From contig JAUSCZ010000007.1 of the NCBI GenBank assembly GCA_030674475.1, positions 669-64,668 of the forward strand: a stretch of DNA of 64,000 nt. The letters run 5' to 3'. Within the stretch, counting starts at the first letter, position 1; the number at the start of each line of letters is the position of its first letter. The notes under the pieces are model-generated. The model was not told the origin of the DNA, searched no databases, and saw only the letters and a program-made list of their open reading frames with translations. The position numbers and the translations under genes are program-made. This document shows, in pieces, positions 1 through 64,000 of the stretch. The DNA comes from Candidatus Omnitrophota bacterium. Its GTDB lineage: Bacteria; Omnitrophota; Gorgyraeia; Gygaellales; UBA12090.

Positions 1-1
1 C

Positions 2-208
2 GAAAATCAAATCAGGATTATAGCCGAGATGGAAAAAAATCCGTATGTTACGGCCGTTGAGCTTAAGGAGATAATCGGGATCTCAAGAAAAGGCATACTG
101 GAAAATATAGCAAAACTTAAGGCAAAAAAAATGATAGATAGAAAAGGGCCCAATAAAGGCGGGCATTGGCTTGTTCTGAAATTGCCAGGAGAGGCAAATG
201 AGCGATAA
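2..208 (+). CDS. 3'-partial CDS: C-terminal winged-helix of an HATPase_c_4/RecG-C-terminal-like putative transcriptional regulator (5' end is off the window)
   Basis: Frame-2 translation ...IRIIAEMEKNPYVTAVELKEIIGISRKGILENIAKLKAKKMIDRKGPNKGGHWLVL..* resembles the C-terminal HTH of 'divergent AAA/ATP-dependent DNA helicase RecG-related' regulators. Stop at 206-208 overlaps the next start. Confidence 0.4.
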   Translation, partial: ENQIRIIAEMEKNPYVTAVELKEIIGISRKGILENIAKLKAKKMIDRKGPNKGGHWLVLKLPGEANER

Positions 209-1709
209 GCCGGGGCGAAATTATCCGTGTCCTTGCGGCAGCGGAAAGAAGTTAAAAAAATGCTGCGGCTTAAATCTTGGACCGGCAGATGAAGACCTTT
301 TTGCGCCCATGCCGGATAATTTAAAAACGGGCACGAAGATTGACTTCTATTTTGATATCTTTCGGAGCGTGATGCTTTACGCCGAGATGTTGAAAACAAA
401 CCCGAAATTTGGCGGTGAACTGCGGAGACTATGCCACGACTTTGAAGAAAAGTTTAAGCCCGGAGGAGAGCACGGCCTGACGGATAGTTTCTATTTAAAC
501 TGGTTTGTTTTTGATAACCGTTTTGGCGTTGACCAGCGCACAATTATCGAACGGATGATGGAAAAGAAGGATTTTCATGCGATGCAGGATGCTGTTAAGT
601 TAGCGGCCCGCGAGCTTTCGGATAGTTATGCGACCTGTTATCAGGTTAAGGAGATACGAAAAGAGGATATTCTTTTTGAGGAGCTGGTGACCGGCCTCCG
701 GTGGATAGTGCATCGTATAGGCGATACATGCGAAGAGGAAGCAAGACCGCAAGATATATGGCATGCGCGCTTTGTCGGTCCTCAAGAAGACGCGTATTAT
801 TTCGGCCAGCCGTTTGTCTTTGGGCCGGAGGCGAAGGGTGATTTCATAAAAATTACGGACATGTTAATCAAGAATTTTAAAGAATACGCGAGTACGCGGT
901 CGCTCAAATTTGTTATCCCGCGGGACGCGTTTAAAGCCGGTATTAGCTTCTGGGCGGAATATCTTCACAGAAGCTTTCCGGGTGCGGTTGCCGAATCGGA
1001 TGTTGAACCAATAAGCGGGGCCACGGTGCCTTTCTTGAGTACAACAGACGGGGAAAAGATGCGTTTTTCTTTGGTAACCTTTAAAATTATTACCGAAGCC
1101 GGTCTTTGCGACAAATTGTCCGGGATGCGCGGCCTTGAGTGCGACGCGCGGAGAAGTTGCTGGGTCTGGCTCAAGAAGGGCAACCGTAGAATAAAGTCGT
1201 GGGATAATACGATCTTGGGCCAGATTTTCATTCGCGGTAACGAACTGGTCGGAGAGGTTAATTCGTTAGAGCGCGCGTTACGCCTCAAGAATAAGCTTTC
1301 TATCGGCCTTGGGAAAATGGTTGTTTTTGACCGTATAGATAGCAAAGACTTTGCGGCTATGCCGCAACCATCACAAGAGGAGCTTCGTAAGTTTGAGGAA
1401 GATCAGCGCCGGATTCATTCTGATCCGGAGGTCAGGAAAGTTTTGCTTCAAAGACAAGAGGAGTATTATTTGAAGGATTGGATTTCTTCCAGAATCCCGG
1501 CGCTTAACAACAAAACACCACTGCAGGCGGTCAAGTCAAAAGAGGGACGGCTTCAGCTTGAAGTTTTGATTAACCGGATGGAAGGAATGGACAGCGCCCA
1601 GCCGGATTATCTTCCCAAGATGGACATGAATTTTCTTAGACAAAAGCTTGGCCTGCCGCTGGCGGTTCGAGAGGTTAAAGGGCCTATGCCACGCCAAGCG
1701 GGAAAGTGA
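198..1709 (+). CDS. SEC-C motif domain protein (N-terminal CPCGSGKKxKKCC metal-binding motif), otherwise uncharacterized
   Basis: N-terminus MSDKPGRNYPCPCGSGKKLKKCCG is a canonical SEC-C/YecA-type zinc motif. The remaining ~480 aa have no recognisable domain. Confidence 0.55.
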   Translation: MSDKPGRNYPCPCGSGKKLKKCCGLNLGPADEDLFAPMPDNLKTGTKIDFYFDIFRSVMLYAEMLKTNPKFGGELRRLCHDFEEKFKPGGEHGLTDSFYLNWFVFDNRFGVDQRTIIERMMEKKDFHAMQDAVKLAARELSDSYATCYQVKEIRKEDILFEELVTGLRWIVHRIGDTCEEEARPQDIWHARFVGPQEDAYYFGQPFVFGPEAKGDFIKITDMLIKNFKEYASTRSLKFVIPRDAFKAGISFWAEYLHRSFPGAVAESDVEPISGATVPFLSTTDGEKMRFSLVTFKIITEAGLCDKLSGMRGLECDARRSCWVWLKKGNRRIKSWDNTILGQIFIRGNELVGEVNSLERALRLKNKLSIGLGKMVVFDRIDSKDFAAMPQPSQEELRKFEEDQRRIHSDPEVRKVLLQRQEEYYLKDWISSRIPALNNKTPLQAVKSKEGRLQLEVLINRMEGMDSAQPDYLPKMDMNFLRQKLGLPLAVREVKGPMPRQAGK

Positions 1710-1740
1710 AGGTCGAGATATTTTTACATAATGAAAATAT

Positions 1741-2210
1741 TTGGCTTACATAGGCAAAAATCGCCGAGCTTTTTGGTGTGGAGAGAAGTGCAGTTACGAA
1801 ACATCTCCAAAATATTTTCCAGGAAGGTGAGTTAGACAAAAATTCAACTTGTGTAAAAATTGCACAAGTTCAAACAGAAGGATCAAAGAAAGGAAAAACG
1901 GGGTCAGCCATCGAAATTGGAAATAGTTTGATATGCAGTTGCAAAAGCATGGAATACTGCCATGGTAAGACCATATAGGCTTCAATCAGAAGACCGTTTT
2001 TATTGTAGCCAGTAGGCAAAATGGCAGAATTACCTGAAGAATATAATTGGTCCAGCTATAAGAGATATATTGAACATAGAGCTGCATTGATAAAGATCAG
2101 GTCGATAAGGTTTTGGGTATTAAAGCTATAGAATATTGCGCGTCAGCTTGTGATGGATGAGATGGTAGAGAAAGAGGTCAATGCTCTTATTTCTAAATTC
2201 GAGGGCTGAC
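1741..2210 (+). pseudogene. Degraded RhuM-family (virulence protein RhuM/Fic-associated) gene fragment
   Basis: Translation IAELFGVERSAVTKHLQNIFQEGELDKNSTCVKIAQVQTEGSK matches the conserved RhuM N-terminal region. Downstream frames are broken by stops with no continuous ORF. Confidence 0.45.
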
Positions 2211-2386
2211 CCCTAACTCCCATCATCAATCCTGAGCTTGTCGAAAAGGATTGATTATTGGCAGGAATCGCATATAATTGAAGTAATCGTTTGATTTACC
2301 CCGCTTAGAGACTATAGAGCAATCAGCAAGCAATAAGATGTCTCTATCGGGGTTTACCCCACAGGGATACCCCAACAAGCGCTTAG

Positions 2387-3451
2387 ATGTCTAAGATACC
2401 AATAACCAAGATAATTGCTACTTTAGGGCCGGCGAGTTCTTCCGAGACGGTCATCCGCAAGATGATTCTCGCGGGTATGGATGTGGCCAGGCTTAATTTT
2501 TCGCACGGAGATATTGGCGCGCATCAAAGGCGTCTGGATATAGTCAGAAAGATTAACCTTAAATACCGCCGGGGAATCAAAATACTTCAGGATTTGGAAG
2601 GCAACCGAATCAGGGTCGGAAAACTAAAAGACGGAAAACCGATTGAACTGAAAAAACATCAGAAAATCTGGTTAGTCAAGGAAGAGATAATCGGCAGTTC
2701 CAAAGAGCTGTGTATAGATTACGACGGTTCATTTATGGATATCAAGAGCGGCTCAAGTATTTTTATAGATGATGGAAACATTAAGCTTGAGGCTAGAAAA
2801 TCCTTTAGGAATAAAATACTCGCGGAAGTGGCGGCCGGGGGATTTTTAAAAGAACATAAAGGAGTAAACATTCCGGAGGCGAATTTAAAGTTTCCCCGGA
2901 TAACCGAAAAGGACAGGCAGGATATAGAGTTTGGCATAGAAAATAAGGTGGATTATGTGGCTTTGTCTTTTGTGCGGGATAAATACGACTGCCGGGCCTT
3001 TAGGAATATTCTTAAGGATAGGCATCCGGATTGTCTCTTGGTTTCCAAAATCGAATCCCGCCCGGCCATAAGGAACATTGATAGCATTATAGAAGAGTGC
3101 GATTGTATCTTGATTGCCCGCGGCGATATGGGGATTTCGGTGCCTATCTGGGAAATACCTATGATCCAAAAGATGATAATCAGGAAGTGCAATCAAAGAA
3201 AAAAACCGGTGATTACCGCCACCCAGATGCTTGAGCATATGGTGGAGTTTCCCCAGCCGACCCGGGCTGAGGTTACCGATGTGGCTAATGCCATATTAGA
3301 CGGCACCGACTTGGTGATGCTTTCAGCCGAAAGCGCGGCGGGAAATTATCCGGTTGAGTCGGTATGGATGATGAATCGGATTATCAGGCATACCGAGAAG
3401 TTTTTGACTCTCAAGAAAATTTATGACCGCACTCTCGGAGAGAATTATTGA
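2387..3451 (+). CDS. pyk: Pyruvate kinase (short form lacking the C-terminal regulatory domain)
   Basis: MSKIPITKIIATLGPASSSETVIRKMILAGMDVARLNFSHGD is a typical PK N-terminus; 354 aa. Confidence 0.85.
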   Translation: MSKIPITKIIATLGPASSSETVIRKMILAGMDVARLNFSHGDIGAHQRRLDIVRKINLKYRRGIKILQDLEGNRIRVGKLKDGKPIELKKHQKIWLVKEEIIGSSKELCIDYDGSFMDIKSGSSIFIDDGNIKLEARKSFRNKILAEVAAGGFLKEHKGVNIPEANLKFPRITEKDRQDIEFGIENKVDYVALSFVRDKYDCRAFRNILKDRHPDCLLVSKIESRPAIRNIDSIIEECDCILIARGDMGISVPIWEIPMIQKMIIRKCNQRKKPVITATQMLEHMVEFPQPTRAEVTDVANAILDGTDLVMLSAESAAGNYPVESVWMMNRIIRHTEKFLTLKKIYDRTLGENY

Positions 3452-4178
3452 ATCCCGCCAGGGGTATTTTTTATTTGATAGCTTTAAAAAATATGGCTGT
3501 ATAGCGGGTTTTAGCCGGGGCAGGCTGAATTTAGGCTTTCAGAATAATCCTGACCTGAAGAAAAACCGGGAAAGTTTTTTAAGAGAGGTGGGCATAAAGC
3601 CGGATGAGCTTATTTGTCTTAAGCAGGTTCACGGTAATAAGATATTCCTGGCTAAAAAAGAGGATAAGGGCAAAGGGGCGTTTGATTATACTACGGCAAT
3701 CGCCGATTGCGACGGGATAATTACCCGGGAAAAGGAATTACCTTTGGCGGTGTTCAGCGCCGATTGCCTCTCGGTTTTTATGCTGGATGTCCGCAGTAAT
3801 GTCGGCGCGGTTATTCATGCCGGATGGCGGGGCAGTAGGGAAAGAATTGCCTTATCCGTCGTGAATATCTTAAAAGAAAAGTTTCTCAGTAATCCTGAAG
3901 ATATAATCTGCGGTTTTGGCCCTTGTATACGAAACTGTTGTTATGGGGTAGGTGAGGATTTCCAGGATTATTTTCCTGATTGCATAGAGGAAAGACAGGG
4001 AAAACTCTTTCTTGACCTGATTAAGATAAACTCTCAGCAGCTTTTAAGCGCGGGGGTTTTAGGAAAAAATATCAGCGATAGTCAAATCTGCACCTCTTGT
4101 CGTAATGATGAATTTTTCTCATATCGTAAAGAAGGTCAAAGCGCTGGGAGAATGATGTCGGTGATTATGGTAAAATGA
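3423..4178 (+). CDS. pgeF: Peptidoglycan editing factor PgeF / YfiH (DUF152, laccase-domain protein)
   Basis: Conserved HAGWRG and C-terminal CTSC motifs; 251 aa. Start may lie slightly downstream of the 3423 overlap. Confidence 0.75.
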   Translation: MTALSERIIESRQGYFLFDSFKKYGCIAGFSRGRLNLGFQNNPDLKKNRESFLREVGIKPDELICLKQVHGNKIFLAKKEDKGKGAFDYTTAIADCDGIITREKELPLAVFSADCLSVFMLDVRSNVGAVIHAGWRGSRERIALSVVNILKEKFLSNPEDIICGFGPCIRNCCYGVGEDFQDYFPDCIEERQGKLFLDLIKINSQQLLSAGVLGKNISDSQICTSCRNDEFFSYRKEGQSAGRMMSVIMVK

Positions 4179-4179
4179 A

Positions 4180-4207
4180 GTAGGGGCGGTTCGCGAACCG
4201 CCCCTAC
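4180..4207. repeat. Perfect 28-bp palindrome GTAGGGGCGGTTCGCGAACCGCCCCTAC (member of the TAGGG...CCCTA palindrome family)
   Basis: Seen directly. Lies immediately after the pgeF stop and could serve as a terminator-like hairpin. Confidence 0.8.
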
Positions 4208-4234
4208 AGCGATGTCTAAAACAAGGGGGTTAAT

Positions 4235-4711
4235 ATGGCGAAAATACTGCTTACTTATTATTCTTTAAGCGGGCATACCAAGAAGATGGCGGAATTGATT
4301 TTAGAGGGGATGAAGAAGGAAGAAGTAGATGTGTCTTTTAAAAGTATTGATGAGCTTAAGGTTGATGAGCTGTTGGATTATCAGGGGATTGTGATCGGCT
4401 CGCCGGTTTACTATGGCTCAATGGCCGCGCCTATCAAGAAGCTATTTGACGACTCGGTAAAATTCCACACCAAGCTGGACGGCCGCATAGGCGGAGCCTT
4501 TGCCTCCAGCGCTAATATCGGCGGCGGAAACGAAACCACCATCTTAGATATCTTGAACGCCATGCTTATTCATGGTATGATTATTCAAGGTGATCCTAAG
4601 GGCGACCATTATGGCCCGGTATCTATAGGCGCGCCTGATGAGCGTTCCCAGAAACAGTGCCTAAGATACGGGGAACGTTTTGCCAAATTGGTTAAGAAGT
4701 TATTTGTTTAG
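4235..4711 (+). CDS. Flavodoxin-like fold protein (WrbA/NAD(P)H:quinone oxidoreductase-like FMN protein)
   Basis: MAKILLTYYSLSGHTKKMAELI...GSPVYYGSMAAPIKKLFD fits the flavodoxin-like FMN-binding pattern. Confidence 0.6.
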   Translation: MAKILLTYYSLSGHTKKMAELILEGMKKEEVDVSFKSIDELKVDELLDYQGIVIGSPVYYGSMAAPIKKLFDDSVKFHTKLDGRIGGAFASSANIGGGNETTILDILNAMLIHGMIIQGDPKGDHYGPVSIGAPDERSQKQCLRYGERFAKLVKKLFV

Positions 4712-4751
4712 TTGCCGCTCTAAAAAAGTGGCAATGATTAAAGGGGGTAGT

Positions 4752-4985
4752 ATGTCACAAGTTACTGTGTATTCCACACCCAGCTGTTCTTATTGTATCC
4801 GGCTGAAAAGCTATTTGCGGCAAAAGGAGATTACTTTTACCACTATAGATGTCTCCCTTGACGCTCAAGGCTTGGAAAAGATGATTAGCCTCTCCGGGCA
4901 GATGGGGGTTCCGGTAATAGATATTGACGGAGAGGTTGTAGTGGGCTTTGATAAGGAAAAGATTGACAAATTATTAGGGCAATGA
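4752..4985 (+). CDS. Glutaredoxin-like protein (NrdH/Grx family, CSYC active site)
   Basis: MSQVTVYSTPSCSYCIRLKSYL...GVPVIDIDGEVVVGF; RBS AAGGGGG precedes the ATG at 4752. The ORF-track start at 4680 is probably too far upstream. Confidence 0.65.
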   Translation: MSQVTVYSTPSCSYCIRLKSYLRQKEITFTTIDVSLDAQGLEKMISLSGQMGVPVIDIDGEVVVGFDKEKIDKLLGQ

Positions 4986-5305
4986 GAGGGAAAGCGTATA
5001 TCGTTGTTTTTATAACCGCCAGTTCAAAAGAAGAAGCCCGAAAAATAGCCCGGGGGCTGCTGGAGGAAAAGCTGGCTGCCTGCGTAAATATTCTTCCCGG
5101 CCTTGAATCGCATTTTTGGTGGCAGGGTAAGATTGATAGCGCCAAGGAAGCGCTCTTGGTGATTAAGACTAAGAAAGAACTTTTTAATAAATTGGCCAAG
5201 AAGGTTAAGTCTCTGCATAGTTATAGCGTGCCGGAAATAATTGCCCTACCGATTGTTGCAGGGAATACAGAATATTTAAACTGGATAAATGATTCTACAA
5301 GGTAG
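4982..5305 (+). CDS. cutA: Divalent-cation tolerance protein CutA
   Basis: 107 aa. YIVVFITASSKEEARKIARGLLEEKLAACVNI...HSYSVPEIIALPI is characteristic of CutA1. Confidence 0.8.
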   Translation: MRGKAYIVVFITASSKEEARKIARGLLEEKLAACVNILPGLESHFWWQGKIDSAKEALLVIKTKKELFNKLAKKVKSLHSYSVPEIIALPIVAGNTEYLNWINDSTR

Positions 5306-5960
5306 CCCCATAGATTATCTAAGCGCGTTTTTAGGTGGAGTTTTAGTAAGTTTCTCGCCTTGCGTGTATCCTTTGGTTCCGATAACCTTAGGTTTTATCG
5401 GAGTAAAAGGCTCGGCCGGCCGCTTGCGGGGGTTTTATTTAAGCCTGGTCTATGTGTTAGGCCTGGCGGTTACTTATTCGGCGTTAGGATTAATTGCCGC
5501 CCTCAGCGGAAAACTTTTCGGTGAGATTTCTAGCCATCCCTTATCTTTTTTGATTGTAGGCAATGTCTGTATTCTGGCCGGGTTGTCTTTTTTTGAGGTA
5601 ATTAATATCCCTTTTATGGGTGTGCGCCTGCAGAATAAGATAGAGCGAAAAGGCGGATACTTATCGGTTTTTCTTTTGGGTTTGGCCTCAGGGTTAATAG
5701 CCGGCCCTTGCACCGCCCCGGCCTTGGGGGCGATATTAGTGTATGTGGCCAGCCGTCAGAATGTGGTATACGGAGCGAGCCTATTATTCAGTTTCGCCTA
5801 CGGAATGGGCTTTTTATTAATTTTAACCGGAACTTTTGGGGCGTTTTTTCTGCGTCTGCCGAAATCCGAGGCCTGGTTCGCGGGGATTAAAAAAGCCAGC
5901 GGTTTTATTTTAATAGCCGCGGGTGAATATTTCCTTATTCAGGCAGGGAGATTAATGTGA
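5289..5960 (+). CDS. ccdA: Cytochrome c-type biogenesis protein CcdA (DsbD-like thiol-disulfide transporter, membrane)
   Basis: Multi-TM protein with the SFSPCVYPLVP and GPCTAPALG cysteine motifs typical of CcdA/DsbD beta. Confidence 0.75.
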   Translation: MILQGSPIDYLSAFLGGVLVSFSPCVYPLVPITLGFIGVKGSAGRLRGFYLSLVYVLGLAVTYSALGLIAALSGKLFGEISSHPLSFLIVGNVCILAGLSFFEVINIPFMGVRLQNKIERKGGYLSVFLLGLASGLIAGPCTAPALGAILVYVASRQNVVYGASLLFSFAYGMGFLLILTGTFGAFFLRLPKSEAWFAGIKKASGFILIAAGEYFLIQAGRLM

Positions 5961-6478
5961 AAAAAGATTTAATCAAAATATGCCGTCAGATGTTTACGGT
6001 ATCGCTATTCTTGGTAATGTCATTTTCAGGAATCGGATTCCTGAGCGCGTCAGCGCGCTTACCCCAGGAACTATCTGTAGGCGAGATAGCTCCTGAATTT
6101 CAACTTTCCAGCCTTAGCGGTAATAATGTATCGCTTTCTGATTTTAAGGGAAAGCCGGTGATATTGTTTATTTGGGCCACTTGGTGTCCTTATTGCGTGC
6201 GGGAATTAGCCTATTTAGAGAAATACTACGTTGATATTAAAAAAAGCGGTGTTGAACTTTTGGCCATTGATAGCGGTGAGCCCAGAGAGCGAGTAGCCAG
6301 GTATTTAAATAACAGAAAAATAGAATTTCCTGTGTTATTGGATACCGATTCCAAGGTTTCCTACGCCTATAATGTGATTGGAATTCCTACTTTAGTTTTG
6401 GTAGATGCCCAGGGTAAGATTAAATTTCAAGGAAATAACCTGCCCGAAGATTACCTAAAGATTTTATCTCAGAAATAA
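5957..6478 (+). CDS. TlpA/ResA-like periplasmic thiol:disulfide oxidoreductase (thioredoxin fold, WATWCPYC)
   Basis: Signal/TM N-terminus plus a WCPYC active site. Sits adjacent to ccdA, the usual arrangement. Confidence 0.7.
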   Translation: MKKDLIKICRQMFTVSLFLVMSFSGIGFLSASARLPQELSVGEIAPEFQLSSLSGNNVSLSDFKGKPVILFIWATWCPYCVRELAYLEKYYVDIKKSGVELLAIDSGEPRERVARYLNNRKIEFPVLLDTDSKVSYAYNVIGIPTLVLVDAQGKIKFQGNNLPEDYLKILSQK

Positions 6479-7839
6479 TGCGCAGCGATAACAAAAGCCT
6501 TCTGCTTGATTTATACGAGCTGACCATGGCCGCGGGGTATTTTGAGCGCGAGAGAAATGTCCGGGCGGTCTTTGATCTTTTTGTCCGGCGTCTGCCTAAG
6601 AATCGCTCTTTCTTGATTGCCGCGGGCCTGGAAGAAGCGCTTAAATTCTTAAAGGATTTTTCTTTTGGCCAAGAGGATATAGATTTTCTGAAGAAGAAGG
6701 GAATCTTTAAGGATAGTTTCCTGGATTATTTAAAGGGATTAAGATTCAGCGGCGAGGTCTGGGCTATACCTGAGGGAACGGTATTTTTCCCGGGTGAGCC
6801 GGTAATAAGGGTCAGCGCCCCGATTTTAGAGGCCCAGATGGTAGAAAGCGCGCTATTGAACATAATTAATATCGCCTCGCTTATTTCTTCCAAGGCCGTC
6901 CGGGTGGTCTTGGCCGCGAAGGGGAAAGGGGTCTATGATTTCTCCCTGCGCCGCACCCAGGGGATGTCTGCCGCCCTGGCCGCGGCCCGCTCCAGTTATG
7001 TTGCCGGATGCCTGGGCACTTCCAATGTCCTGGCCGGGAAGCTCTATGGTGTGCCCACTGCCGGGACAATGGCTCATTCTTTTGTGATGTCTTTTCATTC
7101 GGAATTGGAAAGCTTCCGGGCCTATACCTCGCTTTTTCCGGATAATTCCATACTCTTGGTGGATACGTATGACTATCATAAGGGAATAGAAAATGCCATT
7201 ACCGCGGCCAGGGAATTAGAGGCGCAAGGGCATAAATTAAAGGGGGTGCGCTTAGACAGCGGGGATTTAGTCCGGATTTCCCAAATGGCCCGCCGCCTCC
7301 TGGATAAGGCCGGTTTAAATTATGTCCGGATATTTGCCAGCGGCAACCTGGATGAGTTTAAGATTGATAATTTGTTAAAAAACAGGGCTAAGATTGATAG
7401 TTTCGGGGTAGGCACTAATATGGGCACTTCTTGTGATGCCCCCTATCTGGATGTTATTTATAAGCTCAGCCGGATTGATAATTCTGATGGCTCTGTCCAG
7501 CCGGTAATGAAACTCAGCCAGGACAAGATTACTTACCCGGGAAAAAAGCAGGTATTCAGGATTCGCGCTAAAGACGGCCTCTATTTAAAAGATATTATCG
7601 GCCTGGAAGGCGAGAAGATAAAAGGTAAACCCCTGCTTGAAAAAGTGATGGAAAATGGTAAAATAACCATTCCCTACCCCTCATTGGACAAGATACGCGT
7701 CCTGGCTAAAGAGAATATCCGTTGTCTGGCTCCAAAATACAAGAAGCTAAAGGCTCAAGAGATTTATCCGGTTTCCTTAAGCCCGGGTTTAAAGCGGATG
7801 ATTGAAAAGCTAAAAAAAGATATAGCCTTAAGGAATTGA
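6478..7839 (+). CDS. pncB: Nicotinate phosphoribosyltransferase
   Basis: LLDLYELTMAAGYF N-terminus, 453 aa, NAPRTase family. Confidence 0.8.
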   Translation: MRSDNKSLLLDLYELTMAAGYFERERNVRAVFDLFVRRLPKNRSFLIAAGLEEALKFLKDFSFGQEDIDFLKKKGIFKDSFLDYLKGLRFSGEVWAIPEGTVFFPGEPVIRVSAPILEAQMVESALLNIINIASLISSKAVRVVLAAKGKGVYDFSLRRTQGMSAALAAARSSYVAGCLGTSNVLAGKLYGVPTAGTMAHSFVMSFHSELESFRAYTSLFPDNSILLVDTYDYHKGIENAITAARELEAQGHKLKGVRLDSGDLVRISQMARRLLDKAGLNYVRIFASGNLDEFKIDNLLKNRAKIDSFGVGTNMGTSCDAPYLDVIYKLSRIDNSDGSVQPVMKLSQDKITYPGKKQVFRIRAKDGLYLKDIIGLEGEKIKGKPLLEKVMENGKITIPYPSLDKIRVLAKENIRCLAPKYKKLKAQEIYPVSLSPGLKRMIEKLKKDIALRN

Positions 7840-8450
7840 TGAAAGAGATTGTCTTTATAGATATTGATACCCAGTATGACTTTATGTTCTCTAAGGGGAG
7901 GCTGTATATAAATGAGGCCGAGAAAATAATTCCTAATTTAAAACTACTGACCGAGGCCGCTTTTAAGAGAGACATCCTGATTATTTCCACGGCAGATACA
8001 CACCTAAAGAACGATCCGGAATTTAAGCAGTTTCCCGCTCATTGCGTTGAAAAAACTCACGGCCAGAAAAAGATTCCCCAGACCCTGCTGAAGAAACATA
8101 TTTTTATCCCCCGGAAGATATTAACCAGAAAAGAATTATTAGATACAACTAAAGGACACAAACAGATAATAATAGAAAAAAATACCTACGATGTATTCAC
8201 TAATTTTAATCTTTCGCGGCTATTGAAGCCTTTTAATGAGGCTTTTATTTATGGCGTGGCCGTGGATTACTGCGTTAAATACGCGGTGCTTGGGCTTTTA
8301 CAGAACGGGCTTAAGGTGAATTTGGTGATGGACGCGGTTTCGGCAGTTGAGCCAAAAGAAGGCAAAGCTCTTTTGGCTAAATTTAAAAATAATGGAGTAA
8401 AATTAGTTAAGACCAGAGAGGTTATAAATAGACTGAAAGCAGAAATATGA
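7836..8450 (+). CDS. pncA: Isochorismatase-family hydrolase, probably nicotinamidase PncA
   Basis: Cysteine-hydrolase fold hallmarks (DxQxDF, ...AVDYCV). Translationally coupled to pncB. Confidence 0.55.
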   Translation: MMKEIVFIDIDTQYDFMFSKGRLYINEAEKIIPNLKLLTEAAFKRDILIISTADTHLKNDPEFKQFPAHCVEKTHGQKKIPQTLLKKHIFIPRKILTRKELLDTTKGHKQIIIEKNTYDVFTNFNLSRLLKPFNEAFIYGVAVDYCVKYAVLGLLQNGLKVNLVMDAVSAVEPKEGKALLAKFKNNGVKLVKTREVINRLKAEI

Positions 8451-11400
8451 AACCCAAATACTATTTAAATAAAGACAACGAGTTTGTGATTGAGAATTAT
8501 CACTTGAGTAAACCTTTTGCCAGCTTTTTTCCCGGCGTCGCCGGGGTCTGGGGGGTTCCGATTTGGGCCTTTTATGTCAACCGGGGCCAGGCTATTGCCA
8601 GCTTTGGAGTCCGGGATAAAGACCATCCGATTCTGGAATTCCAGCCGGCTAATAAGGCCTATCAACTCACTTCTTTGCAGGGCTTTAGGACCCTGATTAA
8701 GGAAAATTCCCGGAATAAAACTTTTTTTTATGATGTCTTTAACAGCGGCTTGAGCGCGCCAGGCTTTGAAATTGCCAACCAGATGCGGATAAACTCCTCT
8801 GAGCTTAAATTGAGGGAGATAAACCACACCTTAGGCTTAGAGATAAACATTGAATACTTTACTATTCCTAATGATAATTACGGAGCCTTGGTCCGAAAAT
8901 TAAGCATAAAAAATCTAACCCGTAAAGTCAGAGACTTAGAAATAATTGACGGTCTTCCTCAGATTATACCCTTCGGCACCAACAATTTCTTTTTAAAGGA
9001 ACTCTCCCGAACCATTGAAGCCTGGATGCAGGTAGAAAATCTGGAGAACAGTATTCCGTTCCTGCGGCTGGTGGTTGACCCGGCGGACCGGCCTGAGGTG
9101 GTGCGTATCCGGGAAGGGAATTTTTACCTGGCTTTTGATGAGCGGGGCCTGATTAAGCCGATAGTTGACCCGGAGGCAATCTTTGGCCAGATGAGCGATT
9201 TTACTTATCCCGCGCGATTTTTAAAAGCTAAAAAATTCAGTTATCCTAAGAAACAGCTCGCCCGCGGTAAAACCCCTTGTTGTATGGGTTGTCGCGCGAT
9301 TGCCCTGCGGGCCGATGAAACTTATGAGATTTATTCCCTGGCCGGGAATATGTCTACCTTAGATAAGCTGAAGGAAAACTCAAAAAGAATAGCCAGCAAA
9401 GAGTATCTCGCGGATAAGCAGGCTGAGAATAGAAAATTGATTGAAGATTTAACCTCCGGGGTATTTACTCATTCCGGGTCTAAAAATTTTGACCTTTATT
9501 GCCGGCAAAATTTTCTGGATAATGTCTTGCGTGGCGGCTATCCTTATTCTTTAAAACATTGCTCTGGCCTTACCACTATCCAGGTTTATTCCCGTAAGCA
9601 CGGTGATTTAGAACGGGATTATAACCGCTTCCTTATCGAGCCAACCTATTTCTCCCAGGGCAACGGCAACTACCGGGATGCCAATCAGAACCGCAGGTCG
9701 GATGTCTGGTTTAATCCGCTGGTAAAAGAAGAGAATATCCTGAACTTTTTTAATCTCCTGCAGACTGACGGCTATAATCCCCTGGTTATCAAACCGGATA
9801 ATTTTACCTTTAACGGAAATTATGCCGCCCTGGATAAATTTTTAAGTAAAGATGATTTTTCAAAACTCCGGACTTATTTAGAGAAGCCTTTTACCCCGGG
9901 TGAGCTGTTATATTCATTAGAGCAGAATGAAATAAATCTTAACGGCAGGGAGGAATTCTTGAAATCCGTCTTAGCCAATTCCGCCAAATCCTTTTCCGCC
10001 GAGCACGGCGAGGGCTTCTGGAGTGACCACTGGGCCTATTGCCTTGACCTTCTGATCAGCTTTTTGGCGGTCTATCCGGAAAGCCTTAAAAATATACTCT
10101 TAGAGAAGAAAGAGTTCACTTTTTTTGATAATTCCGAGGTCTTGCGGCCAAGGACAGAAAGATATGTCTTAAAAGGCAATCGGGTATTTCAATTTCATTC
10201 CCTGGCGAATAATCATGCCAAACGCGACCTGATTAAAAAGAGGGATGCCTATGCCCATGTCTCGCGCGTTAAAGATGGTTTGGGCGATATTTATAAAACT
10301 ACCCTGATGGTTAAGATGCTGGTAGTAATTGCCAATAAATTCGCCGGCCTGGATCCTTTTGGGGTGGGAGTGGAGATGGATGCCAATAAGCCTAATTGGT
10401 TTGATTCTTTGAACGGCCTGCCCGGATTATTGGGTTCCTCTACCTGTGAGACCTTTGAGCTTAAACGTTGGATTATTTTCCTGCGCTCAAGCCTTAAGGA
10501 ATTAAACCTCCAAAACAGCTGTTCTATGGAGCTTCCTTTGGAGCTTTATGAATTGCTTGGGGGCCTAAAGGCTATAAGCAGTGAAAAAGATGATTTTACT
10601 TTTTGGGATAAGACCCACAGCTTGAGAGAAGATTATCTTAAGAAGACCCTATTGGGTTTCTCCGGGGATTTGAGACAGATTAACTTAACAGAGATAGATG
10701 AGGCCTTAAGTAAATTTTTAGACAAGCTTGATGCCGGGCTGAAAAAGGCTTATGACGCCAAACATAGACTGCATTATTCTTATTTTATCAATGAGGTCAG
10801 CCAATATCAACCTTTAGAGAATTCTGAATCCGCGCCGGGAGTAAAACCGCTTAAATTCAAGCCGGTGCCCTTACCTTTATTTTTAGAAGGTCCGATGCAT
10901 TATTTAAGGACCTTAGACAATTCCAATCAAGCCAAAGAGGTGTTTAAGGCAATCCGTAAGTCCGGGCTTTTTGATAAAAAGCTTAAGATGTATAAGGTCT
11001 GCGCTCCCTTGGAGGATATGCCTGAAGAGATCGGCCGCTGTCGTATCTTTAGCCCCGGGTGGCTGGAGAACGAATCCGTCTGGCTGCATATGGAGTATAA
11101 GTATATATTTGAACTGCTTAAAAACGGGCTCTACGCCGAGTTTTTTGAAGATTTTAAAAATGTGCTGATTCCTTTTCAGAATCCGGCTCGTTACGGAAGG
11201 AGTATCCTGGAAAATTCCTCATTCCTGGTTTCCAGCGCCTTCGCGGATGAAAATTTGCACGGCACGGGGTTTGTGGCCCGCTTAAGCGGCTCAACCGCCG
11301 AGTTTATCAGTATCTGGCTTTATATGTGCTGCGGAGCGCGGCCTTTTTATCTGGATAAACAAGGAAGGCTTAATTTAGAATTTAAGCCGGTGCTTCCTTC

Positions 11401-11659
11401 CTGGTTGTTTAGCCAAAAAGAAGAGGGCGGATTTCCTAAGAACAGTTTTGCCTTTAAGTTTCTAAGTCGTGCCCTGGTGGTATACCACAACCCCAAGAAA
11501 AAAGATACCTTCGGCAAAAATGCCGCTAAGATACAAGAAATAACCGTAGAATATCCAGATAAAACCAAAAAAACCTTTCCCTCCCGTAATTTAGACTCTC
11601 CGGTTGCTGAAGATATCCGGCAAGGTAAAGTTTCCAGAATAGACGTTATTCTATCTTAA
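8447..11659 (+). CDS. Large (1070 aa) glycoside phosphorylase/hydrolase-like protein (GH94/GH65-type six-hairpin fold suspected)
   Basis: The N-terminus (FASFFPGVAGVWGVPIWAFYVNRGQ) and an internal GNGNYRDANQNRRSD motif resemble the GH94 cellobiose/chitobiose phosphorylase GxGxRDxNQD region. No firm family assignment is possible by eye. Confidence 0.4.
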   Translation: MKPKYYLNKDNEFVIENYHLSKPFASFFPGVAGVWGVPIWAFYVNRGQAIASFGVRDKDHPILEFQPANKAYQLTSLQGFRTLIKENSRNKTFFYDVFNSGLSAPGFEIANQMRINSSELKLREINHTLGLEINIEYFTIPNDNYGALVRKLSIKNLTRKVRDLEIIDGLPQIIPFGTNNFFLKELSRTIEAWMQVENLENSIPFLRLVVDPADRPEVVRIREGNFYLAFDERGLIKPIVDPEAIFGQMSDFTYPARFLKAKKFSYPKKQLARGKTPCCMGCRAIALRADETYEIYSLAGNMSTLDKLKENSKRIASKEYLADKQAENRKLIEDLTSGVFTHSGSKNFDLYCRQNFLDNVLRGGYPYSLKHCSGLTTIQVYSRKHGDLERDYNRFLIEPTYFSQGNGNYRDANQNRRSDVWFNPLVKEENILNFFNLLQTDGYNPLVIKPDNFTFNGNYAALDKFLSKDDFSKLRTYLEKPFTPGELLYSLEQNEINLNGREEFLKSVLANSAKSFSAEHGEGFWSDHWAYCLDLLISFLAVYPESLKNILLEKKEFTFFDNSEVLRPRTERYVLKGNRVFQFHSLANNHAKRDLIKKRDAYAHVSRVKDGLGDIYKTTLMVKMLVVIANKFAGLDPFGVGVEMDANKPNWFDSLNGLPGLLGSSTCETFELKRWIIFLRSSLKELNLQNSCSMELPLELYELLGGLKAISSEKDDFTFWDKTHSLREDYLKKTLLGFSGDLRQINLTEIDEALSKFLDKLDAGLKKAYDAKHRLHYSYFINEVSQYQPLENSESAPGVKPLKFKPVPLPLFLEGPMHYLRTLDNSNQAKEVFKAIRKSGLFDKKLKMYKVCAPLEDMPEEIGRCRIFSPGWLENESVWLHMEYKYIFELLKNGLYAEFFEDFKNVLIPFQNPARYGRSILENSSFLVSSAFADENLHGTGFVARLSGSTAEFISIWLYMCCGARPFYLDKQGRLNLEFKPVLPSWLFSQKEEGGFPKNSFAFKFLSRALVVYHNPKKKDTFGKNAAKIQEITVEYPDKTKKTFPSRNLDSPVAEDIRQGKVSRIDVILS

Positions 11660-11713
11660 GCCTAAGAAGATAAAGAAGAATATCCTTCCTGATCTAAACA
11701 ATTATTTTAAGCT

Positions 11714-12931
11714 ATGGCTGAACGGATAATTTTGCATATAGATATGGATGCTTTTTTTGCTTCGGTGGAGCAAAGGGATAATCCTCAGTTGCGCGGTAAA
11801 CCGGTCGCGGTTGTGGGCAGAGGCAAGCGGACTGTTGTAGTTACCTCTTCTTATGAGGCTCGGGCCTTAGGGGTAAAAACTGGGATGAATAAGTTTGAGG
11901 CGAAAAGGATTTGTCCTGAGGTTATTTTTGTTGAGGCTGGTCATGAAAAGTATACCCAAACCTGCCGGGAAATTGTAAAAATACTCTATGCTTTCAGCCC
12001 GGATATAGAAGTGTATTCTATTGATGAATCATTCTTGGATATTACTAATGTGCGCCGCTTATTGGGTCAGCCGTTGGAAATAGGCCGGAAAATAAAACAA
12101 GCGATAAGAGAGAAATTAGATTTGAGTTGTTCGGTGGGCATCGGCCCGAATAAGTTACTGGCAAAGTTAACCAGTTCCCGGCATAAGCCGGACGGCCTAT
12201 TTCAGATAAAGGCAGAAGACGCCCAAAAGGTATTAGAAAATCTTTCGGTGGATGAGTTATGCGGCATCGGAAAAAAGACCACTCAGGTTTTAAATAGCTT
12301 AGGGATATACACCTGTTCTCAGCTGGCTAAAGCCGATCCCGGGTTACTCAGGAAAAGATTTGGAATCTGGGGAGAGCTGTTGAAGCAAATGGGGGCAGGG
12401 AAAGATGACTCAACGATAATGCCCTTTGGTTATGAGCCTAAGGCCTGCTCCATCGGCCATAGCATGACCCTGGAGCATGACATTAGCGCGTCCGCTGACA
12501 TAGCCAGGTGTATTTTAGAGCTGTCGGATATGGTCGGCCGCCGGATGCGCCGGGAAGGCCTGTCCGGAAGAACAATTTCGGTGGTATTTCGCTATAGTGA
12601 CTTTCATACCTTTAGCCGTCAGAAAAAGATTCCGGCCTCGACCGATGATACCAGGGTTATATATTCACAGGCTATGGCAATTATCGGCAATACCTCCCTG
12701 TCAAAACCCCTGCGGCTTCTGGGCGTAAGTGTGTCCGGCTTAGAAAGGAATCAGGAAGATTTTTTTCTTTTTGAAGAGGACGCGCGCAAGAAGAAGTTGA
12801 GCCGGGCGCTGGATTCTATCAATGGGCGTTTTGGGGAGGGGGTTTTAAAATTCGCCGCCTTGTTAGACGCCGATGAGCCGGATAAAGTAATTTCTCCCTC
12901 CTGGAGACCATCCGGAGCCAGGAAATATTAA
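11714..12931 (+). CDS. dinB: DNA polymerase IV (Y-family translesion polymerase)
   Basis: MAERIILHIDMDAFFASVEQRDNPQLRGKPVAVVG is the canonical DinB N-terminus. Confidence 0.85.
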   Translation: MAERIILHIDMDAFFASVEQRDNPQLRGKPVAVVGRGKRTVVVTSSYEARALGVKTGMNKFEAKRICPEVIFVEAGHEKYTQTCREIVKILYAFSPDIEVYSIDESFLDITNVRRLLGQPLEIGRKIKQAIREKLDLSCSVGIGPNKLLAKLTSSRHKPDGLFQIKAEDAQKVLENLSVDELCGIGKKTTQVLNSLGIYTCSQLAKADPGLLRKRFGIWGELLKQMGAGKDDSTIMPFGYEPKACSIGHSMTLEHDISASADIARCILELSDMVGRRMRREGLSGRTISVVFRYSDFHTFSRQKKIPASTDDTRVIYSQAMAIIGNTSLSKPLRLLGVSVSGLERNQEDFFLFEEDARKKKLSRALDSINGRFGEGVLKFAALLDADEPDKVISPSWRPSGARKY

Positions 12932-12933
12932 TT

Positions 12934-12962
12934 CTTTAAAAATCTAATATTCGTTGTATAAT
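12934..12962 (+). promoter_or_regulatory. Putative extended -10 promoter (TGtTATAAT) for ybaB
   Basis: cgTTGTATAATaat lies ~30 nt upstream of the GGAGG RBS of ybaB. The -35 element is weak. Confidence 0.4.
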
Positions 12963-12991
12963 AATATTTTGTGTGAAACGGAGGTAAGGAC

Positions 12992-13288
12992 ATGTTTGAT
13001 AAAATGAAATCCCTTTGGGATATGCAAAAGAAGATGCAGGAGTTAAAGCGGGAGTTGGATGGCGTTACCTTTGAGGTGGAGAGCCGGGATAAGATGGTTA
13101 AGGTGGTGATGAACGGCTCTCAGGAGGTAAAGGATATTAAGATTCAGGGGAATTTAGCCGATATGAAAAATTCTGTTCTGGAGGCCGCGGTAAAAGATAC
13201 CCTAAGTCAGGCGTTAAAACGTTCCCACGATATAGCCGCGGACAAGATGAAGACGATTACCGGCCTTAACATCCCCGGCTTGATGTAA
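12992..13288 (+). CDS. ybaB: Nucleoid-associated protein YbaB/EbfC
   Basis: MFDKMKSLWDMQKKMQELKRELDG... follows the YbaB family pattern; 98 aa. Confidence 0.8.
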   Translation: MFDKMKSLWDMQKKMQELKRELDGVTFEVESRDKMVKVVMNGSQEVKDIKIQGNLADMKNSVLEAAVKDTLSQALKRSHDIAADKMKTITGLNIPGLM

Positions 13289-13298
13289 CTGGGTAAAA

Positions 13299-13736
13299 AT
13301 GAATTTTGAGAAGACCGTAGAGAATATATTTTCTAAAGACAGCCGCTATAAGCCTGACGCTTATGAATTTGTGGCCGCGGCTCTGCATTTTTCCCAAAAG
13401 AAGCTTAAGCGCCAGGGCCATATTTTAGGAAGAGAGCTTTTGGAGGGCTTAAAAGAGTTCGCCATTGAACAGTTTGGGCCGATGGCCAAGACTGTTCTTA
13501 ACCACTGGGGTATTTACCGGACTGAAGATGTGGGTAATATTGTCTTTAATCTGATCGAGAAGAAATTTTTCTTTAGGACTGAGACCGATTCTCTGGATGA
13601 TTTTAAGAATGTCTACGATTTTGAATCAGCTTTTAGCGATATTTTAGAGAATATGGGAAAGAGCAATCCTTCTTCCGGTGAACCGCCGGCAGGAAAAAAA
13701 GAGAAAAAAATCTTGCAAAAGCCCCCCATTGGATGA
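13299..13736 (+). CDS. Hypothetical protein (conserved small protein, no recognised domain)
   Basis: 145-aa ORF with a good coding look. It may belong to a PVC-type conserved hypothetical family, but this is not verifiable here. Confidence 0.4.
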   Translation: MNFEKTVENIFSKDSRYKPDAYEFVAAALHFSQKKLKRQGHILGRELLEGLKEFAIEQFGPMAKTVLNHWGIYRTEDVGNIVFNLIEKKFFFRTETDSLDDFKNVYDFESAFSDILENMGKSNPSSGEPPAGKKEKKILQKPPIG

Positions 13737-13854
13737 TATAATTAAATTTCCGTGCCTTAATAAATAAAAATTCCCTTAAAAATAATTTAGACTTTTACTT
13801 TAATGCCTGCCCCGCCAACGGCTGGAGATAGGAAAGGCTATTCTTTTAAATTAA

Positions 13855-14436
13855 ATGAAAGAAATCAGAATCCATGCCCGCGCCGGCCAGGGCGCGATAA
13901 CTACCGCCAGTATTTTAGGCTTTGCCTATTTTCTGGAGGAGAAGTTTCCCTACGCCTTTCCCAATTTCGGGGCGGCCCGGATGGGAGCGCCGATGAACGC
14001 CTTTGTCCGGGTTGACGATAAGCCGGTGCGCCTGCGTTCCCAGATTTATGAGCCGGATTATCTTTTGATTTCCGACGCCACATTACTGCGCGGGTTTAAT
14101 TGCTTCAAAGGTTTTAAGGATAATGGGGTGGCCATAATTAACGCCAGGCATGACTTTGGCATTCCGGAGCATAAAAGCGGACAAAAGATTTATCTGGTGC
14201 CGGCTAACGACATAGCTATGGAGACTATTGGAAGGCCCTTAGGTAATACTGCCTTGCTGGGGGCATACGTGGCGGCAACCGATGAGATAAAATTGGATTC
14301 TTTAATTCAGGCGATTACGCATAGATTTTCCGGTAAGGCGGTAGAGCAGAATATTTCAGCCGCCCGGAAAGGCTATGAATATATAAAGAAATGCAGGTTA
14401 TCCCCGCAGAGTGAGGAAAAATGTTTGGCCCATTAA
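13855..14436 (+). CDS. porG: Pyruvate/2-oxoacid:ferredoxin oxidoreductase gamma subunit
   Basis: MKEIRIHARAGQGAITTASILG is the hallmark of the PorG/KorC family. Confidence 0.85.
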   Translation: MKEIRIHARAGQGAITTASILGFAYFLEEKFPYAFPNFGAARMGAPMNAFVRVDDKPVRLRSQIYEPDYLLISDATLLRGFNCFKGFKDNGVAIINARHDFGIPEHKSGQKIYLVPANDIAMETIGRPLGNTALLGAYVAATDEIKLDSLIQAITHRFSGKAVEQNISAARKGYEYIKKCRLSPQSEEKCLAH

Positions 14437-14678
14437 TTTCCAAGCCCTCTACATCCAAAGCGAATAAAACCGGTTCCTGGCGGGTTGAACATAAGCCTAA
14501 GTTTTTAAAAAAAGATTGCATTGCCTGCAAGATGTGTGTTTTGATCTGCCCGGAGGCCTGCATAACCGGCGAAGCCAAGAATACCTACGATTATGATTCT
14601 AACTTTTGTAAAGGCTGCGGTAATTGCGCGGCAGTTTGTCCTAAAAAAGACATTTTGATGGTAAAGGAAGAGGAGTAA
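14421..14678 (+). CDS. porD: Pyruvate:ferredoxin oxidoreductase delta subunit (2x[4Fe-4S] ferredoxin-like)
   Basis: CIACKMCVLICPEAC ... CKGCGNCAAVCP: two CxxCxxCxxxCP motifs; 85 aa. Confidence 0.8.
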   Translation: MFGPLISKPSTSKANKTGSWRVEHKPKFLKKDCIACKMCVLICPEACITGEAKNTYDYDSNFCKGCGNCAAVCPKKDILMVKEEE

Positions 14679-14680
14679 AG

Positions 14681-15898
14681 ATGCGGGAGCTGTTAGAAGG
14701 ATCCCTCGCTGTAGCTGAGGCGATAAAATTATGCAAACCGGGGGTGATTTCTGCTTACCCGATTACCCCGCAAACCCATATCGTGGAGGAGTTAGCGGCA
14801 ATAGTCGCCAACGGAAAGCTCAAGGCTGAGTTTGTGAATGTGGAATCAGAACATTCCGCGGCCAGCGTGGTTTTAGGCGCCTCCGCGGCCGGGGTACGTT
14901 CTTTTACCGCTACCAGCTCTCAGGGGCTTCTGCTTATGTTAGAGGTAGTCTTTAATATCTCCGGGATGCGCTTTCCGGTAGTAATGACCTGTGCTAATAG
15001 GTCAATTTCCGCTCCTTTAAACATCTGGAATGACCATCAGGACGCCATTACGGTGCGCGATTCCGGATGGGTGCAGTTACACGCGGAGAATGTTCAGGAG
15101 GCCATTGATTTACATATCCAGGCCTACCGGATTGCCGAAGATCCTAAGATAATGCTCCCGGTGATGGTGAATATGGATGGCTTTATCCTTACCCACGGTT
15201 TAGAGGTGGTAGAGCTTCCAAGTCAGGATCAGGTGGATAGTTTTCTGCCCGCGTATAAAGCTTTATATAAATTAGATGTGAATAATCCGCTGACCTTTGG
15301 GCCCTTGGTTGATCCGGATTATTATATGGAGGCCCGCTTTGCCGTTCATCAAACCCTTAAAGATGTTTTAAAGCTTATTCCAGCGGTAAAAGAGGAATTT
15401 CAAAAAATATTCGGCCGCGCCTCCGGCGGTTTGGTTGAGGGGTATAGATTAGATGATGCCGAAAAAGTGATTGTGGCTATGGGTTCGGTCTGTGGCACGA
15501 TTAAGGATGTAATAGACGCCTTAAGGGAGAAGGGCAAGAAAGTAGGCTTACTTAAGATTATTACTTATCGGCCTTTGCCTATTGATGAGATATATCAGGC
15601 CTTAAAAAATGTGCCCCGGGTGGCGGTATTAGAGAAGGCGGTGTCTTTGGGTTCTTATAGCCCTTTACTGAGCGAAATCCGCGCGGTATTTAGCGGTAAA
15701 AAGAAATCTCCAGTGATCAGCGGTTTTGTTATCGGACTGGGAGGAAGGGATATTACCATTGATTCCATCAAAGAGGTATACAAAAGATTAAGCGCTAAAA
15801 CCATAAGCGAAGAATATATTGATTTAAAGCCAGAGTTATTAGACCCTTCTTTTAAGGATGGGAAGGTCTATCCTTCTGGATTAGAGGAAAGCGTATGA
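14681..15898 (+). CDS. porA: Pyruvate:ferredoxin oxidoreductase alpha subunit
   Basis: [32 protein letters not shown] is typical of PorA/VorA; 405 aa. Confidence 0.85.
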
Positions 15899-17934
15899 CC
15901 ACTCCAGCCGCGGAACATCTTTTTTGCGCCGGACACACCGCTTGCGCCGGATGCGGCCAGGCGGTTGCCGCCAGATTAGTCATAGATATTGCCGGAAAAA
16001 ACACTATGATTGCCAATAATACCGGTTGTCTGGAGGTTTTCTCCACCAAATATCCGGAATCATCCTGGGGAGTTCCCTGGATACATTCCTTATTTGAGAA
16101 TGCCGCGGCAGTGGCCTCCGGCATTGAGGCGGCCTTAAAGCATCTGGGAGTCAAGGATAAGATAAACGTCATCTGCCAGGCCGGCGACGGCGGGACCGCG
16201 GATATCGGCTTGCAGGCCCTTTCCGGAATGTGGGAAAGAGGCCACGACATTCTCTCTATCTGTTATGATAATGAAGCGTACATGAATTGTTTAAGCCTCT
16301 CAGCCTTGATTTTAACCGCGGATGGGCTTAAGAAAATAACTGAGGTAAGGGTCGGCGACGGGATTTATGCCTTCGACCAGAATACCCAGCACTTAGTGAT
16401 TAAAAAATGCAGCGGTATCTTTGATAACGGCAAAAAAGAGGTATTTGAATTGCAAACTCACCACCATTCCATAAAGGCAACCGCGAATCATCCTTTTCTG
16501 GTTTTAAAAAGAAACGGCAGAGGGCGGTCAAATTCTTTGGTCTGGAAGACGCTTGAGAATGTCAAAATCGGTGATCAGGTAATATCTTTAAAAGGGATGA
16601 ACGGCGCCTGCCGGTCGTTTAAATTCAATGAGATAAATAAAGTAAAAAAAGGCGATTATAAGGTTAATAAGCTTAATGAAGTAAATTTGCCCCGGGAATC
16701 CAGTCCCGAGTTGATGAAATACCTGGGGATATTTGTCGGTGACGGCTGGAGAAGGGCAGGCCGGGCTGAGATAGGATTTGCCCTGCCCAAAGGCAAAAAA
16801 GCCAGAGAGGTTCTGGTTGGCCTGCATAAAGAAATATTTTCTAGTCCCGTATCCCAGGATGAAAACTATCTTTCAATTTACTCGGTTAACTTAACTAAAT
16901 TTATAGATACATTGGGGTTGGGACAGGGGGCGAAGAATAAAACCATCCCCGGCTGGATATTCACCCTTCCCAAGGAAGAGAAAGAAGCGTTTGTTGAGGG
17001 CCTGATGCTGGCTGACGGGTATGATCATCAAGGGAGCAAAAGATATGTCTCGGCAAGTTTTGAGCTCCTGAAACGGATGCGCTTATTGCTCCAGACGCTT
17101 AATTACCGGGTGGGAAAGATTCATACCCAAACCAAGAAAAAAGGCACTAAATGCGTAAATAGGAACTTATTGGCAGATTCAGAATATGGGTATATCTGTT
17201 TTAGCCGGAAAAAACAACGGGATATGGAAAAATATCCTTCACAATGCCGGTATCAGGATTTCCTGATGGAGAATGAATTTTTTCAGACCGAAGAAATTAT
17301 CAGTGTAGAGTCTAAAGGCATAGAACCGACCCTGGATTTGCGGGTAGAGGATGAGCATAATTTTATCGCTGACGGCATTGTGGTGCATAATACCGGTGTT
17401 CAGCGCAGCGGATTGACCCCTTTTGAAACCAGCACCTCTACTACTCCGATAGGCAGTCAATCCGCGGGCAATCCCCGGCCCAAGAAGCCGATGCCGGAGA
17501 TTGCCGTGGCTCACGGTTTGGCTTATGTGGCTACAGCTTCGGTGGGCTACTTAAGAGATATAGAGAATAAGGTTAAAAAGGCCATAGCCATTAAGGGCCC
17601 GAAATATCTCCAGATTCACGTTCCCTGCCCTTTGGGCTGGAGGCATGAGTCTCAATTTACTTATGATATCGCTAAGCTCGCGGTGGAAACCGGGCTTTAC
17701 CCTTTAATAGAATATGAAAACGGAAAACTGACCAACGCGCGTAAATTAGCCAAGATTAAGCCGGTTGAGGAATATTTAAAATGTCAGGGAAGATTTAAAC
17801 ATATTATCAGCTCGCCTGAGTTAATTAAACAGATACAGGCGGTGGCGGATAAAAATATTGAGAGATACGGCCTGAGAGCGGAGCAAACCGTTCCACAACC
17901 GCCTCAAGCCGTAAACGCTCAACCAAAAGTCTAA
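15895..17934 (+). CDS. porB: Pyruvate:ferredoxin oxidoreductase beta subunit (TPP-binding), interrupted by an in-frame intein; mature extein ~311 aa
   Basis: Extein N-part ...[12 protein letters not shown]...GDGG...CYDNEAYMN and C-part [11 protein letters not shown]... match PorB. The 679-aa ORF is ~370 aa longer than normal PorB. Confidence 0.85.
16288..17391 (+). mobile_element. Intein (368 aa) with LAGLIDADG homing-endonuclease domain inserted in porB between YMN and TGVQRSG
   Basis: Begins with Cys ([14 protein letters not shown]...). Ends with ...IVVHN followed by extein Thr. Internal LAGLIDADG motifs [10 protein letters not shown] and [11 protein letters not shown]. The insertion splits the conserved PorB block YMN|TGxQRS. 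Confidence 0.75.
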
Positions 17935-17959
17935 TACGCTAAAAAGGGAGGAATGATAA

Positions 17960-18142
17960 ATGAAGGTAAGTGTTGATGTTTCAACTTGTGTGGGATGCGG
18001 TTTATGCGAGCAGGGTTGTCCGGAGGTTTTCCAGGTGCAGGGAGACGGCCTGGCCCATGTGCTCGGCTCTAACTGCGCGGCAAATCACAATATAAAAGAG
18101 GTAGCCGAGAGTTGTCCGGTAAGCTGTATTAAGGTTGAATAA
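17960..18142 (+). CDS. Small [4Fe-4S]/[3Fe-4S] ferredoxin
   Basis: 60 aa, CVGCGLCEQGCP...C; likely electron acceptor for PFOR. Confidence 0.7.
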   Translation: MKVSVDVSTCVGCGLCEQGCPEVFQVQGDGLAHVLGSNCAANHNIKEVAESCPVSCIKVE

Positions 18143-18171
18143 GACTTAATAAAAAGTATTTTTAGCTGTTG

Positions 18172-18208
18172 ATGGCGGTTCGCGTTACGCGGGCCGCCAT
18201 TTTTGTTC
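18172..18208 (+). terminator. Rho-independent terminator (GC hairpin ATGGCGGTTCGCGttacGCGGGCCGCCAT + TTTTGTTCTT), copy 1 of a repeated terminator family
   Basis: Stem-loop plus T-run seen directly. The same hairpin core recurs at 21284, 24708, 25757 and 29091. Confidence 0.7.
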
Positions 18209-18282
18209 TTAGCCCTTTTATTCCAGGTGGCACAGGCATCCTTGCCTGTGTGTACACTGTCCTCTTATTAAAAATCTCTGTA

Positions 18283-18326
18283 ATCAAGTTCTTTCCTATC
18301 GCTGCAAACTCGGGAAAGAACTTTAT
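18283..18326. promoter_or_regulatory. Inverted-repeat operator-like site AATCAAGTTCTTTCC-N15-GGGAAAGAACTT (degenerate right arm)
   Basis: Near-identical to the perfect 16-bp inverted repeat at 24928..24974. Sits ~90 bp upstream of the 18412 promoter. Confidence 0.45.
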
Positions 18327-18339
18327 TTTTCCTTTTTTT

Positions 18340-18440
18340 ACCCCGCCTTTTCCGTTTCCCGACGACAATCCCGCCCCAGGAAAGCGCTTTCCCAAAAACC
18401 CGGTTTGGCCCTTGTTTTGGGTATTTTTTTGTGGTATATA
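18340..18440 (+). promoter_or_regulatory. Conserved ~70-bp block (TTTTACCCCGCC...CCGGTTTGGCCC) plus extended -10 promoter (TTGTTT-17-TGgTATATA), copy 1 of 3
   Basis: The block is >85% identical to 21375..21447 and 25845..25918. The -35/-10 spacing is appropriate for driving the 18488 gene. Confidence 0.55.
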
Positions 18441-18487
18441 TTAGTTAGAATTATGAATAACCCCACAAATATAAGGAGGACAAGCAA

Positions 18488-19216
18488 ATGAAGAGGATAA
18501 AAACTTTAGATTGTTTTTTAATATTTCTGGTGTTTAGTCTTGGTTTGTTTCGAAATTCTTTTGCTGGCACGGAGGAGGGTAGTTGTGGCGCGGATAAGAA
18601 TTGTGTGAAGATTTCAACAAAAGATATTGAATTCAGGTATAGAGCATTAGGGGAAGAGCCGTTTTTTAAGGAAGAAGTCAGTAAATTCACTCGTGAATCT
18701 GCGGGTGTATATTCAACATCTGAGAGTATTGAGCTTAAGGATGGGGAAAGGATGATTGACCATTTCTTTGGACTTACTTCTTTGGAAAGCAGTTGGCCCG
18801 GTGAAATGAGCTTCTTATTCTATCGCGATAATCGCGGCCTGGCGAGTCTTGTCTCGGAAGTTACCTCTTCCGAACCTACATTTGATGAGGATGGGCGTTT
18901 GAGTAAATTGGTAATTAAAGGAACTGATTTATCCGGAGATAAGATTACAATTACCAGGACGGGTTTCAAATATGATACTAACGGAAGAATAAGATCTTAC
19001 GGAGTAACACATTTCTATCCGGATGGAGGGTTGTCAGGTTCCCAAACATCGCTAGGCATATCAGAAATTACTTATAGCAAAGAAGGAAGAATAAAACAGT
19101 TTGTTTATTCATATCAGGGGTACGGAGGTTCTGCTGCGAAGAAAAAGGTGTATAATATAAAATATAATATGTATGGGGATGTAATCTCTTGTCTTAGAAA
19201 TGATGTTGTCTCCTGA
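18488..19216 (+). CDS. Secreted hypothetical protein (signal peptide MKRIKTLDCFLIFLVFSLGLFRNSFAG)
   Basis: 242 aa with a signal peptide and no recognised domain. Its 3' end abuts an out-of-frame remnant of the paralog-family C-terminus. Confidence 0.55.
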   Translation: MKRIKTLDCFLIFLVFSLGLFRNSFAGTEEGSCGADKNCVKISTKDIEFRYRALGEEPFFKEEVSKFTRESAGVYSTSESIELKDGERMIDHFFGLTSLESSWPGEMSFLFYRDNRGLASLVSEVTSSEPTFDEDGRLSKLVIKGTDLSGDKITITRTGFKYDTNGRIRSYGVTHFYPDGGLSGSQTSLGISEITYSKEGRIKQFVYSYQGYGGSAAKKKVYNIKYNMYGDVISCLRNDVVS

Positions 19217-19380
19217 TAGAATATTGGAGGAAAAGCAGGATGACCTCTTAGTCTGTCTGGCCGAGATCTACCGCCTGGCTGAGGATGAGAACTTAGAAAC
19301 CAGCCCGGAACTGCGGGAGTCCCTGGTGATTGTAGACACCGGCAAATTCGTCCTCTTGCCCAACAGTTAGAATGTGGTTT
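19200..19380 (+). pseudogene. Orphan C-terminal fragment of the large secreted paralog family (...EEKQDDLLVCLAEIYRLAEDENLETSPELRESLVIVDTGKFVLLPNS*)
   Basis: ~90% nucleotide identity to 24005..24130 and 28170..28300. Out of frame relative to the 18488 ORF. The final KVGLN* codons are displaced to 19450..19467 by an inserted hairpin element. Confidence 0.7.
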
Positions 19381-19382
19381 AG

Positions 19383-19448
19383 TCCGCCTACGCGCGCTTT
19401 GCACGCTACGGCGGGTCCGCCGTAGCGAACGAAGTGAGCGTAGGCGGA
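19383..19448. repeat. Small nested-hairpin insertion element (outer inverted repeat TCCGCCTACGC/GCGTAGGCGGA; inner CTACGGCGG/CCGCCGTAG; contains GCGAACGAAGTGAGCG)
   Basis: Absent from the corresponding position of both intact paralogs. The perfect nested inverted repeats are seen directly. Confidence 0.65.
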
Positions 19449-19633
19449 AAGGTGGGGTTGAATTAAAGTCGTTGGGTTAGTATTGTTTTTAAGCCTCACT
19501 GCATAATTATTTGCGGGTGAGGCTTTTTGTTAATTGAAAATAATTGAAAGTAAATAGCCTTGAATTTCTTCGAGAATCTGATATATTATATTTGTAAAAG
19601 ACGGATTTTGTAAGATTAAAGGAGACGAATAAT

Positions 19634-19924
19634 ATGCAGAAGAAAACAATTATAAAGATATTGGAAAGGGTTAAGGATTTTTCCCGGCAAAAGTATAAGG
19701 TGGAGATTAAGGGTATATTCGGCTCTTATGTAAGACAGGAGGCTAAAAGAAACAGCGATATAGATATCCTGGTGGATTTTTATAAGGATGCCGATTTATT
19801 AGATCTGTCCGGGTTATCTTTATTCCTGGAGAAAGAATTGAAGCGCAGGGTAGATGTTGTTCCTCTGTCTTCCCTAAGGAAAGAGATACGCCCGAATGTC
19901 TTAAGAGAGGCAATCTATCTATGA
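19634..19924 (+). CDS. Nucleotidyltransferase-domain antitoxin (MNT/MntA of HepT-MNT type II/VII TA system)
   Basis: GIFGSYVRQEAKRNSDIDILVDF is the minimal nucleotidyltransferase motif (GS...DxD). Confidence 0.7.
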   Translation: MQKKTIIKILERVKDFSRQKYKVEIKGIFGSYVRQEAKRNSDIDILVDFYKDADLLDLSGLSLFLEKELKRRVDVVPLSSLRKEIRPNVLREAIYL

Positions 19925-20268
19925 GGAATCATTCTTTGTATCTAAAAGATATAATAGAGGCACTGGATGCGATAGAAGAATTCGCGGAGGGCCTGGAATT
20001 TGAAGAATTCCGTAAAGATGACAAAACTTCCAGCGCGGTAATCAGGAAGTTTGAAATTATAGGAGAAGCATCCAAGAATATTTCAGCTAGCATAAGACGG
20101 AAATATCAGCAGGTGCCTTGGAAAGAGATGGCTGGTATGCGGGATAAACTGATTCACTTTTATTTTGGCGTAAATTATGAGCTTGTGTGGCAGACCATAA
20201 AACACAGGATTCCTCAAATAAGACCTCTTCTTAAAGAAATCCTCAAGGATACTCTTCGTTACACCTAA
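19921..20268 (+). CDS. HepT/DUF86 toxin (HEPN-family RNase partner of MNT)
   Basis: 115 aa, overlaps mnt by 4 nt (ATGA). DUF86-like, with an R(x)4HxY-type motif (MRDKLIHFY). Confidence 0.65.
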   Translation: MRNHSLYLKDIIEALDAIEEFAEGLEFEEFRKDDKTSSAVIRKFEIIGEASKNISASIRRKYQQVPWKEMAGMRDKLIHFYFGVNYELVWQTIKHRIPQIRPLLKEILKDTLRYT

Positions 20269-20530
20269 CTTAATTATGCGGCAATAAGTTAAAATATTTT
20301 ACCAAGAGACAGCATACAAAACTCGTACACGAGGGTAAATATGTCGCGGAAGTTGAGGTGGAGATTCTTGATACCGGAGATGGCTGGTCGCCGTATCTTT
20401 CTCTTGAAGATGCCCAAAAGATAGATGAGGTAAGAGAAGCTTTGCGAGAAGGCGCCCTTCAGCGAGCAACGAAGATTGCCCGTGTATTCAATCTTACCCC
20501 GGTAGCAGTATAATTAAAAATATTATTCTT

Positions 20531-20577
20531 AGGGACGGTTCTGTTTTGGATTAGAGGATCGTCCCGTTTTTATTTTC
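20531..20577 (+). terminator. Hairpin GGGACGGTTCTGTTTTGGATTAGAGGATCGTCCC + GTTTTTATTTT (TAGGGAC...GTCCC palindrome family), putative terminator
   Basis: Seen directly; a homologous copy lies at 21221..21256. Confidence 0.5.
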
Positions 20578-20582
20578 CTGGC

Positions 20583-20611
20583 TTGACAAGGAATGATGTA
20601 TAAGTTATACT
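20583..20611 (+). promoter_or_regulatory. Near-consensus sigma70-type promoter TTGACA-17-TATACT for the AbrB/RelE-like operon
   Basis: gcTTGACAaggaatgatgtataagtTATACT, ~55 nt upstream of the 20669 start. Confidence 0.6.
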
Positions 20612-20668
20612 TTGGATATAAGTAAGTAAGGAAGTAAGGAAATAAGAGAGTAAGGAGGATAAAACATA

Positions 20669-20932
20669 ATGACTATAGTGGATACCGCAAAGATTACCTC
20701 AAAAGGCCAGATTACTATTCCTAACCGGATTAGGAAGATTTTGCATCTTAGCGAAGGTTCATCTTTGGCTTTCGGAGTAGGCCGGGAAGGAGTTTTATTG
20801 ATGCCGTGCAAGGTTACGGCTGACTCGGTATATACCGAGCAGGAATGGGTTAAGATTGAGAAACTGGCCGCTGTCAAGGGTAAGGTTTATAAGAGTTCAA
20901 AGGCCGCCAAAAAACATATCCAAGGGCTATGA
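20669..20932 (+). CDS. AbrB/MazE/SpoVT-family antitoxin
   Basis: MTIVDTAKITSKGQITIPNRIRKILHLSEGSSLAF is a swapped-hairpin AbrB-type DNA-binding N-terminus. Confidence 0.7.
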   Translation: MTIVDTAKITSKGQITIPNRIRKILHLSEGSSLAFGVGREGVLLMPCKVTADSVYTEQEWVKIEKLAAVKGKVYKSSKAAKKHIQGL

Positions 20933-21207
20933 GGTTTGAATTTAAGCCTTCCTTTGACCGGTCAATTAAGGCCTTTCCGGAAAGAGAAAAGCAGGAGTTA
21001 AAGGATGCCGCTTGCCGATTGATAGATGCCTTATCCGGACAAGAGTTAATCCCTAAAGGTATGGGTTTGAAGAAGCTTAGAGGAAATTTCTGGGAGATGC
21101 GCAAAGGTTTAAAGACCAGGATACTTTTTAGGCGCGAGAAAGATTGGCTTGAGTTTATCCTGGCCGGAGATCACAACGATATCAAACGTTTCCTGAGAAG
21201 GGCTTGA
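20929..21207 (+). CDS. RelE/ParE-superfamily toxin (partner of the AbrB-type antitoxin)
   Basis: 92 aa, overlaps the antitoxin by 4 nt. Paralogous to 28777..29070. Confidence 0.6.
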   Translation: MRFEFKPSFDRSIKAFPEREKQELKDAACRLIDALSGQELIPKGMGLKKLRGNFWEMRKGLKTRILFRREKDWLEFILAGDHNDIKRFLRRA

Positions 21208-21283
21208 TTCAGATTTTAGGGACAGTTCTGTATTTAGTTTAGAGAGTCGCCCTATTTTAGTAGAGATGGATTTTAAGCTATTT

Positions 21284-21322
21284 ATGGCGGTCCGCACTAC
21301 CCGGGCCGCCATTTTTATTTTT
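21284..21322 (+). terminator. Rho-independent terminator ATGGCGGTCCGCactacCCGGGCCGCCAT + TTTTATTTTT (copy 2)
   Basis: Hairpin plus T-run immediately downstream of the RelE-like gene. Confidence 0.75.
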
Positions 21323-21374
21323 AACCCGCCCTATTCTTCGGCAATAGCCGTTTTGCGCTTATTTTTTCTCTTTT

Positions 21375-21475
21375 TTACCCCGCTTTTTCAGTTTCCCGAC
21401 GACAACCCCGCCCCAGGAAAGCGCTTTCTCAAAAACCCGGTTTGGCCCTTGAAACGGGTAAATCCTATGGTATAC
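21375..21475 (+). promoter_or_regulatory. Conserved ~70-bp block plus promoter TTGAAA-16-TGgTATACT (copy 2) driving paralog A
   Basis: -35 at 21448..21453 and extended -10 at 21467..21475. The block is >90% identical to copy 3. Confidence 0.6.
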
Positions 21476-21819
21476 TTTAGGCAAAAGATGGCCAACCCAA
21501 AAGATAACCCGGATAAAATCCCGGTAGCGCGCTGTGACAGTAATCAAGCCCTCTCCTTATTGGGAGAGGGTGGGGTGAGGGAATACATAAACCAATTAGT
21601 TCCCCCTCATCCTAACCTTCTCCCGCAGGGGGAGAAGGAAGTAATTGGCAATAACTGTCACAATCAGACTGTGTCGCAATCTCTTAAAATGACCATTTTG
21701 TCATTCTGAGGGAGCAGGGCGACCGAAGAATCTCGTCGTTAATTTAAAAGACGAGATCCTTCGCTAGCGCTCAGGATGACATTATGACACAGTCTGAATG
21801 CAAGAGAAAGGACTTTGTG

Positions 21820-24153
21820 ATGTTTAAAAAACTGATTTCTATTCTTTTGTCTTTTACTTTTATCACCACTCAGCCTGTATTCGCCCAAGGAGTGGCCCAG
21901 CTGAATATGGCCCAATACCTGGGTTCAATGCCGGCTGTTGCGGCAGACCGGTTCCGTCCTTTGCATATGCGCTATTTCTCCTATGATATAGAGAAAGATA
22001 ACTTCCAGCTACTCTTAGATAAAGGAGACAATAAGGATATAAAGGAAGTTGAACTTCAGGAAAAGACCAAGGTTCTGATGGAGTATTTCCAAATTGGCTT
22101 AGCCCTGCCTAATGATAAGTTCTGGGTAAACCTAAGGCCGGATGCCCAAGACCAGATCATTGATCCGGAATTAGAGCAGACTGATTTAGGCAAGATAATG
22201 TTAGAGGCAGACTTGCAGTTAAAGAAGGATACCGCCAGCTTTACCTCACCCCAGACCACAGAAGGCAGACAATACTGGGATAAGCTCTATAAGAAGGCCG
22301 GAGAATTATTCGGCACCGAAAACATCACTATCCCCACCATCACCCGTCCCTGGATAGTCCCGGGCGAGATAATCCTAAGGCAAGGAGAGGATTCAGCCTA
22401 TATCTTTAAGGCCAATATGAAGGTGATGTTAGAGCATGATTATTTGGTCAGTAGGGGCGGGTCGCGAACCGCCCCTACGTATCAACAATACGCCTTTTCC
22501 GACCCCCGGATGAAGGAGTTAAACGAATATTCCACCCAACTTATCAGAGAGCTGATTATCCCCAAGCTGACCAAAGAGGTAAACACCTCCAAAAGATACG
22601 CCGCTCTTCGGCAGGTATTCTTTTCTCTGGTAATGGCCAGATGGTTTAAGGACACTTTCACTGGAAAGCCCGGCCAATATGCCAGCCTGATCGACAGCCA
22701 CAACCTCAACAATCTCACCTCCAAAGAGGCCTGGAGCAAAACCTTCTACTTCAACGAATACAAGAAGTCCTTTGAACAAGGCGAATACAACCTTAAGGAG
22801 AATATCGGCACCCCTTATGGGCAAATAATCAGGAGCTATGTCAGCGGGGGCATCGTAGGCAGTAGTAGCGCAATGACTCAGCATACATACCATAATGGTA
22901 AAAATAATGATGGAAACCCAAAACATCTCGTTGCTGCTATTATTAAACGTGATAAGCGGTTCGGGAATAAAACTGGAAATCTTTATGTTACAATGCACAC
23001 AAATAATGAAATAGTTAAAATGGAAGTAAATAATTCAGGAATGGGCGAAGTAGAGATTATTCCAAAATCAAAAGATTTTAATACGGATAATAAAAAAGGC
23101 TCTTCGCCGATGGAGGCAGGGCAGAAAGATATGGATTCTTTTTCTCTTGAACAGATAGAAGAAATGCGAAAGCTTGAACAAAGATTGTGGGTTATAGTTA
23201 AGGACATTGAAAAGATACTTGATGAAGTGGAATTAAGTAAGCTCCAGAACAAGGGTGAAATTGAGATTACGAATGATGGCTTTAAAGGTATTCATAGAAT
23301 GTTAGCCTATTTAAAGACTCTTACCCGGGAGGGTACAAGAATAGAAATAAATAATGGAGCAATAGATGGAATCGCGGATATGTTTTCTATAATAGGCTTA
23401 GTAGATATTCTGCCGGAAGGATATGAGGTGCGATCAGGACCAAGATTATTAACATTAAGGGGTAGTATTTCTGAGTTAAAACAGCTTCAGGAAGATTGGG
23501 AAAAGTGGGAGGTTAACCCGGAGAATGTGGTAAAAAGAATCGTAGCTCAGATTGGCTCTGCGTCTGAGGAAGATATAAAACTTATTGTAAAAACTTTTCG
23601 GGAAGAGATTAACCGCAACCCTACCGTAGAAGAGGCGGGAGAAATCCTCGGTGATGCTTTTGTGAGTCCTAAAGGTGATGGCGTAAAGGAAATGGCAGGG
23701 GAAAAGATAGCGGAGCTGAAGCAAAAAGCTTCCTCGTCGGCAATGAAATCAAGCAAAATTCCCGAAAATACCGGCGGTATTGATTTCCGTGCCATGAACT
23801 ATATGGTTCAGCCGATGGGGAGTTTTAAGGATTTGCGGTTTGGCCTGCCTACGCTGACCAGCAGCGCGTTAGAGAGGATTGACTTGGATCAGGAGTTAGA
23901 CTCCCTGCGCAATATGGTCAAGGCCGGGCTCGTGCCTTCGGGAGAGAGGGTCAAGGAATACTTAGCCGCCTGCTTTCAGAAAGGTAAGATTGAAGAAAGG
24001 CAGGATGACCTCTTAGTTTGTCTGGCCGAGATCTACCGCCTGGCCGAGGAGGAGAATTTAGAAACCAGCCCGGAACTGCGGGAGTCCCTGGTGATTGTAG
24101 ACACCGGCAAATTCGTCCTCTTGCCTAACAACCAAAAGGTGGGGCTGAATTAA
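21820..24153 (+). CDS. Large secreted protein, paralog A (777 aa; signal peptide MFKKLISILLSFTFITTQPVFAQG; conserved N- and C-terminal domains, divergent centre)
   Basis: N-terminal ~360 aa and C-terminal ~130 aa are near-identical at nucleotide level to paralog B. No known domain recognised. RBS AAAGGA precedes the ATG at 21820, so the ORF-track start at 21784 is probably upstream of the real start. Confidence 0.7.
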   Translation: MFKKLISILLSFTFITTQPVFAQGVAQLNMAQYLGSMPAVAADRFRPLHMRYFSYDIEKDNFQLLLDKGDNKDIKEVELQEKTKVLMEYFQIGLALPNDKFWVNLRPDAQDQIIDPELEQTDLGKIMLEADLQLKKDTASFTSPQTTEGRQYWDKLYKKAGELFGTENITIPTITRPWIVPGEIILRQGEDSAYIFKANMKVMLEHDYLVSRGGSRTAPTYQQYAFSDPRMKELNEYSTQLIRELIIPKLTKEVNTSKRYAALRQVFFSLVMARWFKDTFTGKPGQYASLIDSHNLNNLTSKEAWSKTFYFNEYKKSFEQGEYNLKENIGTPYGQIIRSYVSGGIVGSSSAMTQHTYHNGKNNDGNPKHLVAAIIKRDKRFGNKTGNLYVTMHTNNEIVKMEVNNSGMGEVEIIPKSKDFNTDNKKGSSPMEAGQKDMDSFSLEQIEEMRKLEQRLWVIVKDIEKILDEVELSKLQNKGEIEITNDGFKGIHRMLAYLKTLTREGTRIEINNGAIDGIADMFSIIGLVDILPEGYEVRSGPRLLTLRGSISELKQLQEDWEKWEVNPENVVKRIVAQIGSASEEDIKLIVKTFREEINRNPTVEEAGEILGDAFVSPKGDGVKEMAGEKIAELKQKASSSAMKSSKIPENTGGIDFRAMNYMVQPMGSFKDLRFGLPTLTSSALERIDLDQELDSLRNMVKAGLVPSGERVKEYLAACFQKGKIEERQDDLLVCLAEIYRLAEEENLETSPELRESLVIVDTGKFVLLPNNQKVGLN

Positions 24154-24169
24154 GCGGAGAGAGAAAAAG

Positions 24170-24382
24170 TCAGGCAGGCTGCAGATTAACTAACTCTATG
24201 CTGGGTTGCTTGTGTTTTAAGAGGTATTTTTTGGCGTCGAGTATTTCAATTCCCACTACTGAGCCATCGGGAGCGTAATTTACGGCAATATCTTCGGTGA
24301 GCCTCTGAGTAGTAACCTGAAAACGGCCTTCTTTCAACCGTATATAGGCCGCGTCAACTTTTGGATCATAGATTATTTTCAT
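24170..24382 (-). CDS. DUF2283-family small protein (antitoxin-like partner of DUF4258)
   Basis: MKIIYDPKVDAAYIRLKEG...VGIEILDAKKYL is the typical DUF2283 pattern. Confidence 0.6.
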   Translation of the reverse strand: MKIIYDPKVDAAYIRLKEGRFQVTTQRLTEDIAVNYAPDGSVVGIEILDAKKYLLKHKQPSIELVNLQPA

Positions 24383-24450
24383 AGCTCTTTGGACGCGCCG
24401 CGTTCAAGCATTTGGAATAAGGCGTGGTCTGAGAAGATGATGGTTTTCAT
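24381..24450 (-). pseudogene. Truncated DUF4258-family gene remnant (MKTIIFSDHALFQMLERGASKEL*)
   Basis: Minus-strand 23-codon ORF with the canonical DUF4258 N-terminus, then a premature stop overlapping the DUF2283 start. Confidence 0.5.
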
Positions 24451-24707
24451 TGGTTTCTCCTGATAGTTTAATTATAGCAACAATTTAGGTTAAGGCAACC
24501 CAAAAATAAATATTATCACTCGTGTCCAAATTAGACCATGAATACCGACGACAAAGCAGTTTTAAGATTCCAAAACTGTCATGCCCGCGAAGGCGGGCAT
24601 CCAGACTCTTGAGTCAATTGCGGATTCCCGACAAAAGATTTTGGGAATGATACTGTAACAGCTAATTTGGACAGCAATGAAATATTATAATGAATTTTTT
24701 AGTTGTT

Positions 24708-24748
24708 GATGACGGTCTGGATTACTCGGGCCGCCATTTTTATTTTTG
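24708..24748 (+). terminator. Degenerate copy of the GGCGG..CGGGCCGCC terminator hairpin + TTTTTATTTTT
   Basis: gacggtctggattaCTCGGGCCGCCATTTTTATTTTT; the left arm is eroded. Confidence 0.4.
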
Positions 24749-24927
24749 AAGCTTTCCCGATTTTGTAGCAAGCCTTTTCTGTAACGCAGTATTCATCATC
24801 GGTTTAAGATAAAATTTTGCGCGCTGGGCTAAACTTTACAGGAAAGCTTCTGATTATGGCGATTAAATACAGATTCCAGAGATTTATTACCGACGTAAAA
24901 TCGCTGTAATCTTTTAAAAATCTCTGT

Positions 24928-24974
24928 AATCAAGTTCTTTCCCTTTTGCTGCAAACTTGGGAAAGAACTTGATT
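24928..24974. promoter_or_regulatory. Perfect 16-bp inverted repeat AATCAAGTTCTTTCCC-N15-GGGAAAGAACTTGATT (operator-like site) abutting a promoter
   Basis: Seen directly, 6 bp upstream of the -35 TTGATT. Preceded by tandem CTGTAATC motifs. Confidence 0.55.
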
Positions 24975-24980
24975 AAAAGA

Positions 24981-25009
24981 TTGATTAGCGTTACGGGTAT
25001 GCTATAATT
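24981..25009 (+). promoter_or_regulatory. Consensus-like promoter TTGATT-17-TATAAT for the PIN-domain gene
   Basis: TTGATTagcgttacgggtatgcTATAAT, ~10 nt upstream of the ATG at 25017. The leader is very short. Confidence 0.55.
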
Positions 25010-25016
25010 ATATTAT

Positions 25017-25484
25017 ATGCATAAACCCAAGTTATATTTGGATACAACTATACCCAGCTATGTGTTTAATAGCCATGTTCCCGATAAACAAACAGCTGCC
25101 CGGAAACTCTTTGAATACATTGATAAAGAGAAGGCGGAAGCCTATATCTCTACGGTTGTAGTCCGCGAGCTTAGTAAAACTGGAGAGGACTATCTGAAAG
25201 ATAGGTTGTTTGCTCTAATAAAAGATATGACGGTTCTAGAGGTTACTCAGGAGTGCGTAGAGCTTGCCGGTGAGTATATTCAAAGAGGAATCATACCTAA
25301 AGAAAATATAGATGATGCCTTGCATATTGCCTGCGCGAGCGTTTACGAGATTGATTTTCTAGTCAGCTATAATTTTGAACATATTGTTCGGATAAAAACT
25401 ATTGATAATGTGTCGGCAATAAACGTATTATTGGGATTTAAAACACCGCGTATCATCATTCCCGAGGAGGTAATTGATGTTTAA
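25017..25484 (+). CDS. PIN-domain protein (VapC-like putative RNase toxin)
   Basis: LYLDTTIPSY..., DALHIACASVYEIDFLVSYNFEHI: acidic residues positioned as in the PIN fold. 155 aa. Confidence 0.5.
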   Translation: MHKPKLYLDTTIPSYVFNSHVPDKQTAARKLFEYIDKEKAEAYISTVVVRELSKTGEDYLKDRLFALIKDMTVLEVTQECVELAGEYIQRGIIPKENIDDALHIACASVYEIDFLVSYNFEHIVRIKTIDNVSAINVLLGFKTPRIIIPEEVIDV

Positions 25485-25674
25485 GATGTCTGAACTTAAC
25501 CCGAAAGACAAGACCCTTGATGAAATTCACAATATCCAGAAAGAAATCTATGATGAAGACAAGGGGATAACTGTTAAAGATTTGTTAGAAAGATATAACT
25601 CAAGCGTCAGGAAAGTTGCTCAAGAATATAAGATTAATCTCAAAGTGGTTTCTTCCAAAGAAATCCATATCTAA
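25474..25674 (+). CDS. Small hypothetical protein overlapping the PIN gene (possible cognate partner)
   Basis: 66-aa ORF with an 11-nt overlap to the PIN gene; no recognised motif. Confidence 0.35.
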   Translation: MMFKMSELNPKDKTLDEIHNIQKEIYDEDKGITVKDLLERYNSSVRKVAQEYKINLKVVSSKEIHI

Positions 25675-25756
25675 AACTTCGATCTGCTTTAGCAGTGTAG
25701 TCTTATCCCGGTAGCAGTATAAATTCAATCATTAGCATACAGAAAAAGTATGGGAT

Positions 25757-25795
25757 GGCGGTCCGCACTACCCGGGCCGCCATTTTTATTTTTAA
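25757..25795 (+). terminator. Rho-independent terminator ATGGCGGTCCGCactacCCGGGCCGCCAT + TTTTATTTTT (copy 3)
   Basis: Identical to the 21284 copy. Confidence 0.75.
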
Positions 25796-25844
25796 CCCGC
25801 CCTATTCTTCGGCAATCGCCGTTTTTCGCTTATTTTTTCCTTTT

Positions 25845-25946
25845 TTTACCCCGCCTTTTCTGTCTTCCGACGACAATCCCTTCCCAGGAAAGCGCTTTCT
25901 CAAAAACCCGCCTTGGCCATTGAAACGGGTAAATTCTGTGGTATAC
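25845..25946 (+). promoter_or_regulatory. Conserved ~70-bp block plus promoter TTGAAA-16-TGgTATACT (copy 3) driving paralog B
   Basis: -35 at 25919..25924 and extended -10 at 25938..25946. Only a ~60-nt leader to the RBS GGGGGA. Confidence 0.6.
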
Positions 25947-26009
25947 TTTAGGCAAAAGATGGCCAACCCAAAAGATAAACCAAATAAAGTTCAAGTAGGG
26001 GGATATAAA

Positions 26010-28325
26010 ATGTTTAAAAAACTGATCTCTATTCTTTTGTCTTTTACTTTTATCACCACCCAGCCCGTATTCGCCCAAGGCGTAGCCCAGCTGAATATGG
26101 CCCAATACCTGGGTTCAATGCCGGCTGTTGCGGCAGACCGGTTCCGTCCTCTGCATATGCGCTATTTATCTTACGATGCGGCTACTGATAATTTCCAGCT
26201 TCTTTTAGATAAAGGGGATGATCAGGATATTAAGGTAGGGAACGGTCGCGACCGTTCCCTACAGGAAAAGACCAAGGTCCTGATGGAGTATTTCCAGATA
26301 GGATTAGCCCTGCCTAATGACAAGTTCTGGGTAAACCTAAGGCCGGATGCCGAAGACCAGATAATTGACCCGGAGTTAGAAAAGACCGATATGGGTAAGA
26401 TAATGCTGGAGTCAGACCTGCAGTTAAAGAAGGATACTGCCGGCTTCACCTCACCCCAGACCACAGAAGGCAGACAATACTGGGATAAGCTTTATAAGAA
26501 AGCCGGAGAACTCTTCGGCACCGAAAACATCACCATCCCCACCATCACCCGTCCCTGGATAGTCCCGGGTGAGATAATCCTAAGGCAAGGCGAAGACTCG
26601 GCCTATATCTTCAAGGCCAATATGAAGGTGATGCTGGAGCATGACTACTTAAGCTCTCAGCCTTCAGCTCTCAGCTCTCAGCAATATAATTTCAAAGACC
26701 CCCGGATGAAAGAGTTGAACGAATACTCCAGCCAACTGATTAGAGAGTTGATTATCCCTAAATTAACCAAAGAGGTAAACACCTCTAAAAGATACGCCGC
26801 CTTAAGACAGGTATTCTTTTCCTTAGTCATGGCCCGCTGGTTTAAGGATACTTTCAGCGGCAAACCTGGCCAATACTCCCAGTTGATTGACAGCCACAAC
26901 CTCAACAACCTCACCTCCAAGGAGGCCTGGTCCAAGACAACCTACTTCAACGAATACAAGAAGTCCTTTGAAAAAGGCGAATACAACCTTAAGGAAGACA
27001 TCTCCACCCCTACCGGCCAGGTGATCAGGAGTTATGTCAGCGGGGGGATTACTGGTTCAAGCAGCGCAATGGGTAAGAATATAACCCATAATAATGGAGA
27101 GCACCCTCTTGATGTTGTTAATATTTTTTATAAAATGCCGAAAGGACATAACTCCGGAAATCTTTTTCTTGTGAAATCCATAGGCGATAAAACAATAGTA
27201 GAAATAGTCTCCTCAAATTCTCCGGAACGCCCAGGCAAAGAAAATATTATAAAGAATGAAGCAAGGGCCGGCTCAGCGCTGATGGAGGCAAAGCCTGCGG
27301 AATTTTTCTCTTTTGAAGAAAGCGAGGAGTTAAGAAAGAATCTTGAACAGAATATGTGGGTAAGGGTGGAGGATATTAAAACAATACTTTCTAACGCCTT
27401 GAATAGCATAGATGTTAATAATGACGCTTTTCCGAATATTCGTAAAGATATTAATAGTATTTTAATGTATTTAAATATTTTTAACAATAGGGATGCAAGA
27501 ATAAAAGGAAAAGATATAGATGAGATTGTGGAAATTCTTTACAAAAAAGGCACCTCCAGCGAGAAGTCCTTGTTTGATATTCTTCCGAAAGGATATAAGG
27601 TATGGTCGGGAGGGCGATCTGTAACATTAAGTGGCAGTGTTTCAGAATTAAGACGGTTCCAGGAAGCTTGGGAAAAGCTAGAAATTGATGCGGAGGCTGT
27701 AGTAAAGAGAATCGTAGGGCAAACGGGTGCTGCGAGTGAGAAATATGTAAAATATATTGTGGAAAGATTCCGGGAAAAGATTGACCGTAACCCTACTATG
27801 CAAGAGACAGGAGAAATTATAGGCTACGTTATTCAGAATCATAAAGGAAATGAGAGCCTGCCGGAAATAGTAGATGAAAAGATAGCGGAGATTATGGCTT
27901 CTTCCTCGATGGAGACAATTTCTAAGTCTGTTCCTAAAAACGCCGGTGGTATTGATTTCCGGACTATGAACTATCTGGTCCAGCCGATGGGGAGTTTTAA
28001 GGATTTGCGGTTTGGCTTGCCTACTTTAACCAGCAGCGCGTTAGAGAGGATTGACCTGGATAAGGAATTAGACTCCCTGCGCGATATGGTCAAGGCCGGG
28101 ATGGTGCCTTCGGGGATGCGGGTCAAGGAATACCTGGCCGCCTGCTTCCAGAAAGGTAAGATTGAGGAAAAGCAGGATGACCTCTTAGTCTGTCTGGCCG
28201 AGATCTACCGCCTGGCTGAGGAGGAGAACTTAGAAACCAGCCCGGAACTGCGGGAGTCCCTGGTAATTGTAGACACCGGTAAATTCGTCCTCATGCCTAA
28301 CAACCAAAAGGTGGGGCTGAGTTAA
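26010..28325 (+). CDS. Large secreted protein, paralog B (771 aa; same signal peptide and conserved termini as paralog A)
   Basis: Nucleotide-level near-identity to paralog A over ~26010..27070 and ~27950..28325, with the centre ~40% aa identity. The ORF-track start at 25755 is a read-through of the upstream module. Confidence 0.7.
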   Translation: MFKKLISILLSFTFITTQPVFAQGVAQLNMAQYLGSMPAVAADRFRPLHMRYLSYDAATDNFQLLLDKGDDQDIKVGNGRDRSLQEKTKVLMEYFQIGLALPNDKFWVNLRPDAEDQIIDPELEKTDMGKIMLESDLQLKKDTAGFTSPQTTEGRQYWDKLYKKAGELFGTENITIPTITRPWIVPGEIILRQGEDSAYIFKANMKVMLEHDYLSSQPSALSSQQYNFKDPRMKELNEYSSQLIRELIIPKLTKEVNTSKRYAALRQVFFSLVMARWFKDTFSGKPGQYSQLIDSHNLNNLTSKEAWSKTTYFNEYKKSFEKGEYNLKEDISTPTGQVIRSYVSGGITGSSSAMGKNITHNNGEHPLDVVNIFYKMPKGHNSGNLFLVKSIGDKTIVEIVSSNSPERPGKENIIKNEARAGSALMEAKPAEFFSFEESEELRKNLEQNMWVRVEDIKTILSNALNSIDVNNDAFPNIRKDINSILMYLNIFNNRDARIKGKDIDEIVEILYKKGTSSEKSLFDILPKGYKVWSGGRSVTLSGSVSELRRFQEAWEKLEIDAEAVVKRIVGQTGAASEKYVKYIVERFREKIDRNPTMQETGEIIGYVIQNHKGNESLPEIVDEKIAEIMASSSMETISKSVPKNAGGIDFRTMNYLVQPMGSFKDLRFGLPTLTSSALERIDLDKELDSLRDMVKAGMVPSGMRVKEYLAACFQKGKIEEKQDDLLVCLAEIYRLAEEENLETSPELRESLVIVDTGKFVLMPNNQKVGLS

Positions 28326-28488
28326 GCGGATTTCTCGCTGAAAGTCATTCTTCAGGGTGGTTCTCTAAGAGAGAACCACCCTGTTTTTATTTGGTAATTG
28401 ACAAAGCTGTATTGTATGCTATACTTATATGTAGAAATGCAGTAATGCGGATAATTATTGTTAGATAACAAGGAGGATATTGTTATGA

Positions 28489-28787
28489 TTGGCATGAAGA
28501 ATATGGCTGTGGTTTCTGAAAGAGGCACGGTTACCATCCCTAATGCTGTAAGAAGGACCGCGCGCATCCGCCCCGGAGACTTGCTTGAGTTCAAGCCGCA
28601 GGGCGATAGCGTGATCTTAAGACATATGATAGTCAGAGGCGCCGGAGAAGGGGACTTTTTGAGCGATAATGAATGGATGGAATTTGATAAGCTGGTAAAT
28701 AAACAGTTAAAAGAAGGCGCGTATAAGAGCTATGGGGACATAAAACAGGCTAAATCGCATTCCCGCAGGCTGATGCGTGGCGCGTGA
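28489..28787 (+). CDS. AbrB/MazE-family antitoxin (second copy)
   Basis: MIGMKNMAVVSERGTVTIPNAVRRTARIRPGDLLEF parallels the 20669 gene. Confidence 0.65.
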
Positions 28788-29070
28788 AATAGCCGTGGTT
28801 ATAAATTATCTTAGTTCCTACGACCGCTCTTTTAAGAAGCTGGATGTCCCGGCCCAAAGAAAAACCGTATCGGCTATAAATAATTTTCTCTCTTTCTTAG
28901 GCAGCCGTCAGAAACCCGAAGGCTTGGGTCTGAAAAAGATTTATAAAAATTATTGGGAGATTCGGATAAATATTCGTAACCGGATAATCTTTCAGTTAGA
29001 AGGCGGGGTTATAAATATTTCCTTTGTCGGCGACCACAATGCCGTCAGGGTGTTTATAAGAAAACCTTAA
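28777..29070 (+). CDS. RelE/ParE-superfamily toxin (second copy, paralog of 20929..21207)
   Basis: Shares LKKL/IYKNYWEIR...ILF...GDHN motifs with the first copy. Confidence 0.6.
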   Translation: MAREIAVVINYLSSYDRSFKKLDVPAQRKTVSAINNFLSFLGSRQKPEGLGLKKIYKNYWEIRINIRNRIIFQLEGGVINISFVGDHNAVRVFIRKP

Positions 29071-29090
29071 ACCCGGAATTTGCAATAGTA

Positions 29091-29126
29091 ATGGTGGTTT
29101 GGATTACGCGGGCCGCCATTTTTATT
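29091..29126 (+). terminator. Terminator hairpin ATGGTGGTTTGGATTACGCGGGCCGCCAT + TTTTATT between convergent genes
   Basis: Fifth member of the GGCGG..CGGGCCGCC hairpin family. Sits where the RelE-like gene (+) and ppiD (-) converge. Confidence 0.55.
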
Positions 29127-30609
29127 GGTCGGCTGTTTCCGGGGAGGCGGTTGAGGAAGTGATGTATTGCTTGAGGTTGGCCTGGGTGATCAGTTCGCTC
29201 TGCAGGGTGTTAAAGATATTTTGTTTCTTTCTTTCCAGGAGATTATCGGAATAGGTTGCTTTATCCTGCTTGAATTTATCCTGGTCAATTCCGGTGAATT
29301 TATCCGGCTCAATAATAAAACTACTTTTGGCGTCTTCTAAAATCGGGCTTATTTCACCCGGCTTAAGATCAAAGGCGGAATTTAATATACTTTTGTCTAT
29401 ATCCATATCCGGAATTGTTTGATCGCGTTTAAAAGCGGGGGTGGTTTTTAACTCTACCCCTAAGAGCTCCGCGGCTTTTTTTAAGTTTATGGCAGGGTCA
29501 TTCTGGAGGTAGCCGTCAATTTTATTCTTATAATCTTCGGTTTTATTTTTTGCTTCTTCTTTAGCCTTGATTAATTTCAGCGCTTCTTCAGCTTTAGGCT
29601 TTGCCTCTGCTAATTCCGGGATATAGAAATCTTTCTTTTGGGTTACCCGCAGGATATAGACGCCTTGAGCGGTATGGATTACCGGGCTGATTTGCCCGGC
29701 TTTCAGGTTGAAGCAATATTTATAAAATTCCTCGGATTCAATATTTTCCACCGGCTCATCTACGGCAAAGAAGCCGCTTTGGCGATAGGTAATATCTCCG
29801 GAAGCAGAGCTTTTAAGATCATTTGATTTTTTGATTTTGGGATAGAGATTATTCATTTGTTCGGATATGCCTATTCTTTGGGCCTCTTTAGAGTCCGGGG
29901 GGTAGTTGATTCCTATATACTCAATTTTGACCGTGGGAGGGCGTTTAAATTGGTTTGAGTTTTTCTGGTAATAGTCTTTAAGTTCATCTTCGCTTATTTT
30001 TATATCAGAGAGAAAGTTTTTAGAGTTAGTTTGGATATAATGGACGTTTAAGGTCTCATTGTCTTTTTTGTAAGCCTCCAAGACCTCCGTGTCGGTCAGG
30101 GTAATATCTTTGGTGGCCTGGACATAGAGTTTGCGGATAATAAGGTTATTGCGGGTTTGTTCTTCAAATTCGCGGGGTTGGCTGCCCAGGAAATAACGGA
30201 TTATCCTGCCGTAGGCATCCTGATTGAATTTGCCGTCTTTAGAAAATAAAGGATTAGAGGCAATCTCATCAACTACCTCCTGGTTTGACGCGGTGATTTT
30301 TTGTTTTTTGGCCTGTTCCAGCAGGATGAGTTTTATCCAGGCCTGGTTATTCAGGTCAACAAATTGCAGGAGGACATTATAATTTTCTCCGAACCTGAAT
30401 TTGAGGTCATTCAGGCAGGAAAGCCGTATTTTTCTAAATTCCGGGTTAGAAACCCGGCGGCCAAAGACCACTCCGGCATAGTTGGATTCTTTAGAGTTTT
30501 GCTTTCCTGACCCGGCTCCCCAAAGCACAAAGGCGAAGACCATCACCCCGACCATTACAGAGAGGATTATTTTCTGGGCCCGCTTTTTTTGGCGCAATAT
30601 TTTTAACAT
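29122..30609 (-). CDS. ppiD: Membrane-anchored periplasmic peptidyl-prolyl isomerase/chaperone (PpiD/SurA-like, parvulin domain)
   Basis: N-terminal TM anchor (LSVMVGVMVFAFVLW), SurA-N-like region and a parvulin-like segment (GQISPVIHTAQGVYILRV). Confidence 0.6.
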   Translation of the reverse strand: MLKILRQKKRAQKIILSVMVGVMVFAFVLWGAGSGKQNSKESNYAGVVFGRRVSNPEFRKIRLSCLNDLKFRFGENYNVLLQFVDLNNQAWIKLILLEQAKKQKITASNQEVVDEIASNPLFSKDGKFNQDAYGRIIRYFLGSQPREFEEQTRNNLIIRKLYVQATKDITLTDTEVLEAYKKDNETLNVHYIQTNSKNFLSDIKISEDELKDYYQKNSNQFKRPPTVKIEYIGINYPPDSKEAQRIGISEQMNNLYPKIKKSNDLKSSASGDITYRQSGFFAVDEPVENIESEEFYKYCFNLKAGQISPVIHTAQGVYILRVTQKKDFYIPELAEAKPKAEEALKLIKAKEEAKNKTEDYKNKIDGYLQNDPAINLKKAAELLGVELKTTPAFKRDQTIPDMDIDKSILNSAFDLKPGEISPILEDAKSSFIIEPDKFTGIDQDKFKQDKATYSDNLLERKKQNIFNTLQSELITQANLKQYITSSTASPETADQ

Positions 30610-30854
30610 AGTTTATAATTATACCTTTTAAAGCGCCAAAAGCAACAATATTCTTTTTACTTTACATTTTGATTTATGGGTTGTATAATTGTTAAGATTT
30701 TATATTTAAGAGAAATCGGGGAAAAGATTTTAATTCAAGAAAAATCTGTCCTGCGGGCAGAGACTTTTGGCAGATTTTTCTTGATCCTGAAGCCCGAAGG
30801 GCTGAAGGATCTAATATAGGTAACTGAATATAATTTCCTATACACCAAGAAAAG

Positions 30855-31733
30855 ATGAAAAATATATTAAAACTTGGTTTGCCTAAAGGAAGCCTGCAAG
30901 AGGCTACCTTTAGTATGTTCAAGAAGGCGGGTTTTAATGTGCATGTGGGCGAAAGGTCTTATTTGCCTTCCATTGACGACCCGGAAATTGAGCCGGTTCT
31001 CTTACGGGCCCAGGAGATGTCCCGCTATGTTGAGGACGGGGCGCTGGATTGCGGGGTTACCGGAAATGACTGGATATTGGAGAACGGTTCGGATGTAGTG
31101 CGGGTAGAGGAGTTGGTATACGCCAAACAGAGCTTGAACCCGGTGCGCTGGGTGCTGGCGGTGCCGGAGAGTTCAAATATAAAGAGCGTTAAGGATTTAG
31201 AGGGAAAAATTATTGCCACGGAATTAGTTAACGCTACCAAGAAATTTTTAAAGAAAAATAAAGTCAACGCTGATGTGGAGTTTAGCTGGGGGGCAACTGA
31301 GGTGAAGGTGGCCTCCGGTTTAGTGGACGCGATTGTGGAGCTGACTGAAACCGGCAGAAGCCTGCGGGCGCATAAGCTAAGAGAAATTACCGCGATAATC
31401 TTCTCCACTACCCAGTTTATCGCTAACAAGGCTTCTTACAAAGACTCCTGGAAAAAAGCCAAGATGCGACAGATTTGTCTTTTGCTGAAAGGGGCAATCC
31501 AGGCTGAGGGCAAGGTTGGCCTGAAGATGAACGTAAGGCGGATAAACCTAAAGAAGGTAATTGGTATTTTACCAGCCCTAAAAAATCCCACGGTATCCGG
31601 CTTAGCTCAGGAAGGCTGGCTGGCGGTTGAGACTATAATTGAAGAAAAGGTTGTGCGTAATATAATTCCCCAGCTCAAGGAGGCCGGAGCCGAAGGGATT
31701 ATCGAGTATCCGCTGAATAAGCTGATATATTAA
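30855..31733 (+). CDS. hisG: ATP phosphoribosyltransferase, long form
   Basis: [27 protein letters not shown]...; 292 aa including a C-terminal regulatory domain. Confidence 0.8.
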
Positions 31734-31832
31734 AATAATAGAAAATAAAAGTGAATATTGATAACGGAGAGCAGAAGATTTTTCTGTAATTTGTTCTCTG
31801 TAATCTTCCGAGCGACTGAAAGGAGCGAGGTA

Positions 31833-31934
31833 ATGCCTTGCGGTAAAAAAAGAAAAAGACAAAAAATACGCACGCATAAAAGAAAAAAGATGCGTCGTAA
31901 GCTCAGACATTTAAAGAAGAGAGCTTGGGGTTAA
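31833..31934 (+). CDS. 33-aa highly basic small protein, bS22/AURKAIP1-like ribosomal protein candidate
   Basis: MPCGKKRKRQKIRTHKRKKMRRKLRHLKKRAWG with RBS AGGAGCGAGG. The pattern resembles mycobacterial/Bacteroidetes bS22 (KKRRKRMxKKKHRKLL). Missed by the >=60-aa ORF track. Confidence 0.5.
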   Translation: MPCGKKRKRQKIRTHKRKKMRRKLRHLKKRAWG

Positions 31935-31946
31935 AAGAAGGTTGGT

Positions 31947-31989
31947 GCCGCGTTGTCAAACCGGTTCTTAACGGTTTGACAACGCGGCA
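31947..31989 (+). terminator. 17-bp perfect stem hairpin GCCGCGTTGTCAAACCG-gttcttaa-CGGTTTGACAACGCGGC (terminator-like, no T-run)
   Basis: Seen directly, 12 nt after the small ORF stop. Confidence 0.4.
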
Positions 31990-32093
31990 ATTTGCCACGG
32001 GGATACTATACAGCTTGCTTGAGGGATAACCGGGCTTTCTAAAAAGAAATAAACTTATAGAAAAGCCTGAGTAATAGTAATGTCGCAGCCTAA

Positions 32094-32269
32094 TATACTG
32101 TAACATTAATTTTAGATGTTACAGTATATTAGGGGGGCGTGGGGGAGACCGTCCCCCACGATTGGGGGGTGCTCAGCGAACATAGTGAGCGCCGAAGGGG
32201 GGCTTGCCCCCCTAGCGGAAGTGCGACGGAACATTCCTATAATTATTAAGAATTTATGTTACGGAGCAC
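32094..32269 (+). repeat. ~175-bp GC-rich structured repeat element, copy 1 (flanking inverted-repeat hairpin, core GGGGGAGACCGTCCCCC...GGGGGGCTTGCCCCCC, tail ...TTTATGTTACGGAGCACT)
   Basis: The core ~95 bp is ~97% identical to 50425..50520. The 3' tail supplies the in-frame ATG used by the TPR ORF. Confidence 0.7.
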
Positions 32270-33272
32270 TAGGGTGGTCAGGTTTTTAATCTGGTTTTTT
32301 GTAACAGCGTGCGTTCTATCCTTGTCAGGCCGTTTATGGAATAAGGCGCTTAATGTATCTGAAGGCGCCGTTGGATTCGGCGGCTTGAAAGAAAAATCCC
32401 AAACGCAGGCTCAAGCCCATTATATGATGGGCTTATTTTATGAAAACCAGAATAAATTTGATGAGGCAATTGCCGAGTATAAACAAACCCTGGCCTTAGA
32501 AAAAGATATCCCGGCGCCGCGGGTGCGCATCGCCGCGAATCTTATCCGCAAAAACGATTTTCCTAACGCGCTCATAGAACTTCAGGAGGCAAAAAAGCTT
32601 GACCCTGATAATATAGAAACCGGGCTGCTTTTAACCCTCCTGTATACCATCCAGAATTCTTCGGATAAGGCAGTCCAGGAATATGAGGATGTTTTGAAAA
32701 AGGCCTCAAGCGCTGACCCTAAGAATGTTGATATCCTTAAGACCTTGGCCGGCTTGTATTATCAGCAGAAGAAATTCCCGGAGGCGAGTAACCTTTATAA
32801 GCTCGTCCTGGATATTGATAAAAATGATTATGAATCGGTATTTTTGCTGGGGGCTCTTTTAGAGGAGAGCGGTAAAAGAGACGAGGCAGTAGAGAAATTT
32901 AAAGAGGTTTTAAAGCTCAAGCCGGATTACGCTAACGCCCTGAATTCTTTAGGCTATCTCTATGCTGAGGATGGCCGCCAGCTTAACGAGGCTGAGGAGT
33001 TAATCAAAAAAGCCATTTTGATTGAACCGGATAACGGGGCTTATATTGACAGCCTGGGTTGGGTTTATTTTAGAAGAAATGAGCTGGATAAGGCGATTGA
33101 GCATTTGGAGAAAGCCAGCCTTTTGCTTTTCGACCCGCTGATATACGAACATCTTGGGGATGCCTATTTTAAAAAGGGAGCTCAGGATAAAGCCCAGGCC
33201 TCCTGGCAAAAGTCTTTAGAGCTTAATCCCGCGCAAGATAAGCTAAAAGAAAAGTTAGAGAAACTAAAATAA
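32256..33272 (+). CDS. TPR-repeat protein with N-terminal signal/TM segment
   Basis: Multiple 34-aa TPR-like repeats (AxxYxxLG...). The start codon lies inside the repeat-element tail. Confidence 0.65.
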   Translation: MLRSTRVVRFLIWFFVTACVLSLSGRLWNKALNVSEGAVGFGGLKEKSQTQAQAHYMMGLFYENQNKFDEAIAEYKQTLALEKDIPAPRVRIAANLIRKNDFPNALIELQEAKKLDPDNIETGLLLTLLYTIQNSSDKAVQEYEDVLKKASSADPKNVDILKTLAGLYYQQKKFPEASNLYKLVLDIDKNDYESVFLLGALLEESGKRDEAVEKFKEVLKLKPDYANALNSLGYLYAEDGRQLNEAEELIKKAILIEPDNGAYIDSLGWVYFRRNELDKAIEHLEKASLLLFDPLIYEHLGDAYFKKGAQDKAQASWQKSLELNPAQDKLKEKLEKLK

Positions 33273-33325
33273 CCCATTCTTACACCTATGCCTACGAGGC
33301 GCAGGAATGGGTTGAGAAAGCAGGA

Positions 33326-34147
33326 ATGGATATTGAGGAGAAGGAAATACGGCTTTTAGAGGATAAGGCTAAGGAAACGCGCCGGCTGATTATCAAAATG
33401 CTGGTTAAGGCCGGTTCGGGTCATCCCGGAGGAAGCCTTTCTTCCACGGACTTATTGACCTGCCTTTATTTTAAAGTCTTGCGTCATAATCCTAAGGATC
33501 CTCAGTGGCCGGATCGAGACAGGTTTCATCTTTCTAAGGGCCACTGCTGTCCGGCGCTTTACGCGGTGCTGGCGGAATTAGGATATTTTCCTCTGGAGCA
33601 TCTTTGGACTTTGCGTAAGCTGGGCTCGATACTTCAAGGGCATCCGGATCGTAAGGTTCCCGGAGTAGAGGTGGCCAGCGGTTCTTTGGGCCAGGGCTTA
33701 TCCGTGGCTTTGGGAATGAGTTTGGCCGCTAAAATGGACAAAAAATCTTACCGGGTGTATTGTTTGATGGGAGACGGCGAGACCCAGGAGGGCAATGTCT
33801 GGGAAGCGGCCATGGCGGGCGCCCACTATAAGTGTGATAATCTCTGCGCGATGATTGATTATAATGGCTTTCAGATTGACGGATGCACTAAGGAGATTAT
33901 GAATTTAGAGCCTTTGGCGGATAAGTGGCGCTCTTTTGGCTGGCATGCTATAGAGATAAACGGGCATAACATCAGAGAGATACTCAGCGCCTACGAGGAG
34001 GCCAAGACAATAAAAGGAAAGCCTTCTATTATTATTGCCCGCACCATAAAAGGCAAGGGAGTTTCTTTTATGGAAAATGTCCTGGATTTTCACGGCCGCG
34101 CCCCCACCAAGGAAGAGGCGGAGAAAGCACTGAAAGAACTTGAATAA
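33326..34147 (+). CDS. tktA: Transketolase, N-terminal (TPP-binding) subunit
   Basis: GHPGGSLSSTDLL...GDGETQEG motifs; split-type transketolase. Confidence 0.85.
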   Translation: MDIEEKEIRLLEDKAKETRRLIIKMLVKAGSGHPGGSLSSTDLLTCLYFKVLRHNPKDPQWPDRDRFHLSKGHCCPALYAVLAELGYFPLEHLWTLRKLGSILQGHPDRKVPGVEVASGSLGQGLSVALGMSLAAKMDKKSYRVYCLMGDGETQEGNVWEAAMAGAHYKCDNLCAMIDYNGFQIDGCTKEIMNLEPLADKWRSFGWHAIEINGHNIREILSAYEEAKTIKGKPSIIIARTIKGKGVSFMENVLDFHGRAPTKEEAEKALKELE

Positions 34148-34302
34148 AAATGTCGAATGACGAAATCCGAATGACGAATGGATGTCTAATTCCTAAATGA
34201 CTAAGGTCCATACTTATGCCTTTTGAAATAATTTTTAGGCATTAGGACATTTATAGAATCGGGCATTAGTTCGGTATTCGTCATTAGGAATTCGACATTA
34301 AA
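34148..34302. repeat. Intergenic inverted/direct-repeat region (CGAATGACGAA direct repeats; TGTCGAATGACGAA...TTCGTCATTAGGAATTCGACA inverted)
   Basis: Seen directly between the two transketolase subunit genes. Confidence 0.5.
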
Positions 34303-34319
34303 CTGTTATAATCAATACT

Positions 34320-35243
34320 ATGGAAATGCTTTATCAGCGCGATGTGTACGGACAGACCTTAATTGAGCTGGGTAAGAAAGATTCTAATATTGTGGTTTTG
34401 GATGCTGACCTTTCCGGCTCAACCCGCACCTGTCTTTTTGCCAAAGAATTTAAGGACAGGTTTGTTAATTTCGGGGTGGCAGAACAGAATATGGTGGCCG
34501 CCTCCGCCGGCCTGGCCAGCTGCGGAAAAATAGTGTTTCTCTCAACCTTTGCCATATTTGCCACCGGGAGGGCCTGGGATCAGGTAAGAAATACCGTTGC
34601 CTATAATAACTTTAACATTAAGATTGTGGCTACTCACGCCGGGGTGAGCGTGGGTCCGGATGGGGCATCGCATCAGGCTTTAGAGGACATTGCCCTGATG
34701 CGTATAGTCCCGACCATGAAGATTATTGTCCCGGCTGACGGGCCCCAGACCCGCGACGCGGTAATCGCGGCTTATACTACTCCGGGCCCGGTATACGTCC
34801 GATTAGGCCGGCCCAAGGTTCCCACGATAACCGCGGATAAAACCTTTGAATTCGGTAAAGCCCAAATTTTGACCCCGGGAAATGATCTGACTATAATCGC
34901 CTGCGGAATAATGGTAAAATCCGCTCTTGAGGCGGCAGGCCGTCTCAAAGAAAAAGGCCTCAGTTGCCGGGTGATTAATATGCATACCGTAAAGCCTGTT
35001 GATTCTCAGGCAATAATAGAAGCGGCGAGGGAAACCAAAGGCATTGTGGTTTGTGAAGAACATACGGTGATGGGCGGGTTGGCGTCAGCGGTAGATGAAA
35101 TCGTGGCTGAGAATTTGCCGGTCAAGGTTATACGCGTAGGGGTAAAGAACCGCTATGGACAGTCCGGAGAACCGGATGAGCTGATTAAGGAATACGGGCT
35201 TTCGGTTGAGGATATCATTAGTGCCTGTGGAAAGATTGTTTGA
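34320..35243 (+). CDS. tktB: Transketolase, C-terminal (pyrimidine-binding) subunit
   Basis: 307 aa with the typical transketolase C-terminal half. Confidence 0.85.
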   Translation: MEMLYQRDVYGQTLIELGKKDSNIVVLDADLSGSTRTCLFAKEFKDRFVNFGVAEQNMVAASAGLASCGKIVFLSTFAIFATGRAWDQVRNTVAYNNFNIKIVATHAGVSVGPDGASHQALEDIALMRIVPTMKIIVPADGPQTRDAVIAAYTTPGPVYVRLGRPKVPTITADKTFEFGKAQILTPGNDLTIIACGIMVKSALEAAGRLKEKGLSCRVINMHTVKPVDSQAIIEAARETKGIVVCEEHTVMGGLASAVDEIVAENLPVKVIRVGVKNRYGQSGEPDELIKEYGLSVEDIISACGKIV

Positions 35244-36190
35244 TCCTTGAAATGATTAAGAAAAAATCGCCGGTGAGCCTTAAAGCGGATAAAAGAATAC
35301 AAAAAATCCCCGGCGGGGTCCAGGTTTTATCTTACGCTAAATTAAATCTTTACTTAGAGATTTTAGATAAACGTCCGGATGGTTACCATAACCTGGAGAC
35401 AATTTTTGAACGCGTATCCTTAGCGGATGAAATAGTTATAAAAAGGGCTCCCGGTAATTCCATAAGAATAGAAACCGATTCTCCGGATATACCTAAAGGC
35501 TCAGGAAATTTAGCGCATCAGGCCGCGGAGCTTTTAAAGAAAGACCTTGGTATCTCTGCCGGCTTGGTGATTAAGATAAAAAAGCGTATTCCGGTAGGCG
35601 CGGGTTTAGGCGGTGGTTCAAGTAATGCCGCCAGTACTCTTTTAGGATTAAATTACTTCTGGAATTTAGGTTTAAGCGCTGAAGAATTAAAAGAGTATGC
35701 CTCGCGCCTGGGTAGCGATGTAGCTTTTTTTGTCTATAATTATCCTTTGGCAATCGGACGCGCAAGGGGAGAGCGGATAGAACCCTGGAGTGGTTTTAAA
35801 AAGAAGCTCTGGCACGTGATAGCCGTTCCTAAATTAAATGTCTCTACCGCTCTAATATACCGGGATTTAGATGTATCGCGCGAACAGACAGGAAATAAAA
35901 AAGCCTTTGGCTCATCAAGGATAAAAAATCTAGGGACGAACGGTAGTTCGTCCCTACGCGTCAAAGATATTTTATTCAATCGCCTTGAGGAAGTAACTTT
36001 TAAAAGATATCCTCAAGTAGGCAGGCTTAAGCGGAATTTAGAAGCGCGAGGACTCAAAAACGCGCTGATGTCCGGCTCCGGCTCCGCGGTCTTTGGGATG
36101 GTGGGAAGCAGAAAGGGGGGGTTGAGAATAGCTAAAATTTTGAAGCGTTCTAAGAATCTCAAGGTCTTTGTCGCGGAAACCGCCGTTTAA
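35240..36190 (+). CDS. ispE: 4-diphosphocytidyl-2-C-methyl-D-erythritol kinase (GHMP kinase)
   Basis: GHMP motif PVGAGLGGGSSNAA. Contains an in-frame palindromic insertion at 35931..35957. Confidence 0.75.
   Translation: MILEMIKKKSPVSLKADKRIQKIPGGVQVLSYAKLNLYLEILDKRPDGYHNLETIFERVSLADEIVIKRAPGNSIRIETDSPDIPKGSGNLAHQAAELLKKDLGISAGLVIKIKKRIPVGAGLGGGSSNAASTLLGLNYFWNLGLSAEELKEYASRLGSDVAFFVYNYPLAIGRARGERIEPWSGFKKKLWHVIAVPKLNVSTALIYRDLDVSREQTGNKKAFGSSRIKNLGTNGSSSLRVKDILFNRLEEVTFKRYPQVGRLKRNLEARGLKNALMSGSGSAVFGMVGSRKGGLRIAKILKRSKNLKVFVAETAV
35931..35957. repeat. Palindrome TAGGGACGAAC-ggta-GTTCGTCCCTA inside the ispE coding sequence (in frame; encodes ...GTNGSSSLR...)
   Basis: Seen directly; a member of the TAGGG...CCCTA family. 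Confidence 0.6.
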
Positions 36191-36236
36191 CGTGTGTTAA
36201 GAAAGTAAAAAAGCTTAAAACTGGAGGGATACAGCT

Positions 36237-36644
36237 ATGGAAATAACCGAAGTAAGAATATTTTTAAAAGATTCAGTGGATAAAAAACTTAAGGCCTACG
36301 CCACGGTTACATTTGATGATGCTTTTGTGGTAAGGAATATAAAAGTTATCGAGGGCTCCAGCGGTCTATTCATCGCTATGCCTTCGCGTAAAATAAAACA
36401 GCCCTGTCCGAAGTGCGGCTACCGTAATGAAATCCGCAGTAAATACTGTAACCAGTGCGCGGCTCAACTTCCTTTGGTTTCGGAGCCGATTACAGGTGAG
36501 TCTCAGGCCTCGGATATGCAGGCTGAACATAAGGATATCGCTCATCCCATAACCCAGATTTTCCGGGAACAGCTTCAAAAGAAGGTCATTGAGGCCTACG
36601 AGCAGGAAAAGAAAAAGGGACCCCGCGTAGCGGTTAAAGAGTAG
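36237..36644 (+). CDS. spoVG: SpoVG-family protein with an inserted C4 zinc-ribbon (CPKCG...CNQC)
   Basis: MEITEVRIFL...FVVRNIKVIEGSSGLFIAMPSRK ... DIAHPIT match SpoVG. A ~45-aa insert with CxxC-x14-CxxC replaces the usual short loop. Confidence 0.7.
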   Translation: MEITEVRIFLKDSVDKKLKAYATVTFDDAFVVRNIKVIEGSSGLFIAMPSRKIKQPCPKCGYRNEIRSKYCNQCAAQLPLVSEPITGESQASDMQAEHKDIAHPITQIFREQLQKKVIEAYEQEKKKGPRVAVKE

Positions 36645-36672
36645 TTAATAGTTTATGGTTTATAGTTTATCC

Positions 36673-36701
36673 GTAGGGGCAGGTTCCGAACCTGCCCCTA
36701 C
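36673..36701. repeat. Palindrome GTAGGGGCAGGTTCCGAACCTGCCCCTAC, flanked by GTTTATGGTT.../...AACCATAAAC inverted repeats
   Basis: Seen directly downstream of spoVG. Confidence 0.7.
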
Positions 36702-36732
36702 CATCAACCATAAACTGTTATCGTGAAAAATC

Positions 36733-36803
36733 TGCCCGGTAGTGTAATGGTAGCACACGAGAATTTGGATCTCGGCGTTGAGGTTCGAGCCCTCACCGGG
36801 CAA
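36733..36803 (+). tRNA. tRNA-Gln (anticodon UUG)
   Basis: Folded by hand: 7-bp acceptor TGCCCGG/CCGGGCA, U8, D-stem GTGT/GCAC, anticodon stem CGAGA/TCTCG with loop AUUUGGA, T-arm TGAGG-TTCGAGC-CCTCA, discriminator A. CCA is not encoded. Confidence 0.75.
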
Positions 36804-36810
36804 TGGTTCG

Positions 36811-36906
36811 ACGCGCTCCGACGGCATTTGCCGTCGGAGCTTGCTCACCATTTGTAAGCGGCGAACCATCCCGAGCAAGCGACGAACGTAGTGAGGAGCG
36901 CGTCGA
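36811..36906. repeat. Nested-hairpin element (outer inverted repeat CGACGCGCTC/GAGCGCGTCG; inner CTCCGACGGCA/TGCCGTCGGAG; GCTTGCTC/GAGCAAGC) carrying a CGAACGTAGTGAGG motif
   Basis: Seen directly between tRNA-Gln and the GIY-YIG gene. Related in architecture and motif to the 19383 element. Confidence 0.6.
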
Positions 36907-36913
36907 GGGATAT

Positions 36914-37192
36914 ATGTGGTATGTTTATATGTTAAAATGTCAAGACGGTGCAATTTATACAGGTATTACCGATGACATCGCAAGACGCTTTAAGGAACAC
37001 GCGCAAGGTAAAGGCGGACATTACACGAATTGCAACAGGCCAAGAGAAGTTTTGTATAAAGAGCCTTTTGAGGATAGATTGGACGCAGAGCAACGTGAAC
37101 AACAGATTAAACGTTGGAGCAAGGTAAAGAAGCTGGCTTTAATCGGGGGCGATAAGAGTGAATTGATAAACTTGAGTAAATCTCGAGATTAG
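36914..37192 (+). CDS. GIY-YIG nuclease-domain protein (UPF0213/YhbQ-like)
   Basis: MWYVYMLKCQDGAIYTGITDDIARRFKEHAQGKG is a canonical GIY-YIG motif. The start at 36914 is preferred over the 36803 ORF start, which overlaps the tRNA. Confidence 0.75.
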   Translation: MWYVYMLKCQDGAIYTGITDDIARRFKEHAQGKGGHYTNCNRPREVLYKEPFEDRLDAEQREQQIKRWSKVKKLALIGGDKSELINLSKSRD

Positions 37193-37204
37193 CCAATCAA
37201 AAAA

Positions 37205-38503
37205 ATGAAACATAAATTCGCGGGGATAATTTTAGCGGCGGGTAAAGGGACGCGGATGAAGTCGGAAATTCCCAAGGTGATGCATCCTCTCTGCGGCCGG
37301 CCGATGCTGGCCTATGTTTTGGATTTGGCTAAAACCCTTAAATTGGACCGGACCATTGTTATCACCGGACACGGTAGAGAACTATTGCAAGGCCTTCTGG
37401 CTGAGTATAGAGCCAAGAGCGTATATCAGGATAGGCTGGTGGGCACTGCTGATGCCGTCCGAAGAACAGAGAGCGCCCTGAAAGATTTCTCCGGAAATTT
37501 ATTGATCCTTTACGGGGACCAGCCGCTTTTAAAAGCCGAAACCTTAAAGAAGCTTATCCAGACGCATATTTCCAGCAATGCCTCGGCTACTATTTTGACC
37601 GCCCGCATGGATAATCCCTTTGGATACGGAAGGATTATCCGGGATAATCACGGCCGAGTCCGGGCTATTATGGAAGAAAAAGACGCCTCCGAGGAGCAAA
37701 AAAGGGTCAAAGAAATAAATACCGGGATAATTTGTTTTAGAAAGGATATTCTTTTTAACGCCATAGCCAGGATAAAACCGGATAACGCCAAGAAGGAATA
37801 TTATCTCACCGATGCCATAAAAATAATGGCGGCCAAGGGGCTGACTATTGAGTCTTTATGTCTAAGCGAAGATGTCCGGGAGGCCCAGGGGATAAATTCG
37901 CGGATAGATTTAGCTCAGGCTCAAAAGATTATGCGCCAGCGGATCTTAGACAATTTTATGGCCTCCGGGGTTAGTATTATTGACCCGGACACTACCTATA
38001 TAGAAGCAGGGTGTAAAATAGGCCAGGATACCGTAATTTATCCCTTTACAGTTATTGAAAAGGATGTTATAATTAAAAAATTCTGCTCAATCGGGCCTTT
38101 TTGTCATTTAAGGCCGGGCACCAGGATTGAAGATAAAGCGGTGATTGGCAATTTTACCGAGATAGTCCGTTCGCGTATTGGCCAGGATACCCTGATGAAG
38201 CATTTCAGTTATCTGGGTGATGCCGTGGTGGGAAGAGCGGTGAATATCGGCTGTGGCACAGTTTCGGCCAATTTTGACGGCAAGAATAAGCAGAAGACGA
38301 TTATAGGAGAGGGCGCCTTTATCGGCTCTGATACGATATTAAGAGCTCCGGTTAAAATCGGGAAAAAGGCGGTTACGGGGTGTGGTTCGGTGATAATCAA
38401 GGATGTTTTGGCCGGAGAAGTGGTGGCAGGTGTGCCGGCCAGACCGTTAAAATTTAAAATCCTAAATCCTAAACAAATTCAAAACCCTCAACTCAAAACA
38501 TAG
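37205..38503 (+). CDS. glmU: Bifunctional N-acetylglucosamine-1-phosphate uridyltransferase / glucosamine-1-phosphate acetyltransferase
   Basis: N-terminal nucleotidyltransferase (GIILAAGKGTRM) plus C-terminal left-handed beta-helix hexapeptide repeats. Confidence 0.85.
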   Translation: MKHKFAGIILAAGKGTRMKSEIPKVMHPLCGRPMLAYVLDLAKTLKLDRTIVITGHGRELLQGLLAEYRAKSVYQDRLVGTADAVRRTESALKDFSGNLLILYGDQPLLKAETLKKLIQTHISSNASATILTARMDNPFGYGRIIRDNHGRVRAIMEEKDASEEQKRVKEINTGIICFRKDILFNAIARIKPDNAKKEYYLTDAIKIMAAKGLTIESLCLSEDVREAQGINSRIDLAQAQKIMRQRILDNFMASGVSIIDPDTTYIEAGCKIGQDTVIYPFTVIEKDVIIKKFCSIGPFCHLRPGTRIEDKAVIGNFTEIVRSRIGQDTLMKHFSYLGDAVVGRAVNIGCGTVSANFDGKNKQKTIIGEGAFIGSDTILRAPVKIGKKAVTGCGSVIIKDVLAGEVVAGVPARPLKFKILNPKQIQNPQLKT

Positions 38504-38612
38504 AAAATTTCATATTCTACTTTTTCTGTTTTGGATTTTGAGTTTTAAACATTTGAGTTTGTTTAGAGTTTAGAGTTTCGGGTTTAGAGTTTTGATATTT
38601 TAATTTATTATT

Positions 38613-39551
38613 ATGGATAAATTAGCCGTAGTTACCGGTAATGCCAATCCGGAATTAGCCAGAAAAATCTGCAGGTATCTTAAGATCAAGCTCTCTGAAT
38701 GTTTGGTGGGAAAGTTCAGCGAAGGAGAAATCAGGGTTAAGATAGAAGAAAATATCCGTGGTAAGGATGTATTTGTGGTCCAGCCGACCTGCACTCCGGT
38801 TAATGACAACTTGATGGAACTCCTGATTATTATTGATGCCCTAAAAAGGGCCTCCGGGAAACGGATCACCGCGGTCATGCCGTATTACGGCTATGCCCGC
38901 CAGGACCGCAAGGATCAGCCCAGAGTTCCTATTACGGCAAAGCTGGTAGCTAATCTGATTACTGTGGCCGGGGCAGACCGGGTTTTAACCATGGATCTGC
39001 ATGCCGGTCAGATTCAGGGTTTCTTTGATATACCCTTAGACCATCTTTTTGCCGTGGGCGTGATGGTGGAGTATTTTAAAAAGTTGAAGCTTAGCGATTT
39101 GGTGGTGGTTTCTCCTGATGTAGGCGGTATTAAAATGGCCAGGGCTTATGCCAAGAGGCTGGAGGCCGGGCTGGCTATCGTGGATAAACGCCGGATTTCC
39201 CCGGAGTCCACCGAGGCAGTGCATATCTTAGGTGATGTTGAAGGCAAAAATGTCCTTTTGGTTGATGACCTTATTTCTACCGGTTCTTCTCTGATTGAGG
39301 CGGTAGAGATTCTCAGCCAGCGGGGGGCCAAGGAAATCCGGGCGGCAATTACTCACGGCGTGCTTTGCGGTTCGGCCCTTGAGCGGATAGAGAAATGCAA
39401 AAAACTTAAAGAGTTGGTGATTACTGACAGCATTCCTTTGGATGATGCTAAGAAAAATATCCGGATAAAGGTTTTATCGGCAGCCGAACTTTTTGGCGAG
39501 GCAATCAAGAGGATTCACGGTGAGGAATCAGTCAGTTCATTATTTGATTAG
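38613..39551 (+). CDS. prs: Ribose-phosphate pyrophosphokinase
   Basis: 312 aa with the PRPP synthetase signature (DLHAGQIQGFFDIP, VDDLISTG). Confidence 0.85.
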   Translation: MDKLAVVTGNANPELARKICRYLKIKLSECLVGKFSEGEIRVKIEENIRGKDVFVVQPTCTPVNDNLMELLIIIDALKRASGKRITAVMPYYGYARQDRKDQPRVPITAKLVANLITVAGADRVLTMDLHAGQIQGFFDIPLDHLFAVGVMVEYFKKLKLSDLVVVSPDVGGIKMARAYAKRLEAGLAIVDKRRISPESTEAVHILGDVEGKNVLLVDDLISTGSSLIEAVEILSQRGAKEIRAAITHGVLCGSALERIEKCKKLKELVITDSIPLDDAKKNIRIKVLSAAELFGEAIKRIHGEESVSSLFD

Positions 39552-39637
39552 TGATAAATATTAGTAACCAGTAACCAGTAACCAGTTGTTAGTAACTAGA
39601 AAAATTTTCTGGTTTCTCCCGAACGAAGTGAGGGTAT

Positions 39638-40345
39638 ATGGAAGAGATAATTTTGGAAGCGCAAATAAGAAAAGATAGGGGCACAGGCAGGGTTAATCGT
39701 CTGCGTAAGCAGGCAATTATCCCGGCAGTGGTTTACGGCGAGGGACGAAAAACGCTTACCATACAGGTGCGTTCAAAGGATTTTGTGAATTTGATGTCGG
39801 CGCATCATGGTGAGTCTTTTGTTTTGAACCTGAGGATAAAAGAAGACCTGAAAAATGAAGACAAGGCGGTTTTGATCAAGCAGATCCAGCATAATCCGGT
39901 CACCGACGATATAGTGCATATTGATTTTAATGAGATTTCTCTGACTAAAAAAATAAGGGTAAAGGTTCCGGTTGCCGCCAAGGGTGAGTCTGTCGGGGTT
40001 AAGCAGGACGGCGGGGTATTAGACCATGTCCTCTGGGAGATTGAGGTTGAGTGTTTGCCTACCCAGATACCCAAATCAGTTGAGGTGGATGTTACCGCTT
40101 TAAAAGTGGGTGATTCTATTCATGTCCGGAATCTGGTTATCCCTCAAGGCTTGAAGGTGTTTAATGACCCTGAAGCGACAGTATTGGCGGTGGTCGCTCC
40201 GACCAAGGAAGAAGCCGCGCCAACAGCTGAAGAAGCATTGGCAGCAGGGGCAAAGGCTGAGCCTGAAGTGATTAAGGAGAAGAAGGAAAAGGCCGAAGGC
40301 GCGGAGGGTGCCTCTACCAAGACAGCTCCGGGAGAGAAGAAGTAG
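39638..40345 (+). CDS. rplY: 50S ribosomal protein L25 / general stress protein Ctc
   Basis: 235 aa bL25/Ctc family with an acidic/Lys-rich C-terminal tail. Confidence 0.8.
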   Translation: MEEIILEAQIRKDRGTGRVNRLRKQAIIPAVVYGEGRKTLTIQVRSKDFVNLMSAHHGESFVLNLRIKEDLKNEDKAVLIKQIQHNPVTDDIVHIDFNEISLTKKIRVKVPVAAKGESVGVKQDGGVLDHVLWEIEVECLPTQIPKSVEVDVTALKVGDSIHVRNLVIPQGLKVFNDPEATVLAVVAPTKEEAAPTAEEALAAGAKAEPEVIKEKKEKAEGAEGASTKTAPGEKK

Positions 40346-40370
40346 TGACAGCACATTGTGCTGTCACTAC

Positions 40371-40943
40371 ATGAGGCTTCAGGTGAAGCTGGTTGTAGGT
40401 TTAGGGAATCCCGGCCCGGAATATAGAAACAGCCGGCATAATTTGGGTTTTATGGCCCTTGACGGTCTGGTCAAAGATTTATTGCTTGAGTTTAAGCTTG
40501 ACAAAGAGAGCCGCTCAATGCGGACAACAACTTTTTTTAATAAAGAAGATGTTATCTTATGCAAGCCTCTTACCTATATGAATCTTTCCGGTGAGAGCGT
40601 CTTGAAGCTGAAAACAATAAATAAGCTCACCGCGCGGGATATCCTGGTTGTCTGCGATGATATAAGTTTAGAACTGGGCAGGTTAAGAATCAGGGCCAAG
40701 GGAAGCTCCGGAGGCCATAAAGGGTTGAATTCCATTATTAAGGTTTTAGGTTCAAATGAATTCAGCCGCCTGCGCATCGGGGTATCTTTACCAAAAAAAA
40801 ATCAGGATGTAAGCGATTATGTATTGACTGATTTCTCTTCCTCTGAAAAAAAGACAATCCGTCAGGCCCTGGATACGGCGAAAGAGGCGGTTGTATGCTG
40901 GCTGAAAGAGGGGATAGAAACAGCGATGAATAAGTATAACTGA
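40371..40943 (+). CDS. pth: Peptidyl-tRNA hydrolase
   Basis: MRLQVKLVVGLGNPGPEYRNSRHNLGF is the canonical Pth N-terminus. The ATG at 40371 is preferred to the ORF-track 40308. Confidence 0.85.
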   Translation: MRLQVKLVVGLGNPGPEYRNSRHNLGFMALDGLVKDLLLEFKLDKESRSMRTTTFFNKEDVILCKPLTYMNLSGESVLKLKTINKLTARDILVVCDDISLELGRLRIRAKGSSGGHKGLNSIIKVLGSNEFSRLRIGVSLPKKNQDVSDYVLTDFSSSEKKTIRQALDTAKEAVVCWLKEGIETAMNKYN

Positions 40944-40961
40944 TAATAAGAGGAGAAAGTA

Positions 40962-41252
40962 ATGATTAATAATTATGAGGCAATGTTTATATTGCAGCCG
41001 AACCTAAATGAGGCGCAAGGTAAAGAAGCTTTCGCTCAGTTGGATGAAGCGATAATTAAAAATGAAGGCCAGATAGTAACCTCCGGGATTTGGTCGGAGA
41101 AGAGGAAACTTGGTTATCCTATAAAAAAGTTTCAGGAAGGCCTTTACTATCTGATAACCTTTAAGGCTAAAGCTTCCGCTATCTTGAAGTTAAAGCAGAT
41201 TTATAAGCTTAATGAGAATATCCTCAGGATATTAATTACCAGGGCCGCGTAA
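40962..41252 (+). CDS. rpsF: 30S ribosomal protein S6
   Basis: MINNYEAMFILQPNL...; 96 aa. Confidence 0.8.
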   Translation: MINNYEAMFILQPNLNEAQGKEAFAQLDEAIIKNEGQIVTSGIWSEKRKLGYPIKKFQEGLYYLITFKAKASAILKLKQIYKLNENILRILITRAA

Positions 41253-41309
41253 GGAACGGTTTAAAACCGTTCCCTGTTAATCACGGTTTTCAGCCGGAGG
41301 GAGCAAGTA

Positions 41310-41750
41310 ATGGCTAATTTTAACAAGGTGTTATTAATGGGAAATCTTACTAAGGATCCCGAACTGCGTTATACTCCCCAGGGCACCGCGGTGGTTAATT
41401 TAAGGATGGCGGTAAACCGGCGCTGGAAGGATAAAACAGGGGAGTCTAAAGAAGAGGTCTGTTTTATTACCGTGGTAGCCTGGGATAAACAGGCGGAAGT
41501 CTGCAACCAGTATCTGCGTAAAGGCGCTCCGGTATTTGTTGAGGGAAGGCTGCAGTCGCGTTCCTGGGAAGATGCTACCGGAGGCAAGCGCAGTGTGGTT
41601 GAGGTCCGGGCGGAGAGGGTGCAGTTTTTAAGTTCGTCTCAAGGCGCCTCAGGAGCAAGGGAGCAATCCCAGCCTGACGCGGATGTTATATCAGAAGTAA
41701 GTCCTCAGCAGATAGATTCTGATTCTTTACAGGAAGACAATATTTCGTAG
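41310..41750 (+). CDS. ssb: Single-stranded DNA-binding protein
   Basis: MANFNKVLLMGNLTKDPELRYTPQGTAVVNLRMAVNRRWKDK... OB-fold SSB. Confidence 0.85.
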   Translation: MANFNKVLLMGNLTKDPELRYTPQGTAVVNLRMAVNRRWKDKTGESKEEVCFITVVAWDKQAEVCNQYLRKGAPVFVEGRLQSRSWEDATGGKRSVVEVRAERVQFLSSSQGASGAREQSQPDADVISEVSPQQIDSDSLQEDNIS

Positions 41751-41770
41751 ACGTAGATGGAGGGAGTGTA

Positions 41771-42115
41771 ATGATTAAAAAAAGTTTTGCCGGTAGAAGC
41801 ACCGGCTCAGGCGCGGGCCGCGGCGCGGGACGCGGCGCGGGACGCGGCGGCGGCAGGAATGTCAAAGGCAAGGTATTTACGCTAAAGAAAGAAAATGAAT
41901 TCGGTTTACCCAGAAAGAAAGTATGCCGTTTTTGTATTGAGAATGTTAAAGCAATTGATTATAAGGATACTAAAAGGCTGGAAAAGTTTATTAACGAAAG
42001 AGGTAAGATGATTTCCCGCCGGGCAACTGGCGCCTGCACTAAGCATCAAAGAGGATTAGGCCGGGCAATTAAACTTACCAGGTATATGGCTTTATTGCCG
42101 TATGTAAGGACTTAG
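41771..42115 (+). CDS. rpsR: 30S ribosomal protein S18 with N-terminal Gly/Arg-repeat extension (GAGRGAGRGAGRGGG)
   Basis: C-terminal ...CRFCIENVKAIDYKDTKRLEKFINERGKMISRRATGACTKHQR matches bS18. The N-terminal RG repeats come from GGCGCGGGACGC tandem repeats. Confidence 0.8.
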   Translation: MIKKSFAGRSTGSGAGRGAGRGAGRGGGRNVKGKVFTLKKENEFGLPRKKVCRFCIENVKAIDYKDTKRLEKFINERGKMISRRATGACTKHQRGLGRAIKLTRYMALLPYVRT

Positions 42116-42151
42116 CGCGGTAGTATTTAAAATCAAAGAAGTGGAGAATAT

Positions 42152-42595
42152 ATGAAAGTTATATTAAAGCAGGATGTGGAAAAATTAGGAAAGGCCTGGG
42201 ATGTGGTTAATATCAAAGACGGCTATGCCAGGAATTTTTTGTTTCCCCGGGGGCTTATTCTCGCGGTAACCAAAGAAAACTTAAAGCTTAAGGAAAAATT
42301 AGAGGCCTCTAAGGCTGTCTTGGAAGAAAAGAATAAAAAAGAGGCCCAGGGCCTGGCTAAGAAACTTCTGACTGAGTCTTTTACCCTTACCCGGGAGGCA
42401 ACGGCCGAGGATAAACTCTATGGAAGCATTGACGCTCAAGAGCTTGAGAAATTATTAAAGAGCGAAGGGTATGATATTGACAAGAAAAACATCCTCCTGG
42501 CTGAACCGATAAAGTCTTTAGGCGCCTATACTGTGGATTTAAAACTGCATCCTGAGGTCACCGCTGCAATCAAGGTTTGGATAGTCAGGAAGTAA
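42152..42595 (+). CDS. rplI: 50S ribosomal protein L9
   Basis: MKVILKQDVEKLGKAWDVVNIKDGYARNFLFPRGLI is canonical bL9. Confidence 0.85.
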   Translation: MKVILKQDVEKLGKAWDVVNIKDGYARNFLFPRGLILAVTKENLKLKEKLEASKAVLEEKNKKEAQGLAKKLLTESFTLTREATAEDKLYGSIDAQELEKLLKSEGYDIDKKNILLAEPIKSLGAYTVDLKLHPEVTAAIKVWIVRK

Positions 42596-42723
42596 ATTTA
42601 ATGACAAATGACAAAATCCAAAGCTCAAAATAAATCCAAAACCTAAATATCCGAAACTCTTGTTTTGGTATTGGTGTTTAGAAATTATTTTGGATTTTGT
42701 GCTTTGTTATTTGAATTTAATCG

Positions 42724-44067
42724 ATGCCTCAGGAACTTATCTTAGAAAAACTCCCGCCCCAGAATCTCGAAGCTGAAATGGCTGTTTTAGGTTCGATGCT
42801 TATTGACGAAGAAGCCATTGCCCAGGCAATTGAGATTTTATCTCCGGAATTATTCTACAAAGACAGCCACCGCCGCATCTATAACTGCATACTGGGGTTG
42901 TTTAATCAGAATAAGGCCATTGATATTATTACCATCTGTGAGGAATTGAAGAAGCAGAATATCCTGGATAAGGTTGAAGGGCCCAGCTATATAGCCTCAT
43001 TGGTTAATACCGTCCCTACCGCGGCCAATATTCAGCATTACGCCCATATCGTCAGGGAAAAGGCAACCTTGCGGGCTTTAATCAGTAATTCTACCCGGAT
43101 AATCAGCGATGCCTATACCGCTGAAGGGAATACTGATGTGGTTTTGGATGACGCCGAGCGGCTTATCTTTGAAATCAGGGATCAGCGCAAATCAGGCCAG
43201 GTTGTCCCCCTGAAGGAAATAATCAAGGATTCTATTGAGGCAATTGATAAGCTTTATCAGAGGAAGGTTCATGTTACCGGAATAGCCAGCGGATACACCG
43301 ATTTTGACATCAAGACCGCCGGCCTTCAGCCTTCAGACCTGATTATTGTCGCCGGCCGGCCTTCGATGGGTAAAAGCGCGCTGGCTTTAGGGATGGTGGA
43401 ATATGCCGCGGTTATCGAAAAAGTGCCTACCGCGTTTTTTAGCTTGGAAATGTCTAAAGAGCAGCTGGTTCAGCGTCTTCTTTGCTCTCATGCCAGGGTT
43501 GACGCCCATAAGGTGCGCACGGGTTTTTTATCGCTTTCCGATTGGCCGAAATTAACCGCCGCCGCCGGTAAACTTTCCGAGGCCCCTATTTTTATTGATG
43601 ATACTCCGTCTATTTCAGCAATGGAATTAAGGGCCAAGGCCAGGAGGTTGAAATCTCAGTACGATATTAAGATGATTGTTTTGGATTATCTTCAGCTTAT
43701 GCGCGGCTCAAATAAGATTGAGAACAGACAACAGGAAATTTCCGATATATCGCGTTCGTTGAAAGCTTTGGCCAGAGAGTTGAATGTTCCGGTGATTGCC
43801 ATAAGCCAGCTCTCCCGGGCGGTAGAAAGCCGCACCGACCATAAGCCGCAGTTATCCGACCTCAGGGAATCGGGGGCGATTGAGCAGGACGCGGATGTGG
43901 TGGTTTTGCTTATGCGCGAAGAATATTATAATCCCACCGAAGAGAATAAGGGCCTGGCCGAGATAAACATTGCCAAACAGCGTAACGGCCCGGTAGGAGC
44001 CTTTAATCTGGTTTTTGTTAAGGAGTACGCCCGATTTGAGAATATGGCCCGGCCGGGAGAGGAATAA
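42724..44067 (+). CDS. dnaB: Replicative DNA helicase DnaB (no intein)
   Basis: PPQNLEAEMAVLGSMLID..., Walker A GRPSMGKSA, 447 aa. Confidence 0.85.
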   Translation: MPQELILEKLPPQNLEAEMAVLGSMLIDEEAIAQAIEILSPELFYKDSHRRIYNCILGLFNQNKAIDIITICEELKKQNILDKVEGPSYIASLVNTVPTAANIQHYAHIVREKATLRALISNSTRIISDAYTAEGNTDVVLDDAERLIFEIRDQRKSGQVVPLKEIIKDSIEAIDKLYQRKVHVTGIASGYTDFDIKTAGLQPSDLIIVAGRPSMGKSALALGMVEYAAVIEKVPTAFFSLEMSKEQLVQRLLCSHARVDAHKVRTGFLSLSDWPKLTAAAGKLSEAPIFIDDTPSISAMELRAKARRLKSQYDIKMIVLDYLQLMRGSNKIENRQQEISDISRSLKALARELNVPVIAISQLSRAVESRTDHKPQLSDLRESGAIEQDADVVVLLMREEYYNPTEENKGLAEINIAKQRNGPVGAFNLVFVKEYARFENMARPGEE

Positions 44068-44108
44068 TTTAATTGCTTTTTGAAGTGTAATTCACTATAA
44101 TAAAATAT

Positions 44109-46541
44109 ATGAGAATAAAGAGTTTATTGGTTTTTATCATCGGCGTCTTAGGTTTATTGTCCGGAACAGCTTATTCGCAAGGCTCGGCTAATCAGACAGC
44201 CGAAGAAAGATCTGTCTTGGGGGCCGCTGTAGACCCGGGCGCGCCTGAAGCAGCTTTAAAATCAGCCCAAAGCCTGCCTGCGGTGAGCAGAGTCGAACCG
44301 CCTGTCGAGAAGAAGGTTACGGCTATTGAGGTTCAAGGCAACAGGTTCATTAGTTCAGCGGTTATTCTTTCCAAAATTAAGACCCGTCCGGGTTCGCTGT
44401 ATTCCACTAATATTATCAGTGAGGATATTAAACGGGTCAATGAATTGGGTTATTTCAGCGACATCAAGATAGATACCCAAAATTTTGAGGAAGGGCTTAA
44501 GGTGTTCATAATTGTTACCGAGAAATTGCTTATCGGAAAAATTGTTTTCAAGGGTTATTTTTCCCGGATAATCCGTGAAGAGAAATTAAGAGAAACTATT
44601 AAGCTTAAGGAGGGTCAGTATCTGGATGAGGTTCAATTAAGAGAGGACCTTCAGACAATCAAGGATGCCTGTGTTAAGAAAGGCTATCCTGAGGCCCGGA
44701 TAACTCAAGCCCAGGTTATCAGCCCTGAGACCAACAAGGTAATTCTTACCATTACCATTGATTCCGGCGCCCGGATGAAGATAAAAAAATTCGATATCCG
44801 CGGCAATAAAAATTTAAAAACCAAAAGGTTGATTAAGCTGATGAAAAGCCGCCGGGCGGGTTTTTTTAGTTCGGGTTTTTACAAAGAGGATCTTTTAAAG
44901 GATGACATTGAAAGATTAAAGTCTTTTTACCGCCGGGAAGGCTACACCGACGCCAAAATTGATTACGAAACCGGTTACGGGGCAAAAAAAGGCTGGATGT
45001 TCGTGGTGATCAGGATTGAAGAGGGAAGAAGATATACCATCGGCCGCGTGCGCGCCAAAGGTAACACGGTTTTTAGCGAGGATGAGATAATTAAATCCCT
45101 GAAGGCCTTAGGCGCGGGTAAGGTTTTCAGCCCGGAGAGCATGCACGAAGGCGCTTCTGATATCCAGAGCCTCTATTTTGATCAGGGCTATATTTTTGCC
45201 CAGGCTTCTGAGAGTTCTTATCTAAATCCGGAGACTGACCGGGTGGATGTTACCTATTCTATAGATGAGGGAATAATCGGCTATGTGGACAAGGTTAAGA
45301 TACGGGGGAATATAAAAACTAAAGATAAGGTTATCAGGAGGGAGCTGAGGATATACCCGGGTGAGCGTTTTGACGGGGATAAGCTTAAACGCAGTAAGGA
45401 GCGCCTGCGGAATCTGGGTTTCTTTGAGGAGGTAGGGTATGATATTGAGCCTTCGGATTCTCCCGACCAAAGTAAGAGGAATCTGGTCGTGGATGTAAAA
45501 GAGTCCAAGACCGGAGAGTTCAGTTTCGGCGGCGGATACAGCTCGGTAGACAGCCTGATAGGTTTTGTAGAGATAGCCCAGAAGAATTTTGACTGGAAGA
45601 ATTTTCCTTATTTTACCGGCGGCGGCCAGGATCTGCGTTTTCGGGCGGAACTCGGTTCAATTACCTCTAATTTCGAGATGAGTTTTACCGAACCCTGGAT
45701 GTGGGATTATCCGGTGTCTTTTGGTTTTGACGCTTATCGCAGGGCCCGCGTCAGGCAAACCGATGTGGGTTACGGTTACGGCGAAAAAAGAACCGGAGGC
45801 GACCTGCGCCTGGGAAAAGAGTTAAATGAATATCTTAGGGCCGATACGATGTATAAGATAGAAGAGGTGGATATTTCCAACGCCTCCAGCGATGCCACAG
45901 CCGATCTGATAAAAGAGGTAGGAACAAATATCATAAGCTCAATGCAGTTTGGCTTAACCAGGGATACCCGGGATAATATCTTTAGCCCTTCCAAGGGCTA
46001 TGTCTTAGCCGGGACATTTGAACTTGCCGGCGGGCCTTTCGGAGGCGATAAGGATTTTGTCAAGTTTACCACCGCCAACAGTAAATATTTTGGTTTATTT
46101 AATTCTTCGGTCTTGGAATTGAGGCTGCGCGCCGGATTAACCGATGCCTACGCTAATTCCGGCACCGTTCCTATTTATGAGCGTTTTTACGCCGGAGGCG
46201 CCTATAGCATCCGCGGATATCACGAAAGAAAAATCGGGCCTATAGACCCGGTGTCCAAGGATCCTATTGGAGGCGATTCAATGCTGGTGGGCAACATTGA
46301 ATATCTTTATCCCATTGTTGATTTCATTAAGGGGGCGGTATTCTACGATACGGGTAATGTCTGGAGAAAAATGTCTGATTTTGCTTCCGGAGATTTTAAA
46401 TCAGGTTTTGGTTTTGGGGTGAGGGTTAAAACTCCGATTGGGCCGATGAGATTGGATTATGGCTGGCCCTTAAACAAAGAACCGGGTGAGCCCGCCAAGG
46501 GAAAAGGCAGGTTTCATTTCAGCTTAAGCCACGGCTTTTAA
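44109..46541 (+). CDS. bamA: Outer-membrane protein assembly factor BamA (POTRA domains + C-terminal beta-barrel)
   Basis: 810 aa with signal peptide, POTRA-like repeats and a C-terminal barrel ending ...HFSLSHGF (aromatic terminal residue). Confidence 0.8.
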   Translation: MRIKSLLVFIIGVLGLLSGTAYSQGSANQTAEERSVLGAAVDPGAPEAALKSAQSLPAVSRVEPPVEKKVTAIEVQGNRFISSAVILSKIKTRPGSLYSTNIISEDIKRVNELGYFSDIKIDTQNFEEGLKVFIIVTEKLLIGKIVFKGYFSRIIREEKLRETIKLKEGQYLDEVQLREDLQTIKDACVKKGYPEARITQAQVISPETNKVILTITIDSGARMKIKKFDIRGNKNLKTKRLIKLMKSRRAGFFSSGFYKEDLLKDDIERLKSFYRREGYTDAKIDYETGYGAKKGWMFVVIRIEEGRRYTIGRVRAKGNTVFSEDEIIKSLKALGAGKVFSPESMHEGASDIQSLYFDQGYIFAQASESSYLNPETDRVDVTYSIDEGIIGYVDKVKIRGNIKTKDKVIRRELRIYPGERFDGDKLKRSKERLRNLGFFEEVGYDIEPSDSPDQSKRNLVVDVKESKTGEFSFGGGYSSVDSLIGFVEIAQKNFDWKNFPYFTGGGQDLRFRAELGSITSNFEMSFTEPWMWDYPVSFGFDAYRRARVRQTDVGYGYGEKRTGGDLRLGKELNEYLRADTMYKIEEVDISNASSDATADLIKEVGTNIISSMQFGLTRDTRDNIFSPSKGYVLAGTFELAGGPFGGDKDFVKFTTANSKYFGLFNSSVLELRLRAGLTDAYANSGTVPIYERFYAGGAYSIRGYHERKIGPIDPVSKDPIGGDSMLVGNIEYLYPIVDFIKGAVFYDTGNVWRKMSDFASGDFKSGFGFGVRVKTPIGPMRLDYGWPLNKEPGEPAKGKGRFHFSLSHGF

Positions 46542-46633
46542 GACGCCAAGGCGCAAAAATATTTTTAAATAAATCTTACACCGCGGAGGACGCAAAGTTA
46601 ACAACAATTATTGATAAAAGGAGATAAGAAAAG

Positions 46634-47161
46634 ATGAGAAAAGTGCTTGTAGCGGTTATTATAACGGTGTTTAGTTTTTTATCTTTAGGCCAGGCTCATG
46701 CCGCGGGGGAGAAGACCGGTTCGGTGGATGTGGGGAAGCTTTTTGATGAATACGAAAAGACCAAGGAATATTCCAAAGGCCTTGAGCAGAAAGCCAGTTC
46801 TTATGAAAAAGAGCGGGATGTCAAGATTTCCGAGATAAAACAGCTTCAGGATAAGCTTAATCTTCTTACCGAAGCCGAGAAGGAAAAACAACAGAAGGAT
46901 CTGGAGGATAAGGTTAAGGCGGCGCGTGATTTTACTTTAACCAAAGAAACCGGCCTGAAGAAAGAGGGCGATGACCGGCTTAAAGAGGTAGCTAAAGATA
47001 TAGAAGAGGCCACAGCCCAGTTTGCCAAAAAAGAAGGTTATATCATGATTTTTAACGACCGGGTATTTGCCTATACCAATAAGGCTAATGATGTTACCGA
47101 TAAGGTCTTAGAAATGCTCCAGGCGAATTATAAAAAGGTCAAGGCGCCTTCCGGGAAATAA
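46634..47161 (+). CDS. skp: Periplasmic chaperone Skp/OmpH
   Basis: 175 aa, signal peptide and coiled-coil-rich; canonical position between bamA and lpxD. Confidence 0.75.
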   Translation: MRKVLVAVIITVFSFLSLGQAHAAGEKTGSVDVGKLFDEYEKTKEYSKGLEQKASSYEKERDVKISEIKQLQDKLNLLTEAEKEKQQKDLEDKVKAARDFTLTKETGLKKEGDDRLKEVAKDIEEATAQFAKKEGYIMIFNDRVFAYTNKANDVTDKVLEMLQANYKKVKAPSGK

Positions 47162-47202
47162 TTTTAATAATCATTAAGTGTAATTGAAGTATTGAAATAA
47201 AC

Positions 47203-48225
47203 ATGCAAAGTACTTTATCTGAAATAGCCAAGCTTATTGACGGGGAGATAGTGGGGGATCCGGATACCGTCATAACCGGAGTCAGCGGAATAAAAGAGGC
47301 TCGGCCGGGAGATATCACTTTCTTGGCTAATTCCCGCTACGGCAGCCTGGTAGATGAGACTAATGCCTCGGCTATCATTACCTCCAAGGATGTTGGTTCG
47401 CTCCCTAAGCCGATAATCAAGACCGATAATCCCTCGCTTGCCTTTACCAGGGTAGTTTCTCATATCTGTCCATCCCAGGCGTGTCATCCCGCGGGAATTC
47501 ATCCCAGCGCTATCATCGGCAAGAAGGTATCTTTAGGCAAAGACGCGGCTTTAGGCGCCTATGTGGTAATAGATGATAACGCGGTAATAGGAGACCGGAC
47601 GGTTATTTATCCCGGATGTTTTATCGGCTGCGGTAGTTCTATAGGCAATGATTGTGTTATATATCCTCATGTCTCAATAAGGGAGAAGATAACTATCGGC
47701 AGCCGGGTAATAATTCACAGCGGAACAGTTGTCGGCTCAGACGGGTTTGGTTTTATCAATGTTAACGGCACGCATCAAAAAATCCCTCAGATAGGTACCG
47801 TAGAAATACAGGACGATGTGGAGATAGGAGCCAATGTTACCATTGACCGGGCGCGTTTTGATAAGACAATTGTGGGCAAAGGCACCAAGATTGATAACTT
47901 GGTTCAAATTGCCCATAATGTGATTATCGGTGAAAACACATTAATTATATCTCAGGTAGGTATTTCAGGAAGCACGGTTATCGGAAATAACGCCATCTTA
48001 GCCGGTCAAGCCGGTTTAGTCGGGCATATTACAATCGGGGATGGCGCCACAATCGCCGCCCAGGCCGGGGTTACCAAATCTGTTCCCGCGAATACCTTTG
48101 TTTCCGGGTATCCGGCCAGGCCGCACAGTGAGGCCAAAAAAGTAAATGCCTGCCTTCAGAGACTGCCGCGGCTTTATGAGGAAGTTTCAGCCCTGAAGAA
48201 GCGCCTGGAGGAGTTGGAGAAGTAA
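47203..48225 (+). CDS. lpxD: UDP-3-O-(3-hydroxyacyl)glucosamine N-acyltransferase
   Basis: 340 aa with left-handed beta-helix hexapeptide repeats and an LpxD-type N-terminus. Confidence 0.8.
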
Positions 48226-49545
48226 ATGGAACTTATGCAGAAGACAATTAAGAGTCCGGTTAAAATTTCAGGAGTAGGCTTACACACCGGCAATAAGGTT
48301 AACCTGACATTTAAGCCGGCTGAGGTAAATACCGGAACAAATTTTATACGTTTAGATTTGGTCCAGAAGCCGGTAATAAAGGTAGATTGCCGGAATCTTT
48401 TAGAGTCTATGAGCAGTATGCGCCGCACTTCCTTAGGGGCAAATGATTCTGAGGCGCATACGGTTGAGCATCTTCTGGCGGTTTTATCCGGATTGCAGTT
48501 AGATAACCTTTTGATAGAACTTGATAATAACGAGATACCCGGGATGGACGGTTCCGGGCTTGATTTCTTAGAGGCGCTTAAAAAAGCGGGCATAATAGAA
48601 CAGGACGCGCCGAAAAAATTTTACACCCTGAAAGAACCGATAAGCGTCCAGGATGAAAACGGGACGATTGTAGCCCTTCCCGATAATGATTACAAAATTT
48701 CCTATACCTTAAATTATAATCACTCTTTTCTTAGGTCCCAATATATGGATTTAACCCTGAACCCGGAAGCCTTTGAGAGTGAGCTTGCCCGGGCCAGGAC
48801 ATTTTGTCTTAAAGAAGAAGCGGATGACCTGCAGGGGAAAGGCTTGGGCCGGGGGGCTAATTATCAGAATACCCTGGTGGTCGGCGAGAATGAGGTTATC
48901 AATAATACATTACGTTTTGGCGATGAATTCGTGCGCCACAAAATATTGGACTTGATGGGAGACCTTTATGTGTTAGGTGTGCCGCTTAAAGCCAGGATAA
49001 TCGCCATCAGGAGCGGGCATTCCCTTAATCTAAAACTAGTTAAGAAAATTTGGCAGCAAAAGGCGCGCTTTGAGCTTGGGGGGATATCCGCCGGTTATAT
49101 TCCTAAGAGCGATGAAGTAATTGACACCTCAATGATTATGAAGATACTTCCTCACCGTTATCCCTTTCTTCTGGTGGATAAAATTATTTCTATGGAGAAG
49201 GGGAAGCGGGCGGTGGGAATCAAGAATGTAACTATGAATGAGAATTTTTTCGTTGGGCATTTTCCCGGCCGGCCGGTTATGCCCGGAGTCTTAATCGTTG
49301 AGGCCATGGCTCAGGTGGGAGGAGTAATGATGCTTTCTTCCGAAGAAAACCAGGGGAAATTGGCCTTTTTTATGGCAGTGGACCGGGTAAAATTCAGAAA
49401 GACGGTTTTGCCGGGAGACCAGCTGGTGATTGAGGTTATCGCCGGTAGAATTAAATCCAAGACCGGCCGGGTTTACGGTAAGGCTTATGTGGATGGTAAA
49501 GTAGCCGCTGAAGGCGAGCTGATGTTTGCCCTGGTGGATAATTAA
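48226..49545 (+). CDS. lpxC-fabZ: Fused UDP-3-O-acyl-GlcNAc deacetylase / 3-hydroxyacyl-ACP dehydratase (LpxC-FabZ fusion)
   Basis: The N-terminal ~280 aa match LpxC (HTxEH, ...GHSLN). The C-terminal ~150 aa match the FabZ hotdog ([14 protein letters not shown]...[16 protein letters not shown]). Confidence 0.8.
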
Positions 49546-49547
49546 AA

Positions 49548-50345
49548 ATGATACATAAAACAGCGATAGTTGCTCCAGAAGCTCAGGTTTCCGGCGATGT
49601 AGAAATCGGGCCGTGGACCGTTATCGGGCCCAAGGTTAAAATCGGCTCCGGGGTGAAAATCGGTAATTCTTGTCTGATTGACGGCAGTACCGTTATCGGA
49701 GCCGGATGCCAGATTTTTAATGGGGCGGTTATAGGAAGCGTTCCTCAGGATTTAAAATATAAAGGCGAAGACACTAAATTAATAATCGGCGAGAATAACA
49801 TTATCCGGGAATATACTACCATTAATTTAGGGACAGTAGAAAAAGGATTGACTCAGGTGGGCAGTAACAACCTGATTATGGCCTATTCGCATATTGCCCA
49901 TGATTGTGTGGTGGGGGATAATTGTGTTCTGGCAAATTGCGCTACCTTGGCCGGCCATGTTACCATAGAAGACCGGGCTGTTATCGGAGGTTTGGTGGCC
50001 ATACACCAATTTACCCGGGTGGGTAAGATGTCTATTATCGGCGGCTGTTCCAAAGTGGTTCAGGATATTCCGCCTTTCTCTACTTGTGACGGCCATCCGG
50101 CTAAGGTTTACGGTTTGAATCTGGTTGGACTTCGCCGGGCCCAGATTTCCTCCAAGATTATCTCGGAGTTAAAAATCGCGTTCAAAATACTTTTCTTCCT
50201 TGGCCTGAACAAGGCCAGCGCTGTAGAAAAAGCCAGGCAGGACATTCCCCAAAGTCCTGAAGCCGCTTATTTATTAGATTTCATAAAGTCTTCTTCGCGG
50301 GGAGTTGCCAAGGCAAACCGCGCGCCACAGGAAGAATCTCAATAA
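49548..50345 (+). CDS. lpxA: Acyl-ACP:UDP-GlcNAc O-acyltransferase
   Basis: MIHKTAIVAPEAQVSGDVEIGPWTVIGP... hexapeptide repeats; 265 aa. Confidence 0.85.
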   Translation: MIHKTAIVAPEAQVSGDVEIGPWTVIGPKVKIGSGVKIGNSCLIDGSTVIGAGCQIFNGAVIGSVPQDLKYKGEDTKLIIGENNIIREYTTINLGTVEKGLTQVGSNNLIMAYSHIAHDCVVGDNCVLANCATLAGHVTIEDRAVIGGLVAIHQFTRVGKMSIIGGCSKVVQDIPPFSTCDGHPAKVYGLNLVGLRRAQISSKIISELKIAFKILFFLGLNKASAVEKARQDIPQSPEAAYLLDFIKSSSRGVAKANRAPQEESQ

Positions 50346-50386
50346 TTTCTCGCCAAATTTAAAATAGGCTTTCCTTTCCTGTGCTA

Positions 50387-50561
50387 CTACATTGTGACAT
50401 TAGTTTATGTCACAATGTAGTAAGGGGGTGTGGGGGAGACCGTCCCCCACGATTGGGGGGTGCTCAGCGAACGAAGTGAGCGCCGAAGGGGGGCTTGCCC
50501 CCCTAGCGGAAGTGCGAAGTGACATTCATTCGATTATCAAGTATTTATGTCACGGAGCACT
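50387..50561 (+). repeat. ~175-bp GC-rich structured repeat element, copy 2 (flanking inverted repeat TACATTGTGACAT/ATGTCACAATGTA; same core as copy 1; tail ...TTTATGTCACGGAGCACT)
   Basis: Core nearly identical to 32135..32230. The tail again supplies an in-frame ATG (ORF-track start 50547) upstream of lpxI. Confidence 0.7.
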
Positions 50562-50605
50562 ATTGATGGGATAGCGCGGGGCAGGCAATCAAGGAAAGGC
50601 CAAAG

Positions 50606-51419
50606 CATGGAAAAAATAGGTCTTATTGCCGGAAGGGGCAATTTTCCGATTCTATTCTCTCAGGAAGCCGCTCATTTAGGTTATTCGGTTATCGCTATTG
50701 CCGTTAAGGGAAATACCCGAAGGTGCCTGAAAAAATACGCGGCTAAGCTCTTTTGGATTAAGGTTACTGAATTTAAGGATATAGCCGCTAAGTTTAAACA
50801 GGAAGGCGTATCCAAAGCGGCGATGGCCGGCCAGATTAATCCTTATTTTCTCTTTAATCCTAAGATTATGTCTAATCCCGATGTCCGGGATTTTTTCGGT
50901 AAAATAGAGGACCGGCGCGCGGATACCATTTTTAACGCCTTTACCAGGAGACTACAGGAAGCGGGATTAGAGCTTATCGCCTCAACCGCGTTTCTGGCTA
51001 AATATATGCCTAAGGAAGGGGTCTTGAGCAAAAGGAAACCAACAGAAACAGAGGGTAAGGATATCTCTTTCGGCTTTACAATAGCCAGGCACTTAGGGGT
51101 TAGGGATATCGGCCAGAGTGTCTGTGTTAAAAACGGAGTAATTTTAGCGGTTGAATCAATAGAGGGAACGGATAATACTATTCTCCGGGCAAAATCTTTA
51201 GCCCGGTCCTCGGTAGTTTTGGTTAAGACCGCCAAGCCCAATCAGGATATGCGTTTTGATGTCCCGGTGGTGGGCCTCAGGACAGTCAGGAATTTACCTC
51301 GCGGCAGTTGTTTGGCCTTTGAGGCGGAGAAGACTATTTTTCTGGATCAGAAGGAGGCCTTCGCCCTGGCCGATAAAAAAGATATAACAATAGTCGCGCG
51401 AAAGCTCCCGATAGCGTAG
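50606..51419 (+). CDS. lpxI: UDP-2,3-diacylglucosamine hydrolase LpxI (DUF1009)
   Basis: MEKIGLIAGRGNFPILF is the typical LpxI N-terminus. RBS AAGGAAAGG precedes the ATG at 50606. Confidence 0.7.
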
Positions 51420-51446
51420 GTGGCGGCGCGCCCCGCGCGAGGAATA

Positions 51447-51818
51447 ATGGAAAAGAAAATATTGGTTGTGGATGATAATCGTTTAAGCCGGGAGATAAAT
51501 TGTTCTACCCTGGAGGGCGCCGGCTATAAAACAATTATGGCCTCAGACGGAAATGAGGGATTGAGCCTGCTTAAGACCGGAAAAATAGACCTGATTATAT
51601 TGGATCTGATTATGCCCGGACTGGACGGTTTTGGTTTTTTGAGCGTCTGTAAAACAGACCCCCTTTATAAAGATATTCCGGTTATAGTGATAACCGGAAG
51701 GGATTCTCCGGAAGAAGTAAAAATGGTTAAGGATCTGGGCGCCAGCGAGTGTTTAGTGAAGCATAGGATGCCCCCGGTAGTTTTTTTAAAATCCGTAAAG
51801 ACAGCGCTGGGCGGTTAA
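51447..51818 (+). CDS. Stand-alone response-regulator receiver domain (CheY-like)
   Basis: KILVVDDN...DLIILDLIMPGLDGF...K: canonical receiver Asp/Lys residues, 123 aa. Confidence 0.7.
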   Translation: MEKKILVVDDNRLSREINCSTLEGAGYKTIMASDGNEGLSLLKTGKIDLIILDLIMPGLDGFGFLSVCKTDPLYKDIPVIVITGRDSPEEVKMVKDLGASECLVKHRMPPVVFLKSVKTALGG

Positions 51819-52025
51819 ACCCCATTTTGGGTTATCCTTGAAAAGATAAAAAGGTTTGTTATAATAGGTTCTGCTCATTGTTACCCCGCCTCGCAAGATG
51901 AGGTAAAATTCTCTTCGATAATTTTACCTCGCTCTGGCGGGATTAATTCGCAGACGCTTCGCTATAACTTATATCGCACTTTTTGTGCGATATAAGTTAT
52001 CTGCTCATTAAGGAGGTAGATTAAT

Positions 52026-53000
52026 ATGTCGTTATTTGGGTTAAAATTCAGGATGTGGTTTCTGGTTACTACTCTCTTTGCTATTCTCTACGGAATTATT
52101 TCAGCCGTAGCCGCGGGGATGGGGATAGGTAATTTCTGGTTTTATCTGGCAATATCGCTGGTTATGCTCTTTATCCAGTATATGATCGGCCCGAAGATTA
52201 TTGAGTGGAGTATGCGGGTGAAGTATGTGGGAAAATCTGAATACCCTAAGCTTTACGAGATGGTGGAAGATTTGTCCCGTTCAGCCAAGATACCTATGCC
52301 CAGAGTCGCCCTTGCCGATATCGGCATCCCCAATGCCTTTGCCTTTGGCCGCTGGAGCAGTGACGGAAGGGTCTGTGTTACCCGCGGGATTATGAACTTA
52401 CTCAGTGAAGAAGAGCTTAAGGCGGTATTAGCCCATGAGGTGTCCCATCTTAAAAATCGGGATGTGTTAACCATAACCCTGCTTTCAGTTATACCGATAA
52501 TTTTATACCGCGTAGCCTTTAGTCTTTTGTGGTCCGGCGGAAATCGCCGCCGGGAAAGCGGAGCCAACTCGGCTTTAATCGGATTAGCGGCGATGGTTTT
52601 TTACTTTATTACTAATCTTTTAGTGCTGTATGCCTCAAGGATACGGGAATATTTTGCCGACCGGGGAGCCCTTGATTTGGGTGCCGCTCCTAACCATTTA
52701 GCTTCAGCTTTATATAAGCTGGTTTACGGCTCGGCCCGGGCAAGCAAAGAAAGCCTCAAAGAGGTTGAAGGGCTTAAGGCCTTTTTTGCCAATGACCCCT
52801 CCTGCGCTCTTAATGAACTTAAAGAGCTTCGCCAGTTAGATTTAGATAAATCCGGAACCATTGATTCTTACGAATTATCCGCTTTAAGCGCGAAACAGCT
52901 TAATCTTGGCTTCGGGGAGAGGCTTTTAGAGGTAATGAGCACCCATCCTAATATGCTTAAACGGATTAAACAGTTATCAACCTACAAAATAGGTAGTTAG
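52026..53000 (+). CDS. htpX: Zinc metalloprotease HtpX (M48) with C-terminal EF-hand-like calcium-binding loop
   Basis: HEVSHL zinc motif and multiple TM segments. The C-terminal DLDKSGTIDSYE fits the 12-residue EF-hand loop consensus. Confidence 0.75.
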   Translation: MSLFGLKFRMWFLVTTLFAILYGIISAVAAGMGIGNFWFYLAISLVMLFIQYMIGPKIIEWSMRVKYVGKSEYPKLYEMVEDLSRSAKIPMPRVALADIGIPNAFAFGRWSSDGRVCVTRGIMNLLSEEELKAVLAHEVSHLKNRDVLTITLLSVIPIILYRVAFSLLWSGGNRRRESGANSALIGLAAMVFYFITNLLVLYASRIREYFADRGALDLGAAPNHLASALYKLVYGSARASKESLKEVEGLKAFFANDPSCALNELKELRQLDLDKSGTIDSYELSALSAKQLNLGFGERLLEVMSTHPNMLKRIKQLSTYKIGS

Positions 53001-53026
53001 AGGTTGGAAGTTGGTAGTTTGGGGAA

Positions 53027-53087
53027 CTTCCAGTTTCCAGTTTCCAGTTTCCAGCTTCCAGCTTCCAGCTTTCAGCTTCCAGCTTCT
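53027..53087. repeat. Tandem heptamer repeat (C/T)TTCCAG x ~8, with an upstream complementary GGAAG-rich arm
   Basis: Seen directly between htpX and trpB (cttccagtttccagtttccagtttccagcttccagcttccagctttcagcttccag). Confidence 0.8.
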
Positions 53088-53092
53088 ACTCT

Positions 53093-54277
53093 ATGTTACC
53101 TGACAAACACGGACATTTTAACGGATTTGGGGGCAGGTTTGTGCCTGAGGTATTGATTTCAGCTTTGGATGCCCTGGAGAAGGAATACCGCAGGGCAAAA
53201 AAAGACCGGGCCTTTAGAGAAAAACTAAATTATTATTTAAAGCGATACTGCGGCCGGCCAACCTCTTTATACCGGGCCGAAAATTTAACTAAGTATTTAG
53301 GCGGTAAGCTTACAATCTACCTTAAACGCGAAGATCTCCTGCATACCGGAGCCCATAAAATCAACAATACCATCGGCCAGGCCCTGCTGGCTTTGCGCAT
53401 GGGTAAGAGCCGCCTTATTGCTGAGACCGGAGCCGGCCAGCACGGCGTGGCCACGGCTACGGTGGCGGCGATGTTTGGCCTGGAGTGCGATATCTTTATG
53501 GGCGAGGAGGATATTCACCGGCAGGAGCTGAATGTCTTTCGGATGAAACTGCTTAGGGCCAGGGTAATTCCGGTTGAGAGCGGAAGCAAGACTCTTAAAG
53601 ACGCGATGAATGAGGCTATCCGGGATTGGGCGGCCAATATCCGGCATACCCATTATGTGATCGGCTCAGTAGCCGGGCCGCATCCTTACCCGATGATAGT
53701 CAGGGATTTTCAGGCCGTAATCGGACAAGAAGCCCGAAGACAAATTTTAGAAGCAGAAGGCCGTCTGCCGGATTATCTGGTTGCCTGCGTCGGCGGGGGA
53801 AGCAATGCCATGGGCCTGTTTCATTGTTTCTTTAAAGATAAGCCGGTGGAGTTTATCGGGGTGGAGGCCGCGGGACTGGGCTTAAATACCTCAAGCTATG
53901 CCGCTACTTTAAATAAGGGAAGAGTGGGGGTATTACACGGTTCAAAAAGTAAGGTCTTGCAGGATAAAGAGGGACAAATCGCCATTGCCCATTCCATTGC
54001 CGCCGGCCTTGACTATCCCGGGGTAGGCCCGGAACACAGTTATTACCAGAAAATTCACCGGGCCAGTTACGCGGCCGTTACTGATAACCAGGCCTTAGAA
54101 GGTCTTCAGCTAATGTCAGAAACCGAAGGGATTATCCCGGCCCTGGAAACAGCCCACGCCATATATTACCTTAAAGTATTAGCCGCAAAGATAAAGACTA
54201 AGAAAACAGCCATACTTTGTTTATCCGGAAGAGGCGATAAGGATATCGGAATAATCAGAGAACATCTTAAGTTATAA
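53093..54277 (+). CDS. trpB: Tryptophan synthase beta chain
   Basis: FGGRFVPE...[12 protein letters not shown] lysine motif; 394 aa. Confidence 0.85.
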
Positions 54278-54278
54278 A

Positions 54279-55070
54279 ATGAATAGGATTGATCAGAAAT
54301 TTAAAGAGCTGAAAGCAAAAAACAAAAAGGCGCTGATTATCTATCTCACCTGCGGCTATCCGGACTTAAAGACCACCGAGAAATTAGTTCTGGAATTGGA
54401 AAGCCGCGGCGCGGATATTATTGAGTTGGGGGTGCCCTTTTCTGATCCTCTGGCCGACGGCCCGGTAATCCAGGAATCTTCATCTTACGCCCTCAAAAAA
54501 GGAATTAATCTTAAGCGGATATTTTCCTTAGTCAGGTCTTTGAGAAAAAATACCCAAATACCTATTTGTCTGATGGGTTATTATAATCCAGTATTATCTT
54601 TTGGGCCGGTGAAGTTTGTCCGGGAGGCCTTAAAATCGGGAGTTGACGGGATAATTATCCCTGACCTTCCCCCTGAAGAAGACCGGGAGTTGGTTTCTTT
54701 ATCTAAAGAACGCGGCCTGAAGACCATATTCTTTTTGTCTCCTACCAGCTCAAAGGAAAGGATGAGATATATCGCTGGAGTATCCAGCGGTTTTATTTAT
54801 TATGTTTCCTTGACCGGGGTTACCGGAGCAAGGCAAAGCCTGCCTTCGGATTTAAAAGAGAATATCCGGATTATTAAAAGCTGTACCGAAAAACCGGTCT
54901 GCGTTGGTTTTGGAATATCCCGGCCGGAACATATCGCCGAGGTTTTTAGGATTGCTGACGGCGCGATTGTGGGAAGCGCGTTGATTAAGCTGATTAAGGA
55001 TAATTTAGGCCAGTCGGATTTAATAAAAAAGGCCGGCAGGTTTATTCAGGGGTTAGTAAGCTCTGTATAA
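54279..55070 (+). CDS. trpA: Tryptophan synthase alpha chain
   Basis: 263 aa, ELGVPFSDPLADGPVIQ motif. Confidence 0.85.
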   Translation: MNRIDQKFKELKAKNKKALIIYLTCGYPDLKTTEKLVLELESRGADIIELGVPFSDPLADGPVIQESSSYALKKGINLKRIFSLVRSLRKNTQIPICLMGYYNPVLSFGPVKFVREALKSGVDGIIIPDLPPEEDRELVSLSKERGLKTIFFLSPTSSKERMRYIAGVSSGFIYYVSLTGVTGARQSLPSDLKENIRIIKSCTEKPVCVGFGISRPEHIAEVFRIADGAIVGSALIKLIKDNLGQSDLIKKAGRFIQGLVSSV

Positions 55071-55150
55071 TTGAGAGCAGAAAGAGTAACCGGCTTTCAG
55101 CTGTCAGCACACAGCTGAAAGCCGATAGCGGATAGCCGATAGCTGATAAA

Positions 55151-56416
55151 ATGTACGAAAAATCTAAATTAGATAACGGCCTAAGGCTGGTTACCTATAA
55201 GATGCCGCAAAGAAACTCCGCGGCCTTAGGGATTTGGATAGGCGCGGGCGGAAGGTATGAGGATGGGTCAAATAAGGGCATTGCCCATTTGTTGGAGCAT
55301 CTTTGTTTCAAGGGCACCGGGAAATATTCCGCCACTCAAATCAAGGAAAAAATAGAAGGCGTAGGCGGTTCGCTCAATGCCTTTACCTCCGAGGAATTTA
55401 CCTGTTACCTGACCAAGATTATCGCCAAGCATCTGCCTTTGGCATTGGATGTTCTTTCGGATATGGTTTTAGATCCGCTTTTGGCCCTCAAAGACCTGGA
55501 AAAAGAGAAATCGGTTATTTTAGAAGAAATTAAGATGTATCGCGACCTTCCCCAGGCATACGTAAATGAACTTCTGGATGAATTGCTCTGGCCGGGGCAC
55601 CCTTTGGGAATGAACCTTGCCGGGACACTAGAATCAGTAAGCGCGATGCGCCGGAATCAATTGACTGATTTTCACGGCAAACTGTATCATCCTAAAAATA
55701 TTGTCCTCTCGGTGGGAGGTGATATTGAACATAAGAAAGTGCTTGGGCTTATTACCAAAATATTTTCCAAGGCCAAGCCAAAACCGCCGGTAAATTTCAA
55801 AAAAGTAAGCTTAAGTCAGAACAATTCCCGGTCAAAATTCTTTTACAAGCAGACTGAACAAAGTCATTTGGCGATGGGGTATATTTCTTGTCCGCGCGAG
55901 CACCCGGATAAGCATGCCGTGGGGCTGTTACATATCATATTGGGGGCGAATATGTCCAGCCGCCTGTTTAACGAAGTGAGAGAGAAAAAAGGCCTGGCCT
56001 ATGAAATAGGCACCCAGCACCGGCATTTTTATGACACCGGGGCATTTTTTATCCACGCCGGTGTGGATAATCGTAAGGTATTTTCCGCGGTTTCCACCAT
56101 ACTTAAAGAGATGAATAAAATAGCTCAATACCCTGTTTCCCGGAACGAATTTACCCGGGCCAAGGAATATTATACCGGCCAGCTCCTGATGAGCCTGGAG
56201 GATACCCTTGACCATATGTTTTGGATGGGAGAGCAGGAAAGCGCCTTACGCCGGATAAAAAGCGCCCAGGATATTTTAGCTGAGATACATAAGGTAACTA
56301 TTGAGGATTTATTGAGAGTAGCCCGGGATATTTTTAAGAATAACAATTTAAGCCTTGCCCTGATTGGCCCGCAGTCTGAGGAAGAAAAGAACAAAATTTC
56401 TTCTTTATTAAAATAA
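55151..56416 (+). CDS. M16-family zinc peptidase (insulinase-like, HxxEH)
   Basis: GIAHLLEHLCFKGT is an inverted zincin motif; 421 aa. Confidence 0.75.
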   Translation: MYEKSKLDNGLRLVTYKMPQRNSAALGIWIGAGGRYEDGSNKGIAHLLEHLCFKGTGKYSATQIKEKIEGVGGSLNAFTSEEFTCYLTKIIAKHLPLALDVLSDMVLDPLLALKDLEKEKSVILEEIKMYRDLPQAYVNELLDELLWPGHPLGMNLAGTLESVSAMRRNQLTDFHGKLYHPKNIVLSVGGDIEHKKVLGLITKIFSKAKPKPPVNFKKVSLSQNNSRSKFFYKQTEQSHLAMGYISCPREHPDKHAVGLLHIILGANMSSRLFNEVREKKGLAYEIGTQHRHFYDTGAFFIHAGVDNRKVFSAVSTILKEMNKIAQYPVSRNEFTRAKEYYTGQLLMSLEDTLDHMFWMGEQESALRRIKSAQDILAEIHKVTIEDLLRVARDIFKNNNLSLALIGPQSEEEKNKISSLLK

Positions 56417-56444
56417 TTCTTATTACTACCGACCAAACTAAATA

Positions 56445-57431
56445 ATGCACATACTCTTTTCCATGCCTATGGTTATTATCCTGATCGCGCTGGCGGTCAT
56501 TTCTTTCTTTTTCTCCGCGGCTGAGGCTTCCCATATTTCCCTGAATAAGATTCGGGCCAGGCATTTAGCGGATAAAGGAGTAAAAGGCGCGAATTCGGTT
56601 TTGCGCCTTGTTACTAAGCTCGATCGGGTGGTAGCGGCCATATTAATCGGCAATAATTTTGTGAATGTGGCTATCTCCAGCTTAGTTACGGTTATGCTCG
56701 TGAGCGTATTCGGCCCTAATTGGGGAGCGGCGCTGTCTACCTTTTTAGTGACAATGTTTATCCTGGTTTTTTGTGAAATTACCCCCAAGACCATAGCTAT
56801 TCGCTATTCAGAGAAGACGGCTCTGTATACCGCCCCGTTCTTAGAAGTTTTTATCCGGGCCTTTGATTCTCTGATAAACTTTTTTATCGGGACCAGCAAT
56901 TTAATCTTAAGACTCTTCGGAGAAAAGCCGCAGGCGCGTTCTCCGCTTATCACCGAAGAGGAGCTCAGGTTAATGATTGAGATCGGAAAAGAAGAAGGGG
57001 TCTTATCGGATGAGGAAAGGAAGATGCTGCATAGGATATTTGAATTCGGGGATACCAAGGTGGGTTCGGTAATGGTGGCTAAGGAAAGAATCACTGCCAT
57101 TGATAAGAATTCTAATCCTGAACAACTTTTAGATATCCTGGTTGAAGAAGGCCATGCCCGGATTCCGGTATACGAGGGTTCGGTGGATACTATTGTGGGG
57201 ATAATTTACGCCCGGGACCTGCTGTATGTCTGGAAGAATAAAGGTTTAGTGGTTACGACGGATTTAATTCATCCGGCTTATTATGTTTCGGCCAATAAGC
57301 GGGTGAATGAGCTCCTGCGTGAATTCCAGCTGAAACATATCCAGATGGCCATAGTAAGGGATGATAATCAGAAGACCTTAGGCCTGGTTACCTTGGAGGA
57401 TTTAATTGAGGAGATTGTGGGTGAAATATAA
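56445..57431 (+). CDS. DUF21/CNNM + CBS-pair domain membrane protein (HlyC/CorC-family transporter, lacks CorC C-terminal domain)
   Basis: Four N-terminal TM helices followed by tandem CBS domains; 328 aa. Confidence 0.7.
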   Translation: MHILFSMPMVIILIALAVISFFFSAAEASHISLNKIRARHLADKGVKGANSVLRLVTKLDRVVAAILIGNNFVNVAISSLVTVMLVSVFGPNWGAALSTFLVTMFILVFCEITPKTIAIRYSEKTALYTAPFLEVFIRAFDSLINFFIGTSNLILRLFGEKPQARSPLITEEELRLMIEIGKEEGVLSDEERKMLHRIFEFGDTKVGSVMVAKERITAIDKNSNPEQLLDILVEEGHARIPVYEGSVDTIVGIIYARDLLYVWKNKGLVVTTDLIHPAYYVSANKRVNELLREFQLKHIQMAIVRDDNQKTLGLVTLEDLIEEIVGEI

Positions 57432-57528
57432 GAAACAATTGACAGATAAATGCGGTTATGTTACGATTATGAGTCGTTGGTTTTAGGGTTAATAATTTTA
57501 AGATTTTTAAATCGAGGAGGGGTTAAAA

Positions 57529-57678
57529 ATGGCCGAAAAAGGATATTGCATGAAGTGTAAGGCTTCTAAGGAAATTGCCGATGCCAAAGAAGTAACCATG
57601 AAGAATGGCCGCAAGGCAATGAAGGGAAAATGCGTGGATTGCTCAACCGGAATGTATAAGATTTTGGGTAAGAAATAG
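57529..57678 (+). CDS. 49-aa zinc-ribbon small protein (CxxC...CxxC)
   Basis: MAEKGYCMKCKASKEIADAKEVTMKNGRKAMKGKCVDCSTGMYKILGKK with strong RBS GAGGAGG. Below the ORF-track size cutoff. Confidence 0.5.
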   Translation: MAEKGYCMKCKASKEIADAKEVTMKNGRKAMKGKCVDCSTGMYKILGKK

Positions 57679-57966
57679 CGCGCTGTCAAACTAATAAAAA
57701 CTAATTTGACAAAGTAGTGGGTTGTTGCTGTAGTTCTATGCATTCAACCTATAGGGATCAACCTGTAGCGGTCAGCGTCCGCTGACCCTATAATATCCGT
57801 TGCCTTACGGCAACCGCTACAAATTACTTTATAAGGGTATCCGAAATTAAGGTAACAGAACAGTAGTAGTAAAAATCAGGAGAGAAAAATAGATTCATTA
57901 GAGAAGGCGTATATAGTTGCCCGGACCGCTTTAGACAATAAGGCCGAGGATTTAAAAATCCTGGAT

Positions 57967-58371
57967 ATGTCTAAATCAGATTCTACCGATGTCGCGGCGC
58001 TTGCGGGCCGGGATGAGGTCTGTAATTTTTGTGATTATTTTGTTATCCTTACGGCATCTTCCGGGGTTCGGGCCGGGGCAATAGCGGATAAAATCCGTCA
58101 GGCCCTGGAAGAAAGGCATGCCGTGGTAAAGGCTCAGGAAGGCCGGGAAGATTCCGGGTGGATACTTCTTGACCTTTACGATGTGATAGCGCATATATTT
58201 GTAGGCCAGGAAATCAGAGAATTCTATAATCTAGACCGGCTTTGGGGCTTTTGCCCGGCGGTGGAATTTCCCAAAAAAGATGTCAAGAGACTTACTCGAA
58301 GGGCTCCTGGCTCAACTGTTAGAAAAAGTACTGCGCGAAAGGCTAAGGCTTCCCAGCGAAGCCCTAGCTAA
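57967..58371 (+). CDS. rsfS: Ribosomal silencing factor RsfS (Iojap); the true N-terminus probably extends upstream to ~57889 via a non-canonical start
   Basis: ...CDYFVILTASSGVRAGAIADKI...GWILLDLYDVIAHIF...REFYNLDRLW matches RsfS. The upstream in-frame SLEKAYIVARTALDNKAEDLKILD also looks RsfS-like but has no ATG/GTG/TTG. Confidence 0.7.
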   Translation: MSKSDSTDVAALAGRDEVCNFCDYFVILTASSGVRAGAIADKIRQALEERHAVVKAQEGREDSGWILLDLYDVIAHIFVGQEIREFYNLDRLWGFCPAVEFPKKDVKRLTRRAPGSTVRKSTARKAKASQRSPS

Positions 58372-59968
58372 AATAAAGCCCTGCCTCTTAGAGGTTCCCA
58401 AAGAAGAAGCCTTCGGCGACATCTCTACTTCCGTGGCCTTAAAGCTGGCCTCTATTTTAAAGAGGGCGCCGCGGGAAATCGCCCAGGAATTAGCAGCCTG
58501 CCTTAACCAGGAAATACCCCGTTCCGATTTAAGTGATTTAATTGAGAAGATTGATATTGCCGGAGCCGGTTTTGTCAATTTTCATTTTTCCCGGGAATAT
58601 CTCTATTCGCTTTTAAAAGAAATAACCCGCCCCAAAGATTCTCCTTTATCATATCCTAAGAAACAGAAGAAAGTTCTGGTTGAGTTTGTCAGCGCTAATC
58701 CCACCGGTCCGCTTTCCGTGGCCCATGGCCGCCAGGCTGTGGTGGGGGATGCCCTCTCTAACATCTTAGAGTTTTTAGGCTATGATGTCACCAGAGAATA
58801 TTATCTCAACGACTGGGGAAACCAGATTAATATCCTGGGTAATTCTATTTATCTGCGCCTTAAGGAGCTTCAGGGCGAAAAGATTGAATTTCCTGAAGAT
58901 CATTATCAGGGGGAATACATTATTGATTTAGCCAGAGAATTATTGGGAGCGCCGGAGGCCGGAGTAGCGGCGCGATTTATCGCGCCAACAGCGCTGGAAG
59001 ATTGCCGGCAACACGGGGTAAAAAGGATTTTAGAGATAATCCGCGCGGAGCTTAAGGATTTTAGGGTCCGTTTTGACTCCTGGTTCAGCCAGGCCGAATT
59101 GGAGAAGTCCGGGGACATAGATACGGCAATCTCATTTTTAAAAGAAAAAGGCTTTATTTACCAGCAAGAAGGGGCAACTTGGTTTAGCTCGACTAAATTC
59201 GGGGATGATAAGGACCGGGTAGTGGTTAAATCTGACGGCTCCTACACCTATTTGGCCCCTGATATCGCGTATCATCAGGATAAGTTTAAGCGCGGATATG
59301 ATTGGCTGATTAATCTCTGGGGGCCGGATCACCACGGCTATATTCCCCGGCTCAAGGCGGCGGTTGAGGCCCTGGGCAGGCCCAGGTCGGCCTTAGATGT
59401 CATTATAGTCCAGTTGGCCACTCTGCATAAAGAAGGCCAGGTGGTGTCAATGTCCACCCGTAAAGGTGAATATATTACCTTAAGAGAGGTAATGGATGAG
59501 GTGGGGGTGGATGCCGCCAGATATTTTTTTGTGATGCGTAAAACCGACAGCCATCTGGACTTTGATTTGGAATTAGCCAAGAAGCAGAGTTCGGAAAATC
59601 CGGTTTATTATATTCAATACGCCCATGCCCGTATTTCTAATATCCTGGCTAACTCCGGCGTTCCCTTAGACCAGCTGCCGGAGGCGGATGCAACCCTGCT
59701 TAAAGAGAAAGAAGAGCTGGAATTGCTCAAAAGAATAGCTAAATTTGAGCATAATCTCAAGGTGGTCGAGCTTCAGCTTGACCCCTATTGCTTAACTGTC
59801 TACCTCCAGGAATTAGCCGAGAGTTTCCATCGTTTTTATGACGTTCACCGGGTTTTGGTGGATGATACCTGCCTGAAAAATTCCCGCCTTTATCTTATCC
59901 TAGGCTGTAAGAATATAATTTCCTTAGGGTTAAAACTATTGGGGGTCCAAGCTCCCGAGAAGATGTAA
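58280..59968 (+). CDS. argS: Arginine--tRNA ligase
   Basis: 562 aa with a class I HIGH-like motif (PTGPLSVAHGR) and a DALR anticodon-binding C-terminus. The start may be downstream of 58280, which overlaps rsfS by 92 nt. Confidence 0.8.
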   Translation: MSRDLLEGLLAQLLEKVLRERLRLPSEALAKIKPCLLEVPKEEAFGDISTSVALKLASILKRAPREIAQELAACLNQEIPRSDLSDLIEKIDIAGAGFVNFHFSREYLYSLLKEITRPKDSPLSYPKKQKKVLVEFVSANPTGPLSVAHGRQAVVGDALSNILEFLGYDVTREYYLNDWGNQINILGNSIYLRLKELQGEKIEFPEDHYQGEYIIDLARELLGAPEAGVAARFIAPTALEDCRQHGVKRILEIIRAELKDFRVRFDSWFSQAELEKSGDIDTAISFLKEKGFIYQQEGATWFSSTKFGDDKDRVVVKSDGSYTYLAPDIAYHQDKFKRGYDWLINLWGPDHHGYIPRLKAAVEALGRPRSALDVIIVQLATLHKEGQVVSMSTRKGEYITLREVMDEVGVDAARYFFVMRKTDSHLDFDLELAKKQSSENPVYYIQYAHARISNILANSGVPLDQLPEADATLLKEKEELELLKRIAKFEHNLKVVELQLDPYCLTVYLQELAESFHRFYDVHRVLVDDTCLKNSRLYLILGCKNIISLGLKLLGVQAPEKM

Positions 59969-60007
59969 GACACGGATGAACACGGATTAAGAAGACCAGA
60001 AAACATA

Positions 60008-61726
60008 ATGCAGAAAGTTTGGAAAATAAAAGAAGCGAATATACCTTTACAGAATAAATTGAGTCAGGAGTTAGGAATATCTTTATTTCTGGCCCAGCTT
60101 CTGATAAACCGCGGCATAAGCACAGCACAAAAGGCGGGTGAATTTCTTAAACCGGATGCCTCCTGCCTGGGTAATTTTACCGGCCTGACCGATATAGATA
60201 AAGCTAAGAGCCGGATACAAAAGGCCAAGGATAATAAAGAAAAGGTTTTGCTGTTTTCCGACTACGATGCTGACGGCCTCACCGCGCTGGCCATAGCAAA
60301 GAATGCTTTTAATAAGTTTGGCCTTAAGGCTGAATATTATATTCCTCACCGCCTAAAAGAGGGCTATGGTTTAGGCAAGGATTCGGTTCGTTATATCCGG
60401 GATAATCGTTTTGATTTGGTGGTTACCTTAGACTGCGGCATCAGCAATTTCCGGGAAATAGCAGAGTTGAAAAACCAGGGTATCGAGACGATAGTTATTG
60501 ATCATCATCATTTATCAGGAGATGAAATACCTTGCGCCTCGGCGGTGATTAACCCCAAGCGCCGGGATTCTTCGTATGCCCATCCGGATTTAGCCGGGGT
60601 AGGCCTAACGTATAAGTTTGCCAGGTATCTCCTGGATGAAAATCTGGAGGAAGAGCTGGATTTGGCGGCTATAGGAACAATAGCGGATATGGTTCCTTTG
60701 ACCGGAGAAAACCGGGTAATAGCCAGGGAAGGGTTAAAGAAGTTAAATAATACCCGGCGCCCCGGATTAAGGTCGTTGATTGATACAGCCGGAATAAAAA
60801 ATAAATTAATCAATGCTCAAACAGTAGGTTATATTTTAGCCCCCAGGATTAATGCCTGCGGCAGACTGGGTGAGGCCGAGTTAGCCTTTAGGCTTTTGAT
60901 TTCCAATTCAAATGATGAGGCGGACGCGTTAGCCAAAGAGCTCAATTTAAAGAATCGCCAGCGTCAGGGCATTGAAGGCAGGATTTTAGATGAGGCGCTA
61001 ATCCTGATGGATACTGAGATAGACCTTGCTCGGGAGAGGGTGATTGTTCTGCATCAGGATGGCTGGCATCAGGGGGTTTTAGGGATTGTGGCGGCTAAGA
61101 TTTCGGCAAAATTCCATCGGCCGGCAATAATTGTTTCTTTTAATGACGGCCTGGGTAAAGGTTCCGGCCGTTCCATTGATACCTTTCATCTTTTTGAGGG
61201 ATTAGCCGAATGTAGTCTCCACTTGGAGGGTTTTGGCGGGCATAAGAAGGCCTGCGGCTTAAGTGTCTTAAAGGAAAAAATCGGGGATTTCCGTGAGAGC
61301 ATCAATAGAATTGCCTGGAAGACCCTTAGGCCTGAGGATTTGCTACCCAGTTTATCCGTAGAGGCATGCCTGAATTTATCCGGATTAAATTTAGGGTTAT
61401 TAGAGGAGATTGATTCTTTAGAGCCTTTTGGCCAGGGTAATCCCAAGCCCATTTTTGCCAGTCTTAATCTTAAGGTCCAATCTAAGCCGGAAGTTTTAGG
61501 CCGGGGGACATTGAAATTCTGGGTGAGTGACGGCTCGCCTCGCGGCGAAGCCGAGGGCCGGAGCGTTTATCCTGCCGTAGGTTTTAGGATGGGAAATTAT
61601 TTTGATTTGGTTAATTCCGCGCGGAACTTAGATATCGCCTATCGTCTGTCTTTAGACACCTGGAATGGGAATAACCAGCTTCAACTGGAGATAGAAGACC
61701 TGCGCATCACGCCCCCGGCAAAATAG
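60008..61726 (+). CDS. recJ: Single-stranded-DNA-specific exonuclease RecJ
   Basis: DHH motifs (LFSDYDADGLT, VIDHHH) and a DHHA1 domain; 572 aa. Confidence 0.8.
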   Translation: MQKVWKIKEANIPLQNKLSQELGISLFLAQLLINRGISTAQKAGEFLKPDASCLGNFTGLTDIDKAKSRIQKAKDNKEKVLLFSDYDADGLTALAIAKNAFNKFGLKAEYYIPHRLKEGYGLGKDSVRYIRDNRFDLVVTLDCGISNFREIAELKNQGIETIVIDHHHLSGDEIPCASAVINPKRRDSSYAHPDLAGVGLTYKFARYLLDENLEEELDLAAIGTIADMVPLTGENRVIAREGLKKLNNTRRPGLRSLIDTAGIKNKLINAQTVGYILAPRINACGRLGEAELAFRLLISNSNDEADALAKELNLKNRQRQGIEGRILDEALILMDTEIDLARERVIVLHQDGWHQGVLGIVAAKISAKFHRPAIIVSFNDGLGKGSGRSIDTFHLFEGLAECSLHLEGFGGHKKACGLSVLKEKIGDFRESINRIAWKTLRPEDLLPSLSVEACLNLSGLNLGLLEEIDSLEPFGQGNPKPIFASLNLKVQSKPEVLGRGTLKFWVSDGSPRGEAEGRSVYPAVGFRMGNYFDLVNSARNLDIAYRLSLDTWNGNNQLQLEIEDLRITPPAK

Positions 61727-61816
61727 TTTATAGTTAATGGTGTATAGTTTATAGCTGTTATTTTAAAGCCATAAACCATAAGTTATCAACTATAAACTGA
61801 TTATTTTACTATTCGC

Positions 61817-62044
61817 TTAGGCCTTCGTGACCTTGCCGGCCTTAAGGCATCTGGTGCAGGAAAATACGGATTGAACTTTTCCCTCTATAATAGCGCGCAC
61901 CTTCTGCAGATTGGGTAGGATTATGCGGTTGTTCATCCGGGAGACCTTGCTTCCGGTCCCGCCCTTGGCCTTGTATTGGCCCTTGCGGGACATCGTCCTG
62001 CCGGCTATAGGTTTTTTACCGCAATAAAAACATATTTTACGCAT
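61817..62044 (-). CDS. rpmB: 50S ribosomal protein L28
   Basis: MRKICFYCGKKPIAGRTMSRKG...RIILPNLQKV follows the bL28 pattern with a Cys pair. Confidence 0.7.
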   Translation of the reverse strand: MRKICFYCGKKPIAGRTMSRKGQYKAKGGTGSKVSRMNNRIILPNLQKVRAIIEGKVQSVFSCTRCLKAGKVTKA

Positions 62045-62061
62045 ATAATTTCCTTTAGTTA

Positions 62062-62790
62062 TCAGCGATCATTCTTATCGTCATCACCAGGATCATCTTT
62101 TTCACGTTTTGTTTTTTTTAGTTCTGCTTTGCACTTTGAGTCACATTCGCTATTTTCTAATTCACCATCTTCGTCGTCATCCTCCTCCGCAACTTTTCTT
62201 ACTTGTTTTGTGATTTCCGCAGCAGATTGATTGTCTCTAATATCTCCGGAATATCCATCTGGGGTAATGCCATTGGCATAGGTTATATGCCAAGGTTGGT
62301 CATCATAGATAATCGCGCCGGTATTTTTAGTGGTTAATTCAGTAGTATTAGTAAATGTTTTTCCTGATCCCACGGATCCCGCGTCTAAAGCATAGGAACT
62401 AATACCTGTTGCTGAAGTTTTGTCCGCCGGACATCGGCGCACTTTGGGGTCGTTTCCGTAATATTTGCCTAAATCCGCGAACAGAGGTTTTATCCCTATC
62501 AGGTTATTGAAATATCCGGCTAAGCGATTTTCTTTGGGCTTTCCGATTACTTTTTCATGCGCCAAATAGATTTGTTTCGGAGTCAGCAAGCTGAGTGTGG
62601 CGGGAAGGGCGTTATTTTCAATGGTGTAAATTTCAATGGCGCCTTGGAGCACTTTAAGGTTTTGGCGGCAGATCTTGTCGTTATTGGCTTCAATAGTCTT
62701 TTGAAAGGTAACAATAGAAAGTGATACCACGACGCTTACGATAATCAGGGCGATCATAATTTCAACCAGAGTAAAAGCCTTTTTTTTCAT
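62062..62790 (-). CDS. Type IV pilin / T2SS pseudopilin-like protein (prepilin N-terminal methylation motif) with acidic Asp/Glu-rich C-terminal tail
   Basis: MKKKAFTLVEIMIALIIVSVVVSL matches the class III signal peptide / N-methylation site (G/A-FTLVE). The C-terminus is EEDDDEDGELENSECDSKCK...DDPGDDDKNDR. Confidence 0.65.
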   Translation of the reverse strand: MKKKAFTLVEIMIALIIVSVVVSLSIVTFQKTIEANNDKICRQNLKVLQGAIEIYTIENNALPATLSLLTPKQIYLAHEKVIGKPKENRLAGYFNNLIGIKPLFADLGKYYGNDPKVRRCPADKTSATGISSYALDAGSVGSGKTFTNTTELTTKNTGAIIYDDQPWHITYANGITPDGYSGDIRDNQSAAEITKQVRKVAEEDDDEDGELENSECDSKCKAELKKTKREKDDPGDDDKNDR

Positions 62791-63000
62791 CTTTATCCTT
62801 TCCCCCTAATCAGGTGCCTTTGATTGCTTTTTTTTGAGTCTGTTTTTCCTTATAATTACAGATAGCACAGCTCTTGTCAAGAAATATTCTTAGCTTTCCT
62901 TCCACACCAACAAATATACCATAAAAACAGTAAGTTTTCAAGGGTGGCCAAAAAGAAAATATTCTTGTAAGTTGGAAACATATATGTTAAATTTAATCTA

Positions 63001-64000
63001 TGCCCAACAATAGAAACGAAGAATCGCTGAAGGCCATTTTTTTGTTAATCGCCTTCGCCTGCATTCTTTACACTATTTTGCAATATTTTGGTTTTCTGGG
63101 GGCTCCTGCCTTACGGCTGAACGATTTTTTCTCCAATATCAGCCTGGCTCAAAAAGTCTTACCTGAAGAAATTAAAGATATTGTGGTTATCGCGGTTGAT
63201 AATGATTCGCTTAAAAAGGCGGACCTGCGCTGGCCCTGGAGCCGCAGGCGTTTTGCTGAAGTTTTAAAGACGGTAAATGCCGGCGGGGCTAAGGCGGTAT
63301 TTTTTGATCATGCCTTTCTGGGCAAATCTGATGAAGGGGCGGATTCCCTTTTCGCTGAGGAGATTAAAAGATCCGGGAAGGTAATCTTGGCCGGTTATAT
63401 GGAAAACGACGAATATGTCCAGCCCTTGGATATCCTGGCTTTGGCCTCAGCGGGAATCGGCCTGGTGAATAAAGGCATACTTAATTCCCAGGATTTAAGG
63501 GTGCGGGAAGTCCGCCTGGTTTTTGATGTAAACCGGGCAGGCAGGAAGTATGATTACGGGGCTGAGGTTAAGACCCTGGCTATGGCTCGGGGCGCTTCAC
63601 CTGTTGACATCCGCTATGAGACAGGGCGGGTTATCTTTTCGGACGGCTTCAGTATCCCGGTAAGCGAGTATGGAACTTTACCCATAAATTACCTGGCCGC
63701 GGCAGGCGATTTTAATACTGTCTCTGTTTCCCGGTTTTTTGATTCCTCAGCACCCTTGGATTCATCCCTGTTTAAGGACAAGATTGTGTTGATGGGGGCC
63801 ACCGCGGATATAATCCACGATATTCATCCTACGCCCTTAGGTAAAATTCCCGGGATTTATATCAATGCCAACTGCCTGCTTATGTTTTTGTCCGGTAAAT
63901 TCTTAAAGGTAATGCCCTATTGGCCCGAGAGATTTATTCTCCTGGCTTTGAGCATAGCCATCGGGTTCATTTCTTTGCGCCTGAAGGTTATATACTCTTT
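63001..64000 (+). CDS. CHASE2 sensor-domain protein (5' part; continues beyond window end)
   Basis: N-terminal TM then a CHASE2-like periplasmic region (...VVIAVDNDSL...WPWSRRRFAEVL...). The ORF runs off the contig end. Confidence 0.55.

What the first reader, a model, noticed from the sequence alone, without database searches (positions are those of the whole stretch)
32094..32269. Two copies of a ~175-bp GC-rich, highly structured element that donate an in-frame ATG to the downstream gene
Elements at 32094..32269 (before the TPR gene) and 50387..50561 (before lpxI) share a ~95-bp GC-rich core, identical apart from a few positions. The core contains GGGGGAGACCGTCCCCC and GGGGGGCTTGCCCCCC hairpins and a GCGAACGAAGTGAGCG motif. 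It is flanked 5' by a perfect inverted-repeat hairpin. It is followed by a tail ending TATAATT/GATTAT...TTT-ATG-T(T/C)A-CGG-AGC-ACT, which reads in frame into the downstream ORFs (MLRST.../MSRST...). The GC-rich structured core in an AT-leaning genome and the near-identity of the copies suggest a recently mobile MITE-like element or a structured RNA. The tail may act as an outward promoter/start-codon donor (-10-like box 13-20 nt before the ATG). For the TPR protein, the donated ATG yields a plausible signal peptide N-region.
Basis: seen in the sequence. Interest (0 to 1): 0.6.

Follow-up and report, generated by a model that had tools for sequence, protein, structure and literature searches.

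The report
Mobile mini-transposon carrying a structured RNA
The two repeats are copies of a small non-autonomous transposon of the IS630 family that carries a conserved folded RNA core; one copy landed in the first codons of a gene and now supplies the signals needed to restart its translation.

Summary
Two + strand copies (32093-32269, 50387-50560) each consist of an AT-rich 5' hairpin, a 70% GC core (~95% identical between copies) and a 3' hairpin. Both are flanked by TA.

- **Identity.** It is an IS630-family MITE. Close relatives carry clean empty sites with a single TA. Across more than 50 copies the target is C|TA|G. A 1.2-kb IS630-family IS with matching terminal inverted repeats abuts one copy (L217).
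- **Core.** It is a diverged relative of Rfam's orphan Clostridiales-2 RNA, scoring below gathering. Covariation is strong. It occurs in Omnitrophota, NC10, a Planctomycetia MAG and Clostridia. In Clostridia the same core sits in a differently ended insertion.
- **TPR gene.** Copy 1 inserted in codon 5 and cut off the original ATG. Translation must restart from element-linked signals: GGAG plus GTG 32274 (likelier) or ATG 32256. GGAG-ending copies lie just before start codons in 11/22 cases, against 4/66 for other copies.
- **Not supported.** The LpxI N-terminal extension and the outward promoter.
- **Unknown.** What the core RNA does.

The parts
32091..32092 (+). Left TA of the duplicated target, copy 1. 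The empty site in relatives reads GCAGCC-TA-GGGTGG.
   Evidence: alignment with L123, L125, L126, L127
32093..32133 (+). Copy 1 left terminal inverted repeat folded back on itself (5' hairpin; the perfect 18-bp arms at 32089-32106/32116-32133 extend 4 nt into the flank).
32134..32225 (+). Copy 1 GC-rich core. P1 is 32139-32159. The invariant GGGGGGTGCTCAG is 32164-32176. The P2 variant is 32177-32191. P3 is 32197-32212. TAGCGGAAGTGCG is 32213-32225.
32226..32269 (+). Copy 1 right terminal inverted repeat and 3' hairpin. It holds ATG 32256-58 and the outward GGAG 32263-66.
32270..32271 (+). Right TA of the duplicated target, copy 1.
32080..32082 (+). Original ATG of the TPR gene (MSQPRVVRF... 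in relatives). It is now cut off and runs into a TAA inside the element.
32274..32276 (+). In-frame host GTG, 7 nt after the element's GGAG. It is the most likely new start of the TPR gene.
50385..50386 (+). Left TA, copy 2.
50387..50422 (+). Copy 2 left terminal inverted repeat and 5' hairpin.
50423..50516 (+). Copy 2 core. P1 is 50430-50450, GGGGGGTGCTCAG 50455-50467, P2 variant 50468-50482, P3 50488-50503.
50517..50560 (+). Copy 2 right terminal inverted repeat and 3' hairpin, with ATG 50547 and GGAG 50554-57.
50561..50562 (+). Right TA, copy 2.
50608..50610 (+). LpxI's own ATG, with AAGGAAAGG upstream. Its position is conserved in homologues.

Best explanation
Each copy is a miniature inverted-repeat transposable element (MITE) moved in trans by an IS630-family (Tc1/mariner-type DDE) transposase.

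**How it moves.** The transposase recognises the ~25-bp terminal inverted repeats and cuts the element out. It then pastes the element into a TA, preferably within CTAG, and duplicates that TA.

**Anatomy.** Each end is the terminal repeat folded back on a partial inverted copy of itself, giving the 5' and 3' hairpins. Between them lies a ~95-nt GC-rich three-hairpin core that does not come from the IS. This core is a diverged relative of the Clostridiales-2 RNA motif. It is kept by selection on a single-strand fold, most likely as RNA. The RNA is probably made by read-through, because the window copies lie in the sense orientation inside transcription units and have no promoter or terminator of their own.

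**Translation rescue.** The right end carries an outward-facing GGAG 3 nt from the tip. Copies that land on or just before a start codon can therefore still allow translation of the downstream gene.
- Copy 1 inserted after codon 4 of the TPR gene. It replaced the gene's initiation region, and translation now most likely starts at GTG 32274 using the element's GGAG.
- Copy 2 inserted in the lpxA-lpxI spacer and is probably neutral.

**Shown:** the insertion, the TA duplication, the CTAG preference, the repeats shared with an IS630-family IS, covariation in the core, and the enrichment of GGAG ends next to start codons.

**Inferred:** trans-mobilisation, transcription of the element, use of GGAG/GTG, and any function of the core.
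For: **Insertion and target**
- Empty site for copy 1. Relatives L123, L125 and L126 read ...AATGTCGCAGCC-TA-GGGTGGTCAGG, and L127 shows the same junction with substitutions. The window reads ...GCAGCC-TA-[177 nt]-TA-GGGTGG.
- The lpxA-lpxI spacer is 57 nt in L119 and 91 nt in L120, against 262 nt in the window. L120 has CTGTCTATTAGG at the matching point.
- Flank statistics over genome and metagenome copies, excluding tandem neighbours: the base before the left TA is C in 35/52, and the base after the right TA is G in 60/91. The next positions outward are unbiased.
- Published behaviour of IS630-family elements: they insert into TA and duplicate it. The CTAG preference of IS630 itself rests on the title of a reference cited there, Tenzen and Ohtsubo 1991 (PMC2170065).

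**Partner IS**
- L217 204-1408 is flanked by TA. Its ends are GTGCGTTGTTAAATTAATTCTT and GTGCATTGTTAAATTAGTTGTT, which align with the MITE ends.
- Its two ORFs match HTH_32 (7e-17) and DDE_3 (3e-24), and NCBIfam's IS630 family transposase model at 75.5 and 126.2 bits.

**Non-autonomous and dispersed**
- No neighbouring protein recurs across 86 loci.
- Many copies occur per MAG, often at contig ends.
- Tandem copies share one TA, and a core-less derivative exists.

**Core**
- Full-length hits to RF02937 at 42.5 and 44.8 bits, E about 1e-9. Firmicutes copies score 79-86 bits.
- 12 of 20 predicted pairs show compensatory changes.

**Shine-Dalgarno donation**
- 11/22 copies with a GGAG end have the start of an ORF of at least 80 aa within -1 to +10 nt of the element end. 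Only 4/66 other copies do (Fisher p = 1.7e-5).
- The TPR ORF is intact and 96% identical to the uninterrupted homologue P0121.
Against: - No IS630-family transposase lies in this 64-kb window, and the L217 IS is not identical in its repeats to the window copies (about 70% over 25 nt). The actual partner in this genome was not seen.
- The L217 transposase is split into two ORFs, which could mean a frameshift or a pseudogene.
- The copy 2 empty site is less clean because the spacer has diverged.
- The 5' and 3' hairpins of each copy share a variable base pair (GTAACAT in copy 1, GTGACAT in copy 2). A simple repeat-only model does not require this.
- Deep conservation of an internal core is unusual for a MITE, and its role is unexplained.
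- No expression data exist.
Confidence: 0.85

Rival explanations
1. It is an IS200/IS605-type palindrome-associated element (PATE). A Y1 HUH transposase would move it as single-stranded DNA, inserting it 3' of a short target (CTA) without duplication. The hairpins would be the transposase binding sites.
For: Both ends are subterminal hairpins with similar stems. In the first small sample the left flank was always CTA and the element ended in CTA. The base before the right TA covaries with an internal partner, AGUGC/GCACU versus ACUGC/GCAGU. There is an orientation bias toward flanking genes.
Against: With more than 50 copies the flanks are symmetric, C before the left TA and G after the right TA, which is a palindromic CTAG target. 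The ends are inverted repeats that match those of an IS630-family IS found next to a copy. No TnpA or TnpB gene recurs nearby.
Confidence: 0.04
2. It is a host-encoded regulatory RNA, either a cis-acting leader or riboswitch or a stand-alone sRNA gene, and not a mobile element.
For: The fold is very stable (z = -7.3 and -7.2). There is covariation and invariant unpaired stretches. It resembles an Rfam family typed as sRNA. Copies sit upstream of genes in the sense orientation.
Against: Presence/absence differs between near-identical loci, with a TA duplication. Downstream genes are unrelated. The window copies have no predicted promoter or terminator. One copy lies inside a coding sequence.
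Confidence: 0.03
3. One reading: the element donates its own ATG (32256, 50547) as the start codon and carries an outward promoter in its tail.
For: Both ATGs are in frame. MLRST-RVVRF keeps a basic N-region like the original MSQP-RVVRF. MITE-derived signal-peptide parts are documented in other bacteria (PMC2229807).
Against: There is no Shine-Dalgarno sequence before either ATG, and each ATG sits in the 3' strand of the terminal hairpin. GTG 32274 has GGAG at a 7-nt spacing. LpxI homologues start at the internal Met, which has its own Shine-Dalgarno sequence. No promoter-like site is found, and the -10-like box is not conserved between the copies.
Confidence: 0.15
4. Origin variant, compatible with the best explanation. 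The element is a composite: two palindromic mini-MITEs (repeat plus inverted repeat, each TA-bounded) flank a captured structured-RNA gene, and the outer ends move the whole unit.
For: The 5' hairpin is itself TA-bounded, TA-[palindrome]-TA, in both window copies and in L217. A stand-alone mini hairpin of the same kind lies at window 57674-57716. A core-less fusion of the two hairpins exists in L067. The IS has no core. The same core occurs with quite different ends in Clostridia.
Against: The 3' hairpin is not TA-bounded on its inner side (GGAA|GTGCG). No intermediate was seen, such as a core with only one hairpin at an otherwise empty site. Internal deletion could produce the core-less forms.
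Confidence: 0.35

Closest known systems
RUP (repeat unit of pneumococcus), the MITE attributed to IS630-Spn1
   Same: A small (~107 bp) non-autonomous element. Its terminal inverted repeats resemble those of an IS630-family IS, it inserts at TA, and it has many copies (PMC2229807).
   Different: RUP has no reported phylum-spanning structured core and no outward Shine-Dalgarno sequence. The present element is 174-177 nt, each end forms its own hairpin, and it occurs in Omnitrophota, NC10 and a Planctomycetia MAG.
IS630 / ISY100 (IS630-Tc1-mariner superfamily)
   Same: TA target with a 2-bp duplication, a CTAG preference for IS630 itself, terminal inverted repeats, and an HTH plus DDE transposase (PMC2170065; L217).
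   Different: The window element encodes no transposase, and its interior is unrelated to the IS.
Clostridiales-2 RNA motif (Rfam RF02937, typed as sRNA, function unknown)
   Same: Same order of elements and the same invariant stretches: GGGGG.UG, then P1, then GGGUGCUCAG, then P2, then CG.CGAAGGG. The model is matched from position 1 to 82.
   Different: The window copies score 42.5 and 44.8 bits, below the gathering score of 58.6. Their P2 has two non-standard pairs. The host is Omnitrophota, not Clostridia. The ends are IS630-type repeats with TA, whereas Clostridial copies have a TAGGAAA palindrome and a terminator, are bounded by T-tract+AT or CTTG, and sit right after host terminators.
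Correia/NEMIS elements of Neisseria and CIR repeats of Caulobacter/Brucella
   Same: TA at the termini. They are co-transcribed with neighbouring genes, and RNA-level structures affect adjacent mRNAs. CIR forms two independent stem-loop arms joined by a conserved linker (PMC2229807).
   Different: There is no sequence relation, and the cores and hosts differ. Correia acts through promoters, IHF sites and RNase III sites. None of these was found or tested here.
YPAL/ERIC/RPE-type MITE-ORF fusions
   Same: A MITE inserted into a coding region contributes to the N-terminus or signal peptide of a protein (PMC2229807).
   Different: Here the element does not add a long in-frame peptide. It replaces the initiation region and mainly contributes a Shine-Dalgarno sequence.
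bcr repeats of the Bacillus cereus group
   Same: Comparable only to the Clostridial relatives. They are 100-400 bp repeats whose mobility is linked to TTTAT motifs (PMC6542083).
   Different: No sequence comparison was possible because the bcr1 paper was not held. They are not relevant to the TA/CTAG window copies.

Membership tests
IS630-family MITE | Terminal inverted repeats resembling those of an IS630-family insertion sequence | tested here: met
   The ends of the L217 IS and the ends of the L217, window and L005 MITEs align as TAGTGC..GTTAAATTAATT.TTAAT. The window ends are about 70% identical to the IS ends over 25 nt.
IS630-family MITE | Insertion at TA with a 2-bp TA target-site duplication | tested here: met
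   The empty site GCAGCC-TA-GGGTGG in L123, L125 and L126 becomes TA-element-TA in the window. The right end is followed by TA in 70/76 copies.
IS630-family MITE | Palindromic target preference (CTAG for IS630) | tested here: met
   C precedes the left TA in 35/52 copies and G follows the right TA in 60/91. Neighbouring positions are unbiased.
IS630-family MITE | No transposase gene; small size; many dispersed copies | tested here: met
   The elements are 174-177 nt. No neighbouring protein recurs.
IS630-family MITE | Mobilised in trans by the cognate transposase | not testable with these tools
   Needs a binding or transposition assay. No transposase gene lies in the window.
Rfam RF02937 Clostridiales-2 RNA | Bit score at or above the curated gathering score (58.6) | tested here: not met
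   42.5 bits (32125-32202) and 44.8 bits (50415-50493). Not reported at the gathering threshold.
Rfam RF02937 Clostridiales-2 RNA | Full-length match with the invariant unpaired stretches and the P1 hairpin | tested here: met
   Model positions 1-82 are matched. GGGUGCUCAG and CG.CGAAGGG are identical to the consensus. These columns are invariant in 52 sequences.
Rfam RF02937 Clostridiales-2 RNA | Second hairpin (P2) of standard pairs | tested here: inconclusive
   The window copies have two non-standard pairs in P2 (marked). An alternative GUGCUCA/UGAGCGC pairing is possible. Other Omnitrophota copies (L005, L026, L078) keep a regular P2.
IS200/IS605 PATE | Asymmetric target on the left flank only, no duplication, and a Y1 transposase partner | tested here: not met
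   The CTAG flanks are symmetric. The partner found is a DDE IS630-family IS.
Riboswitch or cis-regulatory leader | Consistent association with one gene family or pathway | tested here: not met
   Neighbouring ORFs of 86 loci form no recurrent cluster. The element is absent from orthologous loci.

The most novel reading that the evidence does not exclude
The ~95-nt core is a functional RNA in its own right: a protein-binding, processing or catalytic module with invariant unpaired nucleotides. It travels as cargo on at least two unrelated kinds of small mobile element. One kind is the IS630-type TA/CTAG MITE of Omnitrophota, NC10 and a Planctomycetia MAG. The other is the terminator-hugging, T-tract+AT-bounded element of Clostridia. 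It would persist across phyla because it makes insertions tolerable or advantageous, for example by insulating or processing the host transcript before the element's own Shine-Dalgarno sequence. That would turn the orphan Clostridiales-2 'sRNA' into a mobile RNA gene.
Probability: 0.3. Interest if true: 0.8.

Novelty: new variant of a known kind. Interest (0 to 1): 0.55.

Why it matters
Three points make this more than one more MITE.

1. **It links an orphan Rfam motif to mobile DNA.** Clostridiales-2 is typed as an sRNA of unknown function. Here its relatives are shown to be insertions, and the family extends to at least three further lineages (Omnitrophota, NC10/Methylomirabilota and a Planctomycetia MAG).
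2. **One folded core sits inside two different mobile shells.** The core shows covariation and invariant unpaired stretches. This argues that selection acts on the RNA and not only on the transposon ends, and it gives a concrete handle for asking what the RNA does.
3. **It is a clear natural case of translation rescue.** A transposon landed in the first codons of a gene and the ORF downstream remains intact, apparently because the element's tip carries a Shine-Dalgarno sequence. This bears on how MITEs can spread inside compact operons, and on start-codon annotation in uncultured phyla.

Tried and rejected
- **Rfam at gathering threshold over the window:** only a tRNA.
- **Clustering of neighbouring ORFs across 86 loci:** no recurrent transposase, TnpB or other partner.
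- **Viral contigs:** the three hits are chance matches inside coding DNA. **Phage and plasmid collections:** no match.
- **IS200/IS605-like model:** taken seriously because the first 11 copies all had C before the left TA while the right flank looked variable. The larger metagenome set showed symmetric C...G, so the asymmetry was a small-sample artefact.
- **Bridge-RNA (IS110), retron, omega-RNA and integron attC readings:** considered from memory and dropped. No recombinase or RT gene recurs nearby, and the ends match an IS630-family IS.
- **Other sites with the CGAACGAAGTGAG motif:** 55970 lies in a coding region and 39619 in the rplY leader. These are chance or unrelated and are not copies.
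- **Promoter and terminator scans of both window copies:** nothing inside the elements. Scans of three Clostridial copies found terminators but no consistent promoter.
- **Rfam on the P3 expansion of L060:** nothing beyond Clostridiales-2.
- **Literature:** the supplement of the paper expected to describe Clostridiales-2 (from memory; its main text does not mention the motif) and the bcr1 paper were not held. No paper combines MITEs with Omnitrophota.
- **First automatic detection of left ends:** it had register errors and was redone.

Full report
**1. Observation**

Reading both regions and aligning them confirms two + strand copies of one element. A 29-nt probe from the core occurs only at 32141 and 50432, with no chance matches expected.

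Each copy has three parts:
- A perfect AT-rich hairpin, with 18-bp arms at 32089-32106/32116-32133 and 16-bp arms at 50385-50400/50407-50422.
- A GC-rich core of about 92-94 nt.
- A second hairpin ending in ...CGGAGCAC.

The core is about 95% identical between the copies, while the 5' hairpin is 66% identical and the 3' hairpin 77%. The core is 70% GC in a 44.7% GC window. Both copies fold far better than shuffled controls (z = -7.3 and -7.2).

The tail ATGs at 32256 and 50547 are in frame with the downstream ORFs. A covariance model built later finds only these two copies in the 64 kb. Both copies were in its training alignment, so the informative result is that nothing else scores above 9.5 bits.

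**2. It is an insertion, and the target TA is duplicated**

*Copy 1.* The closest TPR homologue (P0121, 96% identity, 339 aa) begins MSQPRVVRFLIWFF, whereas the window ORF begins MLRSTRVVRFLIWFF.
- Contigs carrying P0121 (L123, L125, L126) and a more distant one (L127) read ...AATGTCGCAGCC-TA-GGGTGGTCAGG...
- The window reads ...AATGTCGCAGCC-TA-[ATATACTG...CGGAGCAC]-TA-GGGTGGTCAGG....

This is a precise 177-nt insertion (32093-32269) with a duplicated TA, placed after the fourth codon of the gene.

*Copy 2.* The lpxA-lpxI spacer is 57 nt in L119 and 91 nt in L120, in relatives whose LpxI is 90% and 84% identical. It is 262 nt in the window. After removing the element and one TA, the window reads CTGTGCTATTGATGG, which lines up with CTGTCTATTAGG in L120. 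This site is consistent with the same rule but less clean.

L119 and L126 come from one sample (ERZ27254744) and both lack the element. The two insertions therefore look specific to the window's lineage. Names attached to homologues place the window in Omnitrophota.

**3. The family**

- Real copies occur in many Clostridia/Bacillota MAGs and isolates, often several per genome and often at contig ends.
- They also occur in Omnitrophota, in NC10/Methylomirabilota and in a Planctomycetia MAG.
- Hits in Actinobacteria are chance matches in coding DNA.

No neighbouring protein family recurs. Tandem copies share a single TA (L057, L067). L067 also holds a core-less derivative in which the 5' hairpin is fused to the 3' hairpin, still between TAs.

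**4. Which transposition system**

The left end (left arm plus loop of the 5' hairpin) is the reverse complement of the right end. These are terminal inverted repeats of about 25 bp.

I first suspected an IS200/IS605-like mechanism. Both ends are hairpins, and in the first sample the left flank was always CTA. With the larger set the flanks are symmetric:
- C precedes the left TA in 35 of 52 copies.
- G follows the right TA in 60 of 91 copies.
- The next positions outward show no bias.

This is a palindromic C|TA|G target with TA duplicated. IS630-family elements insert into TA and duplicate it (PMC2170065). The CTAG preference of IS630 itself is known to me only from the title of a reference cited in that paper.

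The partner turned up in locus L217. A MITE copy (17-202) is followed, across a shared TA, by a 1.2-kb element (204-1408) bounded by GTGCGTTGTTAAATTAATTCTT and the inverted GTGCATTGTTAAATTAGTTGTT.
- These ends align with the MITE ends.
- Its two ORFs match HTH_32, HTH_23 and DDE_3.
- They also match NCBIfam's IS630 family transposase model at 75.5 and 126.2 bits.
- The IS has no room for the GC-rich core, so the MITE is not a simple internal deletion of it.

**5. The core**

Against Rfam, both window cores give full-length matches to Clostridiales-2 RNA (RF02937). They score 42.5 and 44.8 bits, below the gathering score of 58.6, with E about 1e-9 on the short search. Clostridial copies score 70-86 bits. 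Omnitrophota and NC10 copies are not reported at the gathering threshold. The window element is therefore a diverged relative and not a member by Rfam's own criterion.

In an alignment of 52 distinct copies the stretches GGGTGCTCAG, CG.CGAAGGG and TAGCG.A are invariant. RNAalifold finds 20 pairs, 12 of them with compensatory changes:
- P2 pairs switch among GC, CG, AU and UA.
- Inner P3 pairs switch.
- The pair linking CG[Y]CG to UAGCG[R]A is UA in 27 copies and CG in 25, with no exception.

This is strong evidence for selection on a single-strand fold. The window copies carry a P2 variant (CGAAC..AGUGAGCG) with two non-standard pairs, or alternatively a GUGCUCA/UGAGCGC pairing. The same variant occurs in other Omnitrophota copies and in one Clostridial genome.

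**6. The same core in another shell**

Clostridial copies have no TA/CTAG flanks and no IS630-type ends.
- They begin with a TAGGAAA...TTTCCTA palindrome and end with a hairpin plus T-tract, which scores as an intrinsic terminator.
- They sit immediately after a host terminator.
- Of 48 copies, 32 have T3+AT within the 90-nt upstream window and 26 within 80 nt after the core. Another subfamily is bounded by CTTG.

For L038, an Rfam-passing copy downstream of rnfB, the relative L251 (RnfB 92% identical) has ...GGGGCAGCC-TTTTTAAT-TCCCATG. L038 has ...GGGGCAGCC-TTTTTTAT-[element...GCCAC-TTTTTTTAT]-TCCCATG. The Clostridiales-2 'sRNA' is therefore also an insertion. I could not settle its mechanism. 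A TTTAT link is reported for the bcr repeats of Bacillus cereus (PMC6542083), but I could not compare the sequences.

**7. Consequences in the window**

*Copy 1.* It cut the TPR ORF from its ATG at 32080, which now runs into a TAA inside the element. The rest of the ORF is intact. Two in-frame restarts exist:
- The element's ATG at 32256 has no Shine-Dalgarno sequence and lies in the 3' strand of the terminal hairpin.
- The host GTG at 32274 lies 7 nt after the element's GGAG (32263-66).

I favour the GTG.

The GGAG is a general feature. The MITE's right repeat reads GTGC-TCC-GTTAAC where the IS and the left repeat read GTGC-ATT/ACT-GTTAAA, and this difference creates GGAG on the outward strand. 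Among 22 distinct copies ending with GGAG, 11 have the start of an ORF of at least 80 aa within -1 to +10 nt of the element end. Only 4 of 66 copies without GGAG do (Fisher p = 1.7e-5). In several cases the A of the right TA is the A of the ATG (L043, L246).

*Copy 2.* It lies 45 nt upstream of lpxI's own Shine-Dalgarno sequence and ATG. The listed LpxI homologues are mostly 263-292 aa (the closest 267-270) and align from about the internal Met, and DNA similarity upstream ends just before ATG 50608. The 20-residue extension from ATG 50547 is therefore not supported.

Neither copy contains a sigma-70-like promoter or an intrinsic terminator.

**8. Comparison and verdict**

The nearest known things are listed here.
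- RUP, attributed to IS630-Spn1, and other TA-ended bacterial MITEs. Their transcripts fold, and they can fuse to ORFs and contribute signal-peptide parts (PMC2229807).
- IS630 and ISY100 for the mechanism (PMC2170065).
- The Clostridiales-2 motif for the core.

What is new is the combination: an IS630-type MITE whose interior is a covarying RNA fold conserved across phyla, shared with a differently ended insertion in Clostridia, and whose tip carries a functional-looking Shine-Dalgarno sequence.

The function of the core is not known. My working view is an RNA-level role that makes insertions inside transcription units tolerable. This is inference only.

Noticed in passing
window 57674-57716: TA-GCGCGCTGTCAAACTAAT-AAAAAC-TAATTTGACAAAG-TA. 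This is a ~39-nt imperfect palindrome bounded by TA whose arms resemble the element's terminal repeats. It looks like a core-less repeat-to-repeat mini element or a footprint, and lies upstream of an rsfS-like gene.
   Followed up: partly
window 19383-19448: A 32-nt inverted repeat (84% complementary) whose right arm contains GCGAACGAAGTGAGCG. The same 16-mer forms the P2 variant of copy 2. It sits just after a gene end, and its relation to the element is unknown.
   Followed up: no
window 4179-4207, 22450-22478, 26234-26262, 36673-36701: REP-like perfect palindromes starting with GTAG (GTAGGGGCGGTTCG|CGAACCGCCCCTAC and variants). A similar unit interrupts a Clostridial copy of the element in L086.
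   Followed up: no
window 18158-29134 (D1-D8): Three to five paralogous gene units are repeated at spacings of ~3.0-4.8 kb (82-93% identical stretches). Each is preceded by a 58-nt repeat with a GGCGGTCCGC...GGGCCGCC hairpin and a T-tract.
   Followed up: no
window 31833-31934: A tiny Lys/Arg-rich ORF (MPCGKKRKRQKIRTHKRKKMRRKLRHLKKRAWG) is nearly invariant at the DNA level in all relatives aligned. In the window it is followed by an 18-bp perfect hairpin (31946-31989) that differs from the hairpin in the relatives.
   Followed up: partly
L217 204-1408: A 1.2-kb IS630-family IS is flanked by TA and abuts a MITE copy. Its transposase is split into 149-aa (HTH) and 207-aa (DDE_3) ORFs, which suggests a programmed frameshift or decay.
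   Followed up: yes
L067 4727-4826 (- strand); L057 ~650-678: In L067 a core-less derivative (5' hairpin fused to 3' hairpin) sits in tandem with a full copy and shares its TA. In L057 a truncated 3'-end remnant lies directly upstream of a full copy.
   Followed up: partly
L017 ~3240-3325, L019, L060 ~2660-2750, L071: In some Clostridial copies the P3 loop carries a 40-230-nt expansion. In L017, L019 and L060 it has its own conserved sequence (CCTTTTTGCCCCAAGC...AAAACGGACAGCAG.GAGCG.AGCGAGTCGGAGG); L071 carries a different ~40-nt insert. There is no Rfam match.
   Followed up: partly
L038 3186-3336 versus L251 ~2390: A bona fide Clostridiales-2 copy is an insertion placed right after the rnfB terminator. 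It is bounded by T-tract+AT on both sides and ends in its own predicted terminator. Another Clostridial subfamily is bounded by CTTG on both sides (L001, L072, L115, L116).
   Followed up: partly
L008, L009, L016, L024, L063, L098, L106, L111 and others: Many Dethiobacter and other Clostridia copies lie at the very ends of contigs. This suggests the repeat breaks short-read assemblies, so copy numbers in MAGs are underestimated.
   Followed up: no
L148, L167, L219, L220, L226, L229: A further NC10-like subfamily has ends ...GGCAC followed by TG or TT, and left flanks without TA. These are either decayed copies or a lineage that follows a different target rule.
   Followed up: no

Follow-up and report, generated by a model that had tools for sequence, protein, structure and literature searches.

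A short palindrome with the ends (G)TAGGG…CCCTA(C) recurs through 64 kb of DNA from Candidatus Omnitrophota (the whole stretch analysed here, hereafter referred to as the window), and one copy lies in-frame within ispE. What kind of element is this, which enzyme is it tied to, and how does a hairpin come to reside in a protein-coding gene? The window has a G+C content of ~45% and carries nearly all of its genes on the + strand, and the homologs of its IspE protein are named Candidatus Omnitrophota, a group placed with the PVC superphylum. A preliminary description, made from the sequence of the window, listed eight members of the family, compared them with the palindromic elements of Rickettsia (RPEs) and implied that they were new.

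Anatomy and placement of the hairpins

The ends (G)TAGGG…CCCTA(C) bound five perfect or near-perfect palindromes of 26–29 nt, at positions 4180, 22451, 26235, 35931 and 36673, and these five of the eight proposed members stand. A sixth palindrome, at 40342, escaped the preliminary description; it keeps GTAG…CTAC ends around a different stem. The stems of the window copies span 11–14 bp, and the variants among them are compensatory. Five copies have the anatomy GTAG-GGG…CCC-CTAC, with three G–C pairs at the stem bottom, which in the 40342 copy is instead TGA…TCA. Both strands have the GTAG foot in the copies at 4180, 22451, 26235, 36673 and 40342, whereas in that at 35931 it is confined to the − strand. 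Folded as single-stranded DNA, the window hairpins reach −12 to −15 kcal/mol (z from −4.5 to −7.2), and none of 200 shuffles was as stable. The window contains six hairpins of the form GT[AG]G…C[TC]AC, whereas 100 dinucleotide shuffles yield 0.02 on average, and the looser pattern TAGGG-N10-30-CCCTA has seven matches against 2.06 expected. The copy density is 6–7 in the 64 kb.

The other three proposed members fared less well. The segment at 20531 folds weakly (z −2.7), that at 21221 folds no better than its shuffles (z −0.9), and neither has a CTAC foot; we rejected both. The two segments are similar to one another and T-rich in their tails, and they lie on either side of a MazE/RelE-like toxin–antitoxin cassette. 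The coordinate given for the eighth, 57778, was off: a GTAG-footed hairpin instead begins at 57765, within an intergenic compound structure on the + strand (57765–57820; z −4.4), in which an outer stem, GTAGCGG…CCGCTAC, encloses two small hairpins. This structure is a possible relative, and we regard its membership of the family as uncertain.

Three copies lie just past genes of the + strand. The copy at 4180–4207 (GTAGGGGCGGTTCGCGAACCGCCCCTAC; 14-bp stem, z −5.65) is intergenic, beginning 2 nt past the stop codon of a Cu-oxidase_4 gene (3423–4178), with a flavodoxin-like gene (4235) downstream. That at 36673–36701 (GTAGGGGCAGGTTCCGAACCTGCCCCTAC; 14-bp stem, z −7.2/−7.3) is located between spoVG (36237–36644) and a tRNA-Gln gene (36733–36803), where it forms the apex of a larger hairpin built from TAGTTTA heptamer repeats. 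The variant at 40342–40370 (GTAGTGACAGCACATTGTGCTGTCACTAC; 29 nt, z −6.3) supplies, through its own TAG, the stop codon of the L25 gene (39638–40345).

Such positions, just downstream of + strand genes, could suggest ordinary regulatory hairpins, either intrinsic terminators or RNA stability elements, that have come to look alike by convergence. However, no T-run follows the copies at 4180, 22451, 26235, 36673 or 40342, and a terminator scan called only the 35931 hairpin, on the − strand, antisense within ispE. Moreover, three copies lie within open reading frames (ORFs), and the sequence identity across phyla described below goes far beyond convergence. We consider this explanation highly improbable. 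At the Rfam gathering threshold, the tRNA-Gln gene was the only match in the window, and none fell on the hairpins.

Copies inside genes and their turnover among relatives

The gene ispE (35240–36190) encodes a protein with GHMP kinase domains and contains the REP at 35931–35957 in-frame. This copy has an 11-bp stem, and the G of its 5′ foot is C on the + strand, the foot on the − strand being intact. It encodes residues 231–239, LGTNGSSSL. The IspE proteins that are 84–92% identical to that of the window include two groups, one with the nine-residue segment NLGTNG[GS]S.L and the other with an unrelated segment three residues shorter, KAGLK--KFEV. The DNA sequences show an intact hairpin in the window and in relative L001, one with two G·T-type changes in L124 and L125, and a decayed one in L004 and L127; L002, L003 and L126 lack it, being 9 nt shorter there and carrying unrelated sequence. 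This pattern of presence, absence and decay marks the IspE insert as lineage-specific, as the preliminary description had supposed. An AlphaFold2 model of IspE has a pLDDT below 50 over residues 218–245, and the insert at 231–239 falls inside this variable linker. The insert is thus predicted to lie in a disordered linker, where it is tolerated.

The other two in-frame copies occupy two sites in a pair of paralogs, A (21784–24153; its protein is 100% identical to the NCBI protein Q7J72_00695) and B (true start near 26010), whose DNA is ~90% identical around both sites. At site 1, paralog B carries the variant GTAGGGAACGGTCGCGACCGTTCCCTAC (26235–26262; 14-bp stem), which encodes VGNGRDRSL, whereas paralog A has an 11-nt palindrome, AAGTTGAACTT, and reads EVEL. 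Most relatives have E[VAGD]EL at this site; across the wider family, the segment is hairpin-encoded only in B and in one ortholog (L211), in which the copy has decayed to GTAGGGAACGGTCCCGACCGTTCCTTC. At site 2 the roles are reversed: paralog A carries the hairpin (22451–22478; one G/A mismatch beside the loop) and reads VSRGGSRTAPTY, whereas paralog B has AGCTCTC heptamer repeats and reads SSQPSALSS. The REP encodes SRGGSRTAPT in a hypervariable loop of paralog A, where most family members have the short, unrelated LKDSATYNFK. An intact REP is found at the same codon of site 2 in L210, a 67%-identical member from another metagenome; L002, whose sequence does not contain paralog site 2, lies outside that comparison. 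One hypervariable loop of this very large, Omnitrophota-specific secreted family is accordingly occupied in at least two members.

All three in-frame placements were as first described. Across orthologs and paralogs, the patterns of presence, absence and decay show that the copies inside genes do not represent ancestral peptide: they are derived and specific to the lineage, and were added in loops that vary and have little structure.

The hairpins between genes are likewise polymorphic. The 36673 hairpin is present in L125 and absent from L004, L126 and L002/L003. That at 40342 is present in L124 and L125 and absent from L002 and L004, which have kept only AAG TAG. Conversely, L002 (5857–5902) and L004 (6866–6893) have other GTAG or GTGG hairpins where the window has none. 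Presence, absence or decay at 35931, 36673, 40342 and 26235 reveals recent turnover, among relatives that are 84–92% identical in IspE. In this Omnitrophota lineage, the REPs are thus a family that is both dispersed and polymorphic.

The turnover does not take the form of clean insertion. Between filled and empty alleles, the difference in length is +9, +9, +9 or +15 nt, or nil, and never a clean 28–29 nt; local sequence is replaced, and in two cases the hairpin stands in place of a pre-existing small palindrome or hairpin apex. No flanking direct repeats were found at the window copies or at 123 copies from other genomes, and the flanks of the same two sets yielded no target-site consensus. 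We rejected a MITE, that is, a cut-down DDE transposon, since the whole element is a single hairpin and no target-site duplication is seen at its flanks.

Identical hairpins inside and beside RAYT genes

We scanned one genome per species (596 Gb) for the pattern GTAGGGGCGG-N6-10-CCGCCCCTAC, which occurs at at least 119 loci, against ~3 by chance according to our own estimate. The matches listed include Chloroflexota, Desulfobacterota, Acidobacteriota, Nitrospirota, Nitrospinota, Planctomycetota, Cyanobacteriota, Bacillota, Bacteroidota, Patescibacteria and Omnitrophota (L059 and L071), among others, and the flanks of these cross-phyla loci are unrelated. Among the matches listed, 113 of the 123 other-genome copies add at least two base pairs to those of the fixed arms, where chance would give 7.7. 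The observation that the interiors differ yet stay self-complementary, made initially for the window, thus extends to the 123 copies of other genomes. ORFs contain disproportionately few of the copies in other phyla (22% versus 74%). In the window the intragenic share is three of six, compared with the 22% of other-phyla copies that lie in long ORFs, a comparison of small numbers.

Clustering of all ORFs at the 119 loci listed gave a single family that overlaps the hairpin, PF01797 (Y1_Tnp, IS200-like). The large clusters lie kilobases away, and the small adjacent ones comprise widespread enzymes, among them short-chain dehydrogenases and aldehyde dehydrogenases. A possible tie to the small GIY-YIG gene beside the 36673 copy was discarded, as the ORFs of these loci contained no GIY-YIG cluster. 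Among the matches listed, five copies lie in-frame in PF01797 genes (one each in L031, L076 and L098, and two in L117), and in the Y1_Tnp genes the hairpin directly follows the HuH motif (…VVMPNHLHGI…GRGGSRTAPT…). The 4180 copy of the window is identical over 28 of 28 nt to the copy inside the RAYT genes of L098, L117 and L130–L132.

These Y1 proteins have thousands of homologs, for which the source databases give the name 'REP element-mobilizing transposase RayT'. Their best NCBIfam match is NF047646 (REP-associated tyrosine transposase), with 68–76 bits against an equivalog cut-off of 80 bits, and their only match in the PDB is the Escherichia coli TnpA-REP (4ER8). The RAYT proteins are 165–230 residues long, contain the motifs NH[LVIMA]H, WQRNYYEH and YI..NP, and have a variable insert after HuH. 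The peptide RGGSRTAPT, which is the frame-3 reading of the 4180 copy, occurs in most of the top homologs, partly by construction of the search.

To remove this circularity, we deleted the insert from 17 RAYT queries and scanned metagenomes independently of the repeat, with the patterns WQRNY[YW]E and MPNHxH[GS][IV]x[VI]. An intact GTAGGG…CCCTAC hairpin lies inside 40 of the 80 RAYT genes kept, 234–390 nt into the gene, and a hairpin lies within 150 nt of a gene end in 16 of the 80. The in-gene hairpins are read in two frames, in almost equal numbers (21 versus 20). At individual loci, in-gene and flanking copies have common, locus-specific interiors (for example, at L153, L156, L160, L170 and L192), and the hairpin DNA is identical where the surrounding RAYT proteins are only 53–64% identical. 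The very same sequences thus occur inside and beside the RAYT genes of many phyla. Read in two frames and found in or near RAYT genes, the conserved object is the DNA hairpin, not the peptide, and it is tied to the RAYT enzyme family. This is in line with the preliminary description, which had placed the conservation of a dispersed family on the hairpin; the same element is indeed read in different frames.

These data also bear on two further explanations. One holds that the segments are ancestral, conserved peptide-coding sequence whose palindromy is incidental, and the fact that many RAYTs, as well as two proteins of the paralog family, contain RGGSRTAPT could be taken in its favour. However, the same DNA is read in two RAYT frames and stays identical between the divergent proteins noted above, and orthologs and paralogs lack the segment or have unrelated sequence in its place; the chance that this explanation is right appears negligible. 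The other, which is that of the preliminary description, holds that the elements are a new, Omnitrophota-specific family of mobile palindromes, RPE-like and unrelated to REPs and RAYTs. The elements are dispersed, polymorphic in close relatives and in-frame, and the window encodes no transposase, all of which such a family would share. Against it stand the identical 28-mer in many phyla and inside RAYT genes, and the fit of the termini, the three G–C pairs and the double foot to a class described in passages of Quentin et al. (2018; PMC6006769). We therefore consider a new family very unlikely.

Place among REP families and possible mode of spread

Quentin et al. (2018, BMC Genomics 19:475; PMC6006769) equate TnpA-REP subclass 2.4 with RAYT group 4 of Bertels et al., and the passages of that paper on this subclass provide the closest match to our elements. 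They describe its REPs as long, with three G–C pairs at the stem bottom, and as having a 'double foot', that is, a 5′ GT[AG]G and its 3′ reverse complement C[TC]AC; the enzyme has ~194 residues, the motifs NH[IFV]H, WQ and YIxNNP and a variable insert after HuH, and its distribution is scattered over Cyanobacteria, Bacteroidetes and various other phyla. The window elements resemble these REPs in the double foot, the three G–C pairs and the scattered phyla. Those passages put the emphasis on Cyanobacteria and Bacteroidetes and do not name Omnitrophota. A further difference is the high proportion of copies here that lie in genes other than transposase genes.

GTAG-tagged REPs were reported by Di Nocera, De Gregorio and Rocco (2013, BMC Genomics 14:522; PMC3733652) from several phyla, including the PVC superphylum. 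Some of these REPs lie wholly inside ORFs, in-frame in known genes, the highest number being found in Opitutus terrae, itself a PVC member; a stop codon can be provided by the TAG of the foot. The window elements share with this superfamily the GTAG tag, a short, G+C-rich stem-loop, compensatory variants, a TAG used as a stop codon (at 40342) and in-frame copies. In the GTAG families of that study, however, the tag is unpaired and at one end and the stems mostly measure 6–9 bp, whereas the window elements have a paired tag at both ends and stems of 11–14 bp. The novelty implied at first does not survive these comparisons, given that the double-foot class is described in passages of PMC6006769 and in-frame GTAG REPs had already been reported (PMC3733652). 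Our literature searches for the literal repeat sequence returned unrelated papers only, and those for palindromic repeats in Omnitrophota returned nothing specific.

Comparison with better-known systems gives a similar picture. The E. coli REPs and BIMEs, which pair with TnpA-REP (4ER8; Messing et al. 2012, PMC3479197), share the enzyme superfamily and a GTAG guide at the foot; they differ in being imperfect, bulged, single-footed, arranged in BIMEs and associated with subclass 2.2, and a copy inside that tnpA gene is not known. The subterminal hairpins of IS200/IS605 elements are likewise single-stranded DNA hairpins recognized by a Y1 HuH enzyme, with no target duplication, but they form the left and right ends that flank a transposase gene in an element of 0.7–2 kb, whereas in the window a hairpin of 26–29 nt repeats by itself. 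Like the RPEs, the window elements are palindromic repeats that persist in-frame within protein-coding genes, and the comparison drawn in the preliminary description is a fair analogy. RPE-4 and RPE-6 are themselves placed among the tagged REPs, though in the CGTC and not the GTAG superfamily (PMC3733652). Nevertheless, RPE-1 is a longer palindromic insertion, RPE-4 and RPE-6 are CGTC-tagged, and the RPEs belong to another lineage and have no sequence relation to the window elements, which at 26–29 nt and with a GTAG tag fall outside the RPE families.

On this evidence, the window elements are probably double-foot REPs, or repetitive extragenic palindromes, tied to RAYT subclass 2.4, in which GTAG is the guide tetranucleotide of the enzyme; the hairpin would most likely be cut and rejoined by a RAYT, and a cognate enzyme is assumed. 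We found neither a RAYT nor any other transposase gene in the 64 kb of the window and no RAYT gene in ~100 kb of syntenic DNA from the relatives, and among the metagenome RAYT loci none had flanking genes close to those of the window and none proved to be from Omnitrophota. The absence of a RAYT from these stretches would suit a different history, in which these are orphan or relic REPs whose RAYT was lost, or was briefly active after horizontal transfer, and which persist by drift or through use by the host as mRNA 3′-end stabilizers or protein-binding sites. The decaying copies in L004, L127 and L211 fit such a history, as does the absence of REPtrons from some REP-bearing strains (PMC3733652). 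However, several copies are still perfect 14-bp palindromes, and sites differ between relatives that are only 8–16% apart in IspE. The perfect palindromes and the site differences among close relatives together suggest recent gain, and we consider the relic history unlikely.

If the elements are RAYT-mobilized REPs, their spread can be outlined in five steps. The palindrome would fold into a hairpin in single-stranded DNA, for example, at replication forks. A RAYT dimer would then bind the hairpin, read the GTAG foot and cut and rejoin the strand, so that the hairpin is copied or moved; here we infer the cut-and-rejoin mechanism from what biochemical work has established for Y1 HuH enzymes, namely the TnpA-REP of E. 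coli and the TnpA of IS200/IS605. Most surviving copies would lie between genes. Copies in coding sequence would survive only where they preserve the frame, avoid an in-frame TAG and place their 9–12 extra residues in a surface loop that tolerates them, which is the situation in IspE as well as in both secreted paralogs. Finally, the copies would decay by point mutation. The pasting step is not accounted for, because filled and empty sites never differ by 28–29 nt. According to passages of PMC8266576, in vivo transposition of any REP has no experimental demonstration.

A more speculative proposal, which we put forward with considerable doubt, is that the REP inside the RAYT gene is a seed copy that moves with the gene by horizontal transfer, and that the Omnitrophota hairpins are pasted preferentially into pre-existing small hairpins and repeat-prone loops, coding ones included. 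Classical REPs are genus-specific. A seed copy, if it exists, would explain why, in contrast to them, one 28-nt REP is common to more than 15 phyla. Preferential pasting into loops, if true, would give REPs a part in diversifying loops, beyond that of purely extragenic passengers.

Our analysis reveals no new kind of element. Its remaining interest is mild, and lies in the identical 28-mer across phyla, the possible seeding of new genomes by the in-gene copy and the repeated occupation of a loop in a secreted family. For annotation, it explains the odd peptides RGGSRTAPT, VGAxxxPPL and VGAGxKPAPT that recur among the predicted proteins of many uncultured bacteria. A candidate phylum known from metagenomes only joins the hosts of RAYT-type REPs, and provides natural examples of REP gain and decay inside essential genes (ispE) between close relatives. 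Such ispE cases could help in dating REP activity and in learning how proteins tolerate hairpin-encoded inserts of 9–12 residues.

A secreted-protein family and its surroundings

Paralogs A and B, the two secreted-protein genes that each carry an in-frame repetitive palindromic element (REP; a GTAG…CTAC hairpin), lie at 21784–24153 and 25755–28325, respectively, and a further region of this kind lies at 18488–19216. They are members of a very large protein family, in which all organism-named matches are from Omnitrophota and of which the source metagenome-assembled genome encodes at least ten members. The family proteins have a signal peptide and share, in their N-terminal part, a conserved domain of about 350 residues. 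This domain has no Pfam match and is fused to diverse C-terminal parts, including DnaJ, HEAT, phosphoglycerate kinase and GAPDH domains, among others.

Several toxin–antitoxin-type genes (19921–21207, 25017–25484 and 28458–28787) alternate with the paralog copies. They are genes for a HepT-like RNase, for a MazE-like antitoxin and its small partner ORF, for a PIN domain protein and for a second MazE. A terminator-like hairpin repeat, ATGGCGGTCCGC…GGGCCGCCATTTTT, occurs in five copies in the window (18158–18215, 21270–21327, 24695–24752, 25741–25798 and 29077–29134), two of which start a leader of about 250 nt that precedes paralogs A and B and is 91% conserved. In the longest ORF of paralog B, this leader is wrongly taken for the N-terminal coding sequence.

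Heptamer arrays and other sequence features

Tandem arrays of 7-nt units are numerous in the window, are for the most part intergenic and differ in their unit from array to array (26652–26682, 36642–36670, 39563–39586, 53027–53086, 55120–55148 and 61723–61754). Within paralog B, an AGCTCTC array is located at the loop that is occupied by the REP in paralog A, and the arms flanking the REP at 36673 are likewise heptamer repeats.

A 156-nt intergenic repeat is present in two copies with 88% identity, located upstream of a TPR gene and of lpxI (32116–32271 and 50407–50562). The first copy matches the full model of Rfam RF02937 (Clostridiales-2 RNA) with a score of 42.5 bits, below the gathering score of 58.6. 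At 15895–17934, a LAGLIDADG homing-endonuclease intein splits a pyruvate/2-oxoacid:ferredoxin oxidoreductase beta subunit (TPP_enzyme_C), as assigned by Pfam. A small, cysteine-rich, zinc-ribbon-like ORF (57530–57678; MAEKGYCMKCKASKE…CVDCSTGMYKILGKK) shares a single 535-nt spacer with the compound GTAG hairpin.

Variable sites among syntenic relatives

Comparison of the window with syntenic loci of its relatives (L002–L004 and L124–L126) revealed a hot spot for small cassettes immediately 3′ of tRNA-Gln. The site is occupied by a GIY-YIG gene in the window (36804–37204), L002 (10552–11008) and L003, by a 23S_rRNA_IVP (four-helix-bundle) gene in L004 (11544–12059), and by a non-coding insert of 267 nt in L124 (8928–9194) and L125, and comprises only 12 nt in L126 (2588–2599).

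Hairpins with the reversed foot order, CTAC…GTAG, are found in the window (19404–19427, 50385–50422 and 33273–33313) and in L002 (7076–7112). The inverted-foot hairpin in the TPR/transketolase intergenic region is perfect in L002 and L003, decayed in the window and absent from L124 and L125; thus, this hairpin is also a polymorphic element.
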